NCBI GenBank assembly: GCA_945957365.1
Contig: CAMFKI010000018.1
Coordinates: forward strand, 4,300 to 68,299
Direction: 5' to 3'
Length of the DNA: 64,000 nucleotides
Source of the DNA: an uncultured Alphaproteobacteria bacterium
GTDB lineage: Bacteria; Pseudomonadota; Alphaproteobacteria; Rhizobiales; Aestuariivirgaceae
Made by a program: the position numbers and the translations under genes. The notes under the pieces are model-generated. The model had not been told where the DNA came from and made no database searches. It worked only from the letters and a program-made list of their open reading frames with translations. Below are positions 1 to 64,000 of this stretch, piece by piece; within the stretch, counting starts at the first letter, position 1, and the number at the start of each line of letters is the position of its first letter.

Positions 1-14
1 AAGGATTTCGTGCC

Positions 15-485
15 ATGAAGATGAGCACCAAGGGCCGTTACGCCGTGATGGCGATGATCGACATCGCCACCCATTCCGATGGGGCGCCGGTTTCGCTGGC
101 GGAAATCGCCGAGCGGCAGGACATTTCACAGGAATACCTGGAGCAATTGTTCGGCAAGCTGCGCAAGGCGAAGCTGGTCGAAAGCGCGCGCGGGCCCGGC
201 GGGGGCTACCGCCTGGCATGCGCCATGAGCGAGATTCCGGTTGCCAAGATCATTGCCGCCGTTGACGAGGAGTTGCAGTTCACGCGGTGCAATGGCGATG
301 CCGTCGAAGGCTGCGTGAAGGGCGACCGCTGCAACGCGCATGACCTGTGGTCGAGCCTGGGGCGCCAGATGATGGCGTTTCTGTCATCGATTACACTCGA
401 GGACGTGGTCGAGAAGCGCAACCTGGCGCTGGCCGCCACCATCAAGCAGACCAAGGACCGCCACCCGGAGGGCCAGCCGGCGTGA
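15..485 (+). CDS. iscR: Rrf2-family Fe-S cluster regulator IscR
   Basis: N-terminus MKMSTKGRYAV, RGPGGGY wing motif, three Cys plus His (CNGDAVEGCVKGDRCNAH); heads an Fe-S operon. Confidence 0.92.
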   Translation: MKMSTKGRYAVMAMIDIATHSDGAPVSLAEIAERQDISQEYLEQLFGKLRKAKLVESARGPGGGYRLACAMSEIPVAKIIAAVDEELQFTRCNGDAVEGCVKGDRCNAHDLWSSLGRQMMAFLSSITLEDVVEKRNLALAATIKQTKDRHPEGQPA

Positions 486-1564
486 GGAGCTACCTCGACC
501 ATAACGCGACCTCGACGCTCAGGCCGGAAGCCCGGGCGGCGATGGTGCGCGCAATGGATTGTACGGGGAATGCCTCCTCGGTTCACGCCGAGGGACGCGC
601 GGCGCGGAAGCTGCTGGACGATGCGCGCGAGCAGGTGGCCCGCGCCGTGGGCGTGATCCCCGCCATGGTGGTATTCACGAGCGGTGGCAGCGAGGCCAAC
701 AACATGGTGCTCAAGGGTGCGCCTGTTGAAAGGATTATCGTTTCCGCCGTCGAGCACCCTTCGGTGCTGCAGGCGGCGACGGCATCGGGCAAGCCCGTGG
801 GTATCATTCCGGTCGATGAGAACGGTGTCATCGACCTCGATGCACTGGCGGAATTGTTGCACGGGCCGAAGGCGCTGGTGAGCGTGATGATGGCCAACAA
901 CGAGACGGGCGTCGTTCAGCCATTGGCGGATGTTGTGCGGATGGCGCAGTCGCATGGTGCACTGGTGCACAGTGATGCGGTGCAGGTTCTGGGCAAGATG
1001 CCGTTGAATTTTGCGTTGCCGCCGTTGGATTTTCTGACGCTGTCGGCGCATAAGAATGGTGGTCCGGTTGGTGTTGGCGCCGTTGTCATTCGCGATGGTG
1101 TGGTTGTCGATCCGTTGATCCATGGCGGTGGCCAGGAATTGCGCCGGCGGGCCGGCACCGAGAACTTGGTGACGATTGCAGGCTTTGGCGCCGTCGCTGG
1201 CCTCAAGCAGGACGTCTGTAGCTTGCGTGACCGGCTGGAGGCAGAGCTCGAGGGTGCCGTGATTTTCGGCAGCGCCGTCGAGCGGCTTCCCAACACCACC
1301 TGCTTCGCCTTTCCCGGCATGAGGGCCGAGACGCTGCTGATGGCCTTCGACCTCGAGGGCGTTGCGGTCTCGTCCGGCTCCGCCTGCTCGTCGGGCAAGG
1401 TGGCGAAATCGCATGTGCTGGCCGCCATGGGCGTGAAGCCGGAAATCTCCGAGGCCGCCATCCGCGTATCACTCGGCTGGGACACCTCCGAACAGGACAT
1501 CGAACATTTCACTGCCGCGTGGCGCAAGATCCGCGACCGCCACAAGGCCAGGGCTGCTGCCTGA
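482..1564 (+). CDS. iscS: Cysteine desulfurase, IscS/NifS-like class I
   Basis: [23 protein letters not shown] lysine, SGSACSSG catalytic Cys; GTG start at 482 overlaps iscR stop. Confidence 0.92.
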
Positions 1565-1571
1565 GGGAAAC

Positions 1572-3086
1572 ATGGCTGATATTGATACGATTGCACTCGT
1601 CAAGGACATCGACGTCGACAAGTACAAATACGGCTTCACGACCGACATCGAGTCCGAATATGCGCCGAAGGGCCTGAACGAGGACACCGTTCGCTTCATC
1701 TCGAACAAGAAGAACGAGCCGGCCTGGATGCTGGAGGCCCGCCTCGAAGCCTATCGCCGCTGGCTGCAGATGGACGAGCCCACCTGGGCCAAGGTCAGCT
1801 ACCCGAAGATCGACTTCCAGGACATCTACTATTACGCAGCGCCCAAGAGCGTCTCGGCGCCGAAGAGCCTCGACGAGGTCGACCCCAAGCTGCTCGAGAC
1901 CTATGCCAAACTCGGCATTCCGCTGAAGGAGCAGGAAATCCTCGCCGGCGTCCGGAAGCAGGGCGAGAAGAGCGATCTCGACGAGGAGGGCAGCGAATAT
2001 GCCTCCGGCAAGGTGGCGGTCGATGCGGTGTTCGACTCGGTCTCCGTCGTCACCACCTTCAAGGCGGAACTCGCAAAGGCGGGCGTGATCTTCTGCTCGA
2101 TCTCGGAAGCGCTGCGCGAGCACCCGGAGCTGGTGAAGAAGTACCTCTTCTCCGTCGTGCCGCAGGGCGACAATTATTATGCGGCGCTCAATGCGGCCGT
2201 GTTCTCGGATGGCTCCTTCGTCTACGTGCCGCCCGGCGTGCGCTGCCCGATGGAGCTCTCGACCTATTTCCGCATGAACGCCAAGAACACCGGCCAGTTC
2301 GAGCGCACGCTGATCATCGCCGACAAGGGCTCCTACGTCTCCTATCTCGAAGGCTGCACCGCGCCGACGCGCGAGGAGAGCCAGCTCCATGCCGCGGTCG
2401 TGGAGCTCATCGCGCTGGACGATGCCGAGATCAAGTATTCGACGGTGCAGAACTGGTACCCCGGCGACGCCGAGGGCAAGGGCGGCGTCTACAATTTCGT
2501 CACCAAGCGCGGCGACTGCCGTGGGCCCCGTTCCAAGATTTCGTGGACGCAGGTGGAGACCGGTTCAGCCATCACCTGGAAGTATCCCAGCTGCATCCTG
2601 CGCGGTGAGGAATCGCGCGGCGAGTTCTACTCGATCGCCATTTCCAATGGCCGCCAGCAGGTCGACTCGGGCACCAAGATGATCCACCTCGGCAAGAACA
2701 CGTCGAGCCGCATCATCTCCAAGGGCATCGCGGCGGGCCGCTCCGACAACACCTATCGCGGCCTCGTCTCGGCGCATCGCAAGGCGCTGAACGCGCGCAA
2801 CTTCACGCAGTGCGACTCGCTCTTGATCGGCGACAAGTGCGGCGCGCATACGGTTCCTTACATCGAGGCCAAGACCTCGACGGCGCAGTTCGAACACGAG
2901 GCGACGACGTCCAAGATCTCGGACGACCAGATGTTCTACTGCATGTCGCGCGGGCTTAGCCAAGAAGAGGCCGTGGCGCTGATCGTCAACGGCTTCGTGC
3001 GCGACGTGCTGCAGCAGCTGCCCATGGAATTCATGGCCGAGACGCAGAAGTTGATCGGCATCTCGCTGGAAGGAAGCGTGGGGTGA
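1572..3086 (+). CDS. sufB: Fe-S cluster assembly protein SufB
   Basis: YKYGF..., [38 protein letters not shown]-terminal LEGSVG. Confidence 0.97.
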
Positions 3087-3268
3087 CCCTGACCTTCCTC
3101 GATATCGCACTGCCCATCGGGCTGGCGCTGGTCTTCGCGGTGTTCCGCTATGGCCAGTACCGCTTGGCCGAACCCAAAACCGCCCTGCCGAAGGCGGCGG
3201 CCGATGGCGTCAAGGGCGCCATTGGCCTTGCCGTCATCACGCTCGGCTACAAGTACTTCACTCATTGA
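3083..3268 (+). CDS. Small hypothetical membrane protein (61 aa, two hydrophobic segments)
   Basis: GTG start overlaps sufB TGA; ends 4 nt before sufC ATG; fills the sufB-sufC gap; host-like codon usage. Confidence 0.65.
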
Positions 3269-3272
3269 GGCG

Positions 3273-4040
3273 ATGACCGTGACCCTTCTCAATATCGACA
3301 ACCTGCATGTGAAGCTCGAAGACGAGGACCGCGAGATCATCCGCGGCCTGTCGCTCACCGTGAAGCCGGGCGAGGTGCATGCCATCATGGGGCCGAACGG
3401 ATCCGGCAAGTCGACGCTGTCCTATGTGCTCGCGGGCCGCGAGGGCTATGAGGTGACGGAAGGCTCCGTCACCTTCAAGGGCGAGGACCTGCTGGAGATG
3501 CCGCCGGAAGAGCGTGCGGCCAAGGGCGTGTTCCTGGCCTTCCAGTATCCGATCGAGATCCCCGGCGTTGCCACCATGCAGTTCCTCAAGGTGGCGCTCA
3601 ATTCGCAGCGCAAGGCGCGCGGCGAGAAGGAGCTTTCGACGCCCGACTTCATGCGTTTGGTGAAGGAGCGCGCGGCCAAGCTGAACGTGAGCCAGGACAT
3701 GCTGAAGCGCCCCGTCAACGTGGGCTTCTCGGGCGGCGAGAAGAAGCGCGCCGAAATCCTGCAGATGGCGGTGCTGGAGCCCTCGCTCTGCATCCTCGAC
3801 GAGACCGATAGCGGCCTCGACATCGATGCGCTGCGCATCGTGGCCGATGGCGTCAACGCGCTGCGCTCGCCGGATCGCGGCATGATCGTCATCACCCACT
3901 ACCAGCGCCTGCTCGACTACATCGTGCCGGACTATGTGCATGTGCTGTCCAAGGGCCGCATCGTGAAGTCGGGCGACAAGCACCTGGCGCTGGAACTCGA
4001 AGAGAAGGGCTACGCCGAATTCACGCAGGACGCGGCATGA
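3273..4040 (+). CDS. sufC: Fe-S assembly ATPase SufC
   Basis: GPNGSGKST Walker A, FLAFQYPIEIPG, GFSGGEKKR, ILDETDSGLD; start reassigned to ATG 3273. Confidence 0.97.
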   Translation: MTVTLLNIDNLHVKLEDEDREIIRGLSLTVKPGEVHAIMGPNGSGKSTLSYVLAGREGYEVTEGSVTFKGEDLLEMPPEERAAKGVFLAFQYPIEIPGVATMQFLKVALNSQRKARGEKELSTPDFMRLVKERAAKLNVSQDMLKRPVNVGFSGGEKKRAEILQMAVLEPSLCILDETDSGLDIDALRIVADGVNALRSPDRGMIVITHYQRLLDYIVPDYVHVLSKGRIVKSGDKHLALELEEKGYAEFTQDAA

Positions 4041-5209
4041 GCACTGCAATTGCAAAGACGGCCGCCGAGGAGGCGCTGGGCTTCCAGCTGCCGCACCGGC
4101 GCATGGAAGACTGGCGCTGGACCGACCTGCGCCAGCTGATCGACAAGCCCTATCCGCCGCGCCAGAAGGTGCGGGCGTTGCCGGGCGATGTGGAGCGGCT
4201 GATCGGGAGTTCGATCTTCTCAGGGATCGCCGCCACGCGCATGGTCTTCGTCAACGGCGAATATGATGCCGCGCATTCGAAGCTCGCCAATTCCTACGTC
4301 GAGTCCAGGTCCGAGCTGAGCGACCCGGTGAACCTGATGAACGTCGCCTTCGCCACCGATGGCGCAAGGCTGCGGATCGAGGGCAATGTCGATACGCCGA
4401 TCGAGCTGATCTTCATTGCGACCGATGCCTCCCCGCGCACCGTGGCGACGCGCAACGTGATCGAGGTGGCGGACGACGCGTCGGCCACCATCATCGAGAC
4501 GCATCTGGGCGAGGGCAGCTACCTCGCCAATTCGGTGACCGAGATCTGGGTCGGCAACAATGCCCGCCTCGACCGAGTGAAGGTGGAACTCGAGTCGCAT
4601 GACGCCGTGCACTTGGCACATTGCCATGTGGTCGTCGGCCACAGCGTGACCTTCCGCGACTTCACGCTGACGACGGGCGCGAAGCTCAACCGCCAGGACG
4701 GCACCTTCCGCTTCGTCGGCGAATTCGCCGATGCCAAGGTGTCGGGCGCCTACATGCTCGCCGCCAAGCAGCATGCCGATACCCGCCTCGTCGTAGACCA
4801 CGAGGTGCCGAACTGCGCCAGCCGCGAGCTGTTCAAGTGCGTGATGGACGACCATGCCCGCGGCATCTTCCAGGGCAAGGTGATCGTGAGGCCCGGCGCG
4901 CAGAAGACCGACGGCAAGCAGTCGAGCCATGCGCTGCTGCTGTCCGAAACGTCCGAGTTCGATGCCAAGCCCGAGCTCGAGATCTATGCCGATGACGTGG
5001 CCTGCGGCCATGGCGCGACGTCGGGCGACCTCAACCACGACCATGTCTTCTACCTGAAGTCCCGTGGCGTGCCGGAGGCGGAAGCCAAGGCGCTGCTGAT
5101 CGCCGCCTTCGTGGGCGAGGCCTTCGACATGATCCACCATGACGGCATCAAGGCCGCGTTGGAAGACTTCGCCGCGCGTTGGCTGACCGAGCACCGGAGG
5201 AAGGGCTGA
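4037..5209 (+). CDS. sufD: Fe-S assembly protein SufD
   Basis: EDWRWTDL, FQGKVIV, KTDGKQSSHALLLS, KPELEIYADDVACGHGAT. Confidence 0.95.
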   Translation: MSTAIAKTAAEEALGFQLPHRRMEDWRWTDLRQLIDKPYPPRQKVRALPGDVERLIGSSIFSGIAATRMVFVNGEYDAAHSKLANSYVESRSELSDPVNLMNVAFATDGARLRIEGNVDTPIELIFIATDASPRTVATRNVIEVADDASATIIETHLGEGSYLANSVTEIWVGNNARLDRVKVELESHDAVHLAHCHVVVGHSVTFRDFTLTTGAKLNRQDGTFRFVGEFADAKVSGAYMLAAKQHADTRLVVDHEVPNCASRELFKCVMDDHARGIFQGKVIVRPGAQKTDGKQSSHALLLSETSEFDAKPELEIYADDVACGHGATSGDLNHDHVFYLKSRGVPEAEAKALLIAAFVGEAFDMIHHDGIKAALEDFAARWLTEHRRKG

Positions 5210-6429
5210 TGGCTTACGACGTCCAGGCCATCCGCAAGGATTTCCCGATCCTGTCGCGCCAGGTCTATGGCAAGCCGCTGGTCTATCTCGACAACGGCGC
5301 CTCGGCCCAGAAGCCGCAGGTGGTGCTGGACACCATGATGAAGGCCTACACGGAAGACTACGCCAACGTGCACCGGGGCCTGCATTACCTCTCCAACGCC
5401 GCCACCCAGGCCTTCGAGGATGCGCGCGAGAGCGTGAAGCGTTTCCTCAACGCGCCCTCGGCCGAGCAGATCATCTTCACCCGCAACGCGACCGAAGCCA
5501 TCAACCTCGTGGCGCAGAGCTATGGAGGCATGGTGATCGGGGAGGGGGACGAGATCGTGCTCTCGATCCTCGAGCACCATTCCAACATCGTGCCGTGGGA
5601 CTTCCACAGGAAGCGCTGCGGTGCCGTTCTGAAGTGGGCGCCGATCGACGATGAGGGCAATTTCCTGCTCGAGGAATTCGAGAAGCTGCTGACGCCGCGC
5701 ACCAGGATCGTGGCCATCACCCAGATGTCCAACGCGCTCGGCACCATCGTGCCGGTGGCGGAGGTGATCAAGCTCGCCCATGCGCGGGGCATCCCGGTGC
5801 TGGTCGATGGTTCGCAGTCGGCCGTGCACATGGGCATCGACGTGCAGACGCTCGATGCCGACTTCTTCGTCTTCACCGGCCACAAGACCTATGGGCCCAC
5901 CGGCATCGGCGTGCTCTATGGCAAGAAGGAGCTGCTCGCCAGCATGCCGCCCTACCAGGGTGGTGGTGAAATGATTGCAGAAGTGACGACGGATTTCGTC
6001 ACTTACAACGATCCGCCGCACCGCTTCGAGGCGGGCACGCCGGCGATCGTGCAGGCGATCGGGCTGGGCGCCGCGCTCGACTACATGCGTGGCGTGGGAC
6101 TCGACAACATCGCCGCCCACGAGGCGCTGCTGCGCGACCGTGCCATGGAACGGCTGTCGGAGATCAATTCGCTGCGCATTTACGGGCGCGCCAAGCACAA
6201 GGGCGCCATCGTCTCCTTCACCATGGAGGGGGCGCATGCGCATGATGTCGCCACCGTGATCGACCGCGCGGGCGTTGCCGTCCGTGCCGGCACCCATTGC
6301 ACCCAGCCGCTGCTGCAGCGCTTCGGCGTCACCGCCACCTGCCGCGCTTCCTTCGCCATGTACAACACCCTCGAAGAGGTTGATGTTCTGGCCGAAGCGC
6401 TTATCTCTGCCCGGAGGATATTCGGATGA
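5209..6429 (+). CDS. sufS: Cysteine desulfurase SufS (class II)
   Basis: LVYLDNGASAQKP, ANVHRG, FTGHK, RFEAGTP, RAGTHC; ATG at 5209 overlaps sufD stop. Confidence 0.95.
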   Translation: MAYDVQAIRKDFPILSRQVYGKPLVYLDNGASAQKPQVVLDTMMKAYTEDYANVHRGLHYLSNAATQAFEDARESVKRFLNAPSAEQIIFTRNATEAINLVAQSYGGMVIGEGDEIVLSILEHHSNIVPWDFHRKRCGAVLKWAPIDDEGNFLLEEFEKLLTPRTRIVAITQMSNALGTIVPVAEVIKLAHARGIPVLVDGSQSAVHMGIDVQTLDADFFVFTGHKTYGPTGIGVLYGKKELLASMPPYQGGGEMIAEVTTDFVTYNDPPHRFEAGTPAIVQAIGLGAALDYMRGVGLDNIAAHEALLRDRAMERLSEINSLRIYGRAKHKGAIVSFTMEGAHAHDVATVIDRAGVAVRAGTHCTQPLLQRFGVTATCRASFAMYNTLEEVDVLAEALISARRIFG

Positions 6430-6806
6430 CCGATGCCGCGACCGAGACCAAGCCCGCCACCGACATTGCGCCGAACCCCTCGGCCATTCCGCCGGACGAG
6501 CTGGCGCGCCTGACGGACGACATCGTCGCGGCGCTGAAGACCGTCTATGACCCGGAAATCCCGGTCGACATCTATGAGTTGGGCCTCATCTACAAGGTCG
6601 ACATCGACGACGACCGCAACGTCGCCATCGAGATGACGCTGACCGCGCCCGGCTGCCCCGTCGCGGGCGACATGCCGGGCTGGGTCGAGAATGCCGTCTC
6701 GGCCGTGCAGGGCGTGCAGAGCTGCCGCGCCACCATCGTCTTCGATCCGCCGTGGGACCACAGCCGCATGTCGGAAGAGGCCCGCGTCGCCATGAACATG
6801 TGGTAA
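6426..6806 (+). CDS. sufT: SUF system DUF59/MIP18 protein SufT
   Basis: VYDPEIPVDIYELGLIY, MTLTAPGCPVAG, VFDPPW. Confidence 0.9.
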   Translation: MTDAATETKPATDIAPNPSAIPPDELARLTDDIVAALKTVYDPEIPVDIYELGLIYKVDIDDDRNVAIEMTLTAPGCPVAGDMPGWVENAVSAVQGVQSCRATIVFDPPWDHSRMSEEARVAMNMW

Positions 6807-6816
6807 GGAGTTACGT

Positions 6817-7185
6817 ATGGCATCCGCTTCACGTCCCATTCCCCAGGTCATGAAACTGACCGACGCCGCCGCCGACCGTGTGCGCGAGATCATGGCGAAG
6901 TCGGACAAGCCCGTGGTGGGCCTGCGCATCGGCGTCAAGAATGGCGGCTGTGCGGGCATGGAATACACCATGGAATGGGCCGAGGACCAGAAGCCCTTCG
7001 ACGAGGTCGTCGAGGACAAGGGCGTCAAGGTGCTGATCGACGCCAAGGCGATGATGTTCCTGCTCGGCACCGAGATGGACTACCAGACCACCACGCTGAA
7101 ATCGGGCTTCGTGTTCAACAACCCCAACCAGGTCTCGGCCTGCGGTTGCGGCGAGAGCGTGCAGCTGAAGGCGGCGGCGACGTAG
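6817..7185 (+). CDS. sufA: A-type Fe-S carrier SufA/IscA
   Basis: GGCAGMEY and FNNPN..SACGCGES motifs. Confidence 0.93.
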   Translation: MASASRPIPQVMKLTDAAADRVREIMAKSDKPVVGLRIGVKNGGCAGMEYTMEWAEDQKPFDEVVEDKGVKVLIDAKAMMFLLGTEMDYQTTTLKSGFVFNNPNQVSACGCGESVQLKAAAT

Positions 7186-7214
7186 GGCTGCCGGTTCTCC
7201 CTTCACTCACTCCC

Positions 7215-7280
7215 CCATTCACCTTGCGCGGGCTTGACCCGCCCATCCTCTTACTGGATTGGGCTTTCGCCGGGATGACG
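7215..7280. repeat. Possible degenerate REP-like intergenic element
   Basis: gcgggcttgacccgc palindrome followed by ...ccgggatgacg, resembling alphaproteobacterial intergenic palindromes; recognised by eye only. Confidence 0.3.
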
Positions 7281-7341
7281 ACCGACGGTGGTTGCGCTAG
7301 TGTTGTGCCGGGAACGAGGTGCGATTCACGAGGTGTCTGCC

Positions 7342-7764
7342 ATGCGCAAGCTGCCCTTGCTGGCCGCGTTCCTGTTCCTCCTTCCCGTTCCGCTCCACGC
7401 CGATGACGATGCCGATCCCAATGCGGGGGTCACCGGCGAGCATGACTTCAACATGTATTGTGCGAGCTGCCATGGCGAGGACGCCAGGGGCAATGGCCCC
7501 AAGGCCTTCAGCCTGGCCAAGAAGCCGCCGGACCTGACGACTCTCAGCCAGCGCTATGGCGCATTCCCGAGCGACAAGCTGGCGCGGATGATCGACGGAC
7601 GCGACCCGGTTCCGGGCCACGGCGAGCGCGAGATGCCGGTGTGGGGTGTGTGGTTCAAGGCGGAATCGGCCCAGGAACTGGGCGGGGCGGAAGGCGACGA
7701 GGCCTCGGTGCAGCGCCGCGTCGACAATCTCATCGGCTATATCGAGGGGCTGCAGGTGAAATAG
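7342..7764 (+). CDS. Periplasmic monoheme c-type cytochrome
   Basis: Signal peptide MRKLPLLAAFLFLLPVPLHA, CASCH heme motif, REMPVWG putative Met ligand; start set at ATG 7342. Confidence 0.88.
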   Translation: MRKLPLLAAFLFLLPVPLHADDDADPNAGVTGEHDFNMYCASCHGEDARGNGPKAFSLAKKPPDLTTLSQRYGAFPSDKLARMIDGRDPVPGHGEREMPVWGVWFKAESAQELGGAEGDEASVQRRVDNLIGYIEGLQVK

Positions 7765-7766
7765 GG

Positions 7767-7799
7767 GCCCCGCGCCGGCGGCACGGGGCGTTTGTGTTT
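7767..7799 (+). terminator. Probable intrinsic terminator
   Basis: gccccg...cggggc stem followed by gtttgtgttt, just after the cytochrome c stop and between convergent genes. Confidence 0.55.
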
Positions 7800-8008
7800 C
7801 AGAATATCTTCAGCAGGGCGCTGAACATGCCGGCCAGCTGCTGCGGGTCGGCGTCCGCCGGCCACGCCGACGCGGCATGGGCGGCCACGACGGGCACGAA
7901 GACCAGCGCCATCATCAGGATGACGATCATGCCGACGTCGTCGGACTGGCCGCCTTCTGCGACGGCCTTTCGGGACATGAAGAGAGACTTGAAGATCATG
8001 GGGTTCAC
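7799..8008 (-). CDS. Small hypothetical membrane protein (69 aa)
   Basis: GTG start preceded by ggaaagag; central hydrophobic stretch VGMIVILMMALVFVPVVAA. Confidence 0.5.
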   Translation of the reverse strand: MNPMIFKSLFMSRKAVAEGGQSDDVGMIVILMMALVFVPVVAAHAASAWPADADPQQLAGMFSALLKIF

Positions 8009-8223
8009 CTCTTTCCGACCAGCCGTTACCGGTGGCGGGGGTGAACCGAGGAAAACTCAGTAACCCGCGCGGGCCAGTAACGGCATGGTCGATCGACTAT
8101 GACTGTCGCTTGGCATGGGGTTTTCGGGTTCCTGTTGAGCATGGAGCGGGAGTCCGCGCCACGTTTCCGACATGGACCGGGACACGCGGTCTGTCAAGGC
8201 AAAATGGCATGTCCGGCCCGCCG

Positions 8224-8249
8224 GGAACCAGTGCGGCGCCCGGCGGGTT
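8224..8249 (+). promoter_or_regulatory. Candidate sigma-EcfG (general stress) promoter
   Basis: GGAAC-N17-GGTT versus consensus GGAAC-N16/17-CGTT, 28 nt upstream of ATG 8278. Confidence 0.45.
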
Positions 8250-8277
8250 TCCCTCCGTAACCCAATGGAGGTCCCTC

Positions 8278-8604
8278 ATGGCCGACGAGACCCGCAACCG
8301 AACCGCCGAAGCGCCCGCGAAACGCGAGGAGCGCGACGCCCTCCACACGGCGGTGAACGCCCTGGACGAGGAACCGGGCCAGCGCCCGGAAGCATTGTCG
8401 CAATTCGCCGAATCGGCCCGTGACGGCGAGGACAGCCCCAAAGAACTGACCGCCGACCAGGAGACCAAGCCCCGCCCCACCTCCAACAAGGTGAAGCACA
8501 AGGTGGCGACCCGCATCCTGCATGACGGGGCCGAGGGCGAGCACCCAGACCCCAAGGCCGAGGGCGCGGACCAGCTACCGGATCGCATCATCGACCGCGG
8601 CTGA
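8278..8604 (+). CDS. Hydrophilic, charged hypothetical protein (108 aa)
   Basis: RBS ggagg before ATG 8278; E/D/R/K-rich low-complexity sequence. Confidence 0.65.
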   Translation: MADETRNRTAEAPAKREERDALHTAVNALDEEPGQRPEALSQFAESARDGEDSPKELTADQETKPRPTSNKVKHKVATRILHDGAEGEHPDPKAEGADQLPDRIIDRG

Positions 8605-8610
8605 CCGCTC

Positions 8611-9546
8611 CTATTCCGCCGGAATGGCGGGGCGCGACTGGGCGTAGAGTGCGGCGATGGCACAGGAAGCCAGCCGCGCCCGGACCGTATCGGCCCGCGA
8701 GGTGAGCACGATCGGCACGCGCGCGCCGACGACGAGCCCCGCCGCATCGGCATTGGCGAGGAACGACAGGTTCTTCGCCAGCATGTTGCCGGCCTCGAGA
8801 TCCGGTACCACGAGGATCTGGGCGCGGCCGGCCACCTCGCCATGGATGTTCTTGATCTTCGCCGCGGCCATGTCGATGGCGTTGTCGAAGGCCAGCGGGC
8901 CGTCGACATAGGCACCGGTGATTTGGCCGCGCTCGGCCATCTTGCACAGGGCCGCCGCCTCGATGGTCGAGGGGATCTTGGTGGTCACCGTCTCCACCGC
9001 CGACAGGATCGCGACCCGCGGCATGCCGAGGCCGATCTGGACGTGGAGGTCGATGGCGTTCTGGACGATGTCGACCTTGGTATCGAGGTCGGGAAAGATG
9101 TTGATTGCCGCATCGGTGATGAACAGGGTCTCGGCATAGGTCGGCACGTCCATCACGAAGACGTGGCTGATGCGCCGCGCGGTGCGGAGCCCCGTGGTCG
9201 ACGAGGTCACCTCGTGCATCAGCTCATCGGTGTGGAGGCTGCCCTTCATGAGGAGTGCGCCTTCCCCCGCCCGGATCAGCGCCACCGCCTGGGCGGCGGC
9301 GGCATGGCTGTGCGGGGCATCGACGAGGCGGAAGCCCGCGATGTCGGCGCCGGCCTTCTCGGCCGCGGCCTCGATCCGGGCGCGCGGGCCCACCAGGATG
9401 GGACTGATGATGCCGAGCTGGGCGGCCTCGACGGCGCCCGTCAGCGAGGTCTCGTCACAGGGATGGACGACGACGGTGGGGGTAGGCTCGAGCGCCCTGG
9501 TGCGCTCGATCAGCCGCTCGTATTTGGCGTGGTTCTGCGTGTCCAA
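8611..9546 (-). CDS. Phosphate acetyl/butyryltransferase (PTA_PTB family)
   Basis: LLMKGSLHT, RRISHVF, ITDAAINIFP, DGPLAFDNA, PDLEAGNMLAK, PIVLTSRAD. Confidence 0.92.
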   Translation of the reverse strand: MDTQNHAKYERLIERTRALEPTPTVVVHPCDETSLTGAVEAAQLGIISPILVGPRARIEAAAEKAGADIAGFRLVDAPHSHAAAAQAVALIRAGEGALLMKGSLHTDELMHEVTSSTTGLRTARRISHVFVMDVPTYAETLFITDAAINIFPDLDTKVDIVQNAIDLHVQIGLGMPRVAILSAVETVTTKIPSTIEAAALCKMAERGQITGAYVDGPLAFDNAIDMAAAKIKNIHGEVAGRAQILVVPDLEAGNMLAKNLSFLANADAAGLVVGARVPIVLTSRADTVRARLASCAIAALYAQSRPAIPAE

Positions 9547-9615
9547 TCGGCTCTCCAGACTTGCCCCGGGTTGTGCTAGCGTGCGGCCAGTTTAGCCAAA
9601 CTGGGGGAGATTGAC

Positions 9616-10179
9616 ATGGCGATGCGCGAATTCTTTACGGCGATGTGGCGGACCATCCTGCTGCGCGGGCTGGCGAGCCTGATTTTCGGCGTCCTCGCCT
9701 TCGTCTATCCCGGCGTGACGCTGGCCGTGGTGGTGACGCTGTTCGGCGTCTATGCCCTGGTCGACGGCCTGCTGGGCCTGTGGGGCGCCTACCGCGGCAA
9801 GGAGGAGGGGACCTCGGTCACCAGCCTGCTGACCGCGCTGGTGAGCATCGTGGCGGGCCTGGTCTGCCTGTTGGCGCCGGATTTCGCCACCCGTTACGTG
9901 GTGGTGCTGGTCGGCTTCTGGAACATCGCCGCCGGCCTGCTGCAGCTGATCGGCGCGCTGGTCATGTGGAAGGACATCGAGAAGCCCGGCCTGCTTGCGC
10001 TGGCGGGCGTGGCCGGCGCCGTGCTGGGCGGGATCATCGCGTTCAACCCGTCCTTTGCCGCCGAGACCATGATCCGGATCATCGCGGCGACGGCGGTTCT
10101 GGTCGGCCTCGTGCTGCTGGTCTTCGGCTGGCAGCTGCGGACCGCGGCGCAGAATTTCATGAAGGCGCGCGGGGCCTAG
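9616..10179 (+). CDS. HdeD/DUF308 family membrane protein
   Basis: W..ILLRGLASLIFGVLAFVYPG.T motif, FGVYALVDG, six hydrophobic segments; RBS gggag. Confidence 0.85.
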   Translation: MAMREFFTAMWRTILLRGLASLIFGVLAFVYPGVTLAVVVTLFGVYALVDGLLGLWGAYRGKEEGTSVTSLLTALVSIVAGLVCLLAPDFATRYVVVLVGFWNIAAGLLQLIGALVMWKDIEKPGLLALAGVAGAVLGGIIAFNPSFAAETMIRIIAATAVLVGLVLLVFGWQLRTAAQNFMKARGA

Positions 10180-11168
10180 GGCTTCCGCAGCAAGAGTTCG
10201 CGCGCCGTCGCCTCGTTGGTGATCAGCACATTGGCATCGACGAGGCGGATGGCGCCGAGCAGGCAGTCGACCTTGTCGTTGCCGCCCGAGGCGATGACGC
10301 GGCTGGGCACGCTCCTGAGCTGCTCGATGGGGAGCGACATGATGCGGCGGTTGACCGGGTGATCGACGAGGCGCCCGTCACGGTCATAGAAATTGAATAG
10401 CATGTCGCCCACCGCACCGAGCCGCATCAGTTCGGCGCGTTCCTCGTCGCTGATCAGGTTGAAGCGGAAGGCGGTGGAGGAGGGCGCCATGGTGCCGACG
10501 CTGAGGATCGCGAGGTCGAGGCGCTCGGCGCGGCGGAAAATGTCCTTGAGGCCGCAGCGCTCGATCAGCGCCTCGCGCGTTTCGGGTGAATCGACCACCG
10601 CTGGCGCCTGGAACAGGTAGCAGTCCGCCCCCATGATGCGGGCGAACTGCCAGGCGAATTCCGCCGGATTGAACTTGCGCGCCTGAACGATGCCGCCCAG
10701 GAGCGAGATGACCTGCAGGTTCTCGAGATCGCGCGGCGCCAGCGTAATGAGCGATTCATAGAGCGTCGCACCCCAGCCCACGCCCACCGTCATGTCGTCT
10801 TCCAGGGTGTCGGAGACATACATGCCGGCGGCGACGCCGATCGACTTGCGGATGTTTTCGGCCTGCACCGGTTCCGGCACCACCACCGCATCCTTGAAGC
10901 CGAAGGCCTTCTTCAGTTCGCCCTCGAGTTCGAAGCACTCGGAGACCTCGCCCTCGATCCAGATCTTCACCTCGCGCTGCTTGATCGCCTCGTTGATGTT
11001 GCGCACCACGGTGACGCGGCCGATGCCGAGGCGATCGGCAATCTCGTTCTGGGTGAGGCCCTCGACGTAATACATCCAGGCGATGCGCATGCGGTTGCGG
11101 GCGATGCGGCCAGCGCCCCGCTCGGGATTGTGAGGGCGGATCTTGCGGGGCTGGGTCTTCTCCAACAT
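10176..11168 (-). CDS. SorC/DeoR-family sugar-binding transcriptional regulator
   Basis: AWMYYVEGLTQNEIADRLGIGR HTH, GVGWGATL, LGAVGD, ASGGNDK; start uncertain (11168, 11201 or 11228). Confidence 0.9.
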   Translation of the reverse strand: MLEKTQPRKIRPHNPERGAGRIARNRMRIAWMYYVEGLTQNEIADRLGIGRVTVVRNINEAIKQREVKIWIEGEVSECFELEGELKKAFGFKDAVVVPEPVQAENIRKSIGVAAGMYVSDTLEDDMTVGVGWGATLYESLITLAPRDLENLQVISLLGGIVQARKFNPAEFAWQFARIMGADCYLFQAPAVVDSPETREALIERCGLKDIFRRAERLDLAILSVGTMAPSSTAFRFNLISDEERAELMRLGAVGDMLFNFYDRDGRLVDHPVNRRIMSLPIEQLRSVPSRVIASGGNDKVDCLLGAIRLVDANVLITNEATARELLLRKP

Positions 11169-11622
11169 GTGCGGGCCCACGGCGTGGTTGCGGGACTTCA
11201 TTGTGACGGAGGATACTAATTCCTGCAAGCGGGTGCGAAAGTGTCAGTGGCGCATCGCCCCGGAACGACGGCAAATCCGACGGCAAGGTCACCGCGAACC
11301 GGATCCACGGCCGCGCGCCAAGGTCGCTTCGCAGTGCGAGACCTTGTTGCGCCGCGTCATTACGAAACATTTGCACCTCAGAATGTATTTTAGTACATGA
11401 ATTAGCCGAGTGCCGATCCCGCGCCAGAACGGGAAGGTGCCGAGGGAGGAACGGACATGCTGCCTAGCAGACAGTCGTCGTTTCGGTCGCCGCCCCCGCG
11501 CATCGCGAAGGGCCGCTCTCCCCATCGAATCTGCCTTCGACCATCGCCCATCCCGCCCACTGCCGGCCTGCGGTGAGGCCGCGATGCAACGACACAGGCC
11601 GAACCCCATGGAGGACCATCGA

Positions 11623-13197
11623 ATGCCGATCACCAAGCCGGGTCTGATCACCCGCCGCTCGTTGCTGAAGTCCACCGCCGCTGCCGGCGCCGCCCTTGCC
11701 GTTGGCACGGGTGCGGTGCCGCTGGTCAACATCCGCCGCGCCTATGCGCAGGCCCTTCCCAACCCCGCCGACGTGCTGGCCAAGATCAACGTCGGCAACG
11801 TGGTGAAGAAGGAATATCGCGAACAATACAAGCTCGGCGACAATGACGAGCTGTGGGACCCCACGAAGGACTGGATCCGCACGGTGGACTGGGAGCAGGT
11901 GCGCAAGGAACATGCCGGCAAGACCGTGCGCTTCGCCATCGGCGCCGCCGACCGCGAATCCGCGCAGGACCAGATCGAGCCCTTCGCGCAGCTGTCGGGC
12001 ATCAAGATCGAGCTGGTGCCGATCCCGGACGATTCCATGTATGACAAGGTGGTGGCGGAGTTCCTGTCGGGCAATGCCAGCTTCGATGCCATCCAGTTCT
12101 TCTCGCCCTGGCTCGGCGACTTCGCGGCGCAGGGCTTCCTCAAGCCGCTCGATGAATATGTGGCGAAGTGGAAGCTGCCCTTCGACGACTTCTACGAGAC
12201 CTATCAGCTGAACTACGGCCACTGGGCCGACAAGGGCATTCTCGGCATTCCCTTCGACTGCGACCTGCAGATGGTCCACATCCGGCCCTCGGTGTTCAAG
12301 AAGATCGGCATCGACGCCGACCGCGTGAAGTCGATCGAGACCTATGACGACATGATCCGCATCGCGCCCGAGCTCAACAAGGCGGAAAAGGGCGTCAGCG
12401 GCATCGGCATGATGTGCGGCCGCGGCTTCTGGGCCACCTACACCTGGCAGCACATCGCCGCGCAATATGGCCTCGAACTGTTCAACGAGAACTGGGAGCC
12501 GATCTTCAACGGCGATGCCGGTGTCAAGGGGCTCGAAACCATCGTCGCGCTGTCGAAGCATGCGATCGAGGGCGTGGCGGCGGCCGACTGGCCGACCAAC
12601 CGCGCCGCCTGGCTCGGCGGCCAGATCGCCTGCAACATCTCGTGGCAGGATTCCGGCACGCAGGCGACCAGGCCCGACCAGTCCAAGATCGGCGACGATG
12701 TGCTGACCATCTACGAGCCGCGCGTCGCCGGCGGACGCTTCGCGCCGCCCAACATCGCGGGCTCCACCTCCTGCGTGACGGCGACATCGCCCGAGCCCGA
12801 GGCGGCCTTCCTGATGCTGGCCTACCTCACGACCGCCTCGATCATGGCGATGAACGAGGCCAACGCCAACGGCGTGGCGCCGGGCTACAAGTCGGTGCTG
12901 GCCAATGCCAAGCTGCAGTCGGTGTCGGAGCCTGCCAAGGTGTGGGGCGATGAACTGAACTATGCCTGGTGCGCGCCGCGCCTGCCCAACGGCTTCCAGA
13001 TCGACCAGGAAATCGGCTTCCTGATCAACAAGGTCGTGGTGGGCGAGATGCAGCCCAAGGAGGCGCTCGACCAGGCGGCAGCCAAGGTCAAGGACATCAT
13101 GGGCAAGAACGGCTTCTACAAGGGCAACGACCCGATGAACTTCGCCGCCACCGCGCCTGGCATGTGGGTGGGCAAGGGCAAGCCGCTGCCGTTCTGA
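11623..13197 (+). CDS. CUT1 carbohydrate ABC transporter substrate-binding protein with Tat signal
   Basis: RBS ggagga; TRRSLLK twin-arginine motif; family-1 SBP-like body (GIPFDCD); followed by two CUT1 permeases. Confidence 0.88.
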   Translation: MPITKPGLITRRSLLKSTAAAGAALAVGTGAVPLVNIRRAYAQALPNPADVLAKINVGNVVKKEYREQYKLGDNDELWDPTKDWIRTVDWEQVRKEHAGKTVRFAIGAADRESAQDQIEPFAQLSGIKIELVPIPDDSMYDKVVAEFLSGNASFDAIQFFSPWLGDFAAQGFLKPLDEYVAKWKLPFDDFYETYQLNYGHWADKGILGIPFDCDLQMVHIRPSVFKKIGIDADRVKSIETYDDMIRIAPELNKAEKGVSGIGMMCGRGFWATYTWQHIAAQYGLELFNENWEPIFNGDAGVKGLETIVALSKHAIEGVAAADWPTNRAAWLGGQIACNISWQDSGTQATRPDQSKIGDDVLTIYEPRVAGGRFAPPNIAGSTSCVTATSPEPEAAFLMLAYLTTASIMAMNEANANGVAPGYKSVLANAKLQSVSEPAKVWGDELNYAWCAPRLPNGFQIDQEIGFLINKVVVGEMQPKEALDQAAAKVKDIMGKNGFYKGNDPMNFAATAPGMWVGKGKPLPF

Positions 13198-13207
13198 CGT
13201 TTGCCGG

Positions 13208-13244
13208 CCCCTCTCCCGCTTCGCTCCCTGTGGGCGGGGGAGGG
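13208..13244. repeat. REP-like hairpin between SBP and first permease
   Basis: cccctctcccgc ... gcggggagggg inverted repeat. Confidence 0.55.
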
Positions 13245-13266
13245 GATCTTCATCACAGCAGGTTTC

Positions 13267-14178
13267 ATGACCGACGCCGCTCTCCCCACCTCGACCTTGC
13301 GCACGGCGCGGCGACGCAGCCCGTTCCGGCGCAAGGCCTTTCCTTACCTGCTGGTGGCGCCGGCCGTCGTCTACCTGCTGGCCATCACGCTCTATCCCGG
13401 CATCTTCGCGCTGTGGCGCAGCTTCTACCAGGGCCGCTTCAAGCTCGAGTTCATCGGCTTCCAGAACTATGCCGAATTGTTCCAGGACGAGGCCTTCTGG
13501 CACAGCCTGACCAACACGCTGATCATCGGTTCGATCACGCTGGCGGTCGAATTCGTCATCGCCATGACGCTGGCGGCGCTGGTCTACCGCGATCCCTTCG
13601 TGCGCGGCTGGCGCATCGTGTTCCTGCTGCCGATGCTGTTCATGCCCTCGGCCGTCGCCTATCTCTGGAAGCTCCTGTTCAACGACGGGCGCGTGATCAG
13701 CGACCTGCTGATGCGGGTGGGCCTCGTCGACCACAATATCGACTTCATGGGATCGACCTGGCTCGCGCGTGGCGTGCTGGTGGTCACCGACGTGTGGCAG
13801 TGGGTGCCCTTCCTGTTCATCATCTTCGTCGCGGCGCTGCAGGGCCAGGACAAGGAGATCGAGGAGGCCGCACGCCTCGACGGCGCGCGCTGGGGGCAGA
13901 TCTTCTTCGCCATCTCGCTGCCGCTGATGCGGCCGGTCATCGCCATTGCATTGGTGCTGCGCGGCATCGACATCCTCACCATGTTCGCGTCCCCCCACAT
14001 CATCACGCAGGGCTCGCCCGGCGGCGACACCGAGACGCTGAGCTATTTCATCTATCGCACCGGCTTCAAGAGCTTCGAGTTCGGCTATGCATCGGCGGCC
14101 TCCGTCGTGGTGCTGATCCTCACCATCATCCTTGCCCAGAGTTTCGTGCGGCGTTTCTTCCGCTCGGGGAGGGAGTGA
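13267..14178 (+). CDS. Carbohydrate ABC transporter permease
   Basis: YLLVAPAV, WQWVPF, EEAARLDGA EAA loop, GSPGGDTETL. Confidence 0.92.
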   Translation: MTDAALPTSTLRTARRRSPFRRKAFPYLLVAPAVVYLLAITLYPGIFALWRSFYQGRFKLEFIGFQNYAELFQDEAFWHSLTNTLIIGSITLAVEFVIAMTLAALVYRDPFVRGWRIVFLLPMLFMPSAVAYLWKLLFNDGRVISDLLMRVGLVDHNIDFMGSTWLARGVLVVTDVWQWVPFLFIIFVAALQGQDKEIEEAARLDGARWGQIFFAISLPLMRPVIAIALVLRGIDILTMFASPHIITQGSPGGDTETLSYFIYRTGFKSFEFGYASAASVVVLILTIILAQSFVRRFFRSGRE

Positions 14179-15005
14179 TGGCAGAGGGGACACGTTTCTC
14201 CCTCGGCCGTTCGTTCCTGCTGCTCGTCTGGGGGCTGTTCTGCCTGTTGCCGATCATCTTCTTCGCGACGATCGCGCTCCGGCCGCGCAACGAGATCATC
14301 GCGCCGGAGCCCATCTACTTCCCGACGATCTCCATCGAGACCTGGGCCAAGATCTGGGACGAATGGCCGATCATGCATTATTTCATGAATTCGGTGATCT
14401 CGGTGTCGGGCAGCGTCATCATCTGCCTGGTTCTCGGCATTCCCGCCGCCTATTCGCTGGCGCGCTACCAGTACCGGGGGCGGGAAGACATCGGCTTCTA
14501 CATCCTGTCCACCAAGATGATGGCGCCCGCCGCGGTGGCGATCCCCATCTTCTTCCTGTTCCGGGCTCTCGACCTGCTCGACACGGTGTGGGCGCTGATG
14601 CTGGTCTATGCCGCGATGAACCTGTCGATCGTCGTGTGGATCATCCGTTCCTACATGATCGACATCCCGCACGAGATCGAGGACGCGGCGCGCACCGACG
14701 GGGCATCGGACCTGCGCATCCTGTGGTCGATCATCATCCCCATGTGCTTGCCGGGCATCATCACGGCGGCGGTGATCGCGGCGATCTTCGCCATGAACGA
14801 GTATCTGTTCACGCTGATCATCGCCACCAAGAATGCCTATCCGCTGTCGGTGGCGCTGGCGAACTTCTCCGGCGGTTCGGACGGCATCATCTACAACGCG
14901 ATCGCGCTCGTCGCCTTCCTCGCCTTCTTCCCGGCCCTGCTGCTGGTGATCCTGATCCAGAATCACCTGTCGCGCGGGCTGACCATGGGGGCGGTGAAGG
15001 GGTAG
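14178..15005 (+). CDS. Carbohydrate ABC transporter permease
   Basis: ATG overlaps previous TGA; IEDAARTDGA EAA loop, MNEYLF, C-terminal GLTMGAVKG. Confidence 0.92.
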   Translation: MAEGTRFSLGRSFLLLVWGLFCLLPIIFFATIALRPRNEIIAPEPIYFPTISIETWAKIWDEWPIMHYFMNSVISVSGSVIICLVLGIPAAYSLARYQYRGREDIGFYILSTKMMAPAAVAIPIFFLFRALDLLDTVWALMLVYAAMNLSIVVWIIRSYMIDIPHEIEDAARTDGASDLRILWSIIIPMCLPGIITAAVIAAIFAMNEYLFTLIIATKNAYPLSVALANFSGGSDGIIYNAIALVAFLAFFPALLLVILIQNHLSRGLTMGAVKG

Positions 15006-15024
15006 TGCGGCCGTCGCGCGGGGT

Positions 15025-15168
15025 GGCCCTCATCCGGCCTGTCGGCCACCTCCTCCCATCCCTGCGGGACGGGAGAAGGACTCGTGGTGATGTGGGGCAT
15101 TCGCGCAACGAGTCCTTCTCCCGTTGCGAAGCAATGGGAGAAGGTGCCCGACAGGGCGGATGAGGGCC
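15025..15168. repeat. REP/RIME-like inverted repeat pair (about 61-bp arms)
   Basis: ggccctcatccggcctgtcggccacctcctccc...gggagaaggactcgt (15025-15085) and near-perfect reverse complement (15108-15168), between convergent genes. Confidence 0.8.
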
Positions 15169-15181
15169 TCGTTCCGCGCGC

Positions 15182-16129
15182 TCAGCCCTTCGTTCGCGTC
15201 CCCTTCATGAACGCCAGCGTATGCGCGAAGTCCTTCACGCCCGCCTGTGAGCCCAATCCCGTGGCATTCAGTGCCGAGGTCGCCTGGGCAAACCTCACCG
15301 CCGTCTCCATGTCGAAGCCGTGCACCAGGGCCACCGCGAAGCCGGCATCGAAGGCATCGCCGCAGCCGCAGGTGCATTTCACGGTGATGTCATAGGCGGG
15401 CACGTGGAACGTCACCCCATCGCGGTCATGATAATAGGCGCCGTCGCCGCCCAGCGTCAGCACGCAGGCCTTCACCCCCATGTCGAGGAAGAACTTCGCC
15501 GTGTCACCATGGTCGCTGCGGCCGCAGAGCGCCTGTGCCTCCTCGATCGAGGGCATGAAATAATCGGTGCAGGGCAGCACCTGCGCGATGGCCGGCAGGT
15601 CCTTCGGCGACCCGGCGAAGACATCGACGGTGGTCGTCGCGCCATTGGCCTTGGCGGCCTTCATGATGACCGCGGTCTGGCCCTTGTCCATGGCATCCAT
15701 CAGGCCGACGCCGCCGGCATGGAAGACCCTGGTGTCCACCGCCCGGGGGATCATGTCGTCGGTGATGAAGAAGTTCGAGGTCGCCCCCTTCATGTGGAGC
15801 GCCGGGCGCGAGCCGTCGGCGCGGGTGGTGACGATGGAAGACGAGGTCTTCCAGCCGGGCTGGTGCTGCACGCCCCATGTGTCGACGCCGAAGTGCTGCA
15901 GGCGCTGCAGCACCCAGTCTCCCATCAGGTCTTCGCCGACACCGGCCAGTGCCAGCGTCTTCAGTCCCATCTTGGCGGCGGCGATGGCAGCCGTGCCGCC
16001 CGCGCCCGAGACCGCGAGAGTGAGTTCGTCGATGAACACCGTGCCGCCGCCGGGTGGCACTTCCGTAAACGGCCAGCCGAGACAATCATAGGTGTAGAAA
16101 CCCATCGAGACATAGTCGTAGCGCGGCAC
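15182..16129 (-). CDS. PfkB-family carbohydrate kinase
   Basis: SGAGGTAA N-terminal motif, FMPSIEEA, VLTLGGDGA, CGCGDAFDAG anion-hole motif; GTG start. Confidence 0.88.
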   Translation of the reverse strand: MPRYDYVSMGFYTYDCLGWPFTEVPPGGGTVFIDELTLAVSGAGGTAAIAAAKMGLKTLALAGVGEDLMGDWVLQRLQHFGVDTWGVQHQPGWKTSSSIVTTRADGSRPALHMKGATSNFFITDDMIPRAVDTRVFHAGGVGLMDAMDKGQTAVIMKAAKANGATTTVDVFAGSPKDLPAIAQVLPCTDYFMPSIEEAQALCGRSDHGDTAKFFLDMGVKACVLTLGGDGAYYHDRDGVTFHVPAYDITVKCTCGCGDAFDAGFAVALVHGFDMETAVRFAQATSALNATGLGSQAGVKDFAHTLAFMKGTRTKG

Positions 16130-16160
16130 GGGTTACTCCCATCTGAGGCCGTGCCGGTCT

Positions 16161-17408
16161 TCAGGCCAGCATCAGCAATGGCTCTTCAATAAGGCTCCTG
16201 AAGGCCTGCAGCAACTCCGCACCCACCGCACCATCCACCGCCCGGTGATCGCAGGAGAGGGTGCAGGCGATCTGGCTGGCCAGCACCGGCTGGCCCTTCA
16301 CGGGAATGAACCGTTCGACGGCAGATCCGACCGCGAGGATCGTCGCCTGCGGCGGGTTGATGATGGCGGTGAACTGCTCGATCCCGTACATCCCGAGGTT
16401 GGAGATTGCCGTGGTGCCGCCCTGGTACTCGGACGGCACCAGCCTGCGGGCGCGGGCCTTGGCGGCGAGGTCCTTCATCTCGGCCGAGATGGCGGTGAGG
16501 GTCTTGGTCTCGACACTGCGGATCACGGGCGTGAACAGGCCGCCGTCGACGGCGACCGCCACGCCCACGTCGGAGGCGCGATGCCGCAGGATCGCGTCAC
16601 CGGCCCAGGTGACATTGGCGGCAGGCACCTTCTGCAGGGCAGCACCCATCGCCTTGATGATGAAGTCGTTGATCGACAGCTTCCACAGGGGCTTGCCGTC
16701 GGCACCCTTGGGAGCGGCGGCATTGAGGCGCTCGCGCGTCGCCAGCAGCGTGTCCAGCGTGCAGGTGACGGAAAGATAGAAATGCGGGACGGTCTGCTTC
16801 GACTCGGTCAAGCGCGCCGCGATGGTGCGGCGCATGCCGTCGACGGGGACAACGTCGAAGCTGCCGGGGGCATAGAGCTTCTGCACGCCGTCGCCGGGGA
16901 CGGCTGTGGCCGGCATGGCGGCGGGTACCGGTTTGCCTTCCGACGCGCTGCGCACATCCGCCGCGACGATGCGGCCGCGTGGGCCGCTGCCGGCGATGGC
17001 GGCGAGCGTCAAGCCCGCTTGGCGTGCGAGGCGGCGGGCGAGTGGGGTGGCGCGTGGGGCTTCGCCGTTGCTGACGGGAGCTGCGGCAACCGATGCAGAA
17101 GGGGCCTTTGGTGCCGACGCAGCCTGCGCAACCGGCGTGGCCATCGCAGCGGGCGCGCTGACGGCCTCGCCCTCGGCATAGATCCATGCGACGGCGGAGC
17201 CCACAGGTGCTGAGCTTCCCTCGTTCACCACGATGTTGCGCAGGATGCCGTCGGCAGGCGCATCGATCTCCATTGCCGCCTTGTCGGTCTCGATCTCGAA
17301 CAGCGCCGCACCCTTGGCGACCTTGTCGCCATCCTTGTGGTGCCATTTCGAGATCTTGCCCGTCGCCATGTCCATGTCGACGCGGGGGAGGATGACTTCG
17401 ACGGCCAT
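16161..17408 (-). CDS. Dihydrolipoamide acyltransferase E2 (AcoC/PdhC-like)
   Basis: Lipoyl domain ETDKA, PSBD ATPLARRLA..GSGPRGRI, VPHFYL, catalytic DHRAVDG; start 17408. Confidence 0.93.
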   Translation of the reverse strand: MAVEVILPRVDMDMATGKISKWHHKDGDKVAKGAALFEIETDKAAMEIDAPADGILRNIVVNEGSSAPVGSAVAWIYAEGEAVSAPAAMATPVAQAASAPKAPSASVAAAPVSNGEAPRATPLARRLARQAGLTLAAIAGSGPRGRIVAADVRSASEGKPVPAAMPATAVPGDGVQKLYAPGSFDVVPVDGMRRTIAARLTESKQTVPHFYLSVTCTLDTLLATRERLNAAAPKGADGKPLWKLSINDFIIKAMGAALQKVPAANVTWAGDAILRHRASDVGVAVAVDGGLFTPVIRSVETKTLTAISAEMKDLAAKARARRLVPSEYQGGTTAISNLGMYGIEQFTAIINPPQATILAVGSAVERFIPVKGQPVLASQIACTLSCDHRAVDGAVGAELLQAFRSLIEEPLLMLA

Positions 17409-17409
17409 C

Positions 17410-18395
<986 letters not shown>

Positions 18396-18399
<4 letters not shown>

Positions 18400-19412
18400 G
18401 CCGCCTCGGGTGAATAGACGTCGCGCGTGACTTCGGATGGATCGGGATCGGTGCCGAGCCGGGCGAATTCGATGCCCGCCGCGATCTCGGCCTCGGCGGA
18501 TTCGCGGATGGCGTTCACCTCGGCCTCGGTGGCGATGCCATGCGCCATCAGTTCGGACTCGAAATGCGGAATGGGGTCACGCGCCTTCCACTCCTCGATC
18601 TCCTCCTTGGTGCGGTAGCGGTTGCGGTCGGAGCGGGAATGGCCCCGCGTGCGGTAGGTCTTGCATTCGACGAGGCTCGGGCCATCGCCGCGCCTTGCCC
18701 GCGCGATTGCCTCGGCAATGGCCTCTTCGACGTCGGCGATGGAATTTCCGTCGGCGATGACGCCGGGCATGCCGTAGGCCGCCGCACGGTCGGCGATATT
18801 CGCCACCGCCATGGAGCGATCGGTGGAGACCGACATGCCGTACTTGTTGTTCTCGCAGACGAAGACCACCGGCAGCTTCCAGATCGCCGCCATGTTGAGA
18901 GCTTCGTGAAACGCGCCTTCATTCGACGCGCCGTCGCCGAAGAAGCACATGGCGACGTCGTCGCGCTTCTGCTTCTTGATGGCGAGTGCCGCCCCCACCG
19001 CGATGGGCAGCCCGCCGCCGACGATGCCGTTGGCGCCGAGATTGCCGGTGGCCACGTCGGCGATGTGCATGGAGCCGCCGCGGCCGCGGCAATAGCCTTC
19101 CTCCTTGCCGAAGAACTCGGCGAACATCAGCTTGGGGTCCGCCCCCTTGCCGATGCAGTGGCCATGGCCGCGATGCGTCGAGGTGATGTAGTCGGACGTG
19201 CGGAGCGCCATGGTGGAGCCGACGGCGGAACCCTCCTGGCCGATCGAGAGATGCATGGTGCCGTGGATGAGGCCGCGCATGTAGGCTTCCTCGGCCCCTT
19301 CCTCGAAGCGGCGGATCAGGTACATCCGGCGCAGCGCTTCCTTCAGCTGGTCGGCGGAATATCTCTGATAGAAGGGGCGGGCATTCGGCTTGATCTGGCC
19401 CACGGCGTTCAT
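18396..19412 (-). CDS. ThDP-dependent dehydrogenase E1 alpha subunit (AcoA/PdhA-like)
   Basis: [26 protein letters not shown]...ENN ThDP motif, TYRTRGHS; start 19412 overlaps upstream TGA. Confidence 0.93.
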
Positions 19413-20764
19413 TGCGAAAGTCCTTTCAGCATGTCGTCCTGGCGCTGGCGCAGCGCCACGATGCGGGCGGAGGCATCCACCGCGCAGTTGTCGTAGGTGA
19501 GGAGCGCGCCCTTGCGGACCGGCTTCGTGACCTTGCCGTTCTCGAGGAGGCCGCAGGGAATGGCGCGATCCCGCGCCGCATCGCCCGTGGTCATGATCCA
19601 GGCGCGGTAGGTGTACTCGCCGATGGCGTCGAGCCGTGCGCCGGGTGCGAGATCCTTCTTGGCCACCGCGCAGACCTCCGCCGAGGGCACGTCGAGCGGC
19701 ACCATGTCGGCAGCGTGGTAGAGCACGGCGCGGGCACAGGAGAGCGGCACCTCGAGGCTGGTCAGGTGATAGGGCCGGTAGAAGGTGTAGTAGGGGCCTG
19801 CACCGAGCTTCAGGTCGTGCATGCGCTCGCGCACGCGGGGATGCGCCATTTCGGCGATGACGAAGACGCCGGGGGCCACACCCTTGCCGATGGAGTAGTC
19901 CACGACACCCTTCCTCGACAGCACGCCGCCATCGGCGACGGGGCACAGCACCTTCTCGAGCTGGTCCAGCGTTGCGGCGGGGCCGTGCATGCCGGGGCGG
20001 TCGGGCATGAGGCCGGTGGCGTTGGCGATGGCCGCCATTTCCACCATGGTCTTGGAGCCGTCGACGAACTCGACCAGCATGCGCGGGTTCATGTTGCGCC
20101 GCTTCGCTTCGTCCATGTATTCCGCCGGTGTGGCATCGATGTTGAGCGGGTTGTTCTTGCCCTTGCCGGCGGCGACGATGGGGTAGCCGAGGCCGGTGAC
20201 GAAATTGACGAGCTCCATGGTGGAGGAAGGCTCGTCGCCCGCACCCAGCGTATAGACGACGCCCAGCCGCTGCGCCTCGCGCGCCAGATAGGCGCCGATG
20301 GTGACGTCGGCCTCGACATTCATCATCACGAGGTGCTTGCCGTGCTCCATGGCGGTGAGGCCGATCTCCGCACCGACCGCCGGCTTGCCCGTGGCATCGA
20401 CGACGACATCGATGTGGGCAGAGGTGCAGACGAGTTGCGCGTCCTGGGTGATGGCGGTCTTGCCGGACTCCAGCAATGTGGCGAAGGCAGAAGCCGTCGC
20501 CGCCTCGGCCACGTCGTTGTCGGGACGGCCGGAAATGCCGAGGGCCTTTCTGGCGGCAGGAAGGTTGATCTCCGCGATCGCGGCGACGGTGATGCCCGTC
20601 ATCTGCTGGCACTGGGTGACGATGTCGGTGCCCATCTCGCCCGAACCGATGAGGCCGACACGGATGGGTCGGCCCTCCTTCTCCATGCGGCGGCCCAAGT
20701 CCGCGGCAAGTCCGGTGGCCGCGCCGATGCGGCGCTGGCCGCGCGAAAGATCATCTGCCGGCAT
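19409..20764 (-). CDS. NAD(P)-dependent oxidoreductase with C-terminal SAF domain (homoserine-dehydrogenase-like, COG4091-type)
   Basis: GLIGSGEMG Rossmann motif, MMNVEAD, GAGDEP, FVDGSKT, YRPYHL, VAKKDLAPG SAF start; RBS caggag before 20764. Confidence 0.85.
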   Translation of the reverse strand: MPADDLSRGQRRIGAATGLAADLGRRMEKEGRPIRVGLIGSGEMGTDIVTQCQQMTGITVAAIAEINLPAARKALGISGRPDNDVAEAATASAFATLLESGKTAITQDAQLVCTSAHIDVVVDATGKPAVGAEIGLTAMEHGKHLVMMNVEADVTIGAYLAREAQRLGVVYTLGAGDEPSSTMELVNFVTGLGYPIVAAGKGKNNPLNIDATPAEYMDEAKRRNMNPRMLVEFVDGSKTMVEMAAIANATGLMPDRPGMHGPAATLDQLEKVLCPVADGGVLSRKGVVDYSIGKGVAPGVFVIAEMAHPRVRERMHDLKLGAGPYYTFYRPYHLTSLEVPLSCARAVLYHAADMVPLDVPSAEVCAVAKKDLAPGARLDAIGEYTYRAWIMTTGDAARDRAIPCGLLENGKVTKPVRKGALLTYDNCAVDASARIVALRQRQDDMLKGLSQ

Positions 20765-21021
20765 GCCGGTCTCCTGACTGCTGCGGAAGGCAGAGAATAG
20801 GATACTTTTGGGCCTGCCGGTGTCAATAAGTATTGTTTGGCTCCAATCATCTGATTTCGCAGCTGCGAAGGTGGCTCGCGCCTGCGAAACCGAGCCTGAC
20901 CGCCGATGCGGGAGCAAGTGCAGGCTCTCCTGAGGCATTCCATTCCGAAACAATCACGCAGGCATCTTGCATTTAGTGTCGGATGTGTGAAACTTCGACC
21001 TGAACAGGAGCGAAGCAGCCC

Positions 21022-22071
21022 ATGGCATCGATCAGCCTGAACAAGATCAGCAAGGCCTGGGGCCCTGTGGTGGGCGTGGACGCGATCGACCTCGAGATTC
21101 GTGACAAGGAATTCATGGTGTTCCTCGGACCCTCGGGCTGCGGCAAGACCACCACCATGCGGATGATCGCCGGCCTCGAAGACCCCACAGGGGGCGAGAT
21201 CCTGATTGACGGCGAGACGGTGAACGACGTCGATGCGCGTGACCGCGACGTGGCCATGGTGTTCCAGTCCTACGCGCTCTACCCCAACATGACGATCTAC
21301 GAGAACATCCGCTTCCCGTTGCGCATGCGCGGCGTGCCGAAGGACAGGCAGGACCAGATGGTGCGTGACGCGGCCGCCATCGTCGAACTCGGCGACCTGC
21401 TGGACCGCAAGCCGCGGGCCCTTTCCGGCGGCCAGCGTCAGCGCGCGGCCCTAGCCCGCGCCGTGGTGCGCCACCCGCGCGTGTTCCTGATGGACGAGCC
21501 CCTGTCCAACCTCGACGCCAAGCTGCGCCTCACCATGCGGGCCCAGCTGAAGCACATCCAGCGCCGGCTGCAGACGACGACCATCTACGTGACGCATGAC
21601 CAGATCGAGGCCATGACACTGGCCGACCGCATCGCCATCATGAGCAAGGGCCAGATCCAGCAGCTCGGCACCCCGGACGAGGTCTATAACAACCCGGCCA
21701 ACGTCTTCGTCGCGGGGTTCATCGGCTCGCCGCCGATGAACCTGCTGAAGGGCGAACTCGAGAACGGCACCTTCGTGGGGCCGGCGACACGCGTCGAGGG
21801 CGTGGGCAAGGGCAGCCGGCCGGGCGTGACCCTCGGCATCCGACCGGAGGACGTGTCCGTGGCGGCTCCGGGGCAGGGGCATCTCACGGCGTCACTCTAT
21901 TCGCTCGAACCCCTCGGCGACCAGACGCTCGCCGCCGTCATGGCGGGAGACCAGATGGTGGTGGCGAAGGCCGCGCGCAGCTTCCGGCAGGAGCTCGAGA
22001 CCCCGATCAGCCTGGGTTTCGACGTGTCGCGCTGCTATCTCTTCGATGCCGCGAGCGGCGCGCGGCTCTGA
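21022..22071 (+). CDS. Sugar ABC transporter ATP-binding protein (MalK/UgpC-like)
   Basis: GPSGCGKTT, LSGGQRQR, LMDEPLSNLDA, VTHDQIEA, TOBE-like C-terminus. Confidence 0.95.
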   Translation: MASISLNKISKAWGPVVGVDAIDLEIRDKEFMVFLGPSGCGKTTTMRMIAGLEDPTGGEILIDGETVNDVDARDRDVAMVFQSYALYPNMTIYENIRFPLRMRGVPKDRQDQMVRDAAAIVELGDLLDRKPRALSGGQRQRAALARAVVRHPRVFLMDEPLSNLDAKLRLTMRAQLKHIQRRLQTTTIYVTHDQIEAMTLADRIAIMSKGQIQQLGTPDEVYNNPANVFVAGFIGSPPMNLLKGELENGTFVGPATRVEGVGKGSRPGVTLGIRPEDVSVAAPGQGHLTASLYSLEPLGDQTLAAVMAGDQMVVAKAARSFRQELETPISLGFDVSRCYLFDAASGARL

Positions 22072-22103
22072 CCGAAGGCTGGCGTGACAGGTTTGGAGGC
22101 AGC

Positions 22104-22514
22104 ATGGCAACGCCCGGTTCAACCGACGGCGAGACCCCCGAGGTCAAGATCACCCGGCGCATTGCGGAACTGGGCGACTGGCGCGGCGATGCGCTCGCCA
22201 GGATCCGCAAGCTCATCCATGACGCGGATCCGGAGGTCGTCGAGGAATGGAAATGGCGCGGCGTGCCGGTCTGGTCGCATGGCGGCATCCTGTGCACCGG
22301 AGAAACCTACAAGCAGGTGGTGAAGCTCACCTTCGCCAAGGGGGCGGCGCTGCCGGACCCGGGCAAGCTCTTCAATGCGAGCCTCGAGGGCAACCTGCGC
22401 CGGGCCATCGACCTCCACGACGGTGGCAAGCTGGACGAGGCCGCCTTCAAACAGCTGATCCGTGACGCCATCGCGGCCAATGTCGCAGCCAGGGCAAAGC
22501 GGAAGCGCTCCTGA
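22104..22514 (+). CDS. DUF1801 (YdhG-like) domain protein
   Basis: GDWRG..LARIRKLIHDADPEVVEEWKW, GETYK.VVKLTFAKGA.L.DP.KLFNASLEG. Confidence 0.85.
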   Translation: MATPGSTDGETPEVKITRRIAELGDWRGDALARIRKLIHDADPEVVEEWKWRGVPVWSHGGILCTGETYKQVVKLTFAKGAALPDPGKLFNASLEGNLRRAIDLHDGGKLDEAAFKQLIRDAIAANVAARAKRKRS

Positions 22515-22545
22515 GCGACAACGCCTGATGGGATTTGTCCGAGTT

Positions 22546-22656
22546 TCCCTCCCCCTTGTGGGGAGGGATCAAGGGTGGGGGTGCCGCGAGTCCGCTGTTC
22601 GAGGCGGGCACGTGGAACGACCCCCACCCCTGCCCCTCCCCACAAGGGGGAGGGGA
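22546..22656. repeat. REP-like palindromic element
   Basis: tccctcccccttgtggggaggg..gggtgggggt ... acccccaccc..ccctccccacaagggggagggga nested inverted repeats between convergent genes. Confidence 0.8.
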
Positions 22657-22688
22657 CTTCGATTGCCAGTGAGGGAACGTGTTGACGG

Positions 22689-23681
22689 CTACGGGCGCAC
22701 GACGGTCTTGAGGCCTTCCGCATTCCCGGCGATCAGCCGTTCGTAGGCGGCCGGCACATCGGCGATGGCGATGTCGCGATCCGCGAGGCTGATGGCCTCG
22801 GCGGCGACGCGGGTGAGCAGGGCGATCGCGTCCGGCAATTCGTCACGGAAGGCATGGCAGCCGATGAGGCTGACCTCGCGCTCGACGAGGATGTTGGGAT
22901 CGAGGTCGAGCCTGCCATGCATGATGCCGACCAGTGCGATGGCGCCGCCGCCGGCCATGCCATCGAGCAGGCCGGCCAGCGCCGCGGTGCTGCCGGTGGC
23001 TTCGATGGCGAAACGAACGTCGCGTGCGGCCGCAGCGGCATCCAGTGTCACCGCCGTGGCGCCGGTCGCCGCGCAGACGCGCGCCACGCGGCGGGCGTTG
23101 CGGTCGGCGACGCGGATGTCGCGGTGGCCGTGCGCTGCGAGGACGAGTGCCGCCAGTCCCCCGATGGGGCCGCAGCCGGCGATCAGCACCGGGGCGCCGG
23201 GCTCGGGCCGCAGCCGCCTCACCGCATGGAGCGCCACGGCGACGGGTTCGGTCATGACGGCCGCCGCGTCGGGCAGGTCGTCCGGCAGCCTGTGCAGCAG
23301 GCGGGCGGGGAGTGAGGTCTGCTCCGCGAAGCCGCCGTCGCAGATTTCGCCGACGAAACCCAGCCTCGCACAGAGATGATGGTTGCCGGCGAGGCAGGCC
23401 GGGCATTCCCCGCACCAGAAGCGGGAGTCGGCCACGACGCGGTCGCCCGGTATCAGGCCCGTGACGCCCGCTCCCAGCGTGGTGACGCGGCCGATCAGTT
23501 CATGGCCCGGAACCGAGGGGCTACGGCTGATCCACTGGCCGGTGCGGTAGTTGTGGACGTCGGACCCGCAGATCCCGGCGGCGGTGACGGCGAGGTTCAC
23601 CCAGCCCGGCTCAGGTGCAGCGGGCGCGGGGATGTCCTCGACGCGGAGATCGCCCCTGGCATGGAGTCTGACGGCCTGCAT
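22689..23681 (-). CDS. Zinc-dependent (MDR) alcohol/polyol dehydrogenase
   Basis: GICGSD, PGHE, CGECPAC...C structural Zn motif, GCGPIG; start 23681. Confidence 0.9.
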   Translation of the reverse strand: MQAVRLHARGDLRVEDIPAPAAPEPGWVNLAVTAAGICGSDVHNYRTGQWISRSPSVPGHELIGRVTTLGAGVTGLIPGDRVVADSRFWCGECPACLAGNHHLCARLGFVGEICDGGFAEQTSLPARLLHRLPDDLPDAAAVMTEPVAVALHAVRRLRPEPGAPVLIAGCGPIGGLAALVLAAHGHRDIRVADRNARRVARVCAATGATAVTLDAAAAARDVRFAIEATGSTAALAGLLDGMAGGGAIALVGIMHGRLDLDPNILVEREVSLIGCHAFRDELPDAIALLTRVAAEAISLADRDIAIADVPAAYERLIAGNAEGLKTVVRP

Positions 23682-23695
23682 GGGCTCTGGTCCTT

Positions 23696-24460
23696 TCAGA
23701 TCGAGGCGAGGAAGCCGCCGTCCACGGGAAAGCATTGGCCGGTGATGTAGCCCGAGGCGCGCGCGGCGAGGAACACCGCGATGCCATCGAGGTCGCGCAA
23801 TTCGCCGAAACGCGCCATCGGGATCTTGGCCAGCATGGCCTGTTGCCATGCGTCGCTCTGGTAGAAGGCCTCCGTCATCGCGGTGCGGAAATAGCCCGGT
23901 GCGATGGCGTTGACGCGGATGCCGAGCGCCGCCCACTCGGCGGCGAGCGCGCGGGTCATGCCGAGGAGGCCGGTCTTCGACGAGCCATAGGGCACGGCGG
24001 TGGGAATGCCGACCTCGGTGGTGAGCGAGCACAGATTGATGATGGAGCCGCCTGCCGTCATGCGCTTCGCGGCGGCCTGCGCGCAGAAAAACGCGCCCTT
24101 CAGGTTGGTGTCGAGAATCTTGTCCCAGAGCGCTTCGGTGACGTCGAGCGAGGGCATCACCTCCTCGGCGCCGGCGTTGTTCACGAGGATCGAGAGGCCG
24201 CCCAGTTGATCCGCTGCGGCGTTCACCGCCGTTGTGACCTGCGCCACGTCGCGCACGTCGAGGGCCAGCGGCACGGCCCTGCGACCCAGGGCTTCGATGG
24301 CCGCCACGCAGGCGCCGAGGCTGGCGGCAGCGCGCGCCGTGACCGCGACGTCGGCCCCGGCGCGGGCCAGCGCCACGGCAATCTCCTGGCCGATGCCGCG
24401 GCTGGCGCCGGTGACGAGTGCGGTCTGGCCGGTGAGGTCGAAGAGTGAGGCATCGCCCAT
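23696..24460 (-). CDS. SDR-family oxidoreductase (gluconate 5-dehydrogenase-like)
   Basis: TGASRGIG, VNNAG, YGSSK catalytic YxxxK, NAIAPGYF; start 24460. Confidence 0.9.
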   Translation of the reverse strand: MGDASLFDLTGQTALVTGASRGIGQEIAVALARAGADVAVTARAAASLGACVAAIEALGRRAVPLALDVRDVAQVTTAVNAAADQLGGLSILVNNAGAEEVMPSLDVTEALWDKILDTNLKGAFFCAQAAAKRMTAGGSIINLCSLTTEVGIPTAVPYGSSKTGLLGMTRALAAEWAALGIRVNAIAPGYFRTAMTEAFYQSDAWQQAMLAKIPMARFGELRDLDGIAVFLAARASGYITGQCFPVDGGFLASI

Positions 24461-24461
24461 G

Positions 24462-25235
24462 TCAGTGGTCCTCGTCGATCTCGTCGCGCAGCTCGTTGAG
24501 GATGCGGCGCTTGAGGGCGATGAAGTCGGGCTCGAGTTCAACGTCCGGGTTGCGCGGGCGCGGGATGTCGATGCGGATATCGGCCTTGAGCTTGCCCGGG
24601 CGCGCCGTCATGACGATCACCCGGTCGCCGAGCAGGATCGCCTCGTCGATGTCATGCGTCACGAAGGCGACCGTGGTGTGGGAATGCTCCCACACCCGCA
24701 GCAGCAGCTTCTGCATGGTGTGCCGCGTCTGGCTGTCGAGCGCGCCGAAGGGCTCGTCCATCAGCAGGATGTCGGGGTCGTTGGCGAGCGCCCGGGCGAT
24801 CGCCACGCGCTGCATCATGCCGCCCGAGAGCTGCTTGGGATAATGCCCTGCAAAGGCGGTGAGGCCGACCTCGCCGAGGTAATGATCGACGATCGTGCTG
24901 CGCTCGGCCTGCGGCAGGCCCTTGCGGCGCGGGCCGTATTCGACGTTCTGGCGCACCGTGAGCCAGGGAAACAGGGTGTAGGACTGGAACACCATGCCGC
25001 GGTCGGCTCCCGGCGCCTCGACGCGCTTGCCGGAGGCGAGGATGCTGCCCGAGGTGGCGTCGATCAGCCCCGCAGCGATGTAGAGCAGGCTCGACTTGCC
25101 GCAGCCCGAAGGGCCGACGATGACGGTGAACTCGTTGGGCTTCACCTCGAAGGAGATGCCGTCGAGCGCCAGCACCCGCTTGTCGCCCTTGCCATAGGTG
25201 AGGGTGACGTCCTGGACGGAAAGATTGCCCTTCAT
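24462..25235 (-). CDS. NitT/TauT-family ABC ATP-binding protein
   Basis: GPSGCGKSS, LSGGMMQR, LMDEPFGALDSQTR; start 25235. Confidence 0.93.
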   Translation of the reverse strand: MKGNLSVQDVTLTYGKGDKRVLALDGISFEVKPNEFTVIVGPSGCGKSSLLYIAAGLIDATSGSILASGKRVEAPGADRGMVFQSYTLFPWLTVRQNVEYGPRRKGLPQAERSTIVDHYLGEVGLTAFAGHYPKQLSGGMMQRVAIARALANDPDILLMDEPFGALDSQTRHTMQKLLLRVWEHSHTTVAFVTHDIDEAILLGDRVIVMTARPGKLKADIRIDIPRPRNPDVELEPDFIALKRRILNELRDEIDEDH

Positions 25236-25237
25236 GC

Positions 25238-26041
25238 TCAAAGCGCCCACGGGCAGAGCCAGCGCCGGAGCAGGCGAAAGGAAATGTCCGAGATCAGGCC
25301 GAGCAGCCCGATCAGCATGATGGCGAGGAAGATGGTGTCGACCTGGAAGCCGCGCATCGCCTTGAGCGAGATGAAGCCGAGGCCTGAGTTGGCGGCGACG
25401 AGCTCGGCCACGACGAGGTAGGTCCAGGCCCAGCCCATGGTGATGCGCAGCGTGTTGATGATGTTGGGCAGGGCTGCCGGGAAGATCACGTGCCAGATCG
25501 CCTCGTTGCGCGTCGTTCCCAGCGTGTAGCTGGCGTTGACGAGATCGCGCGACACGGCATGGGCCTCGTCCGAGATCATGATCAGCTGCGAGAAGAACAC
25601 CCCGAAGAAGATCACCGTGACGCGCTGGCCGAGCCCGATGCCGATCCACAGGATGAACAGGGGCACCAGCGAGGTGACCGGGAGGTAGCGGATGAAGTTC
25701 ACCAGCGGTTCCAGTGCCGCCTGCACGATCTTGTAGGTGCCCATGTAGAGCCCGAGCGGCACGGCGATGACGGCGGAGAGCAGGAAGCCGAGGATGACCA
25801 CCCTGACGCTCGACCAGATATGGACGAACAGCGTGCCGTCCGAGGCCAGCGAAATGCCGCGGCGGATGACGGCGTCGGGCACCGGCAGGAACATGTCGGC
25901 GACGTAGCCGCCATAGGAGGCCAGCGCCCAGGCGCCGAGGACGAGCGTCCACACGATGCAGGCGGCGGTGAGCCCGGCCGCGGCGGGGATTTCGCCGAAG
26001 GGCGTGGCGAAGCTCTGGAGGAGCGTGCGTTTGGTTGGCAT
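25238..26041 (-). CDS. NitT/TauT-family ABC permease
   Basis: FLPVP, FIRYLP, PLFILWIGIG, WTYLVVAELVAANSGLG. Confidence 0.92.
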   Translation of the reverse strand: MPTKRTLLQSFATPFGEIPAAAGLTAACIVWTLVLGAWALASYGGYVADMFLPVPDAVIRRGISLASDGTLFVHIWSSVRVVILGFLLSAVIAVPLGLYMGTYKIVQAALEPLVNFIRYLPVTSLVPLFILWIGIGLGQRVTVIFFGVFFSQLIMISDEAHAVSRDLVNASYTLGTTRNEAIWHVIFPAALPNIINTLRITMGWAWTYLVVAELVAANSGLGFISLKAMRGFQVDTIFLAIMLIGLLGLISDISFRLLRRWLCPWAL

Positions 26042-26107
26042 GGGATGTCCGGAATGGCAGCAAGGCGGGCTCCTCGCCCGCCCTGCGTCAGAAGCCTTGT
26101 TGGGAGG

Positions 26108-27094
26108 TCACTTGGGATCGATGAAGGACGTGTCGATCAGGTCGTTGTAGCCGATGTCCATCTTCATCTTCTGGAACCCGCCCCAGATCTTGTTGCCCAT
26201 CGCCATCAGGTCCTTGGCCTCGCCCTTGTCGGGGGTGCCGAAGAATTCGATGTTGCGGGCCTTGTCGTAGTAGTTGACGCCCTTGGCGGCGCCGGCGAAA
26301 TCCTCCGGCTTCTCGAGATAGCCGCCCACGCCCTTGGCCATGATGGCATAGGCCTCGTCCGGGTTGGTCTTGATGAATTCGACCGCCTTGAACAGGCCCT
26401 TGTTGAAGGCCTCGACGTCCTTCGGGTTGTTCTTGATGTAGTCGCAGGTGAGGTCGACGACGTCGACGATGAGCCCCGGCGTCTGCGAGGAGTCGATCAG
26501 CACCTTGCCCTGCTTCTTCTCGCGCACCAGCGAGAGATGCGGCTCCCAGGTCACGGCGGCGGGGATCTGCCCGGCGATGAAGGCGGCGGCGGCGTCGTCA
26601 GCCGTCATGTTGGTGATCTGCACGTCCTTCTCGGTCATGCCTTCGCGCGATAGCAGGATGTTGAACCAGAACTGCGACACCGAGCCCTCGTTCAGGCCGA
26701 CCTGCTGGCCCTTGAGGTCCTTGAGCGAGTTGACGCCGTCGCGCACCAGCACGCCGTCGCCGCCATGGCTGTCGTCCAGCGCCGACACGACCTTGAAGCA
26801 GAAGTCGGGCGAACGGTACTTCATGATCTCGTCGATCGTCGAGGCGTTGCCGTCGAGCTGCCCCGAGGCGACGGCGGCCATGTAGATCGAGGCGTCCTCG
26901 ATGATGTGGAGGTCGACGTCGAGGCCGTTCTCCTTGAAGAAGCCCTTGTCGCGGGCGAGGAACATCGGGCCGTAGCCCACCCAGGTCGTCATGCCGAGCC
27001 GCATGGTTCCGGCGTCGGCGGGCAGCGCCGACGCGGCCATCGCCACCACGGCTGCGGCCCCGACGCACAGTTTGAAAAGTGACTTGATGCTCAT
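26108..27094 (-). CDS. NitT/TauT (NMT1-like) ABC substrate-binding protein
   Basis: RBS ggaggaaacgagg; signal peptide; TWVGYGPMFLA, DDSHGGDG, AVTWEP. Confidence 0.9.
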   Translation of the reverse strand: MSIKSLFKLCVGAAAVVAMAASALPADAGTMRLGMTTWVGYGPMFLARDKGFFKENGLDVDLHIIEDASIYMAAVASGQLDGNASTIDEIMKYRSPDFCFKVVSALDDSHGGDGVLVRDGVNSLKDLKGQQVGLNEGSVSQFWFNILLSREGMTEKDVQITNMTADDAAAAFIAGQIPAAVTWEPHLSLVREKKQGKVLIDSSQTPGLIVDVVDLTCDYIKNNPKDVEAFNKGLFKAVEFIKTNPDEAYAIMAKGVGGYLEKPEDFAGAAKGVNYYDKARNIEFFGTPDKGEAKDLMAMGNKIWGGFQKMKMDIGYNDLIDTSFIDPK

Positions 27095-27292
27095 GATCCT
27101 CGTTTCCTCCGTGTCCACGCCCATTGTTGTCCGGCGGGCCATTCTGCGCGGCCCCGTCGCGGCTGCGGCATTGGAGCATGCAGCGGCGGGGGCGAAAAGT
27201 ATTTTTTTGCACATGCGCTGCGCAGCACCGGCATTGCCGCGCCGCGGACACTCGGCCTAGTCTTTGGCGACCACAGCCGAGGGGGCAGTCCG

Positions 27293-29398
27293 ATGAACCG
27301 CGATCCGCGTTACGATATCCTGTTCGAGCCGGTGAAGATCGGTCCGGTGACGACGAAGAACCGCTTCTACCAGGTGCCCCACTGCAACGGCATGGGCTAC
27401 CGTGACGCTACGGCACTGGCCACCATGCGGGCCATCAAGGCCGAGGGCGGCTGGGGCGTGGTGTGCACCGAGCAGGTGGAAATCCACCCCACGGGCGACG
27501 TAGCCCCCTTCATCGAGCTGCGCATCTGGGACGACCAGGACCTGCCGATGCTGGCGCGCATCGCCGAGGCGGTGAAGTCGAAGGGTGCGCTCGCCGGGCT
27601 GCAGCTGGCGCACAACAGCATGAATGCGCCGAACCTCTATTCGCGCGAGATCCCGCTGGGGCCGATGGACCTGCCGGTCTACAGCTATTTCAGCGACCCC
27701 GTGCAGGTCCGCGCCATGGACAAGGAAGACATCCGGAACTTCCGCAAGTGGCACCGCGACGCGGCACTGAGGGCCAAGCGCGCCGGCTTCGACATCATCT
27801 ATGTCTATGCCGGCAAGCTGTTCGGCCTGCCGATGTATTTCCTGTCGCGCCGCTTCAACCAGCGCAGCGACGAATATGGCGGCAGCCTGGAGAACCGCGC
27901 GCGCTTCCTGAAGGAGCTGATCGAGGACACCAAGGACGCGGTGGGCGACAGCTGCGCAGTGCCCTGCCGCATCTCGGTCGACGAGATGGTGGGCGACGAG
28001 GGCATCCACGCGGCCGAGGCGCTGGACATCATCGGACACCTGGCGGAGCTCCCCGACCTCTGGGATCTGACGCTGTCGGGCTGGGAGAATGACAGCCAGA
28101 CCTCGCGCTTCGCCGAGGAGGGCTACCAGCTGCCGTTCATCCGGGGCATCAAGCCGCTGACCTCGAAGCCGGTCGTCAGCGTCGGGCGCTATACGTCGCC
28201 GGACCTGATGGTGAAGCTGGTTCGCGACGGTGTCATCGACCTGATCGGCGCGGCCCGGCCATCGATCGCCGATCCCTACCTGCCGAAGAAGATCGAGGAG
28301 GGCCGCATCGAGGACATCCGCGAGTGCATCGGCTGCAACATGTGCGTGGCCGGCGACTTCACCATGACGCCCAGCCGCTGCACGCAGAACCCCTCCTTCG
28401 GTGACGAGTGGCGGCGCGGCTGGCACCCGGAGACGATCCGCAGCGTGAAGAAGGACGCCAGGGTGCTGGTGGTGGGCGCCGGACCCGCCGGCCTCGAGGC
28501 GGCGATGATGCTCGGCCGCCGCGGCGTCGAGGTGGCGCTGGCGGAGCAGGGCGAGCCCGGCGGCCGCGTGCTGCGCGAGGCGAAATTACCCGGTCTCTCG
28601 GCCTGGAAGCGCGTGGCGGATTACCGCCTGGGCCAGCTTCAGCGCGCAACCAAGGTGACGCTCTACCGCGACAGCGCACTGACCGCGGATGACATGCTGG
28701 GCTTCGGCTTCGAACACGTGGCCATCGCCACCGGCTCCGCCTGGCGCGTGGATGGCGTGGGGCGCCGGCTGCTGCGGCCCGCACCGCTCGCCGGCGCCGA
28801 CGTGCTGTCGCCCGACGATCTGATGGCGGGCCGACGGCCCGCGAACCGCAACGTCGTGATCTACGACGACGACCATTACTACATGGGCGGCGTGCTGGCG
28901 GAGCTTCTGGTGAAGGAAGGCTTCACGGTCGCCGTGGTGACGCCCGCCGCCGAGGTCTCGACCTGGATGCGGATGACCATGGAACAGCTTTTCGTGCAGC
29001 ACAGGCTGGTGAACCTCGGGGTGAAGATCATCTCGCACCACCACCTGGTGCGGGCGGATGCCGCGGGCGTCACCTATGCCTGCGGCTTCACCGGCAGGGA
29101 AACCGTCGTCGAAAGCTGTTCGCTGGTGCCGGTGACCGCACGGCTGCCCTTGAATGCGGTGGGCCGTGAGCTTCTGGCACGGCGCGGCGAATGGGCTGCG
29201 GCGGGCCTGCGCTCCGTCACGCTCATCGGCGATGTGCTGGCGCCGGGCACCATCGCCGCCGCCGTGTGGGCCGGCCGGCGCTATGCCGAGGAGTTCGACG
29301 CCGACGAAGGCCCGGTAGCCAGGGACATGCGGCGCGAGGTGACGGGGCTGGCGCCCGGCCCGTTCTATTGGGAGGCGCAGGGCGCTGCGGCGAAATGA
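27293..29398 (+). CDS. Iron-sulfur flavoprotein amine dehydrogenase of the trimethylamine/histamine dehydrogenase family (histamine-dehydrogenase-like)
   Basis: RYDILFEPVKIGP..KNRFYQVPHC (Cys for covalent FMN), EYGGSLENR, RECIGCNMC..C 4Fe-4S motif, VVGAGPAGLEAA. Confidence 0.88.
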   Translation: MNRDPRYDILFEPVKIGPVTTKNRFYQVPHCNGMGYRDATALATMRAIKAEGGWGVVCTEQVEIHPTGDVAPFIELRIWDDQDLPMLARIAEAVKSKGALAGLQLAHNSMNAPNLYSREIPLGPMDLPVYSYFSDPVQVRAMDKEDIRNFRKWHRDAALRAKRAGFDIIYVYAGKLFGLPMYFLSRRFNQRSDEYGGSLENRARFLKELIEDTKDAVGDSCAVPCRISVDEMVGDEGIHAAEALDIIGHLAELPDLWDLTLSGWENDSQTSRFAEEGYQLPFIRGIKPLTSKPVVSVGRYTSPDLMVKLVRDGVIDLIGAARPSIADPYLPKKIEEGRIEDIRECIGCNMCVAGDFTMTPSRCTQNPSFGDEWRRGWHPETIRSVKKDARVLVVGAGPAGLEAAMMLGRRGVEVALAEQGEPGGRVLREAKLPGLSAWKRVADYRLGQLQRATKVTLYRDSALTADDMLGFGFEHVAIATGSAWRVDGVGRRLLRPAPLAGADVLSPDDLMAGRRPANRNVVIYDDDHYYMGGVLAELLVKEGFTVAVVTPAAEVSTWMRMTMEQLFVQHRLVNLGVKIISHHHLVRADAAGVTYACGFTGRETVVESCSLVPVTARLPLNAVGRELLARRGEWAAAGLRSVTLIGDVLAPGTIAAAVWAGRRYAEEFDADEGPVARDMRREVTGLAPGPFYWEAQGAAAK

Positions 29399-29464
29399 TG
29401 CTGCCGCGCGGCGCGCATCTCCAGTAGAACGGCAGGCAGAATGGCATTCGGGAAGGACGGCGGC

Positions 29465-30685
29465 ATGACGGTCGAAAAGGTCGAGACACTCATCATCGGT
29501 GGCGGGCAGGCCGGGCTTGCCGCCAGCCGGCACCTCGGCAAGCGCGGGCGCGAGCACCTGGTGCTCGAGCGCAAGCGCATCGCCGAACGCTGGCGCGCCG
29601 AGCGCTGGGACTCGCTCGTCGCCAACGGCCCGGCCTGGCACGACCGCTTTCCCGACCTCGAATTCAAGTGCCATGGCGATGCCTTCGCGACACGCGACGA
29701 GATCGTGCAGTACCTGGAGGATTACGCCAGGCAGAACCATTCGCCGGTCCGCACCGGCGTCGAGGTGACGGCACTTCACCGCAACGCCGATGGCAGCTTC
29801 CGCGCCGAGACGACGGCCGGCGTGATCGAGGCGAAGAACGTGGTGACGGCGACCGGCCCGTTCCAGAAGCCGCTGCGCCCCGTGATGGTGCCCGACTCCG
29901 AGGGCATCCTGCAGATCCACTCGGCGCATTACCAGAAGCCTTCGCAGCTTCCGCCCGGCGCGGTTCTGGTGGTGGGAGCGGGGTCATCGGGCGCGCAGAT
30001 CGCCGACGAGCTGCAGCGGGCGGGGCGCAAGGTCTATCTCTCGGTCGGCCCGCATGACCGGCCGCCGCGCGCCTATCGCGGCAAGGATTTCGTGTGGTGG
30101 CTGGGCGCACTCGGCAAGTGGAATGCCAAGACCATCGCACCCGGAATGGAGCACGTGACCATCGCGGTGAGCGGCGCCCACGGCGGCCACACGGTCGACT
30201 TCCGCCAGCTGGCGCATCGCGGCATCACGCTGGTCGGCCGCACCGACGGCTTCGCCGATGGCAAGATGAGCTTCGCCCCCGACCTCAAGGCCAACATCGA
30301 GCGCGGCGACGCCAACTACCTCTCGGTGCTGGACGAGGCCGATGCGCATATCGCGGCCAACAAGCTCGATTTCCCGCCCGAGCCCGATGCCCGCAAGCTG
30401 AGCGCCATGCCGGACTGCGCGCTGAACCCCATCCTGTCGCTCGACCTGAAGCAGGCCGGCGTCACCTCGATCGTCTGGGCCACCGGCTATGCGCTCGACT
30501 TCGGCTGGATCAAGTTCGACGCCTTCGACGAGAAGGGCCGGCCGGCGCATGAGCGCGGCGTCTCCAGCAAGGCGCCCGGTCTCTATTTCCTCGGCCTGCC
30601 CTGGCTGACGCGCCGCGCCTCGGCCTTCATCTGGGGTGTGTGGGTGGATGCCGAGCACATCGCGGAGACCATCGCCGCGCGCTAG
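29465..30685 (+). CDS. FAD-dependent oxidoreductase, flavin-containing monooxygenase-like
   Basis: IIGGGQAG FAD motif, RWDSL, IHSAHY, VVGAGSSG NADPH motif, WATGY; start 29465 or 29441. Confidence 0.88.
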   Translation: MTVEKVETLIIGGGQAGLAASRHLGKRGREHLVLERKRIAERWRAERWDSLVANGPAWHDRFPDLEFKCHGDAFATRDEIVQYLEDYARQNHSPVRTGVEVTALHRNADGSFRAETTAGVIEAKNVVTATGPFQKPLRPVMVPDSEGILQIHSAHYQKPSQLPPGAVLVVGAGSSGAQIADELQRAGRKVYLSVGPHDRPPRAYRGKDFVWWLGALGKWNAKTIAPGMEHVTIAVSGAHGGHTVDFRQLAHRGITLVGRTDGFADGKMSFAPDLKANIERGDANYLSVLDEADAHIAANKLDFPPEPDARKLSAMPDCALNPILSLDLKQAGVTSIVWATGYALDFGWIKFDAFDEKGRPAHERGVSSKAPGLYFLGLPWLTRRASAFIWGVWVDAEHIAETIAAR

Positions 30686-33057
30686 GCCTCGTGGTCGGCC
30701 ACCACGCGGACCACGTCGACGAAGCTGTCCGGGCTGACCGAGATCGAGTCGATGCCGCAGTCGACGAGGAAGCGCGCGAATTCGGGATGGTCGCTCGGCG
30801 CCTGCCCGCACAGGCCGACCTTGGCGCCCGCCTTGTGCGCCTCGGTGATGACGTTGCGGATCATCCATTTGACCGCCGCATCCTGCTCGTCGAAGGCATG
30901 GGCGAGCTCGCTCGAATCCCGGTCGATGCCCAGCGTCAGCTGGGTGAGATCGTTGGAGCCGATGGAGAAGCCGTCGAAGCGCCTGGCGAATTCGGCCGCC
31001 AGGATGACGTTCGAGGGGATCTCGCACATGACATAGACCTGGAGTCCGTTGCGGCCGCGTTCGAGCCCTGCCGCCGCCATGGTCTCCAGCACCTTGTCGG
31101 CCTCGCCGACTGAACGGCAGAACGGGATCATGACGATGACGTTGGTGAACCCCATCTCCTCGCGCAGGCGCTTGATGGCCCGGCATTCGAGCATGAAGCC
31201 GTCGCGGTAGCGTGGCGAATAGTAGCGCGAGGCGCCGCGGAAGCCGATCATCGGGTTTTCTTCCTTGGGCTCGAATTCGGCGCCGCCCAGCAGGCTCGCA
31301 TATTCATTGGTCTTGAAGTCGCTCATGCGCACGATGACGGGGCTGGGGTGGAGTGCGGCGGCGATGCGGGCGAGCCCCTGCGACAGCTTGTCGACGAAAT
31401 ATTCCGTCTTGTCGGCATAGCCCGCGGTGAGGGCGGCGATCTCGCCCTTCGCGGCCTGATCGGTGAGCGTGTCGAATCGGACGAGCGCCATGGGATGGAT
31501 GCGGATGTGGTTCGAGACGACGAACTCCATGCGGGCAAGCCCGACGCCCGCGGCCGGCAGCCGCCACCAGCGGAAGGCGGCGGCGGGATTGGCGAGGTTG
31601 AGCATGATCCTGGTGCGCGTGGCGGGCAGGCTGCGGATGTCGATGTCCTCGCTGCTCACCTCCGCGGCACCGCCATAGACGAAGCCTTCGTCGCCCTCCG
31701 CACAGGACACCGTGACGTCCTGTTCGCCGTGCAGCACGGTGGTGGCGTTGCCGGTGCCGACGACGGCGGGAAGCCCCAGCTCGCGGCTGACGATGGCGGC
31801 GTGCGAGGTGCGTCCGCCGTGGTCGGTGACGATCGCCCGGGCGCGCTTCATCACCGGCACCCAGTCGGGATCGGTGGTCGAAGTGACGAGGATCGAACCA
31901 TCGACGAAGCTGCCGATGTCCTTCACGTCCTCGATCAGGCACACCTTGCCCTTGACGGCGGCATCGCCCACCGCGATGCCGGTGACCAGCGGCGCGCCGC
32001 CGCCCGTTACCTTGAAGCTGCGGAAGGCGAGGTTGTCGCGCCGGGCCTGAACCGTTTCGGGCCGGGCCTGGACGATGAACAGCTCGCCGGTTTCCCCGTC
32101 CTTGGCCCATTCCATGTCCATCGGGCAGCCATAATGCGCCTCGATGGCGCGGGCCCAGCCGGCGAGCTTCAGGATCTCGGCGTCGGTCAGCACCCAGGAC
32201 TGGCGCTCGAGCTTCGAGGTGGGCACGTTGCGCACCGGGCGCTCGCCGCCGGTGTCGTAGATCATCTTGATCATCTTGGCGCCGAGCTTCTTCTCGAGAA
32301 TGGGGCGGAGCTGCGGCTGCCCGAGGAAGGGCTTGAAGACGACGTAGTGATCGGGGTCGACCGCGCCCTGCACGACGTTCTCGCCCAGCCCGAAGGCGGC
32401 GTCGATCAGCACCACCTTGTCGTAGCCGGTTTCGGTATCGAGCGAGAACATGACGCCCGAACCGCCGAGGTCGGAGCGCACCATCATCTGGACGCCGACC
32501 GATAGGGCGACACTCAGATGGTCGAAGCCCTTGGCGCGGCGGTAGCTGATGGCACGGTCGGTGAACAGCGAGGCAAAGCACCGGCGGCAGGCGTTGAGCA
32601 GGGCCTCCTCGCCGCTGATGTTCAAATAGGTCTCCTGCTGGCCGGCAAAGCTGGCGTCCGGCAGGTCTTCCGCCGTGGCGCTGGAACGCACAGCCACCGC
32701 GGCGTCTGGCCGGCCCGCGGTTTCGCACAGCCTGCGGTAGCCCGCGACGATGGCGGCGGCCTGGTGCGCCGGCCATGACCCCTTGAGGATGGCGGCGCGG
32801 ATGGCGCTTCCCGTCTCGGCCAATGTCGTGGCGCCCGACTCCCAGGCGGCGAGGGCGGCGCGGATCATCGGCACCAGGTCGTTGGTGCCGAGGAAGGCGC
32901 GGTAGAGGCCTGCCGTGGTGGCGAAGCCCGGCGGCACCTGCACGCCGGCGCGCGCCAGCTGGCTGATCAGTTCGCCCAGTGACGAATTCTTGCCGCCGAC
33001 CTCGGCGACATCCTTGCGCCGGAGGTCTTCGAAGCGGATCACGGTGTTCTCGGTCAT
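30682..33057 (-). CDS. ppsA: Phosphoenolpyruvate synthase (pyruvate,water dikinase)
   Basis: VGGKNSSLGE, VRSSATAED, SFAGQQET, GGRTSHAAIVSRE phospho-His, EENPMIGFRGA, MCEIPSN, GSNDLTQ. Confidence 0.96.
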   Translation of the reverse strand: MTENTVIRFEDLRRKDVAEVGGKNSSLGELISQLARAGVQVPPGFATTAGLYRAFLGTNDLVPMIRAALAAWESGATTLAETGSAIRAAILKGSWPAHQAAAIVAGYRRLCETAGRPDAAVAVRSSATAEDLPDASFAGQQETYLNISGEEALLNACRRCFASLFTDRAISYRRAKGFDHLSVALSVGVQMMVRSDLGGSGVMFSLDTETGYDKVVLIDAAFGLGENVVQGAVDPDHYVVFKPFLGQPQLRPILEKKLGAKMIKMIYDTGGERPVRNVPTSKLERQSWVLTDAEILKLAGWARAIEAHYGCPMDMEWAKDGETGELFIVQARPETVQARRDNLAFRSFKVTGGGAPLVTGIAVGDAAVKGKVCLIEDVKDIGSFVDGSILVTSTTDPDWVPVMKRARAIVTDHGGRTSHAAIVSRELGLPAVVGTGNATTVLHGEQDVTVSCAEGDEGFVYGGAAEVSSEDIDIRSLPATRTRIMLNLANPAAAFRWWRLPAAGVGLARMEFVVSNHIRIHPMALVRFDTLTDQAAKGEIAALTAGYADKTEYFVDKLSQGLARIAAALHPSPVIVRMSDFKTNEYASLLGGAEFEPKEENPMIGFRGASRYYSPRYRDGFMLECRAIKRLREEMGFTNVIVMIPFCRSVGEADKVLETMAAAGLERGRNGLQVYVMCEIPSNVILAAEFARRFDGFSIGSNDLTQLTLGIDRDSSELAHAFDEQDAAVKWMIRNVITEAHKAGAKVGLCGQAPSDHPEFARFLVDCGIDSISVSPDSFVDVVRVVADHEA

Positions 33058-33117
33058 GGCGGCCTTCCCTGCAGGGCGTGTCGCCCCGCAGGCTAGACTG
33101 CCTGGGCCGGGCGCGTG

Positions 33118-33131
33118 CTGATCCATGTCAA
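33118..33131 (-). promoter_or_regulatory. Candidate FNR/FixK-type site upstream of ppsA
   Basis: Minus strand TTGACATGGATCAG versus TTGAT-N4-ATCAA (2 mismatches), about 60 nt upstream of ppsA start. Confidence 0.3.
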
Positions 33132-33168
33132 GAACGCCGTGGCGCGGGATGGAAAGTGCCTCCGGCGC

Positions 33169-33351
33169 CTATTTGCGCCGCTGCTCGTCCATCACGCTGC
33201 GCAACCGCGCGCGGGGCGTCTTGATGCCTTTCAGCTTTGCGGCGCGCCGGTCGCGCAGGTGGCTCCACAGCATGACGATGCCGATGACCACGCTGAACAG
33301 CGCCAGCACTTCCAGCCCATAGGAGAAAAGCAGCAGGCCCTGTTCGTTCAT
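33169..33351 (-). CDS. Small single-pass membrane protein (60 aa)
   Basis: N-terminal hydrophobic helix followed by basic tail; starts just after tadG-like stop. Confidence 0.55.
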   Translation of the reverse strand: MNEQGLLLFSYGLEVLALFSVVIGIVMLWSHLRDRRAAKLKGIKTPRARLRSVMDEQRRK

Positions 33352-33402
33352 GGCGTCAGACGAGGTTGTTGAGACCGGATGACGAGCAGTCCTGCGGCCC
33401 GA

Positions 33403-35115
33403 TCACGTAAAGGGCGTGTTGTTGGGAATGCGCCGCTTCTTCATGATGCTCGCGGCGACGTTCTGGAAGATCGCGACGAGATCGGTGAAGTTCGGGTTCG
33501 CGGCCGATGGGCAGGTGGTCTGGTTGGTCGAGTAGAACTTCGACGCATCCGACGCCAGGGCCTTCATGGTCGCGCAGGCCGTCGTCGTATACTTGCTCAT
33601 GTCGTAGGTATCGGTCTGGATCTTCGTGGGCGTCGTGGTCGTGGTGCACTTGGTCGACGTGCAGGAGGTGACGGTGGTCTGCGTGGTGATCGTCACGACC
33701 TGCTGCTTCGAGCCGTTGACGGCCGCGATGGTCGACGTGACGCCGGTCGCCAGCGGTACATCCACGCAGGGCGTGCAGGGCTTGGTCTGCGAGACGACGG
33801 TGGCCGCCGGAAGCCCGGTGGTCTTGATCACCGAGGTCACGGGCCGATCGGTAAAGCAGGAATTGCCGGAGGTGTTGTCGGCGCCGAAGGCCACCGAATA
33901 GACCCATGTGCCGTCGGCCTTGGCGGCCGCCGTGGCCGTCGCCGCGGTCTGACACTGCTGACCCTGCCGTGCGGGTTCGATGTTCCACTTCGTGTAGTAG
34001 TCGGTGCCTGTGTAGAAGGAGTTGTAGGTCGAGGAGCCGTCGATGTTCACATTCGCGTCGCCGTCGCTGAGGATGATCATCACGTTCTGGCGGGCGGGCT
34101 TGCCGGCGGCGATCAGGGCATTGTTGGCAGCCACGAGGTCATTTTCCGCCTGCGTGATCGCCGCGGTATAGAAGGTCCCCTGGCCGCCGAGGTTCGAGAC
34201 GTTGAGGCCGTTGCAGGTCGTGGAGTCCGTCGCCGTAGCACTCGATGCCGCCTTGCCCAGTGCCTTTACCAGGTCGGATGATGTGATGAGGCCACCAGTG
34301 GGAGGGCTCCCCGAGTCACGGTAGTCGGTCGAAAAGTCGAGCAGCTGGTAGTCCGGGTTGGTCGACAGCTGATAGTCGACCGTGCTGATGCTGCTCGGAG
34401 CACCCGACGCGCAGGTGAGAAGCTTGAGGCTGTTCGCGGTGACCGTGGGATATGCATAAAGCGCCACCTGGTCGAGAGAGGACCACAACGACGACAGCAG
34501 CGACTTGGCCGCCAGGATGGCGCACTGAATTCGGGTCGGGCTCGAGAGCGTTCCGCACTTGGTGCCGAGCGCGCTCCCCATCGAGGCCGTCATGTCGATG
34601 ACGATTGCCACGTTCAGCGGCGGCGGCGACGACCCGCCGCCCGTCACCAGCGCATCGGCTGACAGCGTGACAGTCTTGTAACCGAGTGCCGAGGCGAAAA
34701 ACAGCGGCGTGACCGCCGTGACGGTGACCTGGAGCACGTTGCCCCCGCTGGTGCTCTGGCAGGTCAGGCCCATGGTCTGAATGGTGGGGGCGCATCCGAT
34801 CTTGGCGGAGGAGCTGCCGGTCACCGAGGTCGAGGTCTTGCCATCCCAGTTCGAAGGCAGGTTGAGATTGGCGTATTGCGTAGCCAGGGCCTTAACGGTC
34901 GTCGCGTCCTTGGTGTAGAGGATCGATGCGCCCGCCAGCGCGCCGAGGTCGGCTGCCGTCTGCAGGCGGGTCTTCACGTAGTAGACATAGCCCACGTCGA
35001 CCGCGATGGCCGAGAGCGCGAGAATCGCCGGGATGATGATGGTGAACAGCACGAAGGCCGAGCCGCCTTCGTCCTTGCTGAAGCCGAAGAGCCTGTCGAG
35101 GATGCGCTTGATCAT
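33403..35115 (-). CDS. TadG-like pseudopilin/adhesin with vWA-like domain
   Basis: KDEGG prepilin-type N-terminus plus TM helix, LQTAADLGALAGA TadG motif, VIDMTASM MIDAS-like, ILSDGDAN; ATG overlaps tadE stop. Confidence 0.85.
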   Translation of the reverse strand: MIKRILDRLFGFSKDEGGSAFVLFTIIIPAILALSAIAVDVGYVYYVKTRLQTAADLGALAGASILYTKDATTVKALATQYANLNLPSNWDGKTSTSVTGSSSAKIGCAPTIQTMGLTCQSTSGGNVLQVTVTAVTPLFFASALGYKTVTLSADALVTGGGSSPPPLNVAIVIDMTASMGSALGTKCGTLSSPTRIQCAILAAKSLLSSLWSSLDQVALYAYPTVTANSLKLLTCASGAPSSISTVDYQLSTNPDYQLLDFSTDYRDSGSPPTGGLITSSDLVKALGKAASSATATDSTTCNGLNVSNLGGQGTFYTAAITQAENDLVAANNALIAAGKPARQNVMIILSDGDANVNIDGSSTYNSFYTGTDYYTKWNIEPARQGQQCQTAATATAAAKADGTWVYSVAFGADNTSGNSCFTDRPVTSVIKTTGLPAATVVSQTKPCTPCVDVPLATGVTSTIAAVNGSKQQVVTITTQTTVTSCTSTKCTTTTTPTKIQTDTYDMSKYTTTACATMKALASDASKFYSTNQTTCPSAANPNFTDLVAIFQNVAASIMKKRRIPNNTPFT

Positions 35116-35585
35116 TCGACCAGTCCTGTCATCGTGATCTGTATGGGGCAGGGGCTTGCGTATTTCGGAATGAAGGTCAGGGCACAGGTGTAATTGACGG
35201 CGACGCTGGCCTGGCGTCCCGCGGCGGAATCGAGCGCGGTCTTGCAGGTCGCATCGCTGGAGCAGGTCTGCAAGGTGTTGCTCGAATCCGCGACCGATAC
35301 GGTGATCTGGCTGGACGTCACGTTGAGGTTCGGCGCCCAGATGGCGAACTGGTTCTGCACGTTGGTGAATGGTGTGCTGAATCCGCGGCTGATCACGAGC
35401 TGGCGCGCCGCAGAGCCCGTGGCCGTCGACAGCGTGTGGAACTGGTACAGGGTGATGCCGTATTCGGAAATGCCGGCGATCATAAAGACCATGATGGGCA
35501 TGACGAAGGCGGCTTCGACGAAGATCGCGCCGCCGGTGTCCTTGAGGAATGTATTCCACTTGCGCAGTTTCGATTTTGCCGTCAT
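35112..35585 (-). CDS. TadE-family pseudopilin
   Basis: KDTGG|AIFVEAAFVMP (Gly cleavage site, Glu at +5), EYG...ATGSAARQ TadE motif. Confidence 0.85.
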   Translation of the reverse strand: MTAKSKLRKWNTFLKDTGGAIFVEAAFVMPIMVFMIAGISEYGITLYQFHTLSTATGSAARQLVISRGFSTPFTNVQNQFAIWAPNLNVTSSQITVSVADSSNTLQTCSSDATCKTALDSAAGRQASVAVNYTCALTFIPKYASPCPIQITMTGLVE

Positions 35586-35815
35586 CGCTGTACTCAGGTA
35601 CTGAATTTAAAACGCCAAGCAGGGCAACTCACTGCCTCGAAAAGCCGTGTAAGTTGTCGTTTCACAATTATAAAATGTAGAACCGGCGGGTCCGCGAGTC
35701 AACTTGCGAATGATATTTTAACTAAGTACCGTGACCGCGTCCGGAATCGACGGAAACGCATCCTGGGCGTGCATAATGCTCAACCGACAGGCGCTTCCCG
35801 CGCCGGTTTGGCGCG

Positions 35816-36700
35816 TCACTTCCTGTAGAGCAGGGGATTCTGGAAGCGCTGGCGGAAGGCCAGCGGGTCCTTGGGCTTCATCGTCATGGTGAGTTCGAAC
35901 TGCCAGTCCATGTCGCTGCCCAGCTTCCCGGCCAGCAGCTGGTGCGGCAGCTTCATGCCGATGCGCGCCCCGTTGCGCGGGTCGCTCGCGGCGGTGAGCT
36001 GATCGATGAGCGACGTGCAGGCGGCATGGATCTGCTCACGGTCCGCGATCGCCAGCTGCGGCACTTTGAGGGCGCGGCGGAACACCTTCACGTATTCGAG
36101 GTAGAAACTGGCGATGAGCCGCAGCTTGCCGATCGACCTGCCGCCGAAATATCGGGTGCGCAGTGCGTCGTCATGCGGAATGGCCTGGAAGGCGGCGGCG
36201 GCGACGAAGGCATCCTTCAGCCCGTGGTCATCGAGGCGCTGGTAGAGTTCGATGTCCTCCATGCCATAGCTCTTCAGCACCTCGTCATAGCCGCCCACCG
36301 CCTCGAAATGCCGGCGCGGCACGACGCAGGTTCCGCGCAGGTCGTCGCCGATCCCCTCGGCATCGACGGTGGCATAGGTGTCGGGCGTGATCACCGCGGT
36401 GATGGCGGCGATGGCCGCCGGCTGGACCAGGATGTCGGCATCGACGAAGAACAGATAGTCGGCCGTGGACTGCCGCGCCGCGATGTTGCGGGCCCGCGAC
36501 ACGTTGATGCCGGGGTCGTCATCGACCTTGACCACCCGCACGCCGGGACAATGTTCGGCGGCCCAGGCGCCGCTGTGCTCCGGACAGCCATAGTCGACGA
36601 GGGTGACGCCGACGTCGGGCAGCCTGCAGAACAGGGGAAGCGTCTGCTTCACATGGGCAAGACGGCCCTTGCTGACGGTGATCAGATCGAACTGCGGCAC
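35816..36700 (-). CDS. Family-2 glycosyltransferase (GT-A fold)
   Basis: LITVSKGR..H, LVDYGC, SRARNIAA, FFVDADI DxD, VGGYDE..YGMEDIELY. Confidence 0.85.
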   Translation of the reverse strand: MPQFDLITVSKGRLAHVKQTLPLFCRLPDVGVTLVDYGCPEHSGAWAAEHCPGVRVVKVDDDPGINVSRARNIAARQSTADYLFFVDADILVQPAAIAAITAVITPDTYATVDAEGIGDDLRGTCVVPRRHFEAVGGYDEVLKSYGMEDIELYQRLDDHGLKDAFVAAAAFQAIPHDDALRTRYFGGRSIGKLRLIASFYLEYVKVFRRALKVPQLAIADREQIHAACTSLIDQLTAASDPRNGARIGMKLPHQLLAGKLGSDMDWQFELTMTMKPKDPLAFRQRFQNPLLYRK

Positions 36701-36806
36701 GATGCGACGCTCCGGCTCATGGCATGACAGCGACCCCGCGCGATCGCGCCCACTGGCTAGAGCGGTTTCGGCGCGCGATCAAGCGGGCGTTCCCCGGCCC
36801 AGGGGA

Positions 36807-36823
36807 GTTAAGACTTTCTTAAC
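36807..36823. promoter_or_regulatory. CtrA binding site (perfect, symmetric)
   Basis: GTTAA-GACTTTC-TTAAC reads TTAA-N7-TTAAC on both strands, about 107 nt upstream of the GT2 start. Confidence 0.7.
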
Positions 36824-37018
36824 GTCTCTGCCCGAGCCTCCGGCCCAATCGCCACAGAGGGGACGTCTCGCATGGCATTGGTCGTCGGTTCGCTTCCGCT
36901 GGTCGCCTGCGCGGGGTGGTTTGCGCTGGAAACCGTGAAACACGTCCGCTATCGCGCCCGCTGCAGGGCCCGGCTGCGCCGCGCCACCGCCTGAGGCAAC
37001 AGGCCGCCGCGGCGCCGT

Positions 37019-38161
37019 CTAGGCCTGCTTCACCAGCTCCATGTATTGCGCCAGGCCCTTCACCTGGGAGAGCCAGCTGGCGAGGATCTTCGGATCCGAA
37101 GGAGCGGCATGAACGCCCGGCGTGAAAGCCTTCTTCAGCACCGACTCCACCGCGAAGGACACCGGCATCGACACGAGGCGGCCCATGGCGGTGCCGCGTT
37201 CGTCGCCCCAGGCATCCATCGCCCAGGTCTCGTGGAACACCACCTTGCCGTCGCGCTCGGCCTTGAGCGACACGAACAGGATCACCCGGTCGGGCTCGCC
37301 CGGTGCGTAGGCGTTCTCCTTCAGGAATTCATTCGCCATCTCGGCGAGGCGGGCATCGCCCGAGGGTCCCGACAGGGTCTCGATTTCCTTGAACACCGGA
37401 TCCCACGCCTTGGCCCAGCCGTTGAGGCGGATGGTGCCGCGCACGAAGTCCTTCACCTTCCAGTTCCTGTCGAAACGGTAGTCTTCCATGAAGGGATAGC
37501 TGTCGCGGTTGGGATAGACCTCGAAGCTCTCGGGCGTGGGCAGCGGCGCGTCATAGCTGGTGATGGCGTTCCACGGCCGGTCGACCTTCAGCTCCTTGAA
37601 GTCGCGCAGGCTGCGGGACGGCGAGCGCAGCGCCTTGAGAACGCCCACCGGCGCCCAGCTGAACTTGTACTTGAAGGGGTTGGCGATCTTCGGCACGCCG
37701 CCGCAATAGGAGGTGAAGCTCAGCACGTTGTCGGGGCTGTAGGCGGCCGAGGCGCGATAGCGCGCGACGAGGTCATGCGCCATCAGGTGGTCGATGCCGG
37801 GGTCGAGCCCCACCTCGTTGACCGAGACCAGGCCCTTGGCCTTGAACTCGGGGTCGAGTGCGCGCATCTCGGGCGCGATGTAGGACGACGACACGAAATT
37901 GGCATTCTTCGCCAGGCAGGCCTTGGCGATGGCCACGTGCTGGTCGGCCGGCAGCATCGAGATCGCGATGTCGCCGGGCGCCAGCGCCGCCGTCAGCGCT
38001 TCCAGCGAATAGGGGCGCACGTCGGTGGTGAGCTTGCCCACGACCTCCTGCGCCTTCGAGACGGTGCGGTTCCACACCACCACCTTGTGGCCGTTCTCCA
38101 GCAGCCGCCGCAAGCCGGGGCCGGAGGACAGGCCGGTGCCGCACCAGTGAATCGTCGTCAT
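37019..38161 (-). CDS. Saccharopine dehydrogenase (glutamate-forming, LYS9/SDH-like)
   Basis: WCGTGLSS, SMLPAD.H, FVSSSY, NEVGLDPGIDH, SYCGG, YKFSW, YPNRDS, RGTIR. Confidence 0.9.
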   Translation of the reverse strand: MTTIHWCGTGLSSGPGLRRLLENGHKVVVWNRTVSKAQEVVGKLTTDVRPYSLEALTAALAPGDIAISMLPADQHVAIAKACLAKNANFVSSSYIAPEMRALDPEFKAKGLVSVNEVGLDPGIDHLMAHDLVARYRASAAYSPDNVLSFTSYCGGVPKIANPFKYKFSWAPVGVLKALRSPSRSLRDFKELKVDRPWNAITSYDAPLPTPESFEVYPNRDSYPFMEDYRFDRNWKVKDFVRGTIRLNGWAKAWDPVFKEIETLSGPSGDARLAEMANEFLKENAYAPGEPDRVILFVSLKAERDGKVVFHETWAMDAWGDERGTAMGRLVSMPVSFAVESVLKKAFTPGVHAAPSDPKILASWLSQVKGLAQYMELVKQA

Positions 38162-38172
38162 GTCAGTCTCCG

Positions 38173-39222
38173 TCAGAGTGTCGCCGTGTGGCGGGTGAAT
38201 TCGTTGAAGGCCCGGCCCCAGACGCCGGCCTCGAGATCGGTGAGGGTGAGCAGCGATGGCAGCAGCTGCCCTGCGTAATCCTCGCTGCTTTCCACCGGCA
38301 GCAGCGAGGGCAGGTTGTCGATTGCCATGACGTCGAGCGGCGGCGAGTCCCACACCCGCAGCGCCGGCAGCAGCCAGTCGGTCGCGTGGTCATAGACCTT
38401 GATCGGCGAGAAGTCCGAGGTCGGGTCGCAGGCGATGTCGCCGATCACAGTGAGCGCGCGCTGCGCTTTCTTGGCGGAATCGGGCACGAACACCGGGCAG
38501 CCCGGCCGCGCCAGGATGCAGTTGAGGAAGATCTCGTGCTGGAGGACCTCGGGGAAGGGACCGCCCGACGCCGTTTCCGCCATGTCCCACTTGGTGACGG
38601 GAACCTTCATGGCGTCACACAGGTCGGCGGCGCCGGTTCCCACCCGCCCGAGCGCGCCGATGATGATGGCGCGCGGCCGCTGGGCTGCCGGCAGTTCCGC
38701 CTTCAGGGCATCGAGCAGCGCCTGGCGGCTGGGATATTTCTCGACCGGCCCGCACAGGAAGCCCTTCTGCTGCGCCGCCCAGGCCTTGAGCGAGATGGCC
38801 GCGCCGGCGAAGCCCGCCCAGTAGCCGAAGGCCGCGACGCGCCGGCCCGCCTCGTCGACGAGGTATTCGAGATCATACAGCGTGCCGCCGCCGGCCCTGA
38901 AGCGCTTCAGCAGCACCCGGCCTGCCGGCTGGCCCTTGTAGGCATGGCCGAACATGATGTGGCGGTGAGTGAGGGGAGTGCCATCCTCCGGCAGTTCCTT
39001 GAGGCCGAAGACGATGGCCTCGGCCGGCGCCTCGGGCCAGGAATTCTCCGGCGCGATCTCGCATCCGGCCGCGCGGTAGCCCGAGATGCCGATGGCCCTG
39101 ACGGAACTTTCCTCGACGGTCACGCGGATTCCGGCCCGGACGAGCGCTGCGGCTCCTTCGGGCGTCAGCCCGACGCGCTCCTCGTTTGCCCGCTGTTCCG
39201 CCCGCACCCAAAGATGTGTCAT
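38173..39222 (-). CDS. Lysine-ketoglutarate reductase / saccharopine dehydrogenase (lysine-forming, LYS1-like)
   Basis: LWVRAE..NEER..LTP, FGLKELP, HIMFGHAYKGQ, LYDLEYL, IGALGRVG, DIACDP, IDNLPSLLP.ESS. Confidence 0.9.
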   Translation of the reverse strand: MTHLWVRAEQRANEERVGLTPEGAAALVRAGIRVTVEESSVRAIGISGYRAAGCEIAPENSWPEAPAEAIVFGLKELPEDGTPLTHRHIMFGHAYKGQPAGRVLLKRFRAGGGTLYDLEYLVDEAGRRVAAFGYWAGFAGAAISLKAWAAQQKGFLCGPVEKYPSRQALLDALKAELPAAQRPRAIIIGALGRVGTGAADLCDAMKVPVTKWDMAETASGGPFPEVLQHEIFLNCILARPGCPVFVPDSAKKAQRALTVIGDIACDPTSDFSPIKVYDHATDWLLPALRVWDSPPLDVMAIDNLPSLLPVESSEDYAGQLLPSLLTLTDLEAGVWGRAFNEFTRHTATL

Positions 39223-39327
39223 TCCATCAACCCGGAGTTCTTGAATTCATGAGACTTTGTGCGGATATGCCCGAATCCGCGGCGGCGTGCCAGTGCCGTG
39301 TGAAGACGGCGTGGGCGGGGGGCCTGG

Positions 39328-39528
39328 CTAGAACCCCTTCCGCGGCGGAACGGGGACCAGCGGCGCAACCTCGGCTTCGCCATGCCATTGCCGCTCGATT
39401 TCGACAGCGAGGCTCTCCCATTCACGTGAGCGGCGCAGCCATTCGCCGCGCTGATCCGGAGAAATATCGGCACGCATCGCGCAGGCGGCGGCCTTGTCGC
39501 GCAAATGTTCGTGGAAATATCGGCTCAT
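39328..39528 (-). CDS. Small hypothetical protein (66 aa)
   Basis: MSRYFHEHLRDKAAAC...WLRRSREWESLA pattern typical of small alphaproteobacterial ORFs; no firm family. Confidence 0.5.
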   Translation of the reverse strand: MSRYFHEHLRDKAAACAMRADISPDQRGEWLRRSREWESLAVEIERQWHGEAEVAPLVPVPPRKGF

Positions 39529-39888
39529 GGAACTGCTTCTTGCCCTTTCAGTGGAAGGAGAAGGCCGAGCGCGATGAATTCGTTCCACGGTTGAGCGCAG
39601 TTCCCCACAGGAAATCCTGATGAACCGACCGTGGCGCCGGGCGTTTCGACCCTTACAATTTCGCGGGAAGGACCCATATTGAGGAGATCGGCCCAAGCAT
39701 CGCTGGACGGCAGCGGCGGTAAAACGAGCGGGTCGGGGCTGTGACGGCGTTGCGTTCATGTGCCTTGCGCACGTCCGGACCGTATCGACCACGCAATGGC
39801 GTGATGGGGCTGGGCAGCCGCACGCACAATCCGACCGGCAGGGATGTTTCCCGCGCCGCAATTCTTCAAGCCGCAGAAAGGACCTGTC

Positions 39889-40080
39889 ATGAGCCAACAG
39901 CTGAATTGCAAATCCACCCTGGAGAGGGCTTTCGAACTGGCCGATTCGGGCGAGATCACGTCAATGGACGGCCTGTCGCGTGCTTTGAACCAGGAAGGCT
40001 ATTCGCTCACCATGCTCACCGGCCCGCTGCTGATGAAGCAGCTCCGCAGCCGCATCGCGGCGCGCCGGCCCGAGGCATGA
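39889..40080 (+). CDS. Small conserved-looking hypothetical protein (63 aa)
   Basis: RBS gaaagga; TLERAFELADSG...L..EGY...L.G pattern; stop overlaps desaturase ATG. Confidence 0.7.
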   Translation: MSQQLNCKSTLERAFELADSGEITSMDGLSRALNQEGYSLTMLTGPLLMKQLRSRIAARRPEA

Positions 40081-41150
40081 CCCAGACCCCGCCGGCAGCG
40101 GCGCAGGCGGCGCCGTTGTCGGCCCGGGACTGGGCGTCACGGCTCAGCGCCTACAAGCAACCCCGGAATGCGAGGGCGGTGCGGGAACTGATCGTTACCG
40201 GCTTGCCGCTGGTGCTGCTGTGGGTGGCGATGTGGCATCTCGCCGGGGTCAGGGCCTGGCTGCCGCTGCTGATCGCACCCTTCGCAGCCTTCCTGCTGGT
40301 CCGGCTGTTCATGATCCAGCACGATTGCGGGCACAACGCATTCTTCTCCTCGCGCCGGGCCAATGACTGGGCCGGCCGCATCCTCGGCGTCTTGACGCTG
40401 ACGCCCTATGACGTCTGGCGGCATTCGCACGCGCTCCATCACGCCGGCTCGGGCAATCTCGACCGGCGCGGCATCGGCGACATCGCGACCATCACCGTCG
40501 CGGAATATCGCGCGCGCAGCCGCTGGGGCAGGCTGGCCTATCGGCTCTATCGCCATCCGCTGGTGATGTTCGGTATCGGGCCAGCCTATCTCTTCGTGCT
40601 GCAGCACCGCCTGCCGGTCGGCGCCATGAATGGCGGGGTGATGCCGTGGGCCAGCTCGCTGCTCACCAATGCTGGCATCCTCGCGCTCGGCCTGGGCCTC
40701 GGCCAGGTGACCGGGTTTCCCGCCCTGCTGCTCGTCCATGCGCCCATCGTCATCATCGGCGCCACCATCGGTGTCTGGCTGTTCTATGTGCAGCACCAGT
40801 TCGAGGCCACCTACTGGGAGCGCAGTGCGGACTGGACGCATCCGGACGCCGCCCTGCACGGCAGTTCCTTCTATGACCTGCCGAAACCGCTGATGTGGCT
40901 CACCGCCTATATCGGCGTCCACCACGTGCATCACCTGGCGAGCCGGATCCCGTTCTACCGGCTGTCGGAAGTGCTGAGAGACCACCCCGAAATCCGCAGC
41001 GTGGGCCGCATATCGCTGTGGCAAAGCCTGCGCGGCGTGCGGCTGACGCTGTGGGACCCGGAGTGCAGGAGCATGGTGCCCTTCAGCGCCCTCGGGCGGT
41101 CCTCAGTCGGAACGGACGATGGAGGCGATCGGCCCGCGGCTGCTGCCTGA
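40077..41150 (+). CDS. Membrane fatty acid desaturase (Des-like)
   Basis: Three His boxes HDCGH, HSHALHH, HHVHH; FYVQHQFE; ATG overlaps upstream TGA. Confidence 0.92.
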   Translation: MTQTPPAAAQAAPLSARDWASRLSAYKQPRNARAVRELIVTGLPLVLLWVAMWHLAGVRAWLPLLIAPFAAFLLVRLFMIQHDCGHNAFFSSRRANDWAGRILGVLTLTPYDVWRHSHALHHAGSGNLDRRGIGDIATITVAEYRARSRWGRLAYRLYRHPLVMFGIGPAYLFVLQHRLPVGAMNGGVMPWASSLLTNAGILALGLGLGQVTGFPALLLVHAPIVIIGATIGVWLFYVQHQFEATYWERSADWTHPDAALHGSSFYDLPKPLMWLTAYIGVHHVHHLASRIPFYRLSEVLRDHPEIRSVGRISLWQSLRGVRLTLWDPECRSMVPFSALGRSSVGTDDGGDRPAAAA

Positions 41151-41321
41151 CATTTCCATGATCTTGCGGTCCTGGTCCATGATCGCGGTGCGGGCATAGT
41201 CCTCGCCGTTCTCGGCGATGAGGGCGGCGGGAACCTTGCGCCGCGAACTGCGCGTGCCGTCCTCGTAGAGCACGTCGAACATGATGAAACCCTCGACGGT
41301 CTTCTCTTTCTTCTTGCCCAC
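41103..41321 (-). CDS. Small conserved hypothetical protein (about 72 aa)
   Basis: FIMFDVLYEDGTRSSRRKVP...QDRKI.EMSG..RGPI; GTG start after gggga; overlaps desaturase 3' end by 48 nt. Confidence 0.65.
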   Translation of the reverse strand: MGKKKEKTVEGFIMFDVLYEDGTRSSRRKVPAALIAENGEDYARTAIMDQDRKIMEMSGSSRGPIASIVRSD

Positions 41322-41420
41322 GATCAATCCCCACTGAATATGAGCACGCTCTCTAGGGCCAATTGCGCGTCCTGAACAGCCTTTCGTTGCGCGACGGCGG
41401 GACGGTGCTGCGTGCACTCT

Positions 41421-41446
41421 GGAACTCTGGCGGGGTTTCCCGAGTT
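41421..41446 (+). promoter_or_regulatory. Candidate sigma-EcfG promoter
   Basis: GGAAC-N17-AGTT, 53 nt upstream of the Fet4-like gene. Confidence 0.45.
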
Positions 41447-41499
41447 ATGAGCGCGTCCCGGCTCGGCCCGCACAGGGCCGGGACTTAGAAAGTCGAGAG

Positions 41500-41934
41500 A
41501 TGGAGAAATACTTCACCCGATTTGCCAATGCCACGGCCCGGCTGGCGGGCAGTGCCGGCGCATTTCTCGTTGCGGTCCTGCTGATCCTGGCCTGGGCCCT
41601 TTCGGGACCCTTCTTCGGCTACTCCGAAACCTGGCAGCTGGTGATCAACACCGGAACGACCATCGTCACCTTCCTCATGGTGTTCCTCATACAGAATACC
41701 CAGAACCGTGACGGCTATGCGCTGCAGACCAAGCTCGACGAACTGATCCGCTCGTCCAATGCCGAGAACATCTTCATGGGGATCGAGAAGCTCACCGACC
41801 GGGAACTCGAGGAGCTGCACAGCCGCTGCGAGCACTCGGCGCAGAAAAGCCAGTCGTTGCTGCAGAAGGCCGCGACCGAGCGCGACAGGCGCGGCACCGG
41901 GCGCGACGTCCCGCAGGTGACCGCAAAGGGCTAG
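41500..41934 (+). CDS. Low-affinity iron permease (Fet4-like) family protein
   Basis: WQLVINTGTTIVTFLMVFLIQNTQNRD..ALQTKLDELI. Confidence 0.92.
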   Translation: MEKYFTRFANATARLAGSAGAFLVAVLLILAWALSGPFFGYSETWQLVINTGTTIVTFLMVFLIQNTQNRDGYALQTKLDELIRSSNAENIFMGIEKLTDRELEELHSRCEHSAQKSQSLLQKAATERDRRGTGRDVPQVTAKG

Positions 41935-41953
41935 ACCGGCACGGCCGCCGCGA

Positions 41954-42592
41954 TCACCAGCGCAGCACCGCCCGTCCGGCAAAGGCACCCACCAGCCCAA
42001 GCCCAACGATGCCGATCGGATACCACGTCGCCACGAACAGCGGCGAGTCATCGGTGCAGTTCAAGGCATAGAAGGTGGCCGCGACGCCGCCCGCGAACAG
42101 CCCGAGGAGGAAGCCCGTCAGCATCGGCCGCGTGGTTGCGCCCTGCCGCATGCCCCACAGGCCGATGGCCAGCGGCACGATGCCGAAGGCCGGCACCAGC
42201 GTCAGGCAATGCCACCAGTTCGTGCCGACGACGGTCACCCCCCAGGTCGAGGCCGGCAGCAGCGCCAGTTCGACCGCCACCGCGGCAAGCAGCACGGCCG
42301 GCGCGGCGAAAACCGTCCACAGCGGCGCGCCGGTGAGGCCTTCGGGGTAGAGTGCCCGGCGCAGCAGCAGGAATACGCTCCCGGCCAGCGTGAGCGTGAC
42401 GACGAATTTGAAATCGAAGCGCCAGGTCTGGGCGGCGGTCGCAATGTCGGGGCGCGGCCCGATGGTGAGCAGCATCGCCGCCGCGGCGAACAGGCAGGCC
42501 GCCATTGCCGCGAGGCCGAAGGACAGGGCGGGTGAACTGTGCCGCGGGGGCGTGTCCGCGGCGAGGCGCGAGATTAGTTGGTCGGTCTTCAT
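41954..42592 (-). CDS. nrsF: NrsF/DUF1109 anti-sigma factor
   Basis: MKTDQLISRLAAD, FDFKF, NWWHCL, GATTRP, YALNCTDDSPLFVATWY; ATG overlaps sigma-factor stop. Confidence 0.9.
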   Translation of the reverse strand: MKTDQLISRLAADTPPRHSSPALSFGLAAMAACLFAAAAMLLTIGPRPDIATAAQTWRFDFKFVVTLTLAGSVFLLLRRALYPEGLTGAPLWTVFAAPAVLLAAVAVELALLPASTWGVTVVGTNWWHCLTLVPAFGIVPLAIGLWGMRQGATTRPMLTGFLLGLFAGGVAATFYALNCTDDSPLFVATWYPIGIVGLGLVGAFAGRAVLRW

Positions 42593-43137
42593 GCCTGCCG
42601 TCCGAAGCGCTGGGCGATGGTGCTGAGGCCGCGGTGAAAGGCGACGCGCACCGCCGTCTCCTTCATGTCCAGAACCGCAGCCGTCTCGCGGATCGAGCGG
42701 CCTTCGAAGGCAATCGACTTCACGACCTTCTGCTGGCCTTCGCTGAGCGTTCCCACGGCGCGTTCCATCTGTTGTGTCTCTTCCATCGCATGCGTCTCGC
42801 TCGGCCCCGCCAGCACGTCTGAAAACTCCTCGATCGGCACTTCCACCCGCACGCCGCGGCGGCGGCAGGCGTCGATTGCTTTGTAGCGGGCAATCGTCAC
42901 CAGCCACGGCAGGATCGGCTCGTCGCTGCGCCAGGTGTGGCGCTTGAGATGCACGGCCAGCAGCGTTTCCTGCACCACGTCTTCGATGCCCGACGGCAGG
43001 GCGGACTTCAGCCGCCTGGTCACGGCGCGCCTGGTCAGCGCCGCGGCGCGGCGCAGGAACTCAGTATAGGCGGCTTCGTCGCCACGGAGCGCGGCGCGCA
43101 TCATATCTGCCATCGCGCGATCCTCGTCGGAGGCCAT
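42589..43137 (-). CDS. sigF: ECF sigma factor (SigF/ECF16 type)
   Basis: MRAALRGDEAAY, EDVVQETLLAVHLKRHTW, PWLVTIARYK.ID..RR, VRVAFHRGL; coupled to nrsF. Confidence 0.9.
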   Translation of the reverse strand: MASDEDRAMADMMRAALRGDEAAYTEFLRRAAALTRRAVTRRLKSALPSGIEDVVQETLLAVHLKRHTWRSDEPILPWLVTIARYKAIDACRRRGVRVEVPIEEFSDVLAGPSETHAMEETQQMERAVGTLSEGQQKVVKSIAFEGRSIRETAAVLDMKETAVRVAFHRGLSTIAQRFGRQA

Positions 43138-43147
43138 TACCGTCTCT

Positions 43148-43173
43148 TTCGCTTCGGACCGGCGATTTGTTAC
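43148..43173 (-). promoter_or_regulatory. SigF-type promoter of sigF-nrsF (autoregulatory)
   Basis: Minus strand GTAACA-N16-CGAA ending 10 nt before the sigF ATG. Confidence 0.8.
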
Positions 43174-43239
43174 ATGGGGCTCCGCCGCTGGCAAGGCGAG
43201 GCCTGCCGGATCACGCCCGATCACGGCTGCGTGTGCGCG

Positions 43240-43265
43240 GTAACAATCCGGCCCCTGGCGGCGAA
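43240..43265 (+). promoter_or_regulatory. SigF-type promoter of the buf operon
   Basis: GTAACA-atccggcccctggcgg(16)-CGAA, 52 nt upstream of the DUF2282 ATG. Confidence 0.8.
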
Positions 43266-43317
43266 GTCCTCCATGTCGAGCAAATGATGCTCGTCGCTCC
43301 AGAGAGGAAACACCGTC

Positions 43318-43581
43318 ATGAACAATCTGCTCGTTGCTTCGGCGCTGGCCGCCGCACTCACCCTTCCCGCCCTCACCGCGGCCCAGGCCGGCCCGACCCC
43401 GGTGCCGTCCTACGCCTCGGAAAAATGCTTCGGCATCGCCAAGGCCGGCTCCAACGACTGCGCCGCCATGTCGGGCGCCCATTCCTGCGCCGGCATGTCC
43501 AAGGTCGACTCCGATCCCAACGAGTGGGTCTACGTGCCCGCCGGCTACTGCAGCCGCATCGTCGGCGGCCAGATGAAGTAA
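43318..43581 (+). CDS. bufA: Bufferin-type RiPP precursor (DUF2282, BufA1-like)
   Basis: Sec signal ending AQA; four Cys: [26 protein letters not shown]; RBS gagagga. Confidence 0.9.
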
Positions 43582-43592
43582 CCCACCACGGC

Positions 43593-43613
43593 GGGGCGGC
43601 CCCGGGCCGTCCC
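43593..43613 (+). other. Intra-operon stem-loop after precursor gene
   Basis: ggggcggcc-ccg-ggccgtccc hairpin with no U tract. Confidence 0.5.
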
Positions 43614-43634
43614 CCGATCCCCAGGGGGCATGCG

Positions 43635-44498
43635 ATGACCGACCTTTACCCACAGCGTTCCGCCGGCGTCGGCCTCAGGCTGCAGCATCTGGCGCAGGTC
43701 CTGCGCGACCGGCCCGCGGCGGCGTGGTTCGAAGTCCATCCGGAGAATTTCCTCGCCAACCCGCATGCCGCGGAGATGCTCGAGGCCATAGCCGCCCTCT
43801 ATCCCGTCTCGGTGCACAGCGTCGGCATTTCGGCCGGCAGCGTGGGTGGCATCGACCGGACCCATGTCGCGCGCATCAGGTCGCTCGTCGCGCGGCTCGA
43901 TCCGATCCTGTTGTCCGGCCATCTCGCCTGGTCGACCCATGACGGCGACTATCTCAACGACCTCTTGCCGCTGCCCTATCACGCGGAATCGCTCGGCGTG
44001 ATCTGCGACCACATCGCGGAAATCCAGGATGCGCTGGGCATGGTCTTCCATCTCGAGAACCCGTCGAACTATCTGGGCTTCGCGGACTCGACCATGACCG
44101 AGACAGCCTTCCTCGGCGAGATCGTCCGCCGCACCGGCTGCCGGCTGCTGTGCGATGTCTCGAACATTCACGTCAGCGCGCACAACCTCGGCTATGACGC
44201 GCGGCGCTACATCGACGAGCTGCCGGCGGACGCCATCGGCGAACTCCATCTCGGCGGCTTCGAGGTCGAGGCCGAGGCCGGCGGCGGCAGCGTGATCATC
44301 GACACCCATGCCCGCCCGATCGCGCCGGAAGCCTGGGATCTCTATGCCTATGCCATCGCCCGCTTCGGCCGCCGTCCGACCCTCATCGAGTGGGACAGCG
44401 CCATCCCGTCGCTCGACAGGCTGCTGGCGGAAGCCGGCAAGGCCGATGCCGTGGCTGCCGCCGCCGAAAGGGAGGTGCGCCATGCCGTCACTGTCTGA
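43635..44498 (+). CDS. bufB: DUF692 multinuclear non-heme iron oxidase (MNIO, BufB-like)
   Basis: GVGLR..H, WFEVHPENF, HSVG.S.G, SGHLAWS, LENPSNY, LLCDVSNIHV, ELHLGG, DTH, TLIEWD. Confidence 0.93.
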   Translation: MTDLYPQRSAGVGLRLQHLAQVLRDRPAAAWFEVHPENFLANPHAAEMLEAIAALYPVSVHSVGISAGSVGGIDRTHVARIRSLVARLDPILLSGHLAWSTHDGDYLNDLLPLPYHAESLGVICDHIAEIQDALGMVFHLENPSNYLGFADSTMTETAFLGEIVRRTGCRLLCDVSNIHVSAHNLGYDARRYIDELPADAIGELHLGGFEVEAEAGGGSVIIDTHARPIAPEAWDLYAYAIARFGRRPTLIEWDSAIPSLDRLLAEAGKADAVAAAAEREVRHAVTV

Positions 44499-45255
44499 GA
44501 CCCAGGCCGGCTTCCGCGCCGCGATCGCGGGGGGAACCGCACCCGCACTCCTGTCGGGCCTGCGCGGCTCGACCGATCCGGGTGAGCGGCTGGAAATCTA
44601 CCGCCGCCACTACCGCGAAAGCTTCCGCCGGCACCTGCGCGGCCGCTACCCCACGCTCGAATGGCTGCTCGGCACCGATCCCGTGGTCGCGCTGGCCGAC
44701 ATCACGCTGCAGCACTCACCGCCGCGCGCGCCGAGCCTCGCCGAATATGGCGCGGAGCTGATCGCCACGGTCGCGTCCACAGCCGGCCTCCCGCCTTACG
44801 CGGCCGACGTCGCCCGGCTGGACTGGCACCTCGGCTCTCTCGCGGTCGCGATTGCCCATGAGCCGATGCCGCTCGCGGCGCTGGCCAGCGTCGATCCGGA
44901 GCGGCTGGGCGATCTGCGCCTCGGGCTGCAGCTCGGTCTCGCCTATGTCACCTCGCCCTGGCCGGTGGATGAACTCGTTCACCTCCGCCAACAGGACAGT
45001 GCCCCGGCGGAACTGGTTTTCGTGCCAAGCGAAACCCATCTCGAGCTTCGCGGCGCCCGCGGGCAGTTCAGCCTGCAGCGGCTTGACACCGGCAGCTTCG
45101 CCTTCCGCTCCGCTCTCGCCCGTGGCGCGACGCTTGCTGATGCGGCGTCCGCGGGGCAGGCGGCCGCACCCGAATTCGACCTTTCAACCGCGCTTGCCAC
45201 CCTCTTTGCGGAGGGCCTCGTCATCAACCATTCCGGAGGGAACCAAAATGTCTGA
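44482..45255 (+). CDS. bufC: DUF2063 partner protein (BufC-like)
   Basis: Q..F.AAI, RLEIYRRHY, RYP.L..LLG, SLAEYG, DVARLDW; follows DUF692. Confidence 0.85.
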   Translation: MPSLSETQAGFRAAIAGGTAPALLSGLRGSTDPGERLEIYRRHYRESFRRHLRGRYPTLEWLLGTDPVVALADITLQHSPPRAPSLAEYGAELIATVASTAGLPPYAADVARLDWHLGSLAVAIAHEPMPLAALASVDPERLGDLRLGLQLGLAYVTSPWPVDELVHLRQQDSAPAELVFVPSETHLELRGARGQFSLQRLDTGSFAFRSALARGATLADAASAGQAAAPEFDLSTALATLFAEGLVINHSGGNQNV

Positions 45256-45766
45256 CACTCTCATGCTGCCACCCATCATTGCCGGCCTGCGGAGCCGTTT
45301 CGTCGCCATCAGGGCGCTGCTGGCCCTCCTGCCGCTGTCGCTGCTGCTGCTCGGCATGCGCGTCGCCATGGGCTTCGTGTTCTTCAACGCGGGGCTCCTC
45401 AAGCTGCACTCCTTCGACTTCGCCGTGCAGCTCTTCGCCAATGAATATCGCCTGCCGCTCATTCCGCCGGAGATCGCCGCGCGGCTTGCCATGACGGTCG
45501 AACTCGGCATGCCGCTGTTCCTCTTCGCCGGCCTCGCGACGCGGCTGGCGACCCTGCCGCTGCTCGGTATGACGCTGGTCATCGTCACGCTCGTCTATCC
45601 CGCCTCGTGGGTGGAGAGCCTGCTGTGGGGCAGCGTGCTGCTGATGATCCTCACCCGCGGCCCCGGCGTGATCTCGCTCGACCATCTGGTGGAACGCTGG
45701 TTCGAGAAGCGCTCACGGCCGATGGCGGCCGATGTGACCCCGCGCATGGTCAGTCGCGCGGCCTGA
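45248..45766 (+). CDS. bufD: DoxX-family membrane protein (BufD-like)
   Basis: RVAMGFVFFNAGLLKL, FANEYRLP, GLATRLATLPLL, RGPGVISLDH. Confidence 0.9.
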   Translation: MSDTLMLPPIIAGLRSRFVAIRALLALLPLSLLLLGMRVAMGFVFFNAGLLKLHSFDFAVQLFANEYRLPLIPPEIAARLAMTVELGMPLFLFAGLATRLATLPLLGMTLVIVTLVYPASWVESLLWGSVLLMILTRGPGVISLDHLVERWFEKRSRPMAADVTPRMVSRAA

Positions 45767-46032
45767 GGCCAGGCGGCACGCCATCGCCACCACGCGACGG
45801 TCGCCGCCCACATCGGGCGGCAGACTGGTTTTGCGGGCAGCATCCCTCCGACATATCCGTTCGACCTCGCGAGCTGTCTGACGAGGCCGTGAATGACCTG
45901 GGCGGCCGCCATGCAACCGAAGATGGCTGCAGCATCTACCGTCCTGACGTTGCGGCAGGGTGACGCAGGGTGCCATCTGCGCTTGCTTCCCGATTGCGTC
46001 AGATTGCGTTACGGTTGCATCGCCTGCAGGCA

Positions 46033-46503
46033 ATGAGTGCCTTCGGCGGTCGTGACGGGGGTATCGTGATAGATGAAACAATCCTGCGTGCGTTTGGCAC
46101 CATCTGGCCTCGTCATGTGTCGAGCCTCACCCAGTTTCTGATCGACTGCCGCAAGCATTTCAACAGTGACCTCGACCTGTTCCTGGTGCTCTGCATCATC
46201 GGCGACCGGACGTTTTCGACCGAGCACGCGCCCTCCGACATGGATTTCGACAACTGGAGCTCCGCCAGCCCCCGCGAGGTCCAGTCCATTGAAATCAATG
46301 CACAATCACTGTCGGACTATAGCGGAATCCCGCGTGAGACGGTGCGGCGCAAGCTGAACATCCTGGTCGAAAAGGGCTGGGTCGAGCGGGACCACCGCGG
46401 CTACATCACCGCAACGGCCAAGGCCAAGGAGGAACTGGCGCCGCTGACCAAGTCGAGCCTGGTCTATCTGACGCGCATGAAGTCGGTCCTCACCGACCTG
46501 TAA
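46033..46503 (+). CDS. Winged-helix HTH hypothetical regulator
   Basis: C-terminal INAQSLSDYSGIPRETVRRKLNILVEKGWVER HTH plus wing; start uncertain (46033 ATG or 46066 GTG). Confidence 0.7.
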   Translation: MSAFGGRDGGIVIDETILRAFGTIWPRHVSSLTQFLIDCRKHFNSDLDLFLVLCIIGDRTFSTEHAPSDMDFDNWSSASPREVQSIEINAQSLSDYSGIPRETVRRKLNILVEKGWVERDHRGYITATAKAKEELAPLTKSSLVYLTRMKSVLTDL

Positions 46504-46668
46504 TGTCAGAATGAATGAAGGTTGAGGAGTGGCCTCTCGTCCGGCGAGCAACCGGGCTCATGTTCACGGAACTGTGACCTTTGACCCGATTTGAGCGGCA
46601 TGCCTCTTTTCCACCAGATGAGAGGGGGGTACAAACAATGCGAGTATCAGGTTGAAGGAACACACGCC

Positions 46669-47175
46669 ATGGCGGACCTCGTCGCAATCACCTACCCCAA
46701 CGAGGAGACGGCAGAAGCCGCACGCAAGAAGGTCCTCGAACTCCAGACGGAATACCTGATCTCACTCGAGGACGCCGTGGTCGTCGTCAAGGATGCCGAT
46801 GGCAAGATCAAGCTGCACCAGATGTTCAACACCACGGCCGCCGGCGCCGCGTCGGGCAGCTTCTGGGGCTTTCTCGTCGGTCTGCTGTTCATGATGCCGC
46901 TGGCCGGCGTCCTGCTCGGAGCCGCCGCCGGTGCGCTGGGCGGCAAGCTCAGCGACTATGGCATCAAGGACGACTTCATGAAGGGTGTCGCCGCCTCGAT
47001 CCAGCCGGGCAATGCGGCACTGTTCCTGCTCATCAAGAACATGACGGCGGACAAGGTGGTCGCCGGGCTGCAGCAATTCGGCGGCACGGTCCTGCGCACC
47101 TCGCTCGACGAGACCAAGGAGAAGGAACTCCGCGCCGCGCTCGATGACCATCTCAAGGCCGCGCCTGCCGCCTGA
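46669..47175 (+). CDS. DUF1269 family membrane protein
   Basis: LEDAVVV.KDADGKIKLHQ, GSFWGFLVGLLF, GALGGKLSDYGI.DDF, GTVLRTSL; RBS gaagga. Confidence 0.88.
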   Translation: MADLVAITYPNEETAEAARKKVLELQTEYLISLEDAVVVVKDADGKIKLHQMFNTTAAGAASGSFWGFLVGLLFMMPLAGVLLGAAAGALGGKLSDYGIKDDFMKGVAASIQPGNAALFLLIKNMTADKVVAGLQQFGGTVLRTSLDETKEKELRAALDDHLKAAPAA

Positions 47176-47314
47176 GGTGCCTGCCGCCAGCTTGAACTGA
47201 AGACCCGGGGGCGGTAACGGACATGAATGCCCGCCCCCGGTCACGGCCAGCCTCCGATCACCTCGGCAGGCGCGCCAAGATGCTCCACGATCCGATTATC
47301 CAGGAGGTTCGCCC

Positions 47315-47617
47315 ATGCACTTCACCCCGCGTGAAATCGACAAGCTGCTCATCTACATGATGGCGCAGGTGGCCCAGCGCCGGAAGGACCAGGGCCTGAA
47401 GCTCAATCATCCCGAAACCGTCTCGCTCATCTCCGTCGCCGCCCTCGAAGGGGCGCGCGCCGGCAAGACGCTGGAGCAGGTGATGGAACTCGCCGGCAAG
47501 GTGATCACCCGCAACGACGTCATGGACGGCGTCGTCGAGATGATCCCCTACGTGCAGGTCGAGGCCGTGTTCACCGACGGCAGCCGCCTCATCACCGTCC
47601 ACGAACCCATCAAGTGA
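47315..47617 (+). CDS. ureA: Urease gamma subunit
   Basis: [37 protein letters not shown]. Confidence 0.97.
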
Positions 47618-47637
47618 TCCGGAAAGGGCACGCCATC

Positions 47638-48048
47638 ATGGCTCAAGACCAGACGAAGACCCCAGTGGGCGGGTTGGTTCTCGCCGCCGGCGACATCGAG
47701 ATCAATGCCGGCTATCCGGTCACCACCATCAAGGTGCGCAACACCGGCGACCGGCCCATCCAGGTCGGCTCGCATTTCCACTTCTTCGAGACCAATTCGC
47801 AGCTCGAGTTCGACCGCGGCCAGGCCTTCGGCAAGCGGCTCAACATCCCGGCCACCACCGCGATCCGCTTCGAGCCTGGTGACGAAAAGGAAGTCAGCCT
47901 CGTGCCCTACCAGGGCAAGCAGCGGGTGTACGGCTTCAACGGCCTGGTCAATGGCTGGGTGGGTGACGAGAGCCACGACGATTACCGCCCCCGCCTCGCC
48001 GAGGCCCTGAGCAAGGTCGCGCTCTATGGTTTCAAGAACAAGCCCTAA
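47638..48048 (+). CDS. ureB: Urease beta subunit
   Basis: [32 protein letters not shown]. Confidence 0.97.
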
Positions 48049-48083
48049 TCCGCCGCCTCAACATCATTCAATGGAGCTGTGAG

Positions 48084-49802
48084 ATGGCCAAGATCTCAAG
48101 AAAGCAATACACCGATCTCTACGGCCCGACGACGGGCGACAAGATCCGTCTTGCCAACACCAATCTCTTCATCGAGATCGAGAAGGACCTCCGCGTCTAT
48201 GGCGAGGAGGCCGTCTATGGCGGCGGCAAGACGCTGCGCGACGGCATGGGCTTCGACAATGAACTGACCAGTGCCGCCGGCGCCCCCGACCTCGTCATCA
48301 CCAACGTCACCATCCTCGATGGCGTGCAGGGCGTCATCAAGGCCGACGTCGGCATCAAGAACGGCCTGATCTGCGGCATCGGCAAGGCCGGCAACCCGGC
48401 GATCATGCCGGGCGTCACCCGCGGCCTGGCGCTCGGACCGGGCACCGACGCCATTTCGGGCGAGCACCTCATCCTCACCGCCGGCGGCATCGACGCGCAT
48501 GTCCACTTCATCTCGCCGCAGCAGGCGGAGGCGGCGCTGAGCAATGGCGTGACCACGCTGTTCGGCGGCGGCATCGGCCCCTCCGACGGCACCAACGGAA
48601 CGACCATCACGCCCGGCACCTGGAACATCGAGATGATGCTCAGTTCCTTCGACTCGTGGCCGGTCAATGCCGGCGTACTGGGCAAGGGCAACGGTTCGGC
48701 CCCCGTGCCGCTGGTGGAGCAGATCCGCGCCGGCGCCATGGGCCTCAAGATCCACGAGGACTGGGGCACCACCCCGGCGGCGATCCGCAATGCGCTCACC
48801 GTCGCCGATCAGCAGGACGTTCAGGTCTGCATCCACACCGACACGCTGAACGAGTCGGGCTTCGTGGAGAACACCATCGCCGCCTTCGAGGGCCGCACCA
48901 TCCACACCTACCACACCGAAGGTGCGGGCGGCGGCCATGCCCCCGACATCATCCGCGTGGCGGGCCTGCCCAACGTCATCCCGAGCTCGACCAACCCGAC
49001 GCTGCCCTATGGCATCAACTCGCAGGCCGAGCTGTTCGACATGACGATGATCTGTCACAACCTCAGCCCCAAGATCCCGACCGACGTCGCCTTTGCCGAA
49101 AGCCGGGTGCGGCCTGAGACCATCGCGGCCGAAAACGTGCTCCACGACATGGGCGCCATTTCCATCATGTCGAGCGACAGCCAGGCGATGGGCCGCGTGG
49201 GCGAGAACTGGATGCGCACCATCCAGACCGCGCATCTGATGAAGGACCGCACCGGCGCCTACCAGGGCGACACGTCTGGCAACGACAACCAGCGCGTCCT
49301 GCGCTTCGTGGCGAAGGTCACGATCAACCCGGCCATCGCCCAGGGCGTGGGCCATGTCATCGGCTCGGTCGAAGTCGGCAAGATGGCGGACCTGGTGCTG
49401 TGGGAACCCGCCTTCTTCGGCGCCAAGCCGAAGATGGTGATCAAGGGCGGCTTCATCTCGTGGTCGCTGATGGGCGACCCCAATGCCTCGCTCCCCACCC
49501 CACAGCCGGTGATGTACCGCCCGATGTTCGGCGGCCTGCAGTCGGTGATCCCCAAGACCCGCGTCACCTTCACCTCGCATGCCGGCATTGAAGACGGCAT
49601 CGTCGAGCGTTATGGCCTCAAGTCGAAGGTCATGCCGGTCTACGGCACGCGGACCATCACCAAGACGTCGATGGTGCGCAACTCCGCCCTGCCGGACATC
49701 CAGGTCAATCCGGAGACCTTCGCGGTCACCGTCGACGGCAAGCATGCGACGGTCGAGCCGGCGACCAACGTTCCGCTCACCCAGCTGCACTTCTTCAGCT
49801 GA
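48084..49802 (+). CDS. ureC: Urease alpha subunit
   Basis: [52 protein letters not shown] flap, [12 protein letters not shown]. Confidence 0.98.
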
Positions 49803-49857
49803 AATCAACACGGTCCGGCGGGGGCCCCGGTCCCCGCCACCCGGATTGCGAGTTTGC

Positions 49858-50241
49858 ATGAAGCCGATCGACGTCATGTGGGTGTGTCTGGGCGGGGGCA
49901 TCGGTTCCCTGCTGCGCTGGCAGATCGGCCAGTTCATCGATGCGCGCTCGGCCTCGGCCTTCAAGTACAGCACGCTGTTCATCAACATCACAGGTGCCTT
50001 CGTGATCGCCTATCTCTCGGCGGCGCTGGCCATCGGCTGGCACCAGCGCTACGGCGACATGATGTCGTCGCTCGTCCTCACCGGCGTGCTGGGCGGCTAC
50101 ACCACTTTCAGCACCATGCAGCTCGATGCCGTGAAGATGGTGGAGAAGGGCCGCGCCGGGCTGGCGCTGTTCTACCTCGCCGTGTCGGTGGCGGGCGGGC
50201 TCGTCGCCGCGGCGGCGGGCGTTGCCGTGGCAGGGATCTGA
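49858..50241 (+). CDS. crcB: Fluoride channel Fluc/CrcB, subunit 1
   Basis: GGGIGSLLR, INITGAF, TGVLGGYTTFST signature; 127 aa. Confidence 0.88.
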   Translation: MKPIDVMWVCLGGGIGSLLRWQIGQFIDARSASAFKYSTLFINITGAFVIAYLSAALAIGWHQRYGDMMSSLVLTGVLGGYTTFSTMQLDAVKMVEKGRAGLALFYLAVSVAGGLVAAAAGVAVAGI

Positions 50242-50245
50242 CGCC

Positions 50246-50629
50246 ATGTGGGTGAAGGTGATCCTGGTGTTCATGGGCGGCGGACTGGGCGCCGTCACGC
50301 GCGAATTCTGCATGCTGCTGATGGGCCACGACAGTTCCAGCTTCCCGCTCGACATCTTCGTGGCCAACATCCTTGCCTCCTTCGTGCTCGGGCTGGTCTT
50401 CGGCTATCACCGCTCGCGCAATGTCTCGGACGAATTCTCGCTGCTCATCGCCACCGGCTTCACCGGCGGCATGTCGACCTTCTCGAGTTTCGTGTATGGA
50501 GCCTACTCGGAGATGGTCGATCCCGCCAAGCTCGCGGTCTCGATCCTCTACATTGTCTCCAGCCTGGTCATCGGCTTCGCCGCCGCCTGGGCCGGGGTCA
50601 AGTTGACGGCGCGGTCACGGCCGGCCTGA
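50246..50629 (+). CDS. crcB: Fluoride channel Fluc/CrcB, subunit 2
   Basis: GGGLGAVTR, VANILASF, TGFTGGMSTFSSF signature; 127 aa. Confidence 0.88.
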   Translation: MWVKVILVFMGGGLGAVTREFCMLLMGHDSSSFPLDIFVANILASFVLGLVFGYHRSRNVSDEFSLLIATGFTGGMSTFSSFVYGAYSEMVDPAKLAVSILYIVSSLVIGFAAAWAGVKLTARSRPA

Positions 50630-50654
50630 TCCGCCTACCCTTGGGAGTGTTTGC

Positions 50655-51239
50655 ATGATCATCATCGACAGGAAGCTCGGCAATGTCAGCGAACCGCTCT
50701 GGCGCGAGCGCTCGCAGCAGGGCGAGGTCGACCCGCTCATCCTCGAGCAGTGGGAAGCGCCCAAGAGCCGCCTGCGCAAGGCCAGCACGGGTGGCCTCGA
50801 GCTCGCCATCTCGCTGCCGCGCAGCGAGAACCTGCATGACGGCGACGTGCTCTATTATGACGAGGCCCGGAAGTACCTGGTGGTCGCCAAGGTGCCGCTC
50901 AAGGACGTGCTGGTGATCGAACTGGACGGCATCGACAAGCTGCCGCCGGTCGAGATCCTGCGCATCTGCTTCGAGCTGGGCCACGGCCTCGGCAACCAGC
51001 ACTGGCCTGCCGTGATCAAAGGCACCACCGTCTACGTGCCGCTGTCGGTCGACCAGAAGGTCATGGCCTCGGTGATGCGCACCCACGCCTTCGAGCACGT
51101 AAAGTCGCGCTTCGTTCCGGGCGAGGAGGTGGCGGCCAAGCTCACCGCCAAGGAAGTGCGCATCCTTTTCGCCGGTGCCGATGCCACGCCGCATCACCAC
51201 CACGGCGAGGTGCTTCAGCTCAACCTCGCGCGCGACTAG
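50655..51239 (+). CDS. ureE: Urease accessory protein UreE
   Basis: K.RLRK.S..G.EL, LHDGD, ELGHGLGNQHWP, C-terminal HHHH. Confidence 0.93.
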   Translation: MIIIDRKLGNVSEPLWRERSQQGEVDPLILEQWEAPKSRLRKASTGGLELAISLPRSENLHDGDVLYYDEARKYLVVAKVPLKDVLVIELDGIDKLPPVEILRICFELGHGLGNQHWPAVIKGTTVYVPLSVDQKVMASVMRTHAFEHVKSRFVPGEEVAAKLTAKEVRILFAGADATPHHHHGEVLQLNLARD

Positions 51240-51246
51240 GCAACCG

Positions 51247-51969
51247 ATGGACCAGCCCCGCCGAGACGAAGGCACCGCCGCGCACGAGATGGTGCATCTG
51301 GCGCGGCTGATGCAGTTCGCGGATTCGACCCTTCCGGTGGGCGCCTTCGCCTTCTCCAACGGCCTGGAATCGGCGCTGCAGACGCAGGTGGTCAGCAATC
51401 CCGCCTCGCTGCTCGAATACGTGACATTGATGACTAGGCAGGCGGCGCGCATGGACGGCATCGCGCTGCTCCATGCCCACCGGGCGGCGGTGGCCGGGGA
51501 CTTTGCCGCGATCGTCATGGCCGACCATGAGCTGGCCTGCCGCCGGGTGGGCGAAGAGCAGCAGCAGATGACGCTGCGCATGGGCAAGAAATTCGCCGAA
51601 CTGGCGCTGAAGATCAGCGACTTCCCCGATCTCGGGCGCTGGCTGGCGGCGATCCGGGCGGAGGAGACGCCGGGCTGCCTCGCGGTGGGCCAGGCCATCG
51701 CCTTCGCCCAGCTCGGCGCGGACGAGGGCGAGGCCTTCGTCGTGCACCAGTACGGCATCGCCTCGATGATCCTGAGCGCCGCGCTGCGACTGATGCGCAT
51801 CGACCATCTCGATACCCAACGCATCCTGTTCACCGTGCTGAAGCGGGTGCAGGAGGATTATCAATCGATCCGCGGCCTGTCGCTCGAGGAGATGAGCACC
51901 TTCGCTCCGGTCTTCGACGTGCTCGTCGCGCACCACACCACCACCCACGTCAGACTGTTCATGAACTGA
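51247..51969 (+). CDS. ureF: Urease accessory protein UreF
   Basis: QFADSTLPVGAFAFSNGLE, C-terminal HVRLFMN. Confidence 0.94.
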   Translation: MDQPRRDEGTAAHEMVHLARLMQFADSTLPVGAFAFSNGLESALQTQVVSNPASLLEYVTLMTRQAARMDGIALLHAHRAAVAGDFAAIVMADHELACRRVGEEQQQMTLRMGKKFAELALKISDFPDLGRWLAAIRAEETPGCLAVGQAIAFAQLGADEGEAFVVHQYGIASMILSAALRLMRIDHLDTQRILFTVLKRVQEDYQSIRGLSLEEMSTFAPVFDVLVAHHTTTHVRLFMN

Positions 51970-51990
51970 CGAGCAGGAGAGGCATACGAC

Positions 51991-52638
51991 ATGAAGAAGA
52001 TCACGCGCATCGGCATCGGCGGCCCGGTCGGCTCCGGCAAGACCGCGGTCATCGAAACCATCACGCCGCGCCTCATCGACATGGGGCTGAAGCCGCTGAT
52101 CATCACCAATGACGTGGTGACGACGGAGGACGCCAAGCAGGTGCGCCGCACCCTCAAGGGCATCCTCGTCGAGGAGAAGATCGTCGGCGTGGAGACCGGC
52201 GCGTGCCCGCACACCGCGGTGCGCGAGGATCCGTCGATGAACATCGCGGCGGTCGAGGAGCTCGAGGAGAAATATCCCGACAGCGACGTCATCCTGATCG
52301 AGTCGGGCGGCGACAACCTCACGCTCACCTTCAGCCCCGCGCTGGCGGACTTCTACATCTACGTCATCGACGTGGCGGCGGGCGACAAGATCCCGCGCAA
52401 GAACGGCGCCGGCGTGTGCCAGTCGGACATCCTGGTCATCAACAAGAAGGATCTCGCGCCCTATGTCGGCGCGAGCCTCGAAGTCATGGACCGTGACTCG
52501 AAGCTGATGCGCGGCAAGAAGCCCTTCGTCTTCACCAACTGCAAGACCGGCGAGGGCATCGACGCGCTGATCGCGCTCATCATGGACATGGCGCTGTTCG
52601 ACGTGCACCCGACGCAGCCGGTCAAGGCCGCCGAGTAG
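51991..52638 (+). CDS. ureG: Urease accessory GTPase UreG
   Basis: [32 protein letters not shown]. Confidence 0.97.
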
Positions 52639-52641
52639 CCC

Positions 52642-53577
52642 ATGGGCCTGCACGAGCAGCTGCAGCGACTCGACGAGGCCAGGGAGCTTCGCGGCTTCCA
52701 GACCGAGCCCGCGCAGATGCGCGCCGCCGGCCCCGGCAAGATCGGCGAGCTGCGTCTCGGCTTCGCGCTGCGCGACGGGCGCTCGGTGCTGCACGATCTC
52801 TACCGGGTGGCGCCGCTGCTGGTGCAACGTGCCCTGTACTGGGACGAGGCCATGCCGGAACTGCCGATCTGCGCCATCATCTCGGTGGGCGGCGGCATCC
52901 TGCAGGGCGACCGCTATAAGATCGACATCGCGGTGGAGGAGGGCGCCTGCGCCCTGGTCAACACCCAGAGCGCCAACCGCGTGCACCAGATGGATGCGAA
53001 CTACGCCTCGCAGCACCAGACGGTGCGGCTGGAGAGCGGCGCCTACCTCGAGTACCTGCCCGACTTCACCATTCCCTATCGCAATTCGCGCTTCATCAAC
53101 CAGACCGACATCGTGCTCGCGCCGGACGCGACGCTGCTCTACGGCGAGATGATGATGACCGGCCGCAAGCACCACCATGCGGAGGAGCGCTTCGGCTTCG
53201 ATCTCCTGTCCATGGCGGTGTCGGTGCGCCGGCCCGACGGAAGGCGCATCTTCGCCGAGAAGCTGCTGATCGAGAAGGCGGACCCTGCCATCGACTTCGC
53301 CGCGGTGATGAAGGGCTATGATGCCTTCGCCAGCATACTGTGCCTGACGCCACCGGAAAACGCCGCGCGCATCAGGTCGCGCTGCGAGACCAATTTCCCG
53401 CCGGGCGGCGGCCGCGCCATTTCAGGTGTGAGCGGCCTGCCCAATGATGCCGGACTGATGCTGCGGGTGGTGGGCGTCGAGAGCTACGACGTGCGGGCCG
53501 AGGTGCGGCGCTTCTGGCAGATCGTGCGGGAAGAAGTGAAGGGCAGGAGCCTGCCACCGGAATTCATCTGGCGCTGA
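52642..53577 (+). CDS. ureD: Urease accessory protein UreD
   Basis: PLLVQRALY, GGGILQGD, TQSANRVH, LEYLPD.TIP. Confidence 0.93.
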   Translation: MGLHEQLQRLDEARELRGFQTEPAQMRAAGPGKIGELRLGFALRDGRSVLHDLYRVAPLLVQRALYWDEAMPELPICAIISVGGGILQGDRYKIDIAVEEGACALVNTQSANRVHQMDANYASQHQTVRLESGAYLEYLPDFTIPYRNSRFINQTDIVLAPDATLLYGEMMMTGRKHHHAEERFGFDLLSMAVSVRRPDGRRIFAEKLLIEKADPAIDFAAVMKGYDAFASILCLTPPENAARIRSRCETNFPPGGGRAISGVSGLPNDAGLMLRVVGVESYDVRAEVRRFWQIVREEVKGRSLPPEFIWR

Positions 53578-53592
53578 CAAGGGGGAAAACCG

Positions 53593-54594
53593 ATGTCCGA
53601 CAAGAACAATAATTTCGTGATCCAGTGCCTGCGCGGAACGAGCCAGGTGTTCTTCATGGAGAACGCCATCACCGGCATCCTGTTCTTCGCCGCCATGGCC
53701 TATGCTTCCTATGTGACCGGCAACTATGCCACGGTGATCGGAGCGGCGATCGGCGTCGTGGTGGCAACCGCGACGGCCCTTCTCCTCGAATGCGATGAGC
53801 CTTCGATCCAGCAGGGTCTCTATGGCTTCAACGGCATCCTGGTCGGCATCGCGCTGCCCACCTTCATCGCCGTCTCGCCGCAGCTCTGGGTGCTGGTGGT
53901 GATCGGCGCCGCGGTCAGCACCGTCGTCACCGCCGCGATGAGCGCCACGATCACCAGTTCATGGGGCATCCCCGGCTCGACGGGGCCCTTCGTGGTCACC
54001 GGCTGGCTTATGGTGGCGGCCGCCTATTGCTTCGGCGGCCTGCATGTCAACGACGCGCCGAAGCTTGCCACCGCCTTCGTCCAGTCCGGCATCGTCATTC
54101 CGGCGCCGGCCGACCTGGTGCAGATCTTCTTCCGCAACATTGGCCAGGTCTATCTACTCGGCAGCGCGGTGAGCGGGGCCCTCATCCTGCTCGGCATCTT
54201 CATCGCCTCGGTGCCGGCCGGCATCGCCACCGCCCTGGGCTCGATCGTCGCCATGATCGTGGCCATCGGCATGGGGGCGGATCCCACGGCCATCAACGAA
54301 GGCCTCTGGGGCTTCAGCCCGGTGCTGACGGCGCTGGCGGTCGGCGTCATCTTCCTCAAGCCGTCGCCCAGGGTTGCCGTCTATGCCCTGATCGCCACGG
54401 TGATGACGGTCTTCGTGCAGGGCGCGCTCGACGTCATCTACCAGCCGTTCGGGCTTCCGTCCTTCACCGCCCCCTATGTGCTGACCATGTTCCTCTTCGT
54501 GGCGCCCAAGAAGCTGCTGGCGCCGCATCCGCACAAGCCGGTGGCAAGCCACCTGGTCACCGACACCGCCCCCAAGAGCGCCGCGGCCAAGTGA
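53593..54594 (+). CDS. Urea transporter (UT/Yut/UreT family)
   Basis: LRGTSQVFF, GLYGFNG and GLWGFSP repeats, STGPFV and FTAPYV selectivity motifs. Confidence 0.92.
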   Translation: MSDKNNNFVIQCLRGTSQVFFMENAITGILFFAAMAYASYVTGNYATVIGAAIGVVVATATALLLECDEPSIQQGLYGFNGILVGIALPTFIAVSPQLWVLVVIGAAVSTVVTAAMSATITSSWGIPGSTGPFVVTGWLMVAAAYCFGGLHVNDAPKLATAFVQSGIVIPAPADLVQIFFRNIGQVYLLGSAVSGALILLGIFIASVPAGIATALGSIVAMIVAIGMGADPTAINEGLWGFSPVLTALAVGVIFLKPSPRVAVYALIATVMTVFVQGALDVIYQPFGLPSFTAPYVLTMFLFVAPKKLLAPHPHKPVASHLVTDTAPKSAAAK

Positions 54595-54740
54595 AGGCCT
54601 GAGCGCAACACCCGCGCCGGCGACGTTCGGCGCGGGTCCCTTGCCGTCCGGATGATGGCGGCGACCGTGTTCCCCTTGCGGGGCGAATGACGTAAAGCGG
54701 TGCCTCCGGCAGCTCACCTGCCGCACCGGCAGGGACGACC

Positions 54741-55985
54741 ATGGACCTCACGATCATCATCTTTCTCCTCGTCTATGTCGCCATGGGCGTCGGTCACCTG
54801 CCGGGCCTGCGCCTCGACCGGACGGGCACCGCCATCGTGGGCGCAATGATCCTGCTGGTGGCCGGCCGCATCACCCCCGCCGCCGCCTGGAACGCCATCG
54901 ACTATCGCTCGATCGGGCTGCTCTTCGGGCTCATGGTGGTCTCGGCGGCCTTCAGCGTGGCGGGCTTCTACGACTGGGTGGCGCAGCGGGTGGGCGCGAT
55001 GGCGGTCGGGCCGAAGGCGCTGCTGGCGGTGATGATCGCGGTGGCGGCGGGCATGGCCGCACTCCTCAACAAGGATGTCGTCGCGGTCGCCATGGCGCCG
55101 GTGTTCTGCTCGATCTGCCTCAACCGCAAGCTCAACCCGCTGCCCTACCTGCTGGCCTTCTGCTTTGCCGCGAACTTCGGTTCCTGCCTCACGCTCATCG
55201 GCAGCCCGCAGAGCATGATCGTGGCGGAAACGCTGCACCTGTCATTCGTCGGCTTCTCGCGCGCTGCGGCACTTCCCGCCCTCGTCGGCCTGCCGGTGAT
55301 CTGGATCGTCCTCGTCTGGTGCTACCGCGGCAACTGGCAGCTTGCGAGCCTTCCGGCGGCGGCGCAGGCGCGTGCCCCGGCAGCGCCGGCGGACGCCTTC
55401 AACCGCGGCGAAACCATCAAGGCGGGCCTCGTCACCTTCGCCGTCGTCGCCGCCTTCACCCTCACCGAGCTTCCGCACATGCTGATCGCGCTGGCCGGCG
55501 CCAGCGTGCTGCTGATCAGCCGGCGCTTCGCGTCGCGCAACATGCTGCACCACGTGGATGGCGACCTGCTGCTGCTGCTGATCGGCCTGTTCATCGTCAA
55601 TGCCGCCATGACCGCCACGGGGCTTCCCGCCCATCTCCTGGAATGGATGCGCGGCTACGGCGTCGACCTCCATGATCCACTGTCGATGCTGGCCATCATG
55701 GCGGTGATCAGCAACGTCATCGGCAATAATCCCGCCGTCATGCTGGTCAATCCCTTCCTCGGCGGGGCCAGCCAGCCCGAGGCGCTGGGTGCCGCCATTG
55801 CGCTCGGCACCGGGCTGTCATCGAGCGCGGTGATCTTCGGCAGCCTCGTCGGCATCATCGTGGCGGAGGAATGCGAGCGGCGCGGCATTCCCTTCAGCTT
55901 CCGCGAATTCGCGCGCTCCGGACTGCCGACCTCGATCGTCGCACTCGGCGTGGCGGCGGCCTGGATCTATCTGATCAGCCACTGA
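54741..55985 (+). CDS. ArsB/NhaD/CitT superfamily (YbiR-like) anion permease
   Basis: LRLDRTG.AIVGA, AIDY..IGLLFG.M, ALLNKD, ANFGS.LT.IGSPQ, SNVIGNNPA. Confidence 0.85.
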   Translation: MDLTIIIFLLVYVAMGVGHLPGLRLDRTGTAIVGAMILLVAGRITPAAAWNAIDYRSIGLLFGLMVVSAAFSVAGFYDWVAQRVGAMAVGPKALLAVMIAVAAGMAALLNKDVVAVAMAPVFCSICLNRKLNPLPYLLAFCFAANFGSCLTLIGSPQSMIVAETLHLSFVGFSRAAALPALVGLPVIWIVLVWCYRGNWQLASLPAAAQARAPAAPADAFNRGETIKAGLVTFAVVAAFTLTELPHMLIALAGASVLLISRRFASRNMLHHVDGDLLLLLIGLFIVNAAMTATGLPAHLLEWMRGYGVDLHDPLSMLAIMAVISNVIGNNPAVMLVNPFLGGASQPEALGAAIALGTGLSSSAVIFGSLVGIIVAEECERRGIPFSFREFARSGLPTSIVALGVAAAWIYLISH

Positions 55986-55989
55986 GCCC

Positions 55990-57300
55990 TCAGGTCTGGG
56001 CCGGCTTTTCACCGGAGCCGAGCAGGCGATAGAGGACCTCGATCACCACCGCAACGGCCACGATGCCGGCGATGGCATAGGCCTGGGACACGGTGGCGGG
56101 GTCGGCCAGGAACTGCCACAGCGTGATCGCCAGCGCCACGATGCACAGCACGGCGGCGATTCCCGGGATGACCGGGTTGGTCCCAGTCTGCGGCGCCAGG
56201 CGCACGGCGGCGATGTTGACCGCCGCATAGACCAGCAGGAAGCCGCCGCTGGTCGCCGAGGACATGGCTTCGATCGAGATGAAATTGACCGCCAGAAGCG
56301 CCAGGATGCCCACCACCAGCAGGCTGATCACCGATTGGCCATGCAGGCTGCGATGGAATGCCGAGGGCAGCTCGCGGATCGTCGCCAGCTGCGGCGGCAG
56401 CTTGGCGGCGCCGAAATAGTCGGCGTTCATGGCGGAGGCCGAGGCCAGCACCGCGCCCACCGCCATCACGCCGAAGCCGAAGGGTCCGAGGAAGCTCCCG
56501 GCCGCCGCCGAGATGGCGAAGTTCTTGGCGCCGATCAGCTCGGTCAGCGGCAGGTGCCCGATGCCGACGATGAAGGCCAGGGCATAGACCACGATGGCGA
56601 TCAGCACGCTGCCGAGAAAGGCAATCGGCAGGGTGCGCTTCGGGTTGACGATCTGGTCCGAGGCGTTGGCGATGAGTTCGAAGCCCTCGTAGGCGAGAAA
56701 GCCGATCATGCCGCTCGCCACGATGGCCGAGGGCGGCGCCCAGGCGGCAGGTGCCAGCCGGCTCCAGTCGAGCCCCGGCAGGGCAAGCCCCGCGACGATG
56801 AACAGCGCCAGCACCGCCAGCTTGCCGACGTTGAAGAAGCTCTCGGACTTCTCCACCAGGGCCGCGCCCGCGAAATTGACGAGGCCGAGAATGACCAGCG
56901 CCGCCGAGGCGATCAGGTGCGAGGCCACGGGCCGCATCGCCTCCGGCAGGTAGGGCAGCGTGTAGCCGGCCAGGGCATAGGCATAGACACTCATGATCGC
57001 CACATAGCTGAGGATCAGCAGGACGTTGATCGCCGCCGCGGCAAGACCCTGGCCGAAGGCCTGGGTGATGAACTTCACCGTGCCGCCGGGCCCCGGATAG
57101 CGCAGCGTGAGGCCGATGTAGGAATAGGCCGTGATGAGGGCGATGGCCCCGCCGATCAGGAAGGCGAGCGGCGTGCCGCCCTTGGCGCCGGCCACGGTGA
57201 TGCCGAAGGCCGCGAAGAAGCCGCCGCCGACGATGCCGCCGACGCCGATCGACAGTGCCCCGAAGGCGCCGATGCCGCCCTGCTTCTTCTCAAGTCCCAT
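55990..57300 (-). CDS. APC-family amino acid permease
   Basis: IGVGGIVGGGFF TM1 motif, FLAYEGFELIAN, SASAMNA; start 57300. Confidence 0.9.
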   Translation of the reverse strand: MGLEKKQGGIGAFGALSIGVGGIVGGGFFAAFGITVAGAKGGTPLAFLIGGAIALITAYSYIGLTLRYPGPGGTVKFITQAFGQGLAAAAINVLLILSYVAIMSVYAYALAGYTLPYLPEAMRPVASHLIASAALVILGLVNFAGAALVEKSESFFNVGKLAVLALFIVAGLALPGLDWSRLAPAAWAPPSAIVASGMIGFLAYEGFELIANASDQIVNPKRTLPIAFLGSVLIAIVVYALAFIVGIGHLPLTELIGAKNFAISAAAGSFLGPFGFGVMAVGAVLASASAMNADYFGAAKLPPQLATIRELPSAFHRSLHGQSVISLLVVGILALLAVNFISIEAMSSATSGGFLLVYAAVNIAAVRLAPQTGTNPVIPGIAAVLCIVALAITLWQFLADPATVSQAYAIAGIVAVAVVIEVLYRLLGSGEKPAQT

Positions 57301-57475
57301 GTTTCCCCCCGCTGCATGGATGGTCTGCCCGGCACGTCCGAACACCGATATTCCCGAGCCGAATTGCGAAAGCAACCGCTAAGCGGCGGTCCTCGCAATT
57401 CCCGCTCCGAAGCTAGGTGCAATGGCCAGCCAAGTACATTCCTGCTGCACCCAAATTGGGCGCAGGCCATCGCCG

Positions 57476-58267
57476 TCAGTGGCGATGCGGATGGGCATGG
57501 GCGACGGGGCGGCCGTCGCTGCCCACATGCCAGTGGCTGCGCAGCAGATGGGTGCGCCGCAGGAGATCGAGGTCATGCAGCACGTCGCGTGTGGGACCGT
57601 CCGCGGCGACGCGGCCCTTTGCGAGGATGACCGTCCGCCGCGTCACCGCTTCGGCCACCTCGAGGTCATGGGTCGCGACGATGATGGTCTTGCCATCGGT
57701 GCGGGCCGAGCACAGCAGGTCCACGAGGATGGTGCGGCTCTCGGGGTCGAGGGCATTGGTGGGTTCGTCGAGCAGCAGCACTTCGGGCTCGGTGATCAAC
57801 GTGGCGGCCAGCGCCACCCGCTTCTTCTCGCCGCCCGACAGCCGGTGTGGCGGACGGCCGCGCAACTCCGTGATGCCGAAGGTCCCCAGGGCCTCGTCCA
57901 CGGCGGCGATGATGCGCGAACGCTCCCAGCCCAGCTGCAGCGGGCCGAAGGCCAGCTCGTCGAACACCGTCCCGTTGAACAGCTGCACGTCGGGGTTCTG
58001 GAACACGAAGCCGACGCGCCGGCGGAAGGCGTGGTTGACGGCCTCATCGGCGAAGGCCTGTTCGGTCAGCGCCTGTCCCGCGGCACTCATGCGTCCGGCG
58101 GTGGGAAAGCTCAGCGCGTCGAGCAGGCGCATCAGCGTCGACTTGCCCGAACCATTGGCGCCGAGCAGCGCGATGCGCTCGCCCGGCGTCACCTTCAGGT
58201 TCACGCCGTCGAGCGCGCGCTGGTCCGCCTCATAGGCGAAGCTCACGTCCGCGAGATCGTAGATCAC
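57476..58267 (-). CDS. nikO: ECF transporter ATPase NikO/CbiO
   Basis: GANGSGKST, VFQNPDVQLF, LSGGEKKR, LLDEPT, ATHD; GTG start overlaps Q-subunit stop; His-rich C-terminus. Confidence 0.9.
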   Translation of the reverse strand: MIYDLADVSFAYEADQRALDGVNLKVTPGERIALLGANGSGKSTLMRLLDALSFPTAGRMSAAGQALTEQAFADEAVNHAFRRRVGFVFQNPDVQLFNGTVFDELAFGPLQLGWERSRIIAAVDEALGTFGITELRGRPPHRLSGGEKKRVALAATLITEPEVLLLDEPTNALDPESRTILVDLLCSARTDGKTIIVATHDLEVAEAVTRRTVILAKGRVAADGPTRDVLHDLDLLRRTHLLRSHWHVGSDGRPVAHAHPHRH

Positions 58268-59130
58268 AGGTGAAGGCCGATCACGGCGGCGAGCAGGGCA
58301 ACGGCACACCCCAGCAGCAGCCAGTCCGCCGGTCGCGACCGCCACGTGGCGAGCGACAGCGACTGACCGCGGTAGCCACGCGCGATCATCGCCTCATGCA
58401 CGTTCTGCCCCATGTCGAGGCTGCGGGTGAACAGCACGCCCGCCGCGGACGCGATCATGCGCCGCCGCGCTGCGCCGGTCATGGGCGCCATGATGCGGCT
58501 GTGGTGGGCCTCCTGCATGTCGGCGGCACTCTGCAGGAAGCTGAAGATGTAGCGCTGCGTCATCGTCAGCATGGCGGTGATCGGGGCAGGGACGCCGAGT
58601 GCCCCCAGCGCCCGGATGACCTGCGGCCACGCGGTGGTGAGCACCAGCAGCAGCGCAAGCCCGGCGGAGGCTTCGGCGCGTCCCACCAGCAGCAGGCCAC
58701 TGCGCAGCCCCGGCTCCGTCACAACCCAGCCGGTAAGCGGCAGCGTGGCGAGGGCGGGGCCCGGCACCAGGAACAGGGCGGGCAGGGCAATGAGCCCGGT
58801 GAAGGCCAGCACCGGCAGCACCGCCTGCAGCGCCATGCGCCGCAGCGGCACGCGCGAGGCGACCGCAAGCACGGCGCCGAGGAGGACGAAGCTCCACACG
58901 CTGGCAAGTTGGTGCGCCCATGCCACCGAGACGATCAGCACCAGCATGGCCGCCGTCTTGAAGCGCGGGTCGCGGCGTTGCAGGTAGCCCGGCTCCGCCG
59001 CGATGTCCTCGGCCTGCAGGGCATAGGCGAGGCGCCTGGCCATGCTCCCGCCAGCCCGCTGGCGGGCGAGTGGAACGCAGTCGCAGGCGCCGAACGTACT
59101 GGCGGACAGGTCCGTCCTTGCCTCAGGCAT
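58264..59130 (-). CDS. nikQ: ECF transporter T component NikQ/CbiQ
   Basis: LQRRDPR.K, MTQRYIF, AMIARGY motifs; start 59130 or 59043. Confidence 0.88.
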   Translation of the reverse strand: MPEARTDLSASTFGACDCVPLARQRAGGSMARRLAYALQAEDIAAEPGYLQRRDPRFKTAAMLVLIVSVAWAHQLASVWSFVLLGAVLAVASRVPLRRMALQAVLPVLAFTGLIALPALFLVPGPALATLPLTGWVVTEPGLRSGLLLVGRAEASAGLALLLVLTTAWPQVIRALGALGVPAPITAMLTMTQRYIFSFLQSAADMQEAHHSRIMAPMTGAARRRMIASAAGVLFTRSLDMGQNVHEAMIARGYRGQSLSLATWRSRPADWLLLGCAVALLAAVIGLHL

Positions 59131-60184
59131 GCTGACCGTTGCGCGGGCGGCCAAGGCTGAACAGGGCACTGAGGGCAAGGTAGGCCAGGATGATGAGCCC
59201 GACTCCCATGAACGCCGACAGCATGTAGCCCAGGGCCTCGCTCTTGAGGAAGGCGGGGGCATAGTCCGGGAACGGGGCTGTCCAAACCGAGGACAGGTGC
59301 TGCAGACCCTGCGGGACAGCGGCCGGCGGGGGTGCATTGAGAGATGCCCCGGCGATCGCGGCGCGCGCCGCCGGATCGGCAAAATCTTCCGCGCCCCACT
59401 CTCCCCAGGCCGTTCCCGCGGCCAAGAGACCGAGCGGGCTTGCGACCATCAGAATGCCGACGATCAGGGCAAGGCCGCGCACGGAGAAGCCGGCGCGCCC
59501 GTCGGCTGGCAGGCGACGTTCGAGAAGGCTTGGATCGGATCGCTGCAGGAAGGCCACGATGCCTGCGGTCAGCAACATCTCCGCCAATCCGGCGAAGGCC
59601 AGGTGGCCGCCGAGCATTGCCGGAACGGCGACGGACAGCGGATAGGGCGCATAGAGCGGGGCTCCCGTCGCGTCGTGGAACAGCATGGGCTGCACGCCGA
59701 ATTCGATCGCCGCCGCCAGCGCCGCGACATTGATGGCAAGATAGCCGGCAATCCCCGCCGCGATCACCCGGCGCCACGAAGTGACGGCCGAGCGGCCGGC
59801 CAGCAGCGTATAGATTCCGTAGGCTGCGAAGGAACCGATGATCGCCATGTTCAGGCTGTTGGCGCCAAACGTGGTGAGGCCGCCGTCACCGAAGAACAGC
59901 GCCTGGATCAGCAGGGCCAGCGAAATCGCCACGATGGCCGCCCAGGGCCCGAGCAGGATGGCGGCGATCCCCATCCCGACGGCATGCCCCGTGGTGCCGC
60001 CCGGCAGCGGCAGGTTGAACATCATGATCACGAAGCAGAAGGCCGAAACCACCGAAACGAGGGGCACAAGCTTGGTGTTGAGGTCGCGCTTCAGCCGCCG
60101 CGTCGCGACGAACCAGAAGGGTAGCGCCACCGCATAGGTGACGGCGCAGGTGCTGGGGGAAAGATACCCGTCCGGAATGTGCAT
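59123..60184 (-). CDS. nikM: ECF nickel transporter S component NikM fused to NikN/PDGLE-like domain
   Basis: N-terminal MHIPDGYL metal-binding motif, GTTGHAVG, QALFFGDGG, then GTAWGEWG and APFPDY. Confidence 0.92.
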   Translation of the reverse strand: MHIPDGYLSPSTCAVTYAVALPFWFVATRRLKRDLNTKLVPLVSVVSAFCFVIMMFNLPLPGGTTGHAVGMGIAAILLGPWAAIVAISLALLIQALFFGDGGLTTFGANSLNMAIIGSFAAYGIYTLLAGRSAVTSWRRVIAAGIAGYLAINVAALAAAIEFGVQPMLFHDATGAPLYAPYPLSVAVPAMLGGHLAFAGLAEMLLTAGIVAFLQRSDPSLLERRLPADGRAGFSVRGLALIVGILMVASPLGLLAAGTAWGEWGAEDFADPAARAAIAGASLNAPPPAAVPQGLQHLSSVWTAPFPDYAPAFLKSEALGYMLSAFMGVGLIILAYLALSALFSLGRPRNGQHA

Positions 60185-60251
60185 CGCCGTCGCCCCTCGA
60201 GTTGCATGACACGCAGGACGCTAGGACAAAGGGCAGACACCGGCAACGAAA

Positions 60252-60279
60252 ATATGATAGTTTCTCGAAATCATCATAC
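60252..60279. promoter_or_regulatory. NikR operator
   Basis: ATATGA-N16-TCATAC versus NikR consensus GTATGA-N16-TCATAC, between divergent nikM and nikR. Confidence 0.8.
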
Positions 60280-60350
60280 CCGATATGGGCGCGCCGCTGG
60301 ACACCCCGGCAAGGCCGCTCCATCATCGATCGACATGTGAGGGCTGAACC

Positions 60351-60863
60351 GTGGACCGCATCACCATCACCATCGAACCGGAACTGCTGGCGGGGCTCGA
60401 CGCCTTCGTCGGGGCCAAGGGCTATGCCGGCCGCTCGGAAGCGCTGCGCGACCTCCTGCGCGAGCGCCTGCAGGCGGAGGCCACCACCTCGGAAAGTGGA
60501 GGCGAATGCATCGCGGCGCTGACCTATGTCTACGACCATCACAAGCGCCAGCTGGCCAACCGCCTCACCGACCTCCACCACGACCACCACGACCTCACGA
60601 TCGCCACCATGCACGTCCACCTCGATCATGAATCCTGCCTCGAGGTCGCGGTGCTGCGCGGCGGCGTGGCCGAGGTGCGGCGCCTGTCGGAAGGCGTCAT
60701 CAGCCAGAGCGGCGTGCGCTATGGCCACACCCACGTGGTTCCCGTCAACATCGCGGTGCAGTCGCATCACCATCATGACGACGCCGGGACTGGCCACAGC
60801 CACCGACCGGGCACCCATGCCCACGAGCACATCCGCACCCTCGTGTGGAATCCGAAGGCGTGA
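60351..60863 (+). CDS. nikR: Nickel-responsive regulator NikR
   Basis: RITITI ribbon, RSEALRDL, YVYDHH, QHxH-like LHHDHH, HVHL..CLE; His-rich C-terminal extension. Confidence 0.93.
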   Translation: MDRITITIEPELLAGLDAFVGAKGYAGRSEALRDLLRERLQAEATTSESGGECIAALTYVYDHHKRQLANRLTDLHHDHHDLTIATMHVHLDHESCLEVAVLRGGVAEVRRLSEGVISQSGVRYGHTHVVPVNIAVQSHHHHDDAGTGHSHRPGTHAHEHIRTLVWNPKA

Positions 60864-60899
60864 CGGAGGCGGGCGGCGCAGGCGCCGCCCCGGCCGCGA

Positions 60900-61826
60900 T
60901 CATTCCGCCGCTTCGCGCAGCCCCGTGCGCGCCTGGGCGGCCAGCGCCATGGTGGCCGCAACGCAGTCGCGCGCGGCGTGCCAGTAGCGTTCCTTCAGCT
61001 CGATGTTGAAGACGACGCCGTGCGGAAACTGGCATTCCGCCATGATCTCGGTCCACGCGATGTCGCCCCAGCCCACCGGCAGGTGCAGGTCGCCGTGGCC
61101 GAAGGCCAGCCTTTCGCCTTCCGAGAACATCCAGATGTCGTCCTGGCGGCCGAAGCTGTCATGGATGTGCAGGTGGCGGGCAAAGGGCGCGAGCGCCGCC
61201 ACCTCGCTCAGGTAGGCGTCGCGGCGGCCCTCGAAATCGAGCCGCAGGTAGGCATGGCTGAAGTCGATCGTGGCCCTGACCGCCGGATGGTCGATGGCGG
61301 CAAGTTCCTGCGCCAGGCGCAGCGGCGTCGGCGTGTGCTGGCCGGCAGTGTCGGTGAACAGCGTCTCGACGCACAGCGCGATGTCGCGCTCGGCGGCGAG
61401 ATCGCCCGCCATCTGCAGCCACTCGCGCTGGCGCAGATAGGCCTCCTCCAGCCCCTCGGCCTGCTGCATCGGCGCCATGCCGGCATGCACCACGTAGTTC
61501 GCGGCCTTGACCTCGGCGGCAACGTCCAGCGAAGCGGCCAGCACCTCGAGGTGGCGCGGCAGCCGCCAGTCCTCATCCATGAAATTGATGGCGAGCGGGC
61601 CGTGCACCGTGAAGCCGACGGCGCGTCCGGCGCAGGCGCGCTTCAGCGCATCCATCTGGCTCTGGCGGATGCGTCCGCCGACCACGATGTCCATATCGTG
61701 GGTCGGCAGTTCGATGGTGGCGACCCCGAGTTCCTCGATCATGTCGAGTTCCATTCCGAAGTCCGAGAGATCGTTGGCGCGCTTGTGCGCGGAAATGCCA
61801 ACGCGGGTCGATCCGTTGTGCAGCAT
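60900..61826 (-). CDS. Sugar-phosphate isomerase/epimerase (xylose-isomerase-like TIM barrel)
   Basis: HGPL, VETL, DFSHA, HLHIHDSFG, HLPVGWG, IELK metal-ligand pattern. Confidence 0.82.
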   Translation of the reverse strand: MLHNGSTRVGISAHKRANDLSDFGMELDMIEELGVATIELPTHDMDIVVGGRIRQSQMDALKRACAGRAVGFTVHGPLAINFMDEDWRLPRHLEVLAASLDVAAEVKAANYVVHAGMAPMQQAEGLEEAYLRQREWLQMAGDLAAERDIALCVETLFTDTAGQHTPTPLRLAQELAAIDHPAVRATIDFSHAYLRLDFEGRRDAYLSEVAALAPFARHLHIHDSFGRQDDIWMFSEGERLAFGHGDLHLPVGWGDIAWTEIMAECQFPHGVVFNIELKERYWHAARDCVAATMALAAQARTGLREAAE

Positions 61827-61983
61827 GGTGGCGTTCCTCACAGTGCGGCACCGCGCCGCTGACTCCCACCGATAGCCATCCCCCGTGTAGAACCCGCGAC
61901 AGCCGTGTTACCGGTCGATGCCGGCGCCGCCGCCATTGCTCCCGGCGCGATGCCTTTATCCGCGGCCTGATCGAGACTGTCTT

Positions 61984-62232
61984 CTAGACCATCCTGGTGG
62001 CGGCCGTGCCACGCGAGACGAGACCGCGGATTTCCCTGCGTGACCTGTCCAGGGATGCTGCGACCTGCGGCAACCCGGCTTCGCGGGCGAGGCTGCACAG
62101 ATCCGTCAGCATGTCTTCGACATAGCAGGCCGCATCCCGGCGTCTGCAGCGTGCGAGCAGCTCTGCCGCGTTCCTGTCGAGAGCGGCCCGGCGCTGCACG
62201 TCGTTCAAGGCCAGCAATTCGGCGATCTGCAT
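61984..62232 (-). CDS. Small hypothetical protein (82 aa)
   Basis: YVEDMLTDL.SLAREAGL...SL pattern resembles small rhizobial ORFs; weak support. Confidence 0.45.
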   Translation of the reverse strand: MQIAELLALNDVQRRAALDRNAAELLARCRRRDAACYVEDMLTDLCSLAREAGLPQVAASLDRSRREIRGLVSRGTAATRMV

Positions 62233-62421
62233 GGTGTCACCCGGGCGTTCACGAGACCAAGGACAGAGTCCATAACCGAAATATGATCAGCGGCCTTGAT
62301 CCACGTCAGCAGCCGTGCGTTGCACGACATCGCATGCATGCGTGCGAGCCGCTGAAGGCGATACTGTCCGCGCGCAGTTCTGATTGCGCTTTTGTAAGAC
62401 AAAACAGCGCCGCTTCAAGCA

Positions 62422-62438
62422 GTTAACAATGTTTCAAC
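62422..62438. promoter_or_regulatory. Near-consensus CtrA binding site
   Basis: GTTAA-CAATGTT-TCAAC (one mismatch to TTAA-N7-TTAAC) in the AT-rich region upstream of flp. Confidence 0.55.
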
Positions 62439-62651
62439 GCGCAGCGTTGATTATTCAGTCAATCAATTGTAGTGATTTGATCCGGGGAGTGTGGTGTTCG
62501 GATCGTTCTTCGGGTCCTTGCAATCCAGGAGAATGGCTCGACGTTGGCTGACAAATTTCAGGTTGTACTCTGGATCGAGGTCGCCGGCGGCGTAACGGAC
62601 ACGACGTAGTTGAATTCGCGTTTGGGACCTTGCAGATTTGAGGCACTTTGA

Positions 62652-62837
62652 ATGAAATCGATATTATCCATATGTTCGGCGTTCCATCGAGATGACAGGG
62701 GCGCCGCCTTCATCGAATACACGGCCCTTCTCGGCGTCATCCTTGCCGTCGGACTCCTCGTGCTCACGAAGGTCGGCAACTGGGCGACCAACCAATGGTC
62801 CACGCTGTGCAGCGGCCTCGGTTCGAAATGTAAATAG
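62652..62837 (+). CDS. flp: Flp/Fap type IVb pilin
   Basis: RDDRG|AAFIEY (Gly cleavage site, E+5, Y+6), hydrophobic helix, C-terminal Cys pair; 61 aa. Confidence 0.9.
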   Translation: MKSILSICSAFHRDDRGAAFIEYTALLGVILAVGLLVLTKVGNWATNQWSTLCSGLGSKCK

Positions 62838-62938
62838 CACGCCGTTCGCGGTGGTGCGCTCAAGCCGGATCACCGAGAACGTGCTTGCAACAGCCGGGTC
62901 GCGCAACTGCAGCGGACGCCAGCGCGTCCGCGATGACA

Positions 62939-63014
<76 letters not shown>

Positions 63015-63101
63015 ATCGGGCTCTGGTTAGAACGCTTTGGGCCCGCATGGCAACAAGGAATGGCAACAAGGAAGAGGGCGGGGCCGTTTCCGGCTCCCGC
63101 A

Positions 63102-63806
63102 TCACCGCGTCAGCGCGTAAAGCGTCACGGCGCAGGCGTTGGAGACGTTGAGGCTGCGGATCGGGCCGTTCATGTCGAGCCTGACGAGGTGGTCGCAGCT
63201 GTCGCGCGTCAGCTGCCGGAGGCCCTTGCCCTCGGCCCCCAGCACGATGGCGACGGGCGGCGCACGATCGACGGCGGAGATGTCCTCGGGCGCGTCGCTG
63301 TCGAGCCCCAGGATGCGGAAGCCATAGTCCTTCAGCTCCGCCATGGCGCGCGACAGGTTGGTCACCTTCACGAAGGGCACATGCTCGAAGGCGCCCGAGG
63401 CGGACTTGAACAACACTGCCGAAGCCTCCGGGCTGTGGCGCGCGGTGGCCACCAGGGCGGTCACGTTGAAGGCGGCACAGGTACGCAGGATGGCGCCCAC
63501 GTTGTGCGGGTCCGTCACCTGGTCGAGCAGCACCACGATGCCGGATTTCTCGATCTGGTCGAGGCGCGGCTGGTCGAGCGGCTTCGCCTCGATTAGCAGG
63601 CCCTGGTGCACCGCCTCCGGCCCCAGCTTCTTGTCGAGGTCGCGCGGGTGCACGATCTCCGGCGTGATGCCGCGCGCGGCGATCTCGGCCGCCAGCCGGT
63701 CGGCGGCGTTCTTCGATGCCTTCAGCGAATAGATCTTGCGCTTCGGGTTCTTCAGCGCCTCGGCCACGGGGTGGACGCCATAGATGATGTCATTGGGATC
63801 GCTCAT
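63102..63806 (-). CDS. rlmB: 23S rRNA 2'-O-methyltransferase RlmB (TrmH/SpoU family)
   Basis: IYGVHPV.EAL, HQG, LDQVTDPHNVGAILR, VLGAEGKGL, SLNVSNA; start 63806. Confidence 0.92.
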   Translation of the reverse strand: MSDPNDIIYGVHPVAEALKNPKRKIYSLKASKNAADRLAAEIAARGITPEIVHPRDLDKKLGPEAVHQGLLIEAKPLDQPRLDQIEKSGIVVLLDQVTDPHNVGAILRTCAAFNVTALVATARHSPEASAVLFKSASGAFEHVPFVKVTNLSRAMAELKDYGFRILGLDSDAPEDISAVDRAPPVAIVLGAEGKGLRQLTRDSCDHLVRLDMNGPIRSLNVSNACAVTLYALTR

Positions 63807-63936
63807 TCCGTCGCCTATAGCGCAGGTCCCGGAAAAAGTGAGGGAAATTTCCGGCGGGGTCCTCGCCTTTGGTGTGATTGCCCGGACCCCCCGCACAGTC
63901 TAGAACCTTGTCCCGAAAAGCCATTTCCGGGGTCCC

Positions 63937-64000
63937 ATGTTCAAGAAGATTCTGATCGCCAACCGTGGCGAAATCGCCTGCCGCGTCATCAAGACCGCCC
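63937..64000 (+). CDS. Biotin carboxylase subunit of an acyl-CoA carboxylase (5' fragment, runs off window)
   Basis: MFKKILIANRGEIACRVIKTA. Confidence 0.9.
   Translation, partial: MFKKILIANRGEIACRVIKTA

Follow-up and report, generated by a model that had tools for sequence, protein, structure and literature searches.

Gene content and control regions

The window, that is, the whole stretch of DNA that we analyzed, is 64 kb in length, and the locus described here occupies positions 10176-22071. It comprises genes for a SorC regulator and for a CUT1 ABC importer (four genes), together with an operon of five translationally coupled genes, in which an oxidoreductase gene is followed by those for E1α, E1β, E2, and a PfkB kinase. 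All of these genes had been listed in the original prediction, and each is present at or near the coordinates proposed there, with the starts of E1α and E2 now placed at 19412 and 17408, respectively.

The regulator (10176-11201, minus strand) is of the sugar-phosphate-sensing SorC/DeoR type (Pfam Sugar-bind PF04198, 205 bits, plus an HTH), and its PDB relatives are DeoR, LsrR, SorC, and Listeria Lmo0547. Its longest open reading frame extends to 11228, and the ATG at 11201 matches the starts of orthologues. The importer is encoded on the plus strand and begins with a periplasmic, CUT1-type solute-binding protein carrying a TAT signal (11623-13197; SBP_bac_1, 108.6 bits), which has orthologues of 64-94% identity in ABC-form clusters and only distant relatives in the PDB. 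It is followed by permease 1 (13201-14178; BPD_transp_1, UgpA-like by NCBIfam), which likely starts at the ATG at 13267 and whose stop codon is overlapped by permease 2 (14175-15005; BPD_transp_1, 68 bits). The MalK/UgpC-like ATPase gene (21022-22071, plus strand; ABC_tran, TOBE_2, and OB_MalK) is divergent from the operon, a position that is unchanged in orthologous loci.

The operon itself lies on the minus strand, and the tight coupling previously claimed for it is borne out. The stop codon of the oxidoreductase gene (19409-20764; NAD-binding and DRL_cat domains, the latter 232 bits) overlaps the start of the ThDP-binding E1α (18396-19412; E1_dh, 297 bits) in an ATGA, as does the stop codon of E1α with the start of E1β (17410-18399; Transket_pyr and Transketolase_C). 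The ATG of the E2 dihydrolipoyl acyltransferase (16161-17408; lipoyl, E3-binding, and 2-oxoacid_dh catalytic domains) lies 1 nt past the E1β stop codon, and a 31-nt gap with a GGGAG ribosome-binding site precedes the GTG start of the kinase (15182-16129; Pfam PfkB, 128 bits). As had been predicted, a Pfam scan of the genes from 1.5 to 38 kb of the window found no E3, aldolase, or transketolase gene.

A phylogenetic footprint of nine orthologous loci was made for the divergent control region between the regulator and solute-binding protein genes (11229-11622). It revealed an invariant box, GCAAATGTTTCG, at 11364-11375 on the opposite strand, and a second box, AGTATCCT, directly upstream of the regulator gene; GAAACATTTGCA has a single exact match in the window. 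Upstream of the operon, a promoter scan identified the promoter-like site TTGACA-16-TATCCT (20799-20826, minus strand; 10/12 matches), which sits within a block, ATACTTATTGACA-N12-AAAGTATCCT, that is kept in 11 orthologous loci. The inverted repeat ATACTT/AAGTAT inside this block is a candidate operator. The shared operator motifs are conserved among orthologues, yet do not stand out statistically within the window. Finally, a long imperfect hairpin (15025-15168), with 61-nt arms that are 87% complementary and a 22-nt loop, separates the convergent permease and kinase genes. Its arm sequence occurs nowhere else in the window, and the hairpin is likely a bidirectional terminator or REP-like element.

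The first operon gene encodes a DXR-II/DRL family member

The oxidoreductase had been regarded as a poorly characterized COG4091/SAF protein. That description does not hold, as the protein is a member of the DXR-II/DRL family of NAD(P)-dependent reductoisomerases (Pfam DRL_cat, PF21135), whose known substrates are DXP and MEP. It scores 589 bits against, and is 62% identical to, the DRL of Brucella abortus, which has been crystallized and binds fosmidomycin (PDB 3UPL/3UPY). Residues G121, E174, F178, K191, K193, T229, H250, R320, and Y322 are conserved, whilst V351 is replaced by serine. The retained residues include T229, H250, K191, and K193, which bind fosmidomycin and set DXR-II apart from its DLO relatives.

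Brucella and Ochrobactrum genomes encode two paralogues, one a stand-alone copy beside pntAB and the other linked to a cluster of the kind described here. DXR-I is reportedly missing from many Hyphomicrobiales, which depend on DXR-II, and the copy in the window may have an additional biosynthetic role. Both paralogues of O. anthropi, and both of M. loti, have been reported to be functional DXR-II enzymes (PMC3847144).

Linkage across genomes and the E1/E2 complex

Linkage was counted at 80 related loci in genomes of many genera. E1α and E1β adjoin the DXR-II gene at 61 of them, usually directly downstream, and the association is far beyond chance. It is found in Aestuariivirga, Mesorhizobium, Rhizobium/Ensifer, ex-Ochrobactrum Brucella, Paraburkholderia, and Xenophilus, and low-GC metagenome contigs show it as well, with DXR-II proteins that share just 38-43% identity with that of B. 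abortus. Of the cluster genes, DXR-II is conserved best; 34 of the 80 loci have an adjacent SorC homologue. A plasmid copy in Rhizobium N324 adds lpdA and fba, and one on a conjugative plasmid of S. meliloti Rm41 adds lpdA and lipA. The presence of lpdA and lipA implies that the complex is genuinely lipoamide-dependent and oxidative, whilst fba, encoding FBP aldolase, fits glyceraldehyde 3-phosphate (GAP) as a product.

Two non-homologous uptake modules are joined to the same core. The ABC importer with PfkB occurs at 38 loci (the PfkB gene itself being counted at 33/80) and a complete glucitol-family PTS (IIC, IIBC, IIA, and often HPr-EI or GutM) at 17; none of the 80 loci has both. The closest PDB entry to the kinase is the E. 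coli sugar kinase YdjH, and all 22 of its listed NCBIfam matches fall under their cut-offs. We know of no PfkB kinase described as phosphorylating 2-C-methyl-D-erythritol (ME). The expectation that sugar genes would accompany the operon elsewhere was confirmed, with sugar-uptake genes alongside it in dozens of genomes. The view that the genes form a conserved unit, regulated together, for the breakdown of an imported compound resembling a carbohydrate is supported. However, the proposal that the substrate is oxidized and then phosphorylated is probably wrong: the PTS of the sister clusters phosphorylates during uptake, so DXR-II would act on a phospho-polyol. The sorbitol PTS is the known importer of ME in Salmonella (Testa et al., 2004, as cited in PMC3994034).

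Parts of the linkage recur with other partners. In Listeria, where the DXR-II/PTS/SorC portion is kept, and in L. salivarius, DXR-II is linked to a Gut-type PTS without E1/E2, and in L. salivarius fsa and tkt come after the unit instead. The downstream fate is thus not universal, and the substrate of these units might differ. Other DRL-family genes adjoin an apiosidase-like gene, an FGGY kinase, and a Zn-ADH (locus L097), or SIS and ADH genes (locus L098). Such variety in sugar clusters, the ability of fsa and tkt to handle ordinary ketose phosphates, and the position of DRL in Gut-PTS operons, where it fills the slot of sorbitol-6-phosphate dehydrogenase, would suit another polyol or branched sugar alcohol (apiitol-like, methyl-threitol, or an ordinary pentitol or hexitol). 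The DXR-II paralogue would then be a polyol-phosphate dehydrogenase/isomerase, with E1/E2 cutting a keto-sugar phosphate. We consider this unlikely. The cluster-linked proteins share 62-75% identity with an enzyme of demonstrated DXP/MEP activity and retain all of the DXR-II-specific substrate-binding residues, and functional DXR activity has been reported for the cluster-type paralogues from Ochrobactrum and Mesorhizobium. Moreover, an ordinary ketose phosphate needs no acetyl-transferring E1/E2, and a 1-hydroxy ketose would yield glycolyl rather than acetyl.

The nearest sequence relatives of E1α, E1β, and E2 are those of alphaproteobacterial/mitochondrial PDH. E1α contains the ThDP motif GDG...NN, and its best PDB match is human PDH E1α (218 bits). 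It scores 379.3 against TIGR03182 (cut-off 393.85), and E2 scores 436 bits against TIGR01349 (cut-off 445). E1β scores 398 bits with NF006667, passes a PDH subfamily cut-off, and lacks an N-terminal lipoyl domain. The E2 translation includes the ETDKA lipoyl-lysine and DHRAVDG catalytic motifs. A grouping with bona fide AcoAB or PdhAB would have spoken against the original prediction; E1α and E2 fall just under the NCBI PDH equivalog cut-offs, but sequence alone does not separate the complex from Aco and Pdh enzymes, and pyruvate or acetoin may be the E1 substrate. Elsewhere, a distant E1α (L128) passes the PDH equivalog cut-off, one E2 (L060) is PDH-type (463 against TIGR01349), and two others are AcoC-type (L036, 377, and L072, 431, against NF011457, cut-off 307). 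Both E2 models name acetyltransferases, which implies that the donor carries a CH3-CO- group, as DXP does. In the active-site loop, all seven of the DXR-II-linked E1α proteins examined have GHS(K/R)SD, where human PDH has GHSMSD. The shared E3 originally proposed is supported by the E3-binding domain of E2, the lack of a nearby lpd, and lpdA on the related plasmid copies.

These scores, together with the AcoC-type E2s of sister clusters and the reported reliance of many Hyphomicrobiales on DXR-II, would also suit a reading without any pathway link. DXR-II would then be biosynthetic and E1/E2 a second pyruvate/acetoin dehydrogenase, or E1α/β an alternative DXP synthase feeding DXR-II, in an operon merely shared with sugar genes; mutant PDH E1 can indeed supply DXP in E. 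coli (PMC3424233). We regard this as quite unlikely. Adjacency and coupling are kept across alpha- and betaproteobacteria and low-GC contigs, always in the company of a regulator of the sugar type and a system for uptake and phosphorylation, although neither kinase nor PTS is needed for acetoin or pyruvate. A synthase would need no lipoyl E2, lpdA, or lipA; the cluster occurs on accessory conjugative plasmids; and Brucella and Ochrobactrum have the separate stand-alone paralogue.

A putative route for 2-C-methyl-D-erythritol and its relation to known systems

The substrate, originally given as a sugar, polyol, or cyclitol, is carbohydrate-like and can be narrowed to ME or a close 1-deoxy or branched analogue. 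Our best explanation, to which we give about an even chance, is that the locus is an ME catabolic module in which the entry steps of the MEP isoprenoid pathway are reversed. The CUT1 system would import free ME, PfkB would convert it to MEP, and DXR-II, in reverse, would convert MEP to DXP. The ThDP E1/E2 complex is likely the C-C cleaving step. DXP is, like acetoin, a methyl α-hydroxyketone, and E1α/β would cut it between C2 and C3, releasing GAP and keeping hydroxyethyl-ThDP; the hydroxyethyl unit would be oxidized onto the lipoyl arm of E2 and leave as acetyl-CoA, with the lipoamide re-oxidized by the general E3 of the cell. Control of the divergent promoters would fall to the SorC regulator, which probably senses MEP or DXP.

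The DXR equilibrium is generally taken as favoring MEP, so reverse flux would depend on the pull of E1/E2. The reaction is listed as reversible (PMC13001223), and the formation of 1-deoxyketoses by PDH and acetoin dehydrogenase (Yokota & Sasajima, 1986, as cited in PMC3424233) provides a chemical precedent. ME catabolism would also explain the published puzzle of Finegoldia, which has a functional DXR-II without any other MEP enzyme. The RefSeq names for the module genes are generic, and, in line with the original prediction, we found no such pathway, and no matching characterized one, in the accessible literature.

Alternatively, 1-deoxy-D-xylulose, or another 1-deoxy-ketose, would be imported and the kinase would make DXP directly, which E1/E2 would use for energy and carbon and DXR-II for making isoprenoid-bound MEP, in a salvage-plus-catabolism unit. 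DXP is the substrate common to the DXR-II family and the proposed E1 reaction. PfkB kinases usually act on ketoses and aldoses, the nearest PDB relative, YdjH, is a sugar kinase, and an E. coli sugar kinase is cited as phosphorylating free deoxyxylulose (Wungsintaweekul, 2001, as cited in PMC3424233). Yet this would make DXR-II dispensable for catabolism, when it is first in the operon, translationally coupled to E1α, and the most conserved, and the PTS that takes over uptake in other clusters is of the glucitol family, which is known for polyol substrates, ME among them. We therefore hold it to be improbable.

The proposed ME module resembles several known systems in part. Compared with the PDH complex (PdhA/PdhB/PdhC/Lpd), the window proteins lie 10-15 bits off, and below, both the TIGR03182 and TIGR01349 cut-offs, the N-terminal lipoyl domain that PRK11892-type PdhB carries is absent from E1β, and the operon context is wholly different, without lpd. 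Acetoin dehydrogenase (AcoA/AcoB/AcoC/AcoL) likewise combines a heterotetramer-type ThDP E1α/β with a lipoyl E2, and converts a methyl α-hydroxyketone to an aldehyde and acetyl-CoA, the chemistry proposed here. True AcoC-type E2s are also found in sister clusters. The catalytic domain of the window E2, however, is of the standard 2-oxoacid_dh kind, and the complex would cleave a sugar phosphate, DXP, with GAP as the aldehyde. Moreover, aco systems typically include an AcoR regulator and butanediol dehydrogenase, whereas the window has a SorC-type regulator, a transporter, and a kinase. In Brucella erythritol catabolism, with the kinase EryA, the dehydrogenase EryB, and the SorC-type repressor EryD, the tetritol is phosphorylated first and the phosphate then oxidized, the same order as in the proposed route. 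The enzymes (FGGY kinase, GlpD-like dehydrogenase, then isomerases) are of families unlike those of the window, and there is no ThDP/lipoyl cleavage step.

The gut/srl PTS operon shares its logic with the module, from polyol to polyol phosphate to NAD(P)-dependent oxidation. The sister clusters have its IIC/IIBC/IIA, GutM, and a SorC-type regulator, where the window has ABC and PfkB, and DXR-II stands in for the sorbitol-6-phosphate dehydrogenase, which in the classical gut operon is SDR-type. In Salmonella, the uptake of ME (Testa, Cornish & Poulter, 2004) serves solely to rescue isoprenoid auxotrophs and provides no route of catabolism. Lastly, the window protein has the fold family (NAD_binding_3 and DRL_cat) of B. 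abortus DXR-II/DRL (Sangari, 2010; Perez-Gil, 2012; Carretero-Paulet, 2013) and its fosmidomycin/substrate-anchoring and dimer residues. The characterized enzyme, whose orthologues in Brucella and Ochrobactrum are stand-alone genes, is described solely as a biosynthetic substitute for DXR-I, whereas the window protein belongs to a paralogous, operon-embedded lineage, and its ties to uptake, kinase/PTS, and E1/E2 genes imply the opposite physiological direction.

Gene organization and the first gene of the operon

ORF listing, Pfam and NCBIfam searches, and a check of coordinates confirmed that all genes named in the original prediction are present. A SorC/DeoR-type regulator (10176-11201, - strand) is divergent from the gene for an SBP_bac_1 binding protein with a TAT signal (11623-13197), which is followed in the same direction by two permease genes (13201-14178 and 14175-15005). 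Converging on these is a five-gene operon on the - strand that encodes, from gene 1 to gene 5, an oxidoreductase (19409-20764), the E1α (18396-19412), E1β (17410-18399) and E2 (16161-17408) subunits of a ThDP/lipoyl dehydrogenase complex, and a PfkB kinase (15182-16129). A MalK/UgpC-like ATPase (21022-22071) is divergent from the operon. The operon is translationally coupled, with two ATGA stop/start overlaps and a 1-nt spacer, followed by a gap of 31 nt in which a GGGAG ribosome-binding site lies. At 20826-20799, a block kept in 11 orthologous loci includes a promoter-like TTGACA-16-TATCCT.

The upstream flank holds a suf operon, cytochrome c, a PTA_PTB-like gene and DUF308, and the downstream flank holds DUF1801, dehydrogenases and an unrelated ABC system. 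As predicted, no E3, aldolase or transketolase was found among the Pfam-scanned genes of these flanks (1.5-38 kb). Just beyond the regulator are the phosphate acetyl/butyryl-transferase-like gene (8611-9546, -), which has only the PTA_PTB domain and covers the C-terminal two thirds of the profile, and the gene for the DUF308 membrane protein (9616-10179, +). A 144-nt imperfect hairpin (15025-15168; 61-nt arms, 87% complementary, 22-nt loop, nested 14-nt palindrome) takes up the space between the kinase gene and the permease gene that converges on it; the hairpin occurs once in the window and may act as a terminator in both directions or represent a REP/MITE-like element. When searched with 2 mismatches, GAAACANTTGCA gave 4 matches in the window against 7.2 expected, which is not significant for a window-wide operator; for this motif, information comes only from the exact copy at 11364 and from the footprints across species. 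The host is an Aestuariivirga-like member of the Hyphomicrobiales whose sequence is seen in fish-gut, freshwater and groundwater metagenomes; the matching sequencing runs listed were all DNA metagenomes, with no RNA run among them.

The CUT1 carbohydrate ABC importer is complete in Pfam searches, with SBP_bac_1, two BPD_transp_1 permeases and a MalK-like ATPase with a TOBE/OB domain. NCBIfam matches mark the permeases as UgpA/UgpE/MalG-like and the ATPase as UgpC-like (431 bits). The kinase has a PfkB domain (128 bits), and all 22 of its NCBIfam matches listed fall far under their cut-offs, the best being ribokinase at 114 versus 300. PDB relatives of the binding protein and the kinase are too distant to give a clue to the ligand. 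The regulator combines Sugar-bind PF04198 (205 bits) with N-terminal HTH matches, placing it in the SorC family, and its PDB relatives are DeoR, LsrR, SorC and Lmo0547.

The first gene of the operon had been described as a SAF-domain NAD oxidoreductase. The gene stands, but its identity has to be corrected: the protein matches DRL_cat PF21135 at 232 bits (cut-off 27), together with NAD_binding_3 at 35.8 bits, and belongs to the DXP reductoisomerase-like family (DXR-II, or DRL). It matches the PDB structures of Brucella abortus DRL (3UPL/3UPY) at 589 bits (E = 6.6e-176, residues 15-448 against 3UPL), and a MAFFT alignment gives 62% identity to that enzyme. B. abortus DXR-II makes MEP (2-C-methyl-D-erythritol 4-phosphate) from DXP (1-deoxy-D-xylulose 5-phosphate) in bacteria without the classical DXR, and the residues that separate DXR-II from its relatives DLO1 and DLO2, or that serve in fosmidomycin binding or the dimer, have been set out (PMC3847144). 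Nine of the ten such residues checked are identical in the window protein (G121, E174, F178, K191, K193, T229, H250, R320 and Y322); the tenth, V351, is S in its clade. The DXR-II assignment therefore gives the operon one enzyme with a known substrate pair, DXP and MEP. The family has thousands of database relatives. The top match to the window protein, P0001, is encoded on a 6.8-kb JGI contig (1049 bits, 76% identity over 81% of the query); at 625 aa, versus the usual 440-450 aa, it is either a fusion or has a mis-called start.

Conserved linkage and a proposed route for methylerythritol breakdown

To survey conservation, we took one genome per species and obtained 80 loci with a close DXR-II, which were searched by tblastn with the ten proteins of the window and with proteins of sister loci. 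These loci come, among others, from Aestuariivirga (the closest, at up to 91% identity), Mesorhizobium, Rhizobium/Ensifer/Shinella, Aquamicrobium and ex-Ochrobactrum Brucella, and also from Paraburkholderia, Burkholderia, Xenophilus and Sphaerotilus. The genes for E1α/β adjoin the DXR-II gene in 61 of the 80, mostly directly downstream, and 56 of those 61 also have E2; the SorC regulator is present in 34 of the 80. An ABC importer and/or PfkB kinase was found in 38 loci, a phosphotransferase system (PTS) in 17, and both in none, so that the predicted co-occurrence with sugar genes holds in other genomes. Eleven loci have neither E1α/β nor E2 nor the SorC regulator. In a neighbour-joining tree of only the DXR-II-like sequences from these 80 loci, nine of the 11 form a stand-alone clade (90/100 bootstraps) apart from the operon-linked sequences; of these, one that was examined, L042, has an unrelated housekeeping context.

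Loci without the ABC importer and PfkB kinase carry a full glucitol-family PTS comprising IIC (EII-GUT), IIBC and IIA, in many cases accompanied by GutM or by an HPr-EI fusion, as in Paraburkholderia solisilvae (L036), Mesorhizobium sp. CU3 (L060) and Brucella tritici (L072). Since uptake by a PTS also phosphorylates the substrate, what reaches DXR-II in these loci is a phosphate ester, which implies that the kinase of the window acts before the oxidoreductase. The original prediction had oxidation first and phosphorylation second, an order that is probably reversed. According to a secondary account, the Salmonella glucitol PTS imports and phosphorylates 2-C-methyl-D-erythritol (ME) (Testa, Cornish & Poulter 2004, via PMC3994034).

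We therefore propose a route in which the ABC system would import ME and the PfkB kinase would phosphorylate it to MEP. DXR-II, working in reverse, would oxidize and rearrange MEP to DXP, which E1α/β would cleave to glyceraldehyde 3-phosphate and hydroxyethyl-ThDP; the C2 unit would then leave as acetyl-CoA through the lipoyl E2 and the E3 of the cell. DXP is a methyl α-hydroxyketone, exactly analogous to acetoin. The DXR reaction is listed as reversible (PMC13001223), and pyruvate dehydrogenase (PDH) and acetoin dehydrogenase are cited as forming 1-deoxyketoses, which is the proposed cleavage run backwards (Yokota & Sasajima 1986, via PMC3424233). Beyond gene identity and linkage we infer the whole of this route, and give it an even chance of being correct. 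Were deoxyxylulose imported instead of ME, the cleavage could proceed in the same way, but the lead gene of the operon would be left without a catabolic role, and we regard this variant as unlikely.

A conserved protein of ~200 aa, encoded at 252-839 of the Sinorhizobium meliloti pRM41A locus (L204), is absent from the window. Its homologues were found in 29 places over 28 loci (for example, L036 6819-7451 and L060 16942-17580), and in many lineages it is found together with the DXR-II/E1/E2 cluster, whether the front end is ABC or PTS. Searches matched no Pfam domain in the homologues of L036 and L060 and no PDB relative for the L204 protein. This protein may be an additional component of the system.

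Wider occurrence, paralogues and possible role

Metagenome contigs were scanned for the motif GKGKNNP by means of a codon-biased DNA pattern, which gave 64 loci with DRL-family genes, 18 of them beside a Gut-type PTS and 10 beside E1α/β. Contigs bearing a PTS or E1 range from 33 to 63% GC, and in the examples checked their DXR-II is ~38-44% identical to the Brucella enzyme; K191, K193 and T229 are kept where E1α/β are present. Listeria monocytogenes, already listed among DXR-II holders (PMC3847144), has its DRL-family gene between a SorC regulator and GutM plus a sorbitol PTS (lmo0542-0544; L202 6766-11578), with no E1/E2 at the locus. We matched this regulator to Lmo0547 (PDB 4R9N) because it lies two genes away from the internalin gene of the "lmo0549 family". 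The L202 record, the 569-kb 'plasmid 5' of strain NCTC7974, seems to be a piece of the chromosome deposited under a plasmid label. A megaplasmid of Ligilactobacillus salivarius (NZ_CP101686.1, L203 7971-15542) carries DRL, a Gut-type PTS, GutM and SorC, followed by fsa and tkt. Ligilactobacillus are users of the mevalonate pathway. The units of these two species, lacking E1/E2, indicate that the association of DXR-II with PTS and SorC is broader than that with E1/E2. Fructose-6-phosphate aldolase (fsa) and transketolase (tkt) stand in place of E1/E2 in L203, and may be a non-oxidative downstream branch.

Elsewhere, in L097 (LSQX01324630.1, 5667-11185), a DRL-family gene whose product keeps the DXR-II signature residues is flanked by a Zn-ADH and an FGGY kinase; it adjoins an apiosidase-like gene, with a fucose-isomerase-like gene near. 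From this setting, some DRL-family proteins may act by rearranging further branched-chain sugars, apiose derivatives for example. On a Mesorhizobium plasmid, a DLO-type relative (33% identity) is in a different sugar cluster and has no clear link to apiose/apionate genes. The apiosidase/FGGY/ADH setting of L097 and the fsa/tkt pair of L. salivarius would suit a system that handles another polyol or branched sugar alcohol. For the cluster studied here, we assign that idea a low probability, since DXR-II keeps its conserved residues and the E2 is of the acetyl type.

A search with the B. abortus sequence revealed two groups of DXR-II in Brucella/Ochrobactrum. Members of the first are 88-96% identical to the B. 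abortus enzyme and are encoded by a stand-alone gene beside pntAB and a HAD hydrolase, whereas those of the second are 74-75% identical, carry a generic name and are linked to the cluster; P0362, from the second group, is 99% identical to the DXR-II gene of L072. The window protein is of the cluster-linked type. For both O. anthropi and M. loti, a pair of functional DXR-II paralogues is reported (PMC3847144), so that the cluster-type proteins are probably competent on DXP and MEP. A first reading of the tree order placed the B. abortus enzyme inside the stand-alone clade of the 80 loci; that grouping was found in 0 of 100 bootstraps and was rejected. Its true orthologues, the 88-96% group beside pntAB, are absent from those loci. 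The pntAB transhydrogenase genes next to the stand-alone Brucella-type gene (L205/L206 8001-12683) would suit an NADPH-consuming biosynthetic enzyme. At NCBI, the housekeeping Brucella/Ochrobactrum enzyme (P0271, P0275, P0279 and others) is named "1-deoxy-D-ribulose 5-phosphate reductoisomerase", where "ribulose" instead of xylulose looks like an error, and the cluster-linked paralogue of the same species is only "NAD(P)H-dependent oxidoreductase", so that naming is inconsistent within the family.

A broader reading may be considered, tentatively and at somewhat less than even probability: DXR-II would be primarily catabolic, its native context being a widespread, often plasmid-borne pathway for growth on ME in which the entry into the MEP pathway is reversed and E1/E2 acts as a hitherto unrecognized "DXP dehydrogenase (acetyl-transferring)", and biosynthesis in Brucella, Bartonella and their relatives would be a secondary recruitment after loss of DXR-I. 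A primarily catabolic role would explain the patchy distribution of DXR-II and its presence in bacteria without the MEP pathway, among them Finegoldia and Anaerococcus. In nature, ME occurs as a sugar alcohol in plants and algae, and it is also among the atmospheric methyltetrols that derive from isoprene. Root-nodule bacteria carry the cluster on plasmids, and it turns up again in aquatic metagenomes, a distribution that suggests an ecological role in consuming carbon from plants or algae.

A February 2026 review found no defining pattern of DXR-II distribution yet (PMC13001223), and the proposed breakdown of ME offers a concrete, testable answer to that question. Our literature search returned nothing on ME catabolism, on DXP cleavage by a dehydrogenase complex or on the operon context of DXR-II, although a passing mention in key papers outside the search is possible; no characterized pathway in the literature searched matches the locus, in keeping with the original claim of an undescribed one. 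If correct, the route would be a new way of cleaving carbohydrates and the first catabolic fate for methylerythritol and MEP-pathway intermediates, and DXP would be a new natural substrate for the 2-oxoacid/acetoin dehydrogenase complex family. In metabolic engineering, so compact a module would also be of use, either to drain DXP/MEP or to feed ME. RefSeq names for the cluster genes are generic ("NAD(P)H-dependent oxidoreductase", "TPP-dependent dehydrogenase E1" and similar), and confirmation would therefore re-annotate the cluster-linked members of a family that counts thousands of database relatives.

The E1/E2 complex beside pyruvate and acetoin dehydrogenases

E1α (E1_dh, 297 bits) and E1β (Transket_pyr plus Transketolase_C) are subunits of the ThDP heterotetramer type. 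The original prediction regarded the complex as acetoin-dehydrogenase-like, and would have been undermined by a bona fide PdhAB or AcoAB. Window E1α falls just under the cut-off of the PDH equivalog TIGR03182 (379.3 versus 393.85 bits); of the seven DXR-II-linked E1α proteins tested, six are under it and one scores 396.7. E2 is likewise just under the TIGR01349 cut-off (436 versus 445 bits), but its Mesorhizobium orthologue in L060 passes at 463, so that this test is borderline for the cluster family. E1β, which has no N-terminal lipoyl domain, is above the subfamily model NF006667 (398 versus 321) and under the equivalog NF008854 (393 versus 454). HMM and PDB searches yielded no AcoA-specific model or structure for telling this E1 from PdhA/AcoA, a distinction that sequence alone does not decide.

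Scores so close to the PDH cut-offs would agree with a biosynthetic DXR-II that simply lies beside a normal PDH or acetoin dehydrogenase, or with an E1 that supplies DXP as an alternative synthase. Against this reading stand the conserved coupling with genes for uptake and phosphorylation, carriage of the cluster on plasmids, and lpdA/lipA in plasmid copies, and we judge it quite improbable. The Rhizobium sp. N324 plasmid copy of the operon adds lpdA and fba, that on the S. meliloti Rm41 conjugative plasmid pRM41A adds lpdA and lipA, and lpdA also occurs in the cluster of four other genome loci and one low-GC contig. These additions argue that E1 is part of a true oxidative complex, and not a mere carboligase or synthase; the FBP aldolase (fba) of N324 fits a triose-phosphate product. 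The active-site loop of E1α reads GHS(K/R)SD in all seven DXR-II-linked proteins examined, versus GHSMSD in human PDH, and we speculate that its basic residue could help to bind phosphate.

The enzyme families are familiar, and it is their assembly that is predicted to form an undescribed pathway with a new E1/E2 substrate. The same orthologous E1α/β pair is combined with a PDH-type E2 in the window and Mesorhizobium, and with an AcoC-type E2 in Paraburkholderia (L036, 377 bits) and Ochrobactrum (L072, 431 bits; NF011457 cut-off 307). Both E2 models, TIGR01349 and NF011457, name acetyltransferases, which points to a CH3-CO- donor as the putative substrate of the complex. In the acetoin dehydrogenase system, the AcoC-type E2 has lipoyl and E3-binding domains and an α/β-hydrolase fold (NF011457). 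The window E2 differs, matching that model in the lipoyl region only (109 bits) and carrying a 2-oxoacid_dh domain, and a SorC regulator, an ABC importer and a kinase are not the usual context of aco operons.

What the first reader, a model, noticed from the sequence alone, without database searches (positions are those of the whole stretch)
22689..30685. Putative biogenic-amine catabolic locus built around a histamine-dehydrogenase-like enzyme
Seen: a NitT/TauT ABC transporter + SDR + Zn-ADH operon divergent from a TMADH-family flavoprotein and an FMO-like monooxygenase; no local regulator, ETF or aldehyde dehydrogenase. From recalled sequences, the motifs VPHCNGMG, CTEQVEIH, PFIELRIWD, GWEND and CVAGDFT resemble Nocardioides histamine dehydrogenase (Gln, Glu, Trp, Asp determinants) rather than trimethylamine dehydrogenase (Tyr/Trp bowl). 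Inference: uptake and oxidative deamination of histamine or a related amine, then ring hydroxylation and redox steps. This would differ from the aminotransferase-based Pseudomonas hin route.
Basis: partly seen in the sequence, partly recalled or inferred. Interest (0 to 1): 0.6.

Follow-up and report, generated by a model that had tools for sequence, protein, structure and literature searches.

The report
Histamine-type amine breakdown locus, Lys-variant dehydrogenase
This gene cluster most likely imports histamine or a close relative, oxidises it with an unusual version of histamine dehydrogenase and hydroxylates the resulting imidazole-acetate; the rest of the Pseudomonas-type pathway lies elsewhere in the genome, so it is a new variant of a known route rather than a new kind of system.

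Summary
The genes and all five quoted motifs are present at the stated coordinates. The 701-aa flavoprotein matches the two solved histamine dehydrogenases far better than trimethylamine dehydrogenase (871 and 843 bits against 515).

- The enzyme belongs to a large, monophyletic "Lys clade". The histamine-binding residues are kept, but the Tyr-His-Asp triad reads Tyr-Lys-Asp (YAGKLF) in all 120 nearest homologues. The same genome holds a truer orthologue of Rhizobium histamine dehydrogenase on another contig.
- In other genera the importer, the flavin-monooxygenase (FMO)-like gene and the Lys-clade gene sit in clusters with RidA, DUF1028, an M20 deacylase, an aldehyde dehydrogenase and a LysR regulator. 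That set matches the described Pseudomonas hinFLHG/hinD/hinK genes. In this genome those partners lie on contig C45.
- The short-chain dehydrogenase (SDR) and Zn alcohol dehydrogenase (Zn-ADH) belong to a separate conserved SDR-HisD-like-ADH module. They are not conserved with the pathway.

The locus is therefore the uptake and entry part of a split histamine pathway that starts with a dehydrogenase. The exact substrate of the Lys variant is open, because every Lys-clade genome examined also has a His-type paralogue. This scan found dehydrogenase-plus-Hin clusters before on other DNA. The Lys clade and its TauT-type importer are the new elements.

The parts
22689..23681 (-). Zn-dependent medium-chain alcohol dehydrogenase, 330 aa, last gene of the importer operon
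   Evidence: Pfam ADH_N + ADH_zinc_N. Below the cut-off of every NCBIfam equivalog; nearest are threonine and polyol dehydrogenases. Best PDB matches are butanediol and threonine dehydrogenases at about 120 bits; HpsP-like 8WWD scores only 103 bits. Orthologues elsewhere follow a HisD-like gene.
23696..24460 (-). Short-chain dehydrogenase/reductase (SDR), 254 aa
   Evidence: Pfam adh_short_C2. Best PDB match is the uncharacterised 4J2H (342 bits); HpsO 8WWF scores 146 bits. Orthologues at 64-75% identity head an SDR-HisD-like-ADH trio in other Hyphomicrobiales.
24462..25235 (-). ABC importer ATPase (TauT/NitT type), 257 aa
   Evidence: Pfam ABC_tran. Nearest NCBIfam models are the SaoA, nitrate and taurine ATPases, all below cut-off. 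Orthologues at 66-82% identity lie next to HDH-like genes in other genera.
25238..26041 (-). ABC importer permease, 267 aa
   Evidence: Pfam BPD_transp_1; TauC/SsuC-like, below cut-off.
26108..27094 (-). Periplasmic binding protein of the NMT1/SsuA family ('SBP1'), 328 aa, with a Sec signal peptide
   Evidence: Pfam NMT1 and NMT1_2. Only distant PDB matches (TauA, 46 bits). Orthologues at 63% identity or more occur in 7 of 201 genomes of the order, each within about 13 kb of an HDH-like gene. Copies at 46% identity or less are not so linked, judged by coordinates for three of five genomes.
27095..27292 (.). Divergent promoter region carrying a genus-conserved AT-rich element, GAAAAGTATTTTTTTGCACATG, at 27194-27215
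   Evidence: One copy in the window, none in 100 shuffles. The core is conserved in the four Aestuariivirga relatives L009-L012. No function is shown.
27293..29398 (+). Lys-clade histamine-dehydrogenase-like iron-sulfur flavoprotein, 701 aa (P0001)
   Evidence: It has Cys31 for 6-S-cysteinyl-FMN, the Fe-S ligands Cys345/348/351/363 and an ADP-binding GxGxxG motif. The binding residues Gln61, Val70, Phe73, Glu75, Asn111, Trp264 and Asp355 are kept. The triad reads Tyr172-Lys175-Asp267.
29441..30685 (+). FMO-like class B flavin monooxygenase, 414 aa, a candidate imidazole-acetate monooxygenase (HinF-type)
   Evidence: Pfam Pyr_redox_3. Two dinucleotide-binding motifs and similarity to type II FMOs 4USQ and 4A9W. 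Homologues at 61-73% identity stand directly before RidA-DUF1028 in L090, L091, L099, L126 and L130; in L129 the homologue follows the importer genes on the opposite strand.

Best explanation
The locus is the uptake and entry module of a histamine-type (imidazole-ethylamine) catabolic pathway that starts with a dehydrogenase and is split over at least two loci. A TauT-family ABC importer brings the amine in. The Lys-variant flavoprotein (6-S-cysteinyl-FMN and a 4Fe-4S cluster) oxidatively deaminates it to the aldehyde, passing electrons to an unlinked acceptor, probably the single ETF. An unlinked aldehyde dehydrogenase makes imidazole-4-acetate. The FMO-like enzyme hydroxylates the imidazole ring. 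RidA, DUF1028 and the M20 deacylase on contig C45, which match the descriptions of Pseudomonas HinL, HinH and HinG, finish the route to aspartate. Shown: gene content, family membership, conserved binding residues and conserved gene neighbourhoods. Inferred: the substrate, the direction of each step, and the equation of the FMO-like gene with HinF. The SDR and Zn-ADH are probably a recruited accessory pair of unknown role.
For: 1. The enzyme scores 871 and 843 bits against the two solved histamine dehydrogenases and 515 bits against TMADH.
2. All residues proposed to bind histamine in the N. simplex enzyme (PMC10180351) are kept. Tyr181 is Phe here, as in the Rhizobium enzyme, and Ile74 is Val.
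3. Outside the genus, 10 of 17 Lys-clade loci have RidA + DUF1028 within 10 kb, 9 of them with M20 as well. Seven have the same importer and 6 the FMO-like gene.
4. Three loci are close to complete pathways. Insolitispirillum: M20, Aldedh | K-HDH-SBP-perm-ATPase-HpaB-RidA-DUF1028-LysR. G020: K-HDH-M20-HpaB-FlavRed-RidA-DUF1028-LysR-SBP-perm-ATPase-classical HDH. G119 is similar but uses the FMO-like gene.
5. In G165 and G027 the same importer and FMO-like gene sit with RidA, DUF1028, Aldedh, LysR, M20 and a Rhizobium-type histamine dehydrogenase, with no Lys variant.
6. FMO-RidA-DUF1028 followed by an oppositely oriented M20 in Rubellimicrobium holds the same four gene types as hinFLHG (PA5393-5390), which converts imidazole-acetate to aspartate (PMC8231116; PMC6467879).
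7. This genome has LysR, FlavRed, HpaB, RidA, DUF1028 and M20 on contig C45.
Against: The triad His is Lys in the whole clade, and no member has been characterised. Every Lys-clade genome in the order sample (5 of 5) also has a His-type HDH-like gene, often in the same cluster, which suggests a non-redundant substrate or role. In this genome a two-box site found nowhere else links the classical HDH gene (C5) to the C45 operon, and the window has no such site. No aldehyde dehydrogenase is in the locus. I could not compare the FMO-like, RidA, DUF1028 and M20 proteins directly with the Pseudomonas Hin sequences, so that equation rests on published descriptions, gene order and my recollection of the PAO1 annotations.
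Confidence: 0.62

Rival explanations
1. The Lys-variant enzyme works on a histamine derivative or another imidazole amine, for example N-methylhistamine. It feeds the same lower pathway in parallel with the classical histamine dehydrogenase encoded elsewhere.
For: It always co-occurs with a His-type paralogue. The changes at 175-177 and 356 sit beside an otherwise identical pocket. The classical HDH and the C45 operon share an operator-like site that the window lacks. The C45 operon carries an extra GbcA-like Rieske oxygenase (an N-demethylase family, below cut-off) and an HDAC-like amidohydrolase between RidA and DUF1028.
Against: The residues around the amine-binding site are those of primary-amine histamine dehydrogenases. 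In Insolitispirillum the Lys variant is the only dehydrogenase inside the operon. No direct evidence points to any particular derivative.
Confidence: 0.22
2. The enzyme oxidises a non-imidazole biogenic amine such as agmatine, putrescine or cadaverine, and its linkage to the Hin-type genes is incidental.
For: In my recollection the characterised histamine dehydrogenases also accept agmatine and some diamines; the protein-engineering paper scores a histamine/agmatine activity ratio, which implies agmatine activity (PMC10180351). One Lys-clade locus has an arginase-family gene nearby.
Against: The linkage to RidA/DUF1028/M20 recurs in many gene orders and genera. No guanidinobutyrase or GABA genes are in the window or in most loci.
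Confidence: 0.1
3. The left operon (TauT-type importer + SDR + Zn-ADH) is a sulfonate system of the dihydroxypropanesulfonate (HpsO/HpsP) type and is unrelated to the divergent flavoprotein genes.
For: The binding protein falls in the SsuA/TauA family. An SDR-HisD-like-ADH trio with a TauT-type importer has the same architecture as hpsO-hpsN-hpsP (PMC11131964).
Against: The SDR scores 146 bits to HpsO and 342 bits to an unrelated structure, and the ADH scores 103 bits to the HpsP-like entry. HisD-like HpsN is absent from the locus. This importer subtype (57-84% identity) travels with HDH-like genes without SDR or ADH, whereas the trio elsewhere uses a different importer that is only 35-37% identical.
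Confidence: 0.05

Closest known systems
Histamine dehydrogenase of Nocardioides simplex (PDB 3K30) and of Rhizobium sp. 4-9 (PDB 6DE6)
   Same: Same three-domain iron-sulfur flavoprotein. It has the flavinylated Cys, the Fe-S Cys ligands and the ADP site, and the proposed histamine-binding residues Gln, Ile/Val, Phe, Glu, Asn, Trp and Asp.
   Different: The triad reads Tyr-Lys-Asp, not Tyr-His-Asp, and the next two residues are Leu-Phe. It is a separate monophyletic clade, sister to the group that holds the Rhizobium-type and actinobacterial enzymes. The genome's C5 paralogue is the real Rhizobium-type orthologue.
Pseudomonas Hin histamine pathway (hinABCD, hinFLHG, hinK; P. putida U and P. 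aeruginosa PAO1)
   Same: Comparable gene types are present: an aldehyde dehydrogenase, a flavin monooxygenase followed by RidA (HinL, 'enamine deaminase'), a protein of unknown family (HinH; here DUF1028), an amidase or deformylase (HinG; here M20) and a LysR regulator.
   Different: Entry is by a dehydrogenase and not the HinC aminotransferase. Uptake is by a TauT-family ABC importer and not the HinA permease. Here the pathway is split between the window and contig C45, and an HpaB-type two-component oxygenase is present as well.
Trimethylamine dehydrogenase (PDB 1DJN/2TMD)
   Same: Same fold and cofactors.
   Different: The aromatic bowl (Tyr/Trp/Trp) is replaced by Gln/Trp/Asp, and the score is far lower (515 bits). 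Two other paralogues of this genome (C5b, C3) carry Tyr at the first bowl position; the other two bowl positions differ.
Dehydrogenase-plus-Hin clusters noted earlier in this scan (Cypionkella, Paracoccus and others)
   Same: An HDH-like entry enzyme joined to RidA/DUF1028 and an oxygenase.
   Different: The Paracoccaceae clusters examined here use a His-type (AGHAL) dehydrogenase and a PotD-type importer. This locus uses the Lys clade and a TauT-type importer.

Membership tests
Histamine dehydrogenase (TMADH family) | Oxidored_FMN barrel plus two nucleotide-binding domains, about 690 aa | tested here: met
   Pfam PF00724, PF22620 and a Rossmann domain. Full-length alignment to 3K30 and 6DE6.
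Histamine dehydrogenase (TMADH family) | Cys for 6-S-cysteinyl-FMN, and the CxxCxxC...C ligands of the 4Fe-4S cluster | tested here: met
   Cys31 and Cys345/348/351/363 in the translation.
Histamine dehydrogenase (TMADH family) | Gln65/Glu79/Trp267/Asp358-type substrate site in place of the TMADH aromatic bowl | tested here: met
   Gln61, Glu75, Trp264 and Asp355, plus Phe73 and Asn111.
Histamine dehydrogenase (TMADH family) | Tyr-His-Asp catalytic triad (Tyr176-His179-Asp270 in N. simplex) | tested here: not met
   His is Lys175 (YAGKLF) here and in all 120 nearest homologues.
Histamine dehydrogenase (TMADH family) | [quoted passage not shown] | not testable with these tools
   Only genomic context bears on this.
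Pseudomonas-type Hin pathway | hinFLHG-like lower genes (monooxygenase, RidA, HinH, amidase) | tested here: inconclusive
   The FMO-like gene is in the window; RidA, DUF1028 and M20 are on C45. Gene order matches elsewhere. No direct alignment to the Pseudomonas proteins was possible.
Pseudomonas-type Hin pathway | HinC aminotransferase entry and HinA APC permease | tested here: not met
   Neither is in the locus. A dehydrogenase and an ABC importer take their places. The rest of the genome was not searched for them.
TauT/NitT-family ABC importers | NMT1/SsuA-type binding protein, one permease and one ATPase | tested here: met
   Pfam and NCBIfam. All scores are below the equivalog cut-offs, so the substrate is not assigned.
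DHPS dehydrogenases HpsO/HpsP | Closest similarity to the characterised HpsO and HpsP, with HpsN in the operon | tested here: not met
   146 and 103 bits, not the top hits. No HisD-like gene is in the locus.
4-hydroxyphenylacetate 3-monooxygenase (for the C45 HpaB gene) | Score above the HpaB equivalog cut-off | tested here: not met
   230 bits against a cut-off of 480, so it is a divergent member of the HpaB family.

The most novel reading that the evidence does not exclude
The Lys clade is a functionally distinct amine dehydrogenase with a Tyr-Lys-Asp triad. It accompanies the classical histamine dehydrogenase and opens the pathway to a second, so far unrecognised substrate, such as an N-substituted histamine. 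The linked TauT-family transporter would then be the first ABC importer of that family for an imidazole amine.
Probability: 0.3. Interest if true: 0.65.

Novelty: new variant of a known kind. Interest (0 to 1): 0.5.

Why it matters
Histamine dehydrogenases are used in food-quality and clinical histamine sensors. A natural, widespread clade with a Lys in the catalytic triad and small pocket changes is a ready source of variants with different specificity or redox behaviour. I found no description of a dehydrogenase-initiated histamine route with Hin-type lower steps, nor of a TauT-type importer for it, in the literature I could search. The locus gives testable candidates for each step in freshwater and soil Alphaproteobacteria. 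The finding also shows that one genome can hold five TMADH-family paralogues with different contexts, which is a warning against annotating all of them as 'dimethylamine/trimethylamine dehydrogenase'.

Tried and rejected
1. DHPS (hpsO/hpsP) reading of the SDR and ADH: rejected on PDB scores and on importer subtype.
2. A sigma-54 promoter in the AT-rich intergenic element: the GG-N10-GC spacing does not fit (inspection).
3. An operator shared between the window's intergenic region and the C45 or C5 promoters: none was found. The two-box site is confined to C5 and C45. No common motif appeared upstream of Lys-clade genes across genera.
4. A direct check that PA5390-5393 belong to the M20, DUF1028, RidA and FMO-like families: no Pseudomonas sequence was reachable. 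The control genomes of the genome search gave no Pseudomonas hit, the de la Torre 2018 paper is not held, and literature searches for DUF1028 and PA5393 gave nothing useful.
5. The look-up of encoding contigs for the L026 protein found no record; I annotated that locus by Pfam.
6. The neighbourhood of the classical HDH (C5a) was uninformative.
7. No characterised member of the Lys clade turned up in the literature searches.
Full report
WHAT IS THERE. The window is G000:C18:4300-68299 of a 4.3-Mb, 71-contig genome. Its nearest relatives by protein and locus identity are Aestuariivirga (Hyphomicrobiales) at 90-93%. Between DUF1801 (22104-22514, +) and PpsA (30682-33126, -) lie seven genes.
- Minus strand, one tightly packed operon: an NMT1/SsuA-type binding protein with a signal peptide (26108-27094), a permease (25238-26041), an ATPase (24462-25235), an SDR (23696-24460) and a Zn-ADH (22689-23681).
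- Plus strand, after a 198-nt divergent region: a 701-aa TMADH-family flavoprotein (27293-29398, P0001) and an FMO-like Pyr_redox_3 protein (29441-30685).
There is no local regulator, ETF or aldehyde dehydrogenase; the one ETF locus is on contig C4.

THE FLAVOPROTEIN. P0001 aligns end to end with the histamine dehydrogenases of N. simplex (3K30, 871 bits) and Rhizobium sp. 4-9 (6DE6, 843 bits), then with 6L6J (680 bits) and TMADH (515 bits). The residues proposed to bind histamine in the N. simplex enzyme are Gln65, Ile74, Phe77, Glu79, Asn115, Tyr181, Trp267 and Asp358 (PMC10180351). They correspond here to Gln61, Val70, Phe73, Glu75, Asn111, Phe177, Trp264 and Asp355. The flavinylated Cys31 and the Fe-S cysteines are present. 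The exception is the catalytic triad: the His (His179 in N. simplex, His174 in Rhizobium) is Lys175, in the motif YAGKLF. All 120 nearest database homologues, at 65-93% identity, carry a Lys at this position, and most read exactly YAGKLF. They come from Aestuariivirga, Labrys, Xanthobacter, Hyphomicrobium, Taklimakanibacter, Acidisoma, Acidiphilium, Insolitispirillum and Steroidobacteraceae. In a tree of 82 family members the Lys clade is monophyletic. It is sister to a group that holds an actinobacterial clade, the Rhizobium-type GAHGF clade and an AxHxL clade of Paracoccaceae and Rhodospirillales. I did not extract branch support values. Across 22 active-site and pocket positions the Lys clade differs from the AxHxL clade at 175 (Lys for His), 176 (Leu for Gly/Ala) and 177 (Phe for Leu). 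Positions 132 and 356 vary within the Lys clade (356 is Phe or His).

PARALOGUES. The genome has five TMADH-family genes.
- C5:129218-131275 scores 1080 bits to 6DE6 and is the true Rhizobium-type orthologue.
- The C20 gene has Met in place of the Gln and a VTHD motif.
- C5b and C3 carry Tyr at the first position of the TMADH aromatic bowl; the other two bowl positions differ.
The window's gene is therefore HDH-like, but it is not this genome's closest match to a characterised histamine dehydrogenase.

CONTEXT IN OTHER GENOMES. I fetched 80 loci around relatives and scored the window's genes and their partners by tblastn.
- Within Aestuariivirga the whole locus is conserved (L009-L012; L009 lacks the FMO-like gene).
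- Outside the genus, 10 of 17 Lys-clade loci have RidA + DUF1028 within 10 kb, 9 of them with an M20 deacylase as well. Seven have the same importer (SBP 57-84% identical) and 6 have the FMO-like gene.
- None of about 20 loci of the C20-type clade (16 of them in the tree) has any of these genes.
Gene maps with Pfam calls show the pattern clearly.
- Xanthobacter and Hyphomicrobium: importer, LysR, M20, Lys-HDH, FMO-like, RidA, DUF1028, Aldedh and a second, Rhizobium-type HDH. Xanthobacter also has HpaB.
- Labrys: HpaB, flavin reductase, RidA, DUF1028, M20 and Lys-HDH.
- Insolitispirillum: M20 and Aldedh divergent from Lys-HDH-SBP-permease-ATPase-HpaB-RidA-DUF1028-LysR.
In a sample of 201 genomes of the order, the Lys clade (71% identity or more) occurs in 5 genomes. 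Each of these also has a His-type HDH-like gene. Binding-protein orthologues at 63% identity or more occur in 7 genomes, always within about 13 kb of an HDH-like gene. By their coordinates, copies at 46% identity or less lie far from any HDH-like gene in three of the five genomes that hold them; the other two cannot be placed. Two of those seven genomes (G165, G027) have importer ... FMO-RidA-DUF1028-Aldedh-LysR, M20 and a Rhizobium-type HDH, and no Lys variant. G020 and G119 have both dehydrogenases in one cluster. An FMO-like homologue in Rubellimicrobium stands as FMO-RidA-DUF1028 with M20 alongside and no dehydrogenase.

LINK TO THE KNOWN PATHWAY. In P. putida U and P. aeruginosa, HinC (aminotransferase) and HinD (aldehyde dehydrogenase) make imidazole-4-acetate. 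hinFLHG (PA5393-5390) converts it to aspartate, and the LysR regulator HinK senses imidazole-acetate (PMC8231116). HinF is described as an FAD monooxygenase (EC 1.14.13.5), HinL as an enamine deaminase, HinH as an amidase or hypothetical protein, and HinG as an amidase, EC 3.5.1.8 (PMC6467879). The gene set FMO-like (or HpaB + reductase), RidA, DUF1028 and an ArgE-like M20 deacylase (510 bits to the PRK07522 subfamily) fits these descriptions, and in Rubellimicrobium also the order. Earlier notes of this scan reached the same reading on other DNA; I treated them as leads. I could not align to the Pseudomonas proteins, so this equation is an inference. The free exchange of FMO-like and HpaB oxygenases between otherwise equal clusters suggests that they do the same step.

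THIS GENOME. The missing partners lie on contig C45: DAO, LysR, flavin reductase, HpaB, RidA, a GbcA-like Rieske oxygenase, an HDAC-like amidohydrolase, DUF1028 and M20. The best aldehyde dehydrogenase homologue (55%) is on C24. A two-box site, TCCTAT-N13-ATAATCTATTT, occurs only twice in the genome: upstream of the classical HDH gene on C5, and between LysR and the reductase-HpaB operon on C45. It is absent from the window. The window's intergenic region has its own element, conserved within the genus, at 27194-27215.

THE SDR AND ZN-ADH. Orthologues (52-75% identity) form an SDR-HisD-like-ADH trio in nine other genomes of the order. In four of these an own TauT-type importer lies nearby, only 35-37% identical in the binding protein. 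In the one locus I scanned (L118) a HutC-type GntR regulator is also present. One Lys-clade locus (L097) has this trio beside the histamine-type cluster. The architecture recalls hpsO-hpsN-hpsP for dihydroxypropanesulfonate (PMC11131964). The proteins are not orthologous to HpsO or HpsP, however: they score 146 and 103 bits, and the SDR scores 342 bits to the uncharacterised 4J2H. In Aestuariivirga only the SDR and ADH remain, fused to the end of the importer operon. Their role is unknown; acting on imidazole acetaldehyde or imidazole ethanol is a guess.

VERDICT. The locus most likely encodes uptake, oxidative deamination and ring hydroxylation in a histamine-type pathway whose lower half sits on another contig (confidence about 0.6). 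The main open point is the substrate of the Lys clade. It may be histamine itself. Alternatively, since the clade always accompanies a His-type enzyme, it may be a derivative or a second amine (about 0.2-0.3). It is a new variant of a known kind. The general dehydrogenase-plus-Hin arrangement was already found by this scan on other DNA. The Lys clade, its constant pairing with a His-type paralogue and the TauT-type importer are the new elements.

Noticed in passing
G000 contig C45:3203-11107 (locus L093): The lower-pathway operon LysR | FlavRed-HpaB-RidA-...-DUF1028, M20 carries two extra genes between RidA and DUF1028. One is a GbcA-like Rieske oxygenase (an N-demethylase family; 146 bits, below cut-off). 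The other is an HDAC-like (acetylpolyamine-type) amidohydrolase. They might admit N-methylated or N-acetylated histamine.
   Followed up: partly
G000 C5:131374-131403 and C45:4119-4148: A two-box site, TCCTAT-N13-ATAATCTATTT, occurs only at these two places in the 4.3-Mb genome: upstream of the Rhizobium-type histamine dehydrogenase gene and in the LysR/reductase-HpaB intergenic region. It is a likely shared operator, and it is not present in the window.
   Followed up: partly
L118-L120, L122-L125 (other Hyphomicrobiales genomes); window 22689-24460: A conserved SDR-HisD-like-Zn-ADH trio, often with its own TauT-type ABC importer. In the one locus scanned (L118) a HutC-type GntR regulator scores above the HutC equivalog cut-off. 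The architecture resembles hpsO-hpsN-hpsP, but the proteins are not orthologous, and the substrate is unknown.
   Followed up: partly
G000 C20:54148-56193 (L095) and about 20 related loci (for example L049-L054): A separate HDH-like clade with Met in place of the substrate-site Gln and a CVTHD motif. It is never linked to Hin-type genes in the loci examined, and its substrate is unknown.
   Followed up: no
L026:13228-14418 (Paracoccaceae MAG): A flavin reductase fused to a LysR substrate-binding domain lies next to HpaB and DUF1028. A PotD-type ABC importer lies upstream of a His-type HDH. Earlier notes of this scan reported the same fusion.
   Followed up: partly
window 27194-27215: An AT-rich element, GAAAAGTATTTTTTTGCACATG, sits in the divergent promoter region. 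Its core is conserved in four Aestuariivirga relatives. It is not a sigma-54 site, and no regulator is assigned.
   Followed up: partly
window 30682-30685: The FMO-like gene and the convergent ppsA gene overlap by 4 nt at their stop codons.
   Followed up: no
L097:16825-20161: In one Lys-clade locus the SDR-HisD-like-ADH trio is followed by an arginase-family gene and a second NMT1-type importer.
   Followed up: no

What the first reader, a model, noticed from the sequence alone, without database searches (positions are those of the whole stretch)
49803..50654. Two Fluc fluoride-channel genes embedded between ureC and ureE
Seen: tandem crcB paralogs interrupt the ureABC-EFGD order and are co-oriented, with short gaps. 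Their signatures are asymmetric (GGYTTFSTMQLD versus GGMSTFSSFVYG), as expected for a heterodimer. No fluoride-riboswitch-like sequence is upstream. Established: fluoride inhibits urease at the dinickel site, and HF entry rises at low pH. Inference: a dedicated fluoride-export module protects an acid-resistance urease and is co-regulated with urease rather than by fluoride; alternatively these Flucs have diverged to another anion.
Basis: partly seen in the sequence, partly recalled or inferred. Interest (0 to 1): 0.65.

Follow-up and report, generated by a model that had tools for sequence, protein, structure and literature searches.

The report
Fluoride-channel gene pair inside urease operon
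Two genes for the two halves of a fluoride channel sit in the middle of this bacterium's urease operon, and the same channel subtype lies beside urease genes in about 70 other species, which points to an undescribed, testable link between fluoride export and urea breakdown.

Summary
Two co-oriented 127-aa CrcB/Fluc genes (49858-50241, 50246-50629) lie between ureC and ureE. The gaps are 55, 4 and 25 nt, and no promoter- or terminator-like site lies between them.

The two proteins have opposite positive-inside bias and asymmetric pore residues, as expected of an obligate antiparallel heterodimer.

The pair belongs to a distinct two-gene Fluc subfamily. In 80 species-representative genomes, 71 copies lie within 7 kb of urease or urea-channel genes. 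The layouts differ: embedded 36, convergent 23, upstream 8, divergent 2, next to UT 2. The carriers span at least 17 families of Alpha-, Beta- and Gammaproteobacteria (Yersinia, Laribacter) and the archaeon Methanomassiliicoccus.

The linked urease is always the ureABCEFGD type, usually with a urea channel (the Brucella ure2 / Yersinia type). Most carriers also keep a canonical single crcB elsewhere. In Yersinia, Pseudomonas and Kaistia that copy has a fluoride riboswitch. No riboswitch was found next to any of the 11 pairs examined.

Best reading: a urease-co-expressed fluoride valve that protects the fluoride-sensitive dinickel enzyme when HF trapping is strongest. Transport itself is untested. 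Each pore carries a substitution that is inactivating in model Flucs yet strongly conserved here, so altered function remains possible. I found no publication describing the link.

The parts
47315..47617 (+). ureA (urease gamma subunit)
   Evidence: ORF; 82-90% identical to UreA of the related cassettes
47614..48048 (+). ureB (urease beta subunit; exact start uncertain)
   Evidence: ORF; tblastn matches in the related loci
48084..49802 (+). ureC (urease alpha subunit), of the ure2/Yersinia type
   Evidence: PF00449 and PF01979. Its PF00449 score of 169 bits is the lower-scoring urease type that is always the one linked to the pair
49817..49838 (+). GC-rich 9-bp hairpin just after the ureC stop, with no U-tail. 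Possibly an mRNA-stabilising or attenuating stem that separates ureABC from crcB-ureEFGD-UT
   Evidence: Fold (z-score only -1.0 on its own). A hairpin at the same place in most embedded loci; the consensus 8-bp stem has 3 pairs with compensatory changes
49858..50241 (+). crcB1, Fluc subunit with K+R bias -3. Pore residues: T39, N43, F84, M87 (at the second-Phe position), Q88, D90, Y106, S110
   Evidence: PF02537 83.3 bits; phmmer to Fluc-Bpe 5A40 E=1.7e-9; residue conservation in 77 clade members; topology bias
50246..50629 (+). crcB2, Fluc subunit with K+R bias +5. Pore residues: R19-E20, D36-I37 (at the G38-T39 positions), N41, F79, F82, G85 (at the E88 position), Y102, S106
   Evidence: PF02537 78 bits and NF002455 155.7 bits, above its cut-off; hhalign register against Bpe; AF2 model pLDDT 78.8, with the top 31 PDB matches all Fluc and TM-score up to 0.83
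50655..51239 (+). ureE
   Evidence: PF02814 and PF05194
51247..51969 (+). ureF (start uncertain)
   Evidence: PF01730
51991..52638 (+). ureG
   Evidence: ORF; 89-95% identical to UreG of the related cassettes
52642..53577 (+). ureD
   Evidence: PF01774
53593..54594 (+). UT/Yut-type urea channel
   Evidence: PF03253 274 bits; TIGR03441 334 bits, above its cut-off
54741..55985 (+). CitMHS/ArsB-like permease, conserved at the end of most embedded cassettes. Substrate unknown
   Evidence: PF03600 173 bits; a 49-73% identical homologue lies downstream of UT in 20 of the 36 embedded species-representative loci, or nearby on the other strand in 2 more

Best explanation
crcB1 and crcB2 encode the two fixed-orientation halves of an antiparallel heterodimeric Fluc fluoride channel. 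They are transcribed as part of the urease operon, at the head of its accessory and transport half (crcB1-crcB2-ureEFGD-UT-permease), not under a fluoride riboswitch. The cassette was acquired horizontally and belongs to the ureABCEFGD + urea-channel type (Brucella ure2 / Yersinia type). Proposed mechanism (inference): urease is needed when the outside is more acidic than the cytoplasm, and urease itself widens that pH difference. Membrane-permeant HF (pKa about 3.2) then enters and is trapped as F- at up to 10^deltapH times the outside level. F- binds the dinickel centre of urease (structures 4CEX and 6QDY, cited in PMC7433671). Making a fluoride channel in step with urease lets F- leave down its electrochemical gradient and keeps the enzyme, and other F--sensitive enzymes, working without any need to sense fluoride. 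Shown here: the gene identities, the heterodimer signatures, the absence of a riboswitch, and the conserved genomic linkage. Inferred: co-transcription, F- transport by this subfamily, and protection of urease as the selected benefit.
For: Identity: PF02537 at 83 and 78 bits; PDB Fluc matches; CrcB2 model TM-score 0.83 to Fluc-Ec2. Heterodimer: adjacent paralogues 4 nt apart; K+R bias -3 against +5, clade medians -2 (80% below 0) and +3 (100% above 0); three Phe plus one Met, as in the La and Sa heterodimers (PMC5636608). Operon: gaps of 55, 4 and 25 nt, and no promoter- or terminator-like site between ureC and ureE. Linkage: of 80 GTDB species loci of this subfamily, 36 are embedded between ureC and ureE, 23 convergent beyond UT, 8 upstream and co-oriented, 2 divergent, 2 next to UT and 9 have none within 7 kb. 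At least 14 layout changes occur on the tree, and the unlinked cases are nested inside linked clades. At least 17 families carry it, including the archaeon Methanomassiliicoccus. Control: 0 of 17 regions around other crcB copies in the same genomes hold ure genes. At equal UreC identity (84-86%) the pair is either embedded (60-63% identical) or upstream/divergent (45-52%), so channel and urease were joined or rearranged more than once. Specificity: in genomes with two ureases only the ure2/UT type is linked. Regulation contrast: RF01734 precedes the singleton crcB in Y. pestis, P. lundensis (two copies) and Kaistia, but none of 10 pairs nor this one. Acid context: the Yersinia island holds urease, UT, NicO, HdeA, a K+ channel and the pair. 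The pair is the only CrcB-family gene in Orrella and Deefgea, and Deefgea has no urease, which fits a working fluoride channel. Fluoride inhibition of urease at the Ni centre is established (PMC7433671).
Against: No transport or expression data exist for any member; no RNA runs hold this sequence. By the standards of the model channels each pore has a defect. Pore A (CrcB1 T39, N43, M87, D90, Y106, S110 plus CrcB2 F79) has Met where F83M is inactive in Fluc-Ec2. Pore B (CrcB2 I37, N41, F82, G85, Y102, S106 plus CrcB1 F84) has Ile where T39V/A/C/N are inactive in Fluc-Bpe. The genome already has a canonical homodimer-type crcB, so the need for a second channel is unexplained. The linkage is not universal: Morganella, a Klebsiella sp., Achromobacter and some Pseudomonas carry the pair away from urease, and the published Brucella ure2 operon has no crcB between ureC and ureE. 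A conserved hairpin after ureC could lower read-through. How many UT-type urease clusters lack the pair was not measured.
Confidence: 0.6

Rival explanations
1. General acid-stress fluoride valve. The pair exports F- but is selected to protect the whole cytoplasm (enolase, pyrophosphatase, ATPases) during acid exposure. It rides with urease only because both belong to the same acid-fitness island, and urease is not its specific client.
For: The Yersinia island also holds HdeA, a K+ channel and a nickel permease. The pair persists without urease in Deefgea, and away from urease in Morganella, a Klebsiella sp. and Achromobacter. HF trapping at low pH threatens many enzymes (established knowledge).
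Against: In 36 species the pair sits inside the urease operon itself, and in 8 it is the operon's first two genes. It is linked to urease in a gut methanogen-type archaeon with no other acid-resistance genes identified nearby. No other acid-resistance genes recur in the embedded cassettes.
Confidence: 0.2
2. Diverged function. This subfamily no longer conducts fluoride, or not only fluoride. It might move another small anion tied to urea chemistry (cyanate, carbamate/bicarbonate), or it might be a gated or rectifying variant.
For: Clade-specific replacements at pore positions are more than 90% conserved: CrcB1 M87, Q88, D90; CrcB2 E20, D36, I37, G85. The equivalent changes F83M and T39V abolish F- flux in model Flucs. 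Carriers usually keep a canonical Fluc. None of the 11 pairs examined has a fluoride riboswitch. Cyanate blocks Fluc-Bpe with high affinity at the T-E-Y triad that is remodelled here (PMC8315801).
Against: The TM2 Asn, the first Phe, the GG-x-(S/T)-T Na+-site motif, the TM1 Arg and the Y-x3-S track are invariant in both subunits. Met at Phe positions occurs in heterodimers known or surmised to work, and F80M is active. No Fluc has ever been assigned another substrate (PMC11139923). The pair is the only CrcB-family gene in Orrella and Deefgea.
Confidence: 0.13
3. Hitch-hiking. The pair was captured once by a mobile urease cassette and is carried along with no functional relation to urease.
For: The cassette is horizontally mobile. 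It is absent from 18 same-genus genomes, lies next to a RepA gene on a 430-kb replicon in Roseomonas, and is shared between Alpha- and Betaproteobacteria.
Against: Linkage survives at least 14 changes of layout and orientation, including two separate origins of the embedded layout. Divergent pair lineages sit beside near-identical ureases. The protein sequences are under strong purifying selection. The linkage crosses the bacteria-archaea boundary (L094, L095).
Confidence: 0.05

Closest known systems
Heterodimeric Fluc (CrcB) fluoride channels, e.g. Lactobacillus acidophilus La1/La2 and S. aureus Sa1/Sa2 (PMC5636608; PMC11139923)
   Same: Two adjacent paralogous genes of about 125 aa, fixed opposite topologies, three of the four Phe-box residues kept with Met or Leu at the fourth, and the same four-helix fold with a broken TM3.
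   Different: Heterodimers are described as mainly Gram-positive and rare in Gram-negative phyla; this subfamily is proteobacterial and archaeal. One subunit also replaces the conserved TM2 Gly-Thr with Asp-Ile and the TM3b Glu with Gly. The pair is linked to urease, and no fluoride riboswitch was found next to any of the 11 pairs examined.
Homodimeric Fluc-Ec2 / Fluc-Bpe (PDB 5A43, 5A40) and the genome's own singleton crcB (G000 contig 38)
   Same: Same family and fold; TM1 Arg, TM2 Asn, the Na+-site motif and the Tyr/Ser polar track are conserved.
   Different: Those are dual-topology, double-barrelled homodimers with K+R bias near 0. They are housekeeping or riboswitch-controlled and are not near urease (0 of 17 regions).
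Eukaryotic FEX, a single-barrelled two-domain fluoride channel (PMC5417652; PDB 9OP1)
   Same: The two halves are asymmetric. One half carries 'F..M' in TM3b, as CrcB1 does. The expectation is one working pore and one degraded pore.
   Different: In FEX all degraded positions fall in one pore. Here the non-canonical residues are split between the two pores and are conserved rather than drifting, so the working pore cannot be assigned from sequence.
Brucella ure2 (ureABCEFGDT-nikKMLQO; PMC2868824) and the Yersinia ureABCEFGD-yut urease loci
   Same: Same urease gene order, with a UT-family urea channel and nearby nickel uptake or NikR; used for acid resistance in those organisms.
   Different: The published Brucella ure2 has no crcB genes between ureC and ureE. 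In Yersinia the pair lies about 4 kb beyond yut on the other strand rather than inside the operon.
Laribacter hongkongensis urease cassette with LHK_01038/LHK_01039 (PMC3125207, PMC3936950)
   Same: A Laribacter MAG (L073) has the same embedded ureC-crcB-crcB-ureE layout, which arose separately from the alphaproteobacterial clade of embedded cassettes. In the published HLHK9 genome the two crcB genes carry adjacent locus tags; their position inside the cassette is inferred from the MAG, not read from the record.
   Different: The literature annotates the two genes only as 'camphor resistance' genes and describes the urease cassette as eight ORFs without them. No functional link was drawn.

Membership tests
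Fluc / CrcB (PF02537) | Match to the family profile above the curated threshold | tested here: met
   CrcB1 83.3 bits and CrcB2 78 bits against a cut-off of 32.9; CrcB2 also passes NF002455 (155.7 against 153)
Fluc / CrcB (PF02537) | Four-TM fold with a broken TM3 | tested here: met
   AF2 model of CrcB2 (pLDDT 78.8) has helices 2-26, 35-56, 62-76/79-89 and 93-122; the top 31 PDB matches are all Fluc, with TM-score up to 0.83 and rmsd 2.1 A. CrcB1 was not modelled but aligns to 5A40 over residues 3-124, E=1.7e-9
Fluc / CrcB (PF02537) | Invariant TM1 Arg, TM2 Asn and the GG-x-(S/T)-T Na+-site motif | tested here: met
   CrcB1 R20, N43, G79-G80-Y-T-T; CrcB2 R19, N41, G74-G75-M-S-T; 100% conserved in 77 and 81 clade members
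Fluc / CrcB (PF02537) | Phe box: two Phe in TM3b of each subunit (F80 and F83 in Ec2) | tested here: inconclusive
   CrcB1 has F84 and M87; CrcB2 has F79 and F82. Met is kept in 73 of 77 CrcB1 sequences. F83M is inactive in Ec2, but Met occurs in natural heterodimers
Fluc / CrcB (PF02537) | Thr-Glu-Tyr triad at the pore exit (T39, E88, Y104 in Bpe) | tested here: inconclusive
   CrcB1 has T39, D90 and Y106, which meets it (E88D is active in Bpe). CrcB2 has I37, G85 and Y102, which does not (T39V is inactive in Bpe)
Fluc / CrcB (PF02537) | Selective F- conduction and fluoride resistance | not testable with these tools
   Needs complementation of E. coli delta-crcB and liposome or bilayer flux assays
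Heterodimeric Fluc | Two adjacent paralogous genes | tested here: met
   4-nt gap in the window; a CrcB1-like gene lies immediately upstream of the CrcB2-like gene in all 76 species-representative loci that are not cut off at the pair
Heterodimeric Fluc | Opposite positive-inside (K+R) bias of the partners | tested here: met
   Window -3 against +5; clade medians -2 and +3; the singleton crcB of the same genome scores 0 by hand count (sequence)
Heterodimeric Fluc | Both genes required for activity | not testable with these tools
   Needs single-gene against double-gene expression
Fluoride-riboswitch regulon (RF01734) | crcB-motif aptamer upstream of the gene | tested here: not met
   No hit in the window. 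The best genome-wide hit is 21.9 bits against 34, elsewhere. None next to 10 other pairs, but present upstream of singleton crcB genes in 4 control regions
ure2 / Yersinia-type urease cluster | Gene order ureABC-EFGD followed by a UT-family urea channel | tested here: met
   The order is interrupted only by the crcB pair
ure2 / Yersinia-type urease cluster | Acid-activated urease or urea transport | not testable with these tools
   Known for Yersinia and for Brucella UreT (PMC2868824); needs enzyme and transport assays here

The most novel reading that the evidence does not exclude
The urease-linked pair is a re-tooled member of the Fluc family rather than an ordinary fluoride channel. The conserved Met-Gln-x-Asp of CrcB1, and the Asp36-Ile37 / Gly85 swap of CrcB2 (a carboxylate moved from TM3b to TM2), would create either a pore for another small anion of urea chemistry (cyanate, carbamate/bicarbonate) or a pH-gated or rectifying fluoride pore that opens only under urease-relevant conditions. 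Either would be the first Fluc with a non-canonical function.
Probability: 0.15. Interest if true: 0.85.

Novelty: new variant of a known kind. Interest (0 to 1): 0.68.

Why it matters
Fluoride is a classical urease inhibitor, and Fluc channels are the main bacterial defence against fluoride. I found no description of a genetic link between the two.

A dedicated, riboswitch-independent, heterodimeric Fluc subfamily that travels with acid-type ureases in at least 17 families would do three things. The carriers include the enteric pathogens Yersinia and Laribacter, and also Morganella, where the pair lies away from urease.

1. It would show that environmental fluoride is a real selective pressure on ureolysis at low pH.
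2. It would explain two 'camphor resistance' genes that were ignored in published urease cassettes.
3. It would give Fluc biophysics a natural heterodimer whose two pores each carry a 'lethal' yet conserved substitution. That is a direct test of which residues are truly required for F- permeation.

It also suggests that fluoride sensitivity of urease-dependent acid survival could depend on this pair.

Tried and rejected
- RNA evidence for co-transcription: the look-up of sequencing runs found only DNA metagenomes (fish gut, freshwater, rhizosphere) and no RNA run.
- Reverse survey, asking how many UT-type urease clusters carry the pair: a 401-genome even sample of the class held only the window's own full UT gene, so it was uninformative.
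- Terminator idea: the hairpin after ureC has no U-tail in the window and a z-score of only -1.0. It is conserved across species, so I kept it as a side note, not as evidence for separate transcription.
- Assigning the active pore from sequence: I mapped residues onto the FEX, Bpe and Ec2 data. Each pore has one disqualifying residue, so I rejected a confident call. Slightly weaker conservation of the CrcB2 second Phe (F 73, Y 5, L 3) hints that the pore lined by CrcB1 is the working one.
- Brucella context: the L. hongkongensis paper reports a 68% identical Brucella CrcB. My searches did not return Brucella among the top hits, so whether a pair lies next to ure2 is unresolved.
- Macdonald & Stockbridge 2017 (PMC5612848) could not be read.
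- I did not check whether Orrella and Deefgea have a CLC-F exporter.
- Chance or hitch-hiking was rejected as the main explanation because of 14 layout changes with retained linkage.
- The RF02514 '5' ureB sRNA' hit was judged a coding-sequence echo, not a finding.

Full report
**Observation**

The window carries a complete urease cluster on the + strand:
- ureA 47315-47617, ureB 47614-48048, ureC 48084-49802
- two 127-aa CrcB/Fluc genes, crcB1 49858-50241 and crcB2 50246-50629
- ureE 50655-51239, ureF, ureG, ureD
- a UT-family urea channel 53593-54594 and a CitMHS-type permease 54741-55985

Both CrcB proteins pass Pfam PF02537 (83.3 and 78 bits; cut-off 32.9). CrcB2 also passes the NCBIfam equivalog NF002455. 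The gaps are 55, 4 and 25 nt. The consensus scan finds no promoter-like or terminator-like site between ureC and ureE.

No fluoride riboswitch reaches threshold in the window or anywhere in the genome.

**What the two proteins are**

Both align to the solved Fluc channels. An AlphaFold model of CrcB2, built on 23 homologues, has the four-helix fold with the broken third helix. Its first 31 PDB matches are all Fluc, with TM-score up to 0.83.

A third crcB on contig 38 is canonical. It carries GGFTTFSAFS, has K+R bias 0, and lies between a corA-like and an rluC-like gene.

The operon pair shows the marks of an obligate antiparallel heterodimer:
- The genes are adjacent.
- The positive-inside bias is opposite: -3 for CrcB1 and +5 for CrcB2. 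Across the subfamily the medians are -2 (80% negative) and +3 (100% positive).
- Three of the four Phe-box residues are kept, with Met at the fourth. This is the pattern reported for the Lactobacillus and Staphylococcus heterodimers (PMC5636608).

**Pore residues**

I used the published pore composition. One pore is T39, N43, F85, E88, Y104 and S108 of one subunit plus F82 of the partner, in Bpe numbering (PMC5417652, PMC8315801). The register was confirmed by hhalign.

| Pore | Lined mainly by | Residues | Non-canonical position |
|---|---|---|---|
| A | CrcB1 | T39, N43, M87, D90, Y106, S110, plus CrcB2 F79 | Met where F83M kills Fluc-Ec2 |
| B | CrcB2 | I37, N41, F82, G85, Y102, S106, plus CrcB1 F84 | Ile where T39V/A/C/N kill Fluc-Bpe |

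In CrcB2 an invariant Asp36 also replaces the neighbouring Gly.

These are not drifted positions. Met is kept in 73 of 77 CrcB1 sequences, Gln88 in 72, Asp90 in 75. Ile37 is kept in 77 of 81 CrcB2 sequences, Asp36 in 73, Gly85 in 74. The CrcB2 second Phe is slightly less constrained (F 73, Y 5, L 3).

So the working pore cannot be assigned with confidence. The pore lined by CrcB1 is mildly favoured. Altered function cannot be excluded.

**Comparative evidence, the main result**

A scan of one genome per GTDB species with the CrcB2 subfamily alignment returned 80 loci. I located urease, UT and CrcB homologues in each by tblastn. In every locus not cut off at the pair (76 of 80), a CrcB1-like gene lies immediately upstream of the CrcB2-like gene.

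| Layout | Species loci |
|---|---|
| Embedded ureC-crcB1-crcB2-ureE | 36 |
| Convergent, 0.4-4 kb beyond UT | 23 |
| Upstream, co-oriented with ureA | 8 |
| Divergent from ureA | 2 |
| Next to a UT gene only | 2 |
| No ure gene within 7 kb (one is a 3.6-kb contig) | 9 |

The embedded loci are many Hyphomicrobiales, Acetobacteraceae, Alcaligenaceae and Neisseriales, including Laribacter. The convergent loci are Yersinia species, the Pseudomonas fragi group and Variovorax. The upstream loci are Sphingomonas, Devosia, a Rhizobiaceae MAG and the archaeon Methanomassiliicoccus.

On a concatenated CrcB1+CrcB2 tree the embedded layout appears in two separate clades. At least 14 layout changes are needed, and the unlinked cases nest inside linked clades.

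Ureases that are 84-86% identical to the window's carry either an embedded pair (60-63% identical) or an upstream or divergent pair from the other main branch (45-52% identical). Channel and urease have therefore been joined or rearranged repeatedly while staying together.

As a control, none of 17 regions around the other crcB copies of 14 carrier genomes holds a urease gene.

**Which urease, and which regulation**

Where a genome has two ureases, only the type with the lower PF00449 score (164-177 bits) is linked. That type has the order ureABCEFGD, usually with UT. It is the Brucella ure2 / Yersinia type, which is known for acid-activated urea uptake or urease activity (PMC2868824).

In Yersinia the island also contains a NicO nickel permease, the periplasmic acid chaperone HdeA and a K+ channel.

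Fourteen of 16 carriers tested keep a canonical singleton crcB elsewhere. In Y. pestis, P. lundensis (two copies) and Kaistia that copy is preceded by a fluoride riboswitch. No riboswitch lies near any of 10 pairs examined.

Orrella and Deefgea have only the pair, and Deefgea has no urease at all. That fits a channel that still handles fluoride.

**Origin in this genome**

None of 18 same-genus and 12 same-order genomes has the CrcB2 type. Most same-genus genomes that have a urease carry the other type (188-198 bits). This genome has only the ure2 type.

The sequence is found in fish-gut metagenomes. In Roseomonas marmotae the cassette lies on a 430-kb replicon next to a RepA gene. The cassette is therefore a horizontally acquired accessory island.

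**Mechanism**

Fluoride binds the dinickel centre of urease; the structures are cited in PMC7433671. The following steps rest on established weak-acid chemistry and my own inference.
- HF crosses membranes and is trapped as F- in proportion to 10^deltapH.
- A cytoplasmic urease working against an acid exterior, and itself alkalinising the cytoplasm, therefore concentrates its own inhibitor.
- A channel made in step with urease would let F- leave down its gradient.

The pair sits after a conserved GC hairpin that follows ureC (window 49817-49838). This places it at the head of the accessory and transport half of the operon, which is probably expressed at a lower level than ureABC.

Confidence by step:

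| Claim | Confidence |
|---|---|
| Heterodimeric Fluc pair | about 0.9 |
| Co-transcription with ure genes | about 0.85 |
| Fluoride transport | about 0.7 |
| Urease protection as the selected benefit | about 0.5 |

Rivals are a general acid-stress fluoride valve, a changed substrate or gating, and pure hitch-hiking.

**Novelty**

Full-text searches found no paper that links Fluc/crcB to urease clusters. The Laribacter hongkongensis genome papers list the two genes only as camphor-resistance genes, and describe the urease cassette as eight ORFs without them. A review states that heterodimeric Flucs are rare in Gram-negative phyla (PMC11139923).

Earlier notes of this scan reported the same pairing in other genomes. 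I re-derived the linkage independently here.

I class this as a new variant of a known kind: a known channel family and a known enzyme, joined by a previously undescribed, conserved and testable coupling.

Noticed in passing
window 48251-48531 (- strand); also L087 8614-8910: Rfam RF02514 '5' ureB small RNA' (an H. pylori antisense sRNA) matches antisense to ureC at 53.3 bits here and 67.6 bits in a Sphingomonas locus. This is probably an echo of conserved urease-alpha coding sequence rather than a real sRNA.
   Followed up: partly
window 49817-49838; alignment A2: A GC-rich hairpin directly after the ureC stop recurs at the same place in most embedded cassettes. The consensus stem is 8 bp, and 3 pairs show compensatory changes. 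Orrella has a true terminator-like version with a T-run. It may set the ureABC to accessory-gene expression ratio.
   Followed up: partly
window 54741-55985; L009-L045: A CitMHS/ArsB-like permease (weak MamN-like match, 93 bits, far below its cut-off) ends most embedded cassettes. Its substrate is unknown. In the three relatives whose called genes were read (Roseomonas, two Ancylobacter) an Amt ammonium channel sits between UT and this permease; it is absent here.
   Followed up: no
L114 (Yersinia) 10001-20381: The Yersinia urease island reads ureABCEFGD-UT-NicO, then HdeA, a TrkA_N/Ion_trans_2 K+ channel and the crcB pair. A small Ion_trans_2 gene also follows the Ancylobacter cassette (L011). 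A K+ channel may be another recurrent partner.
   Followed up: no
G000 genome against 18 same-genus genomes: This genome is the only one of its genus (among species representatives) with the ure2-type urease plus Fluc pair, and it lacks the urease type found in most of the genus. At 4.3 Mb it is also larger than all but one of the 18 relatives (2.8-4.8 Mb).
   Followed up: partly
L095 / L106 (Methanomassiliicoccus, one contig): This archaeon has two heterodimer-type crcB pairs 9 kb apart. One is directly upstream of ureABCEFGD. The second carries Tyr at the second-Phe position of its CrcB1-like subunit.
   Followed up: no
window 43629-45763: An MbnB/DUF692 - DUF2063 - DoxX gene set lies just upstream of the urease region. 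An earlier scan note calls it a bufferin-type copper-binding RiPP operon. It seems unrelated to the urease cassette.
   Followed up: no
window 46669-47175 and 45970-46503: A DUF1269 membrane protein gene lies directly upstream of ureA on the same strand, and a small HTH regulator gene lies before it. Neither is conserved next to the cassette in other species.
   Followed up: no
window 60684-60780 (- strand; G000:C18:64983-65079): A weak fluoride-riboswitch-like match (17.4 bits against a gathering score of 34) lies about 10 kb downstream of the operon. It is most likely chance.
   Followed up: no
L093 and L086: In a Hyphomicrobiales MAG the pair directly follows a UT gene with no urease within about 5 kb, and in a Plesiomonas MAG the pair is followed directly by UT. 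The association may be with the urea channel as much as with the enzyme.
   Followed up: no
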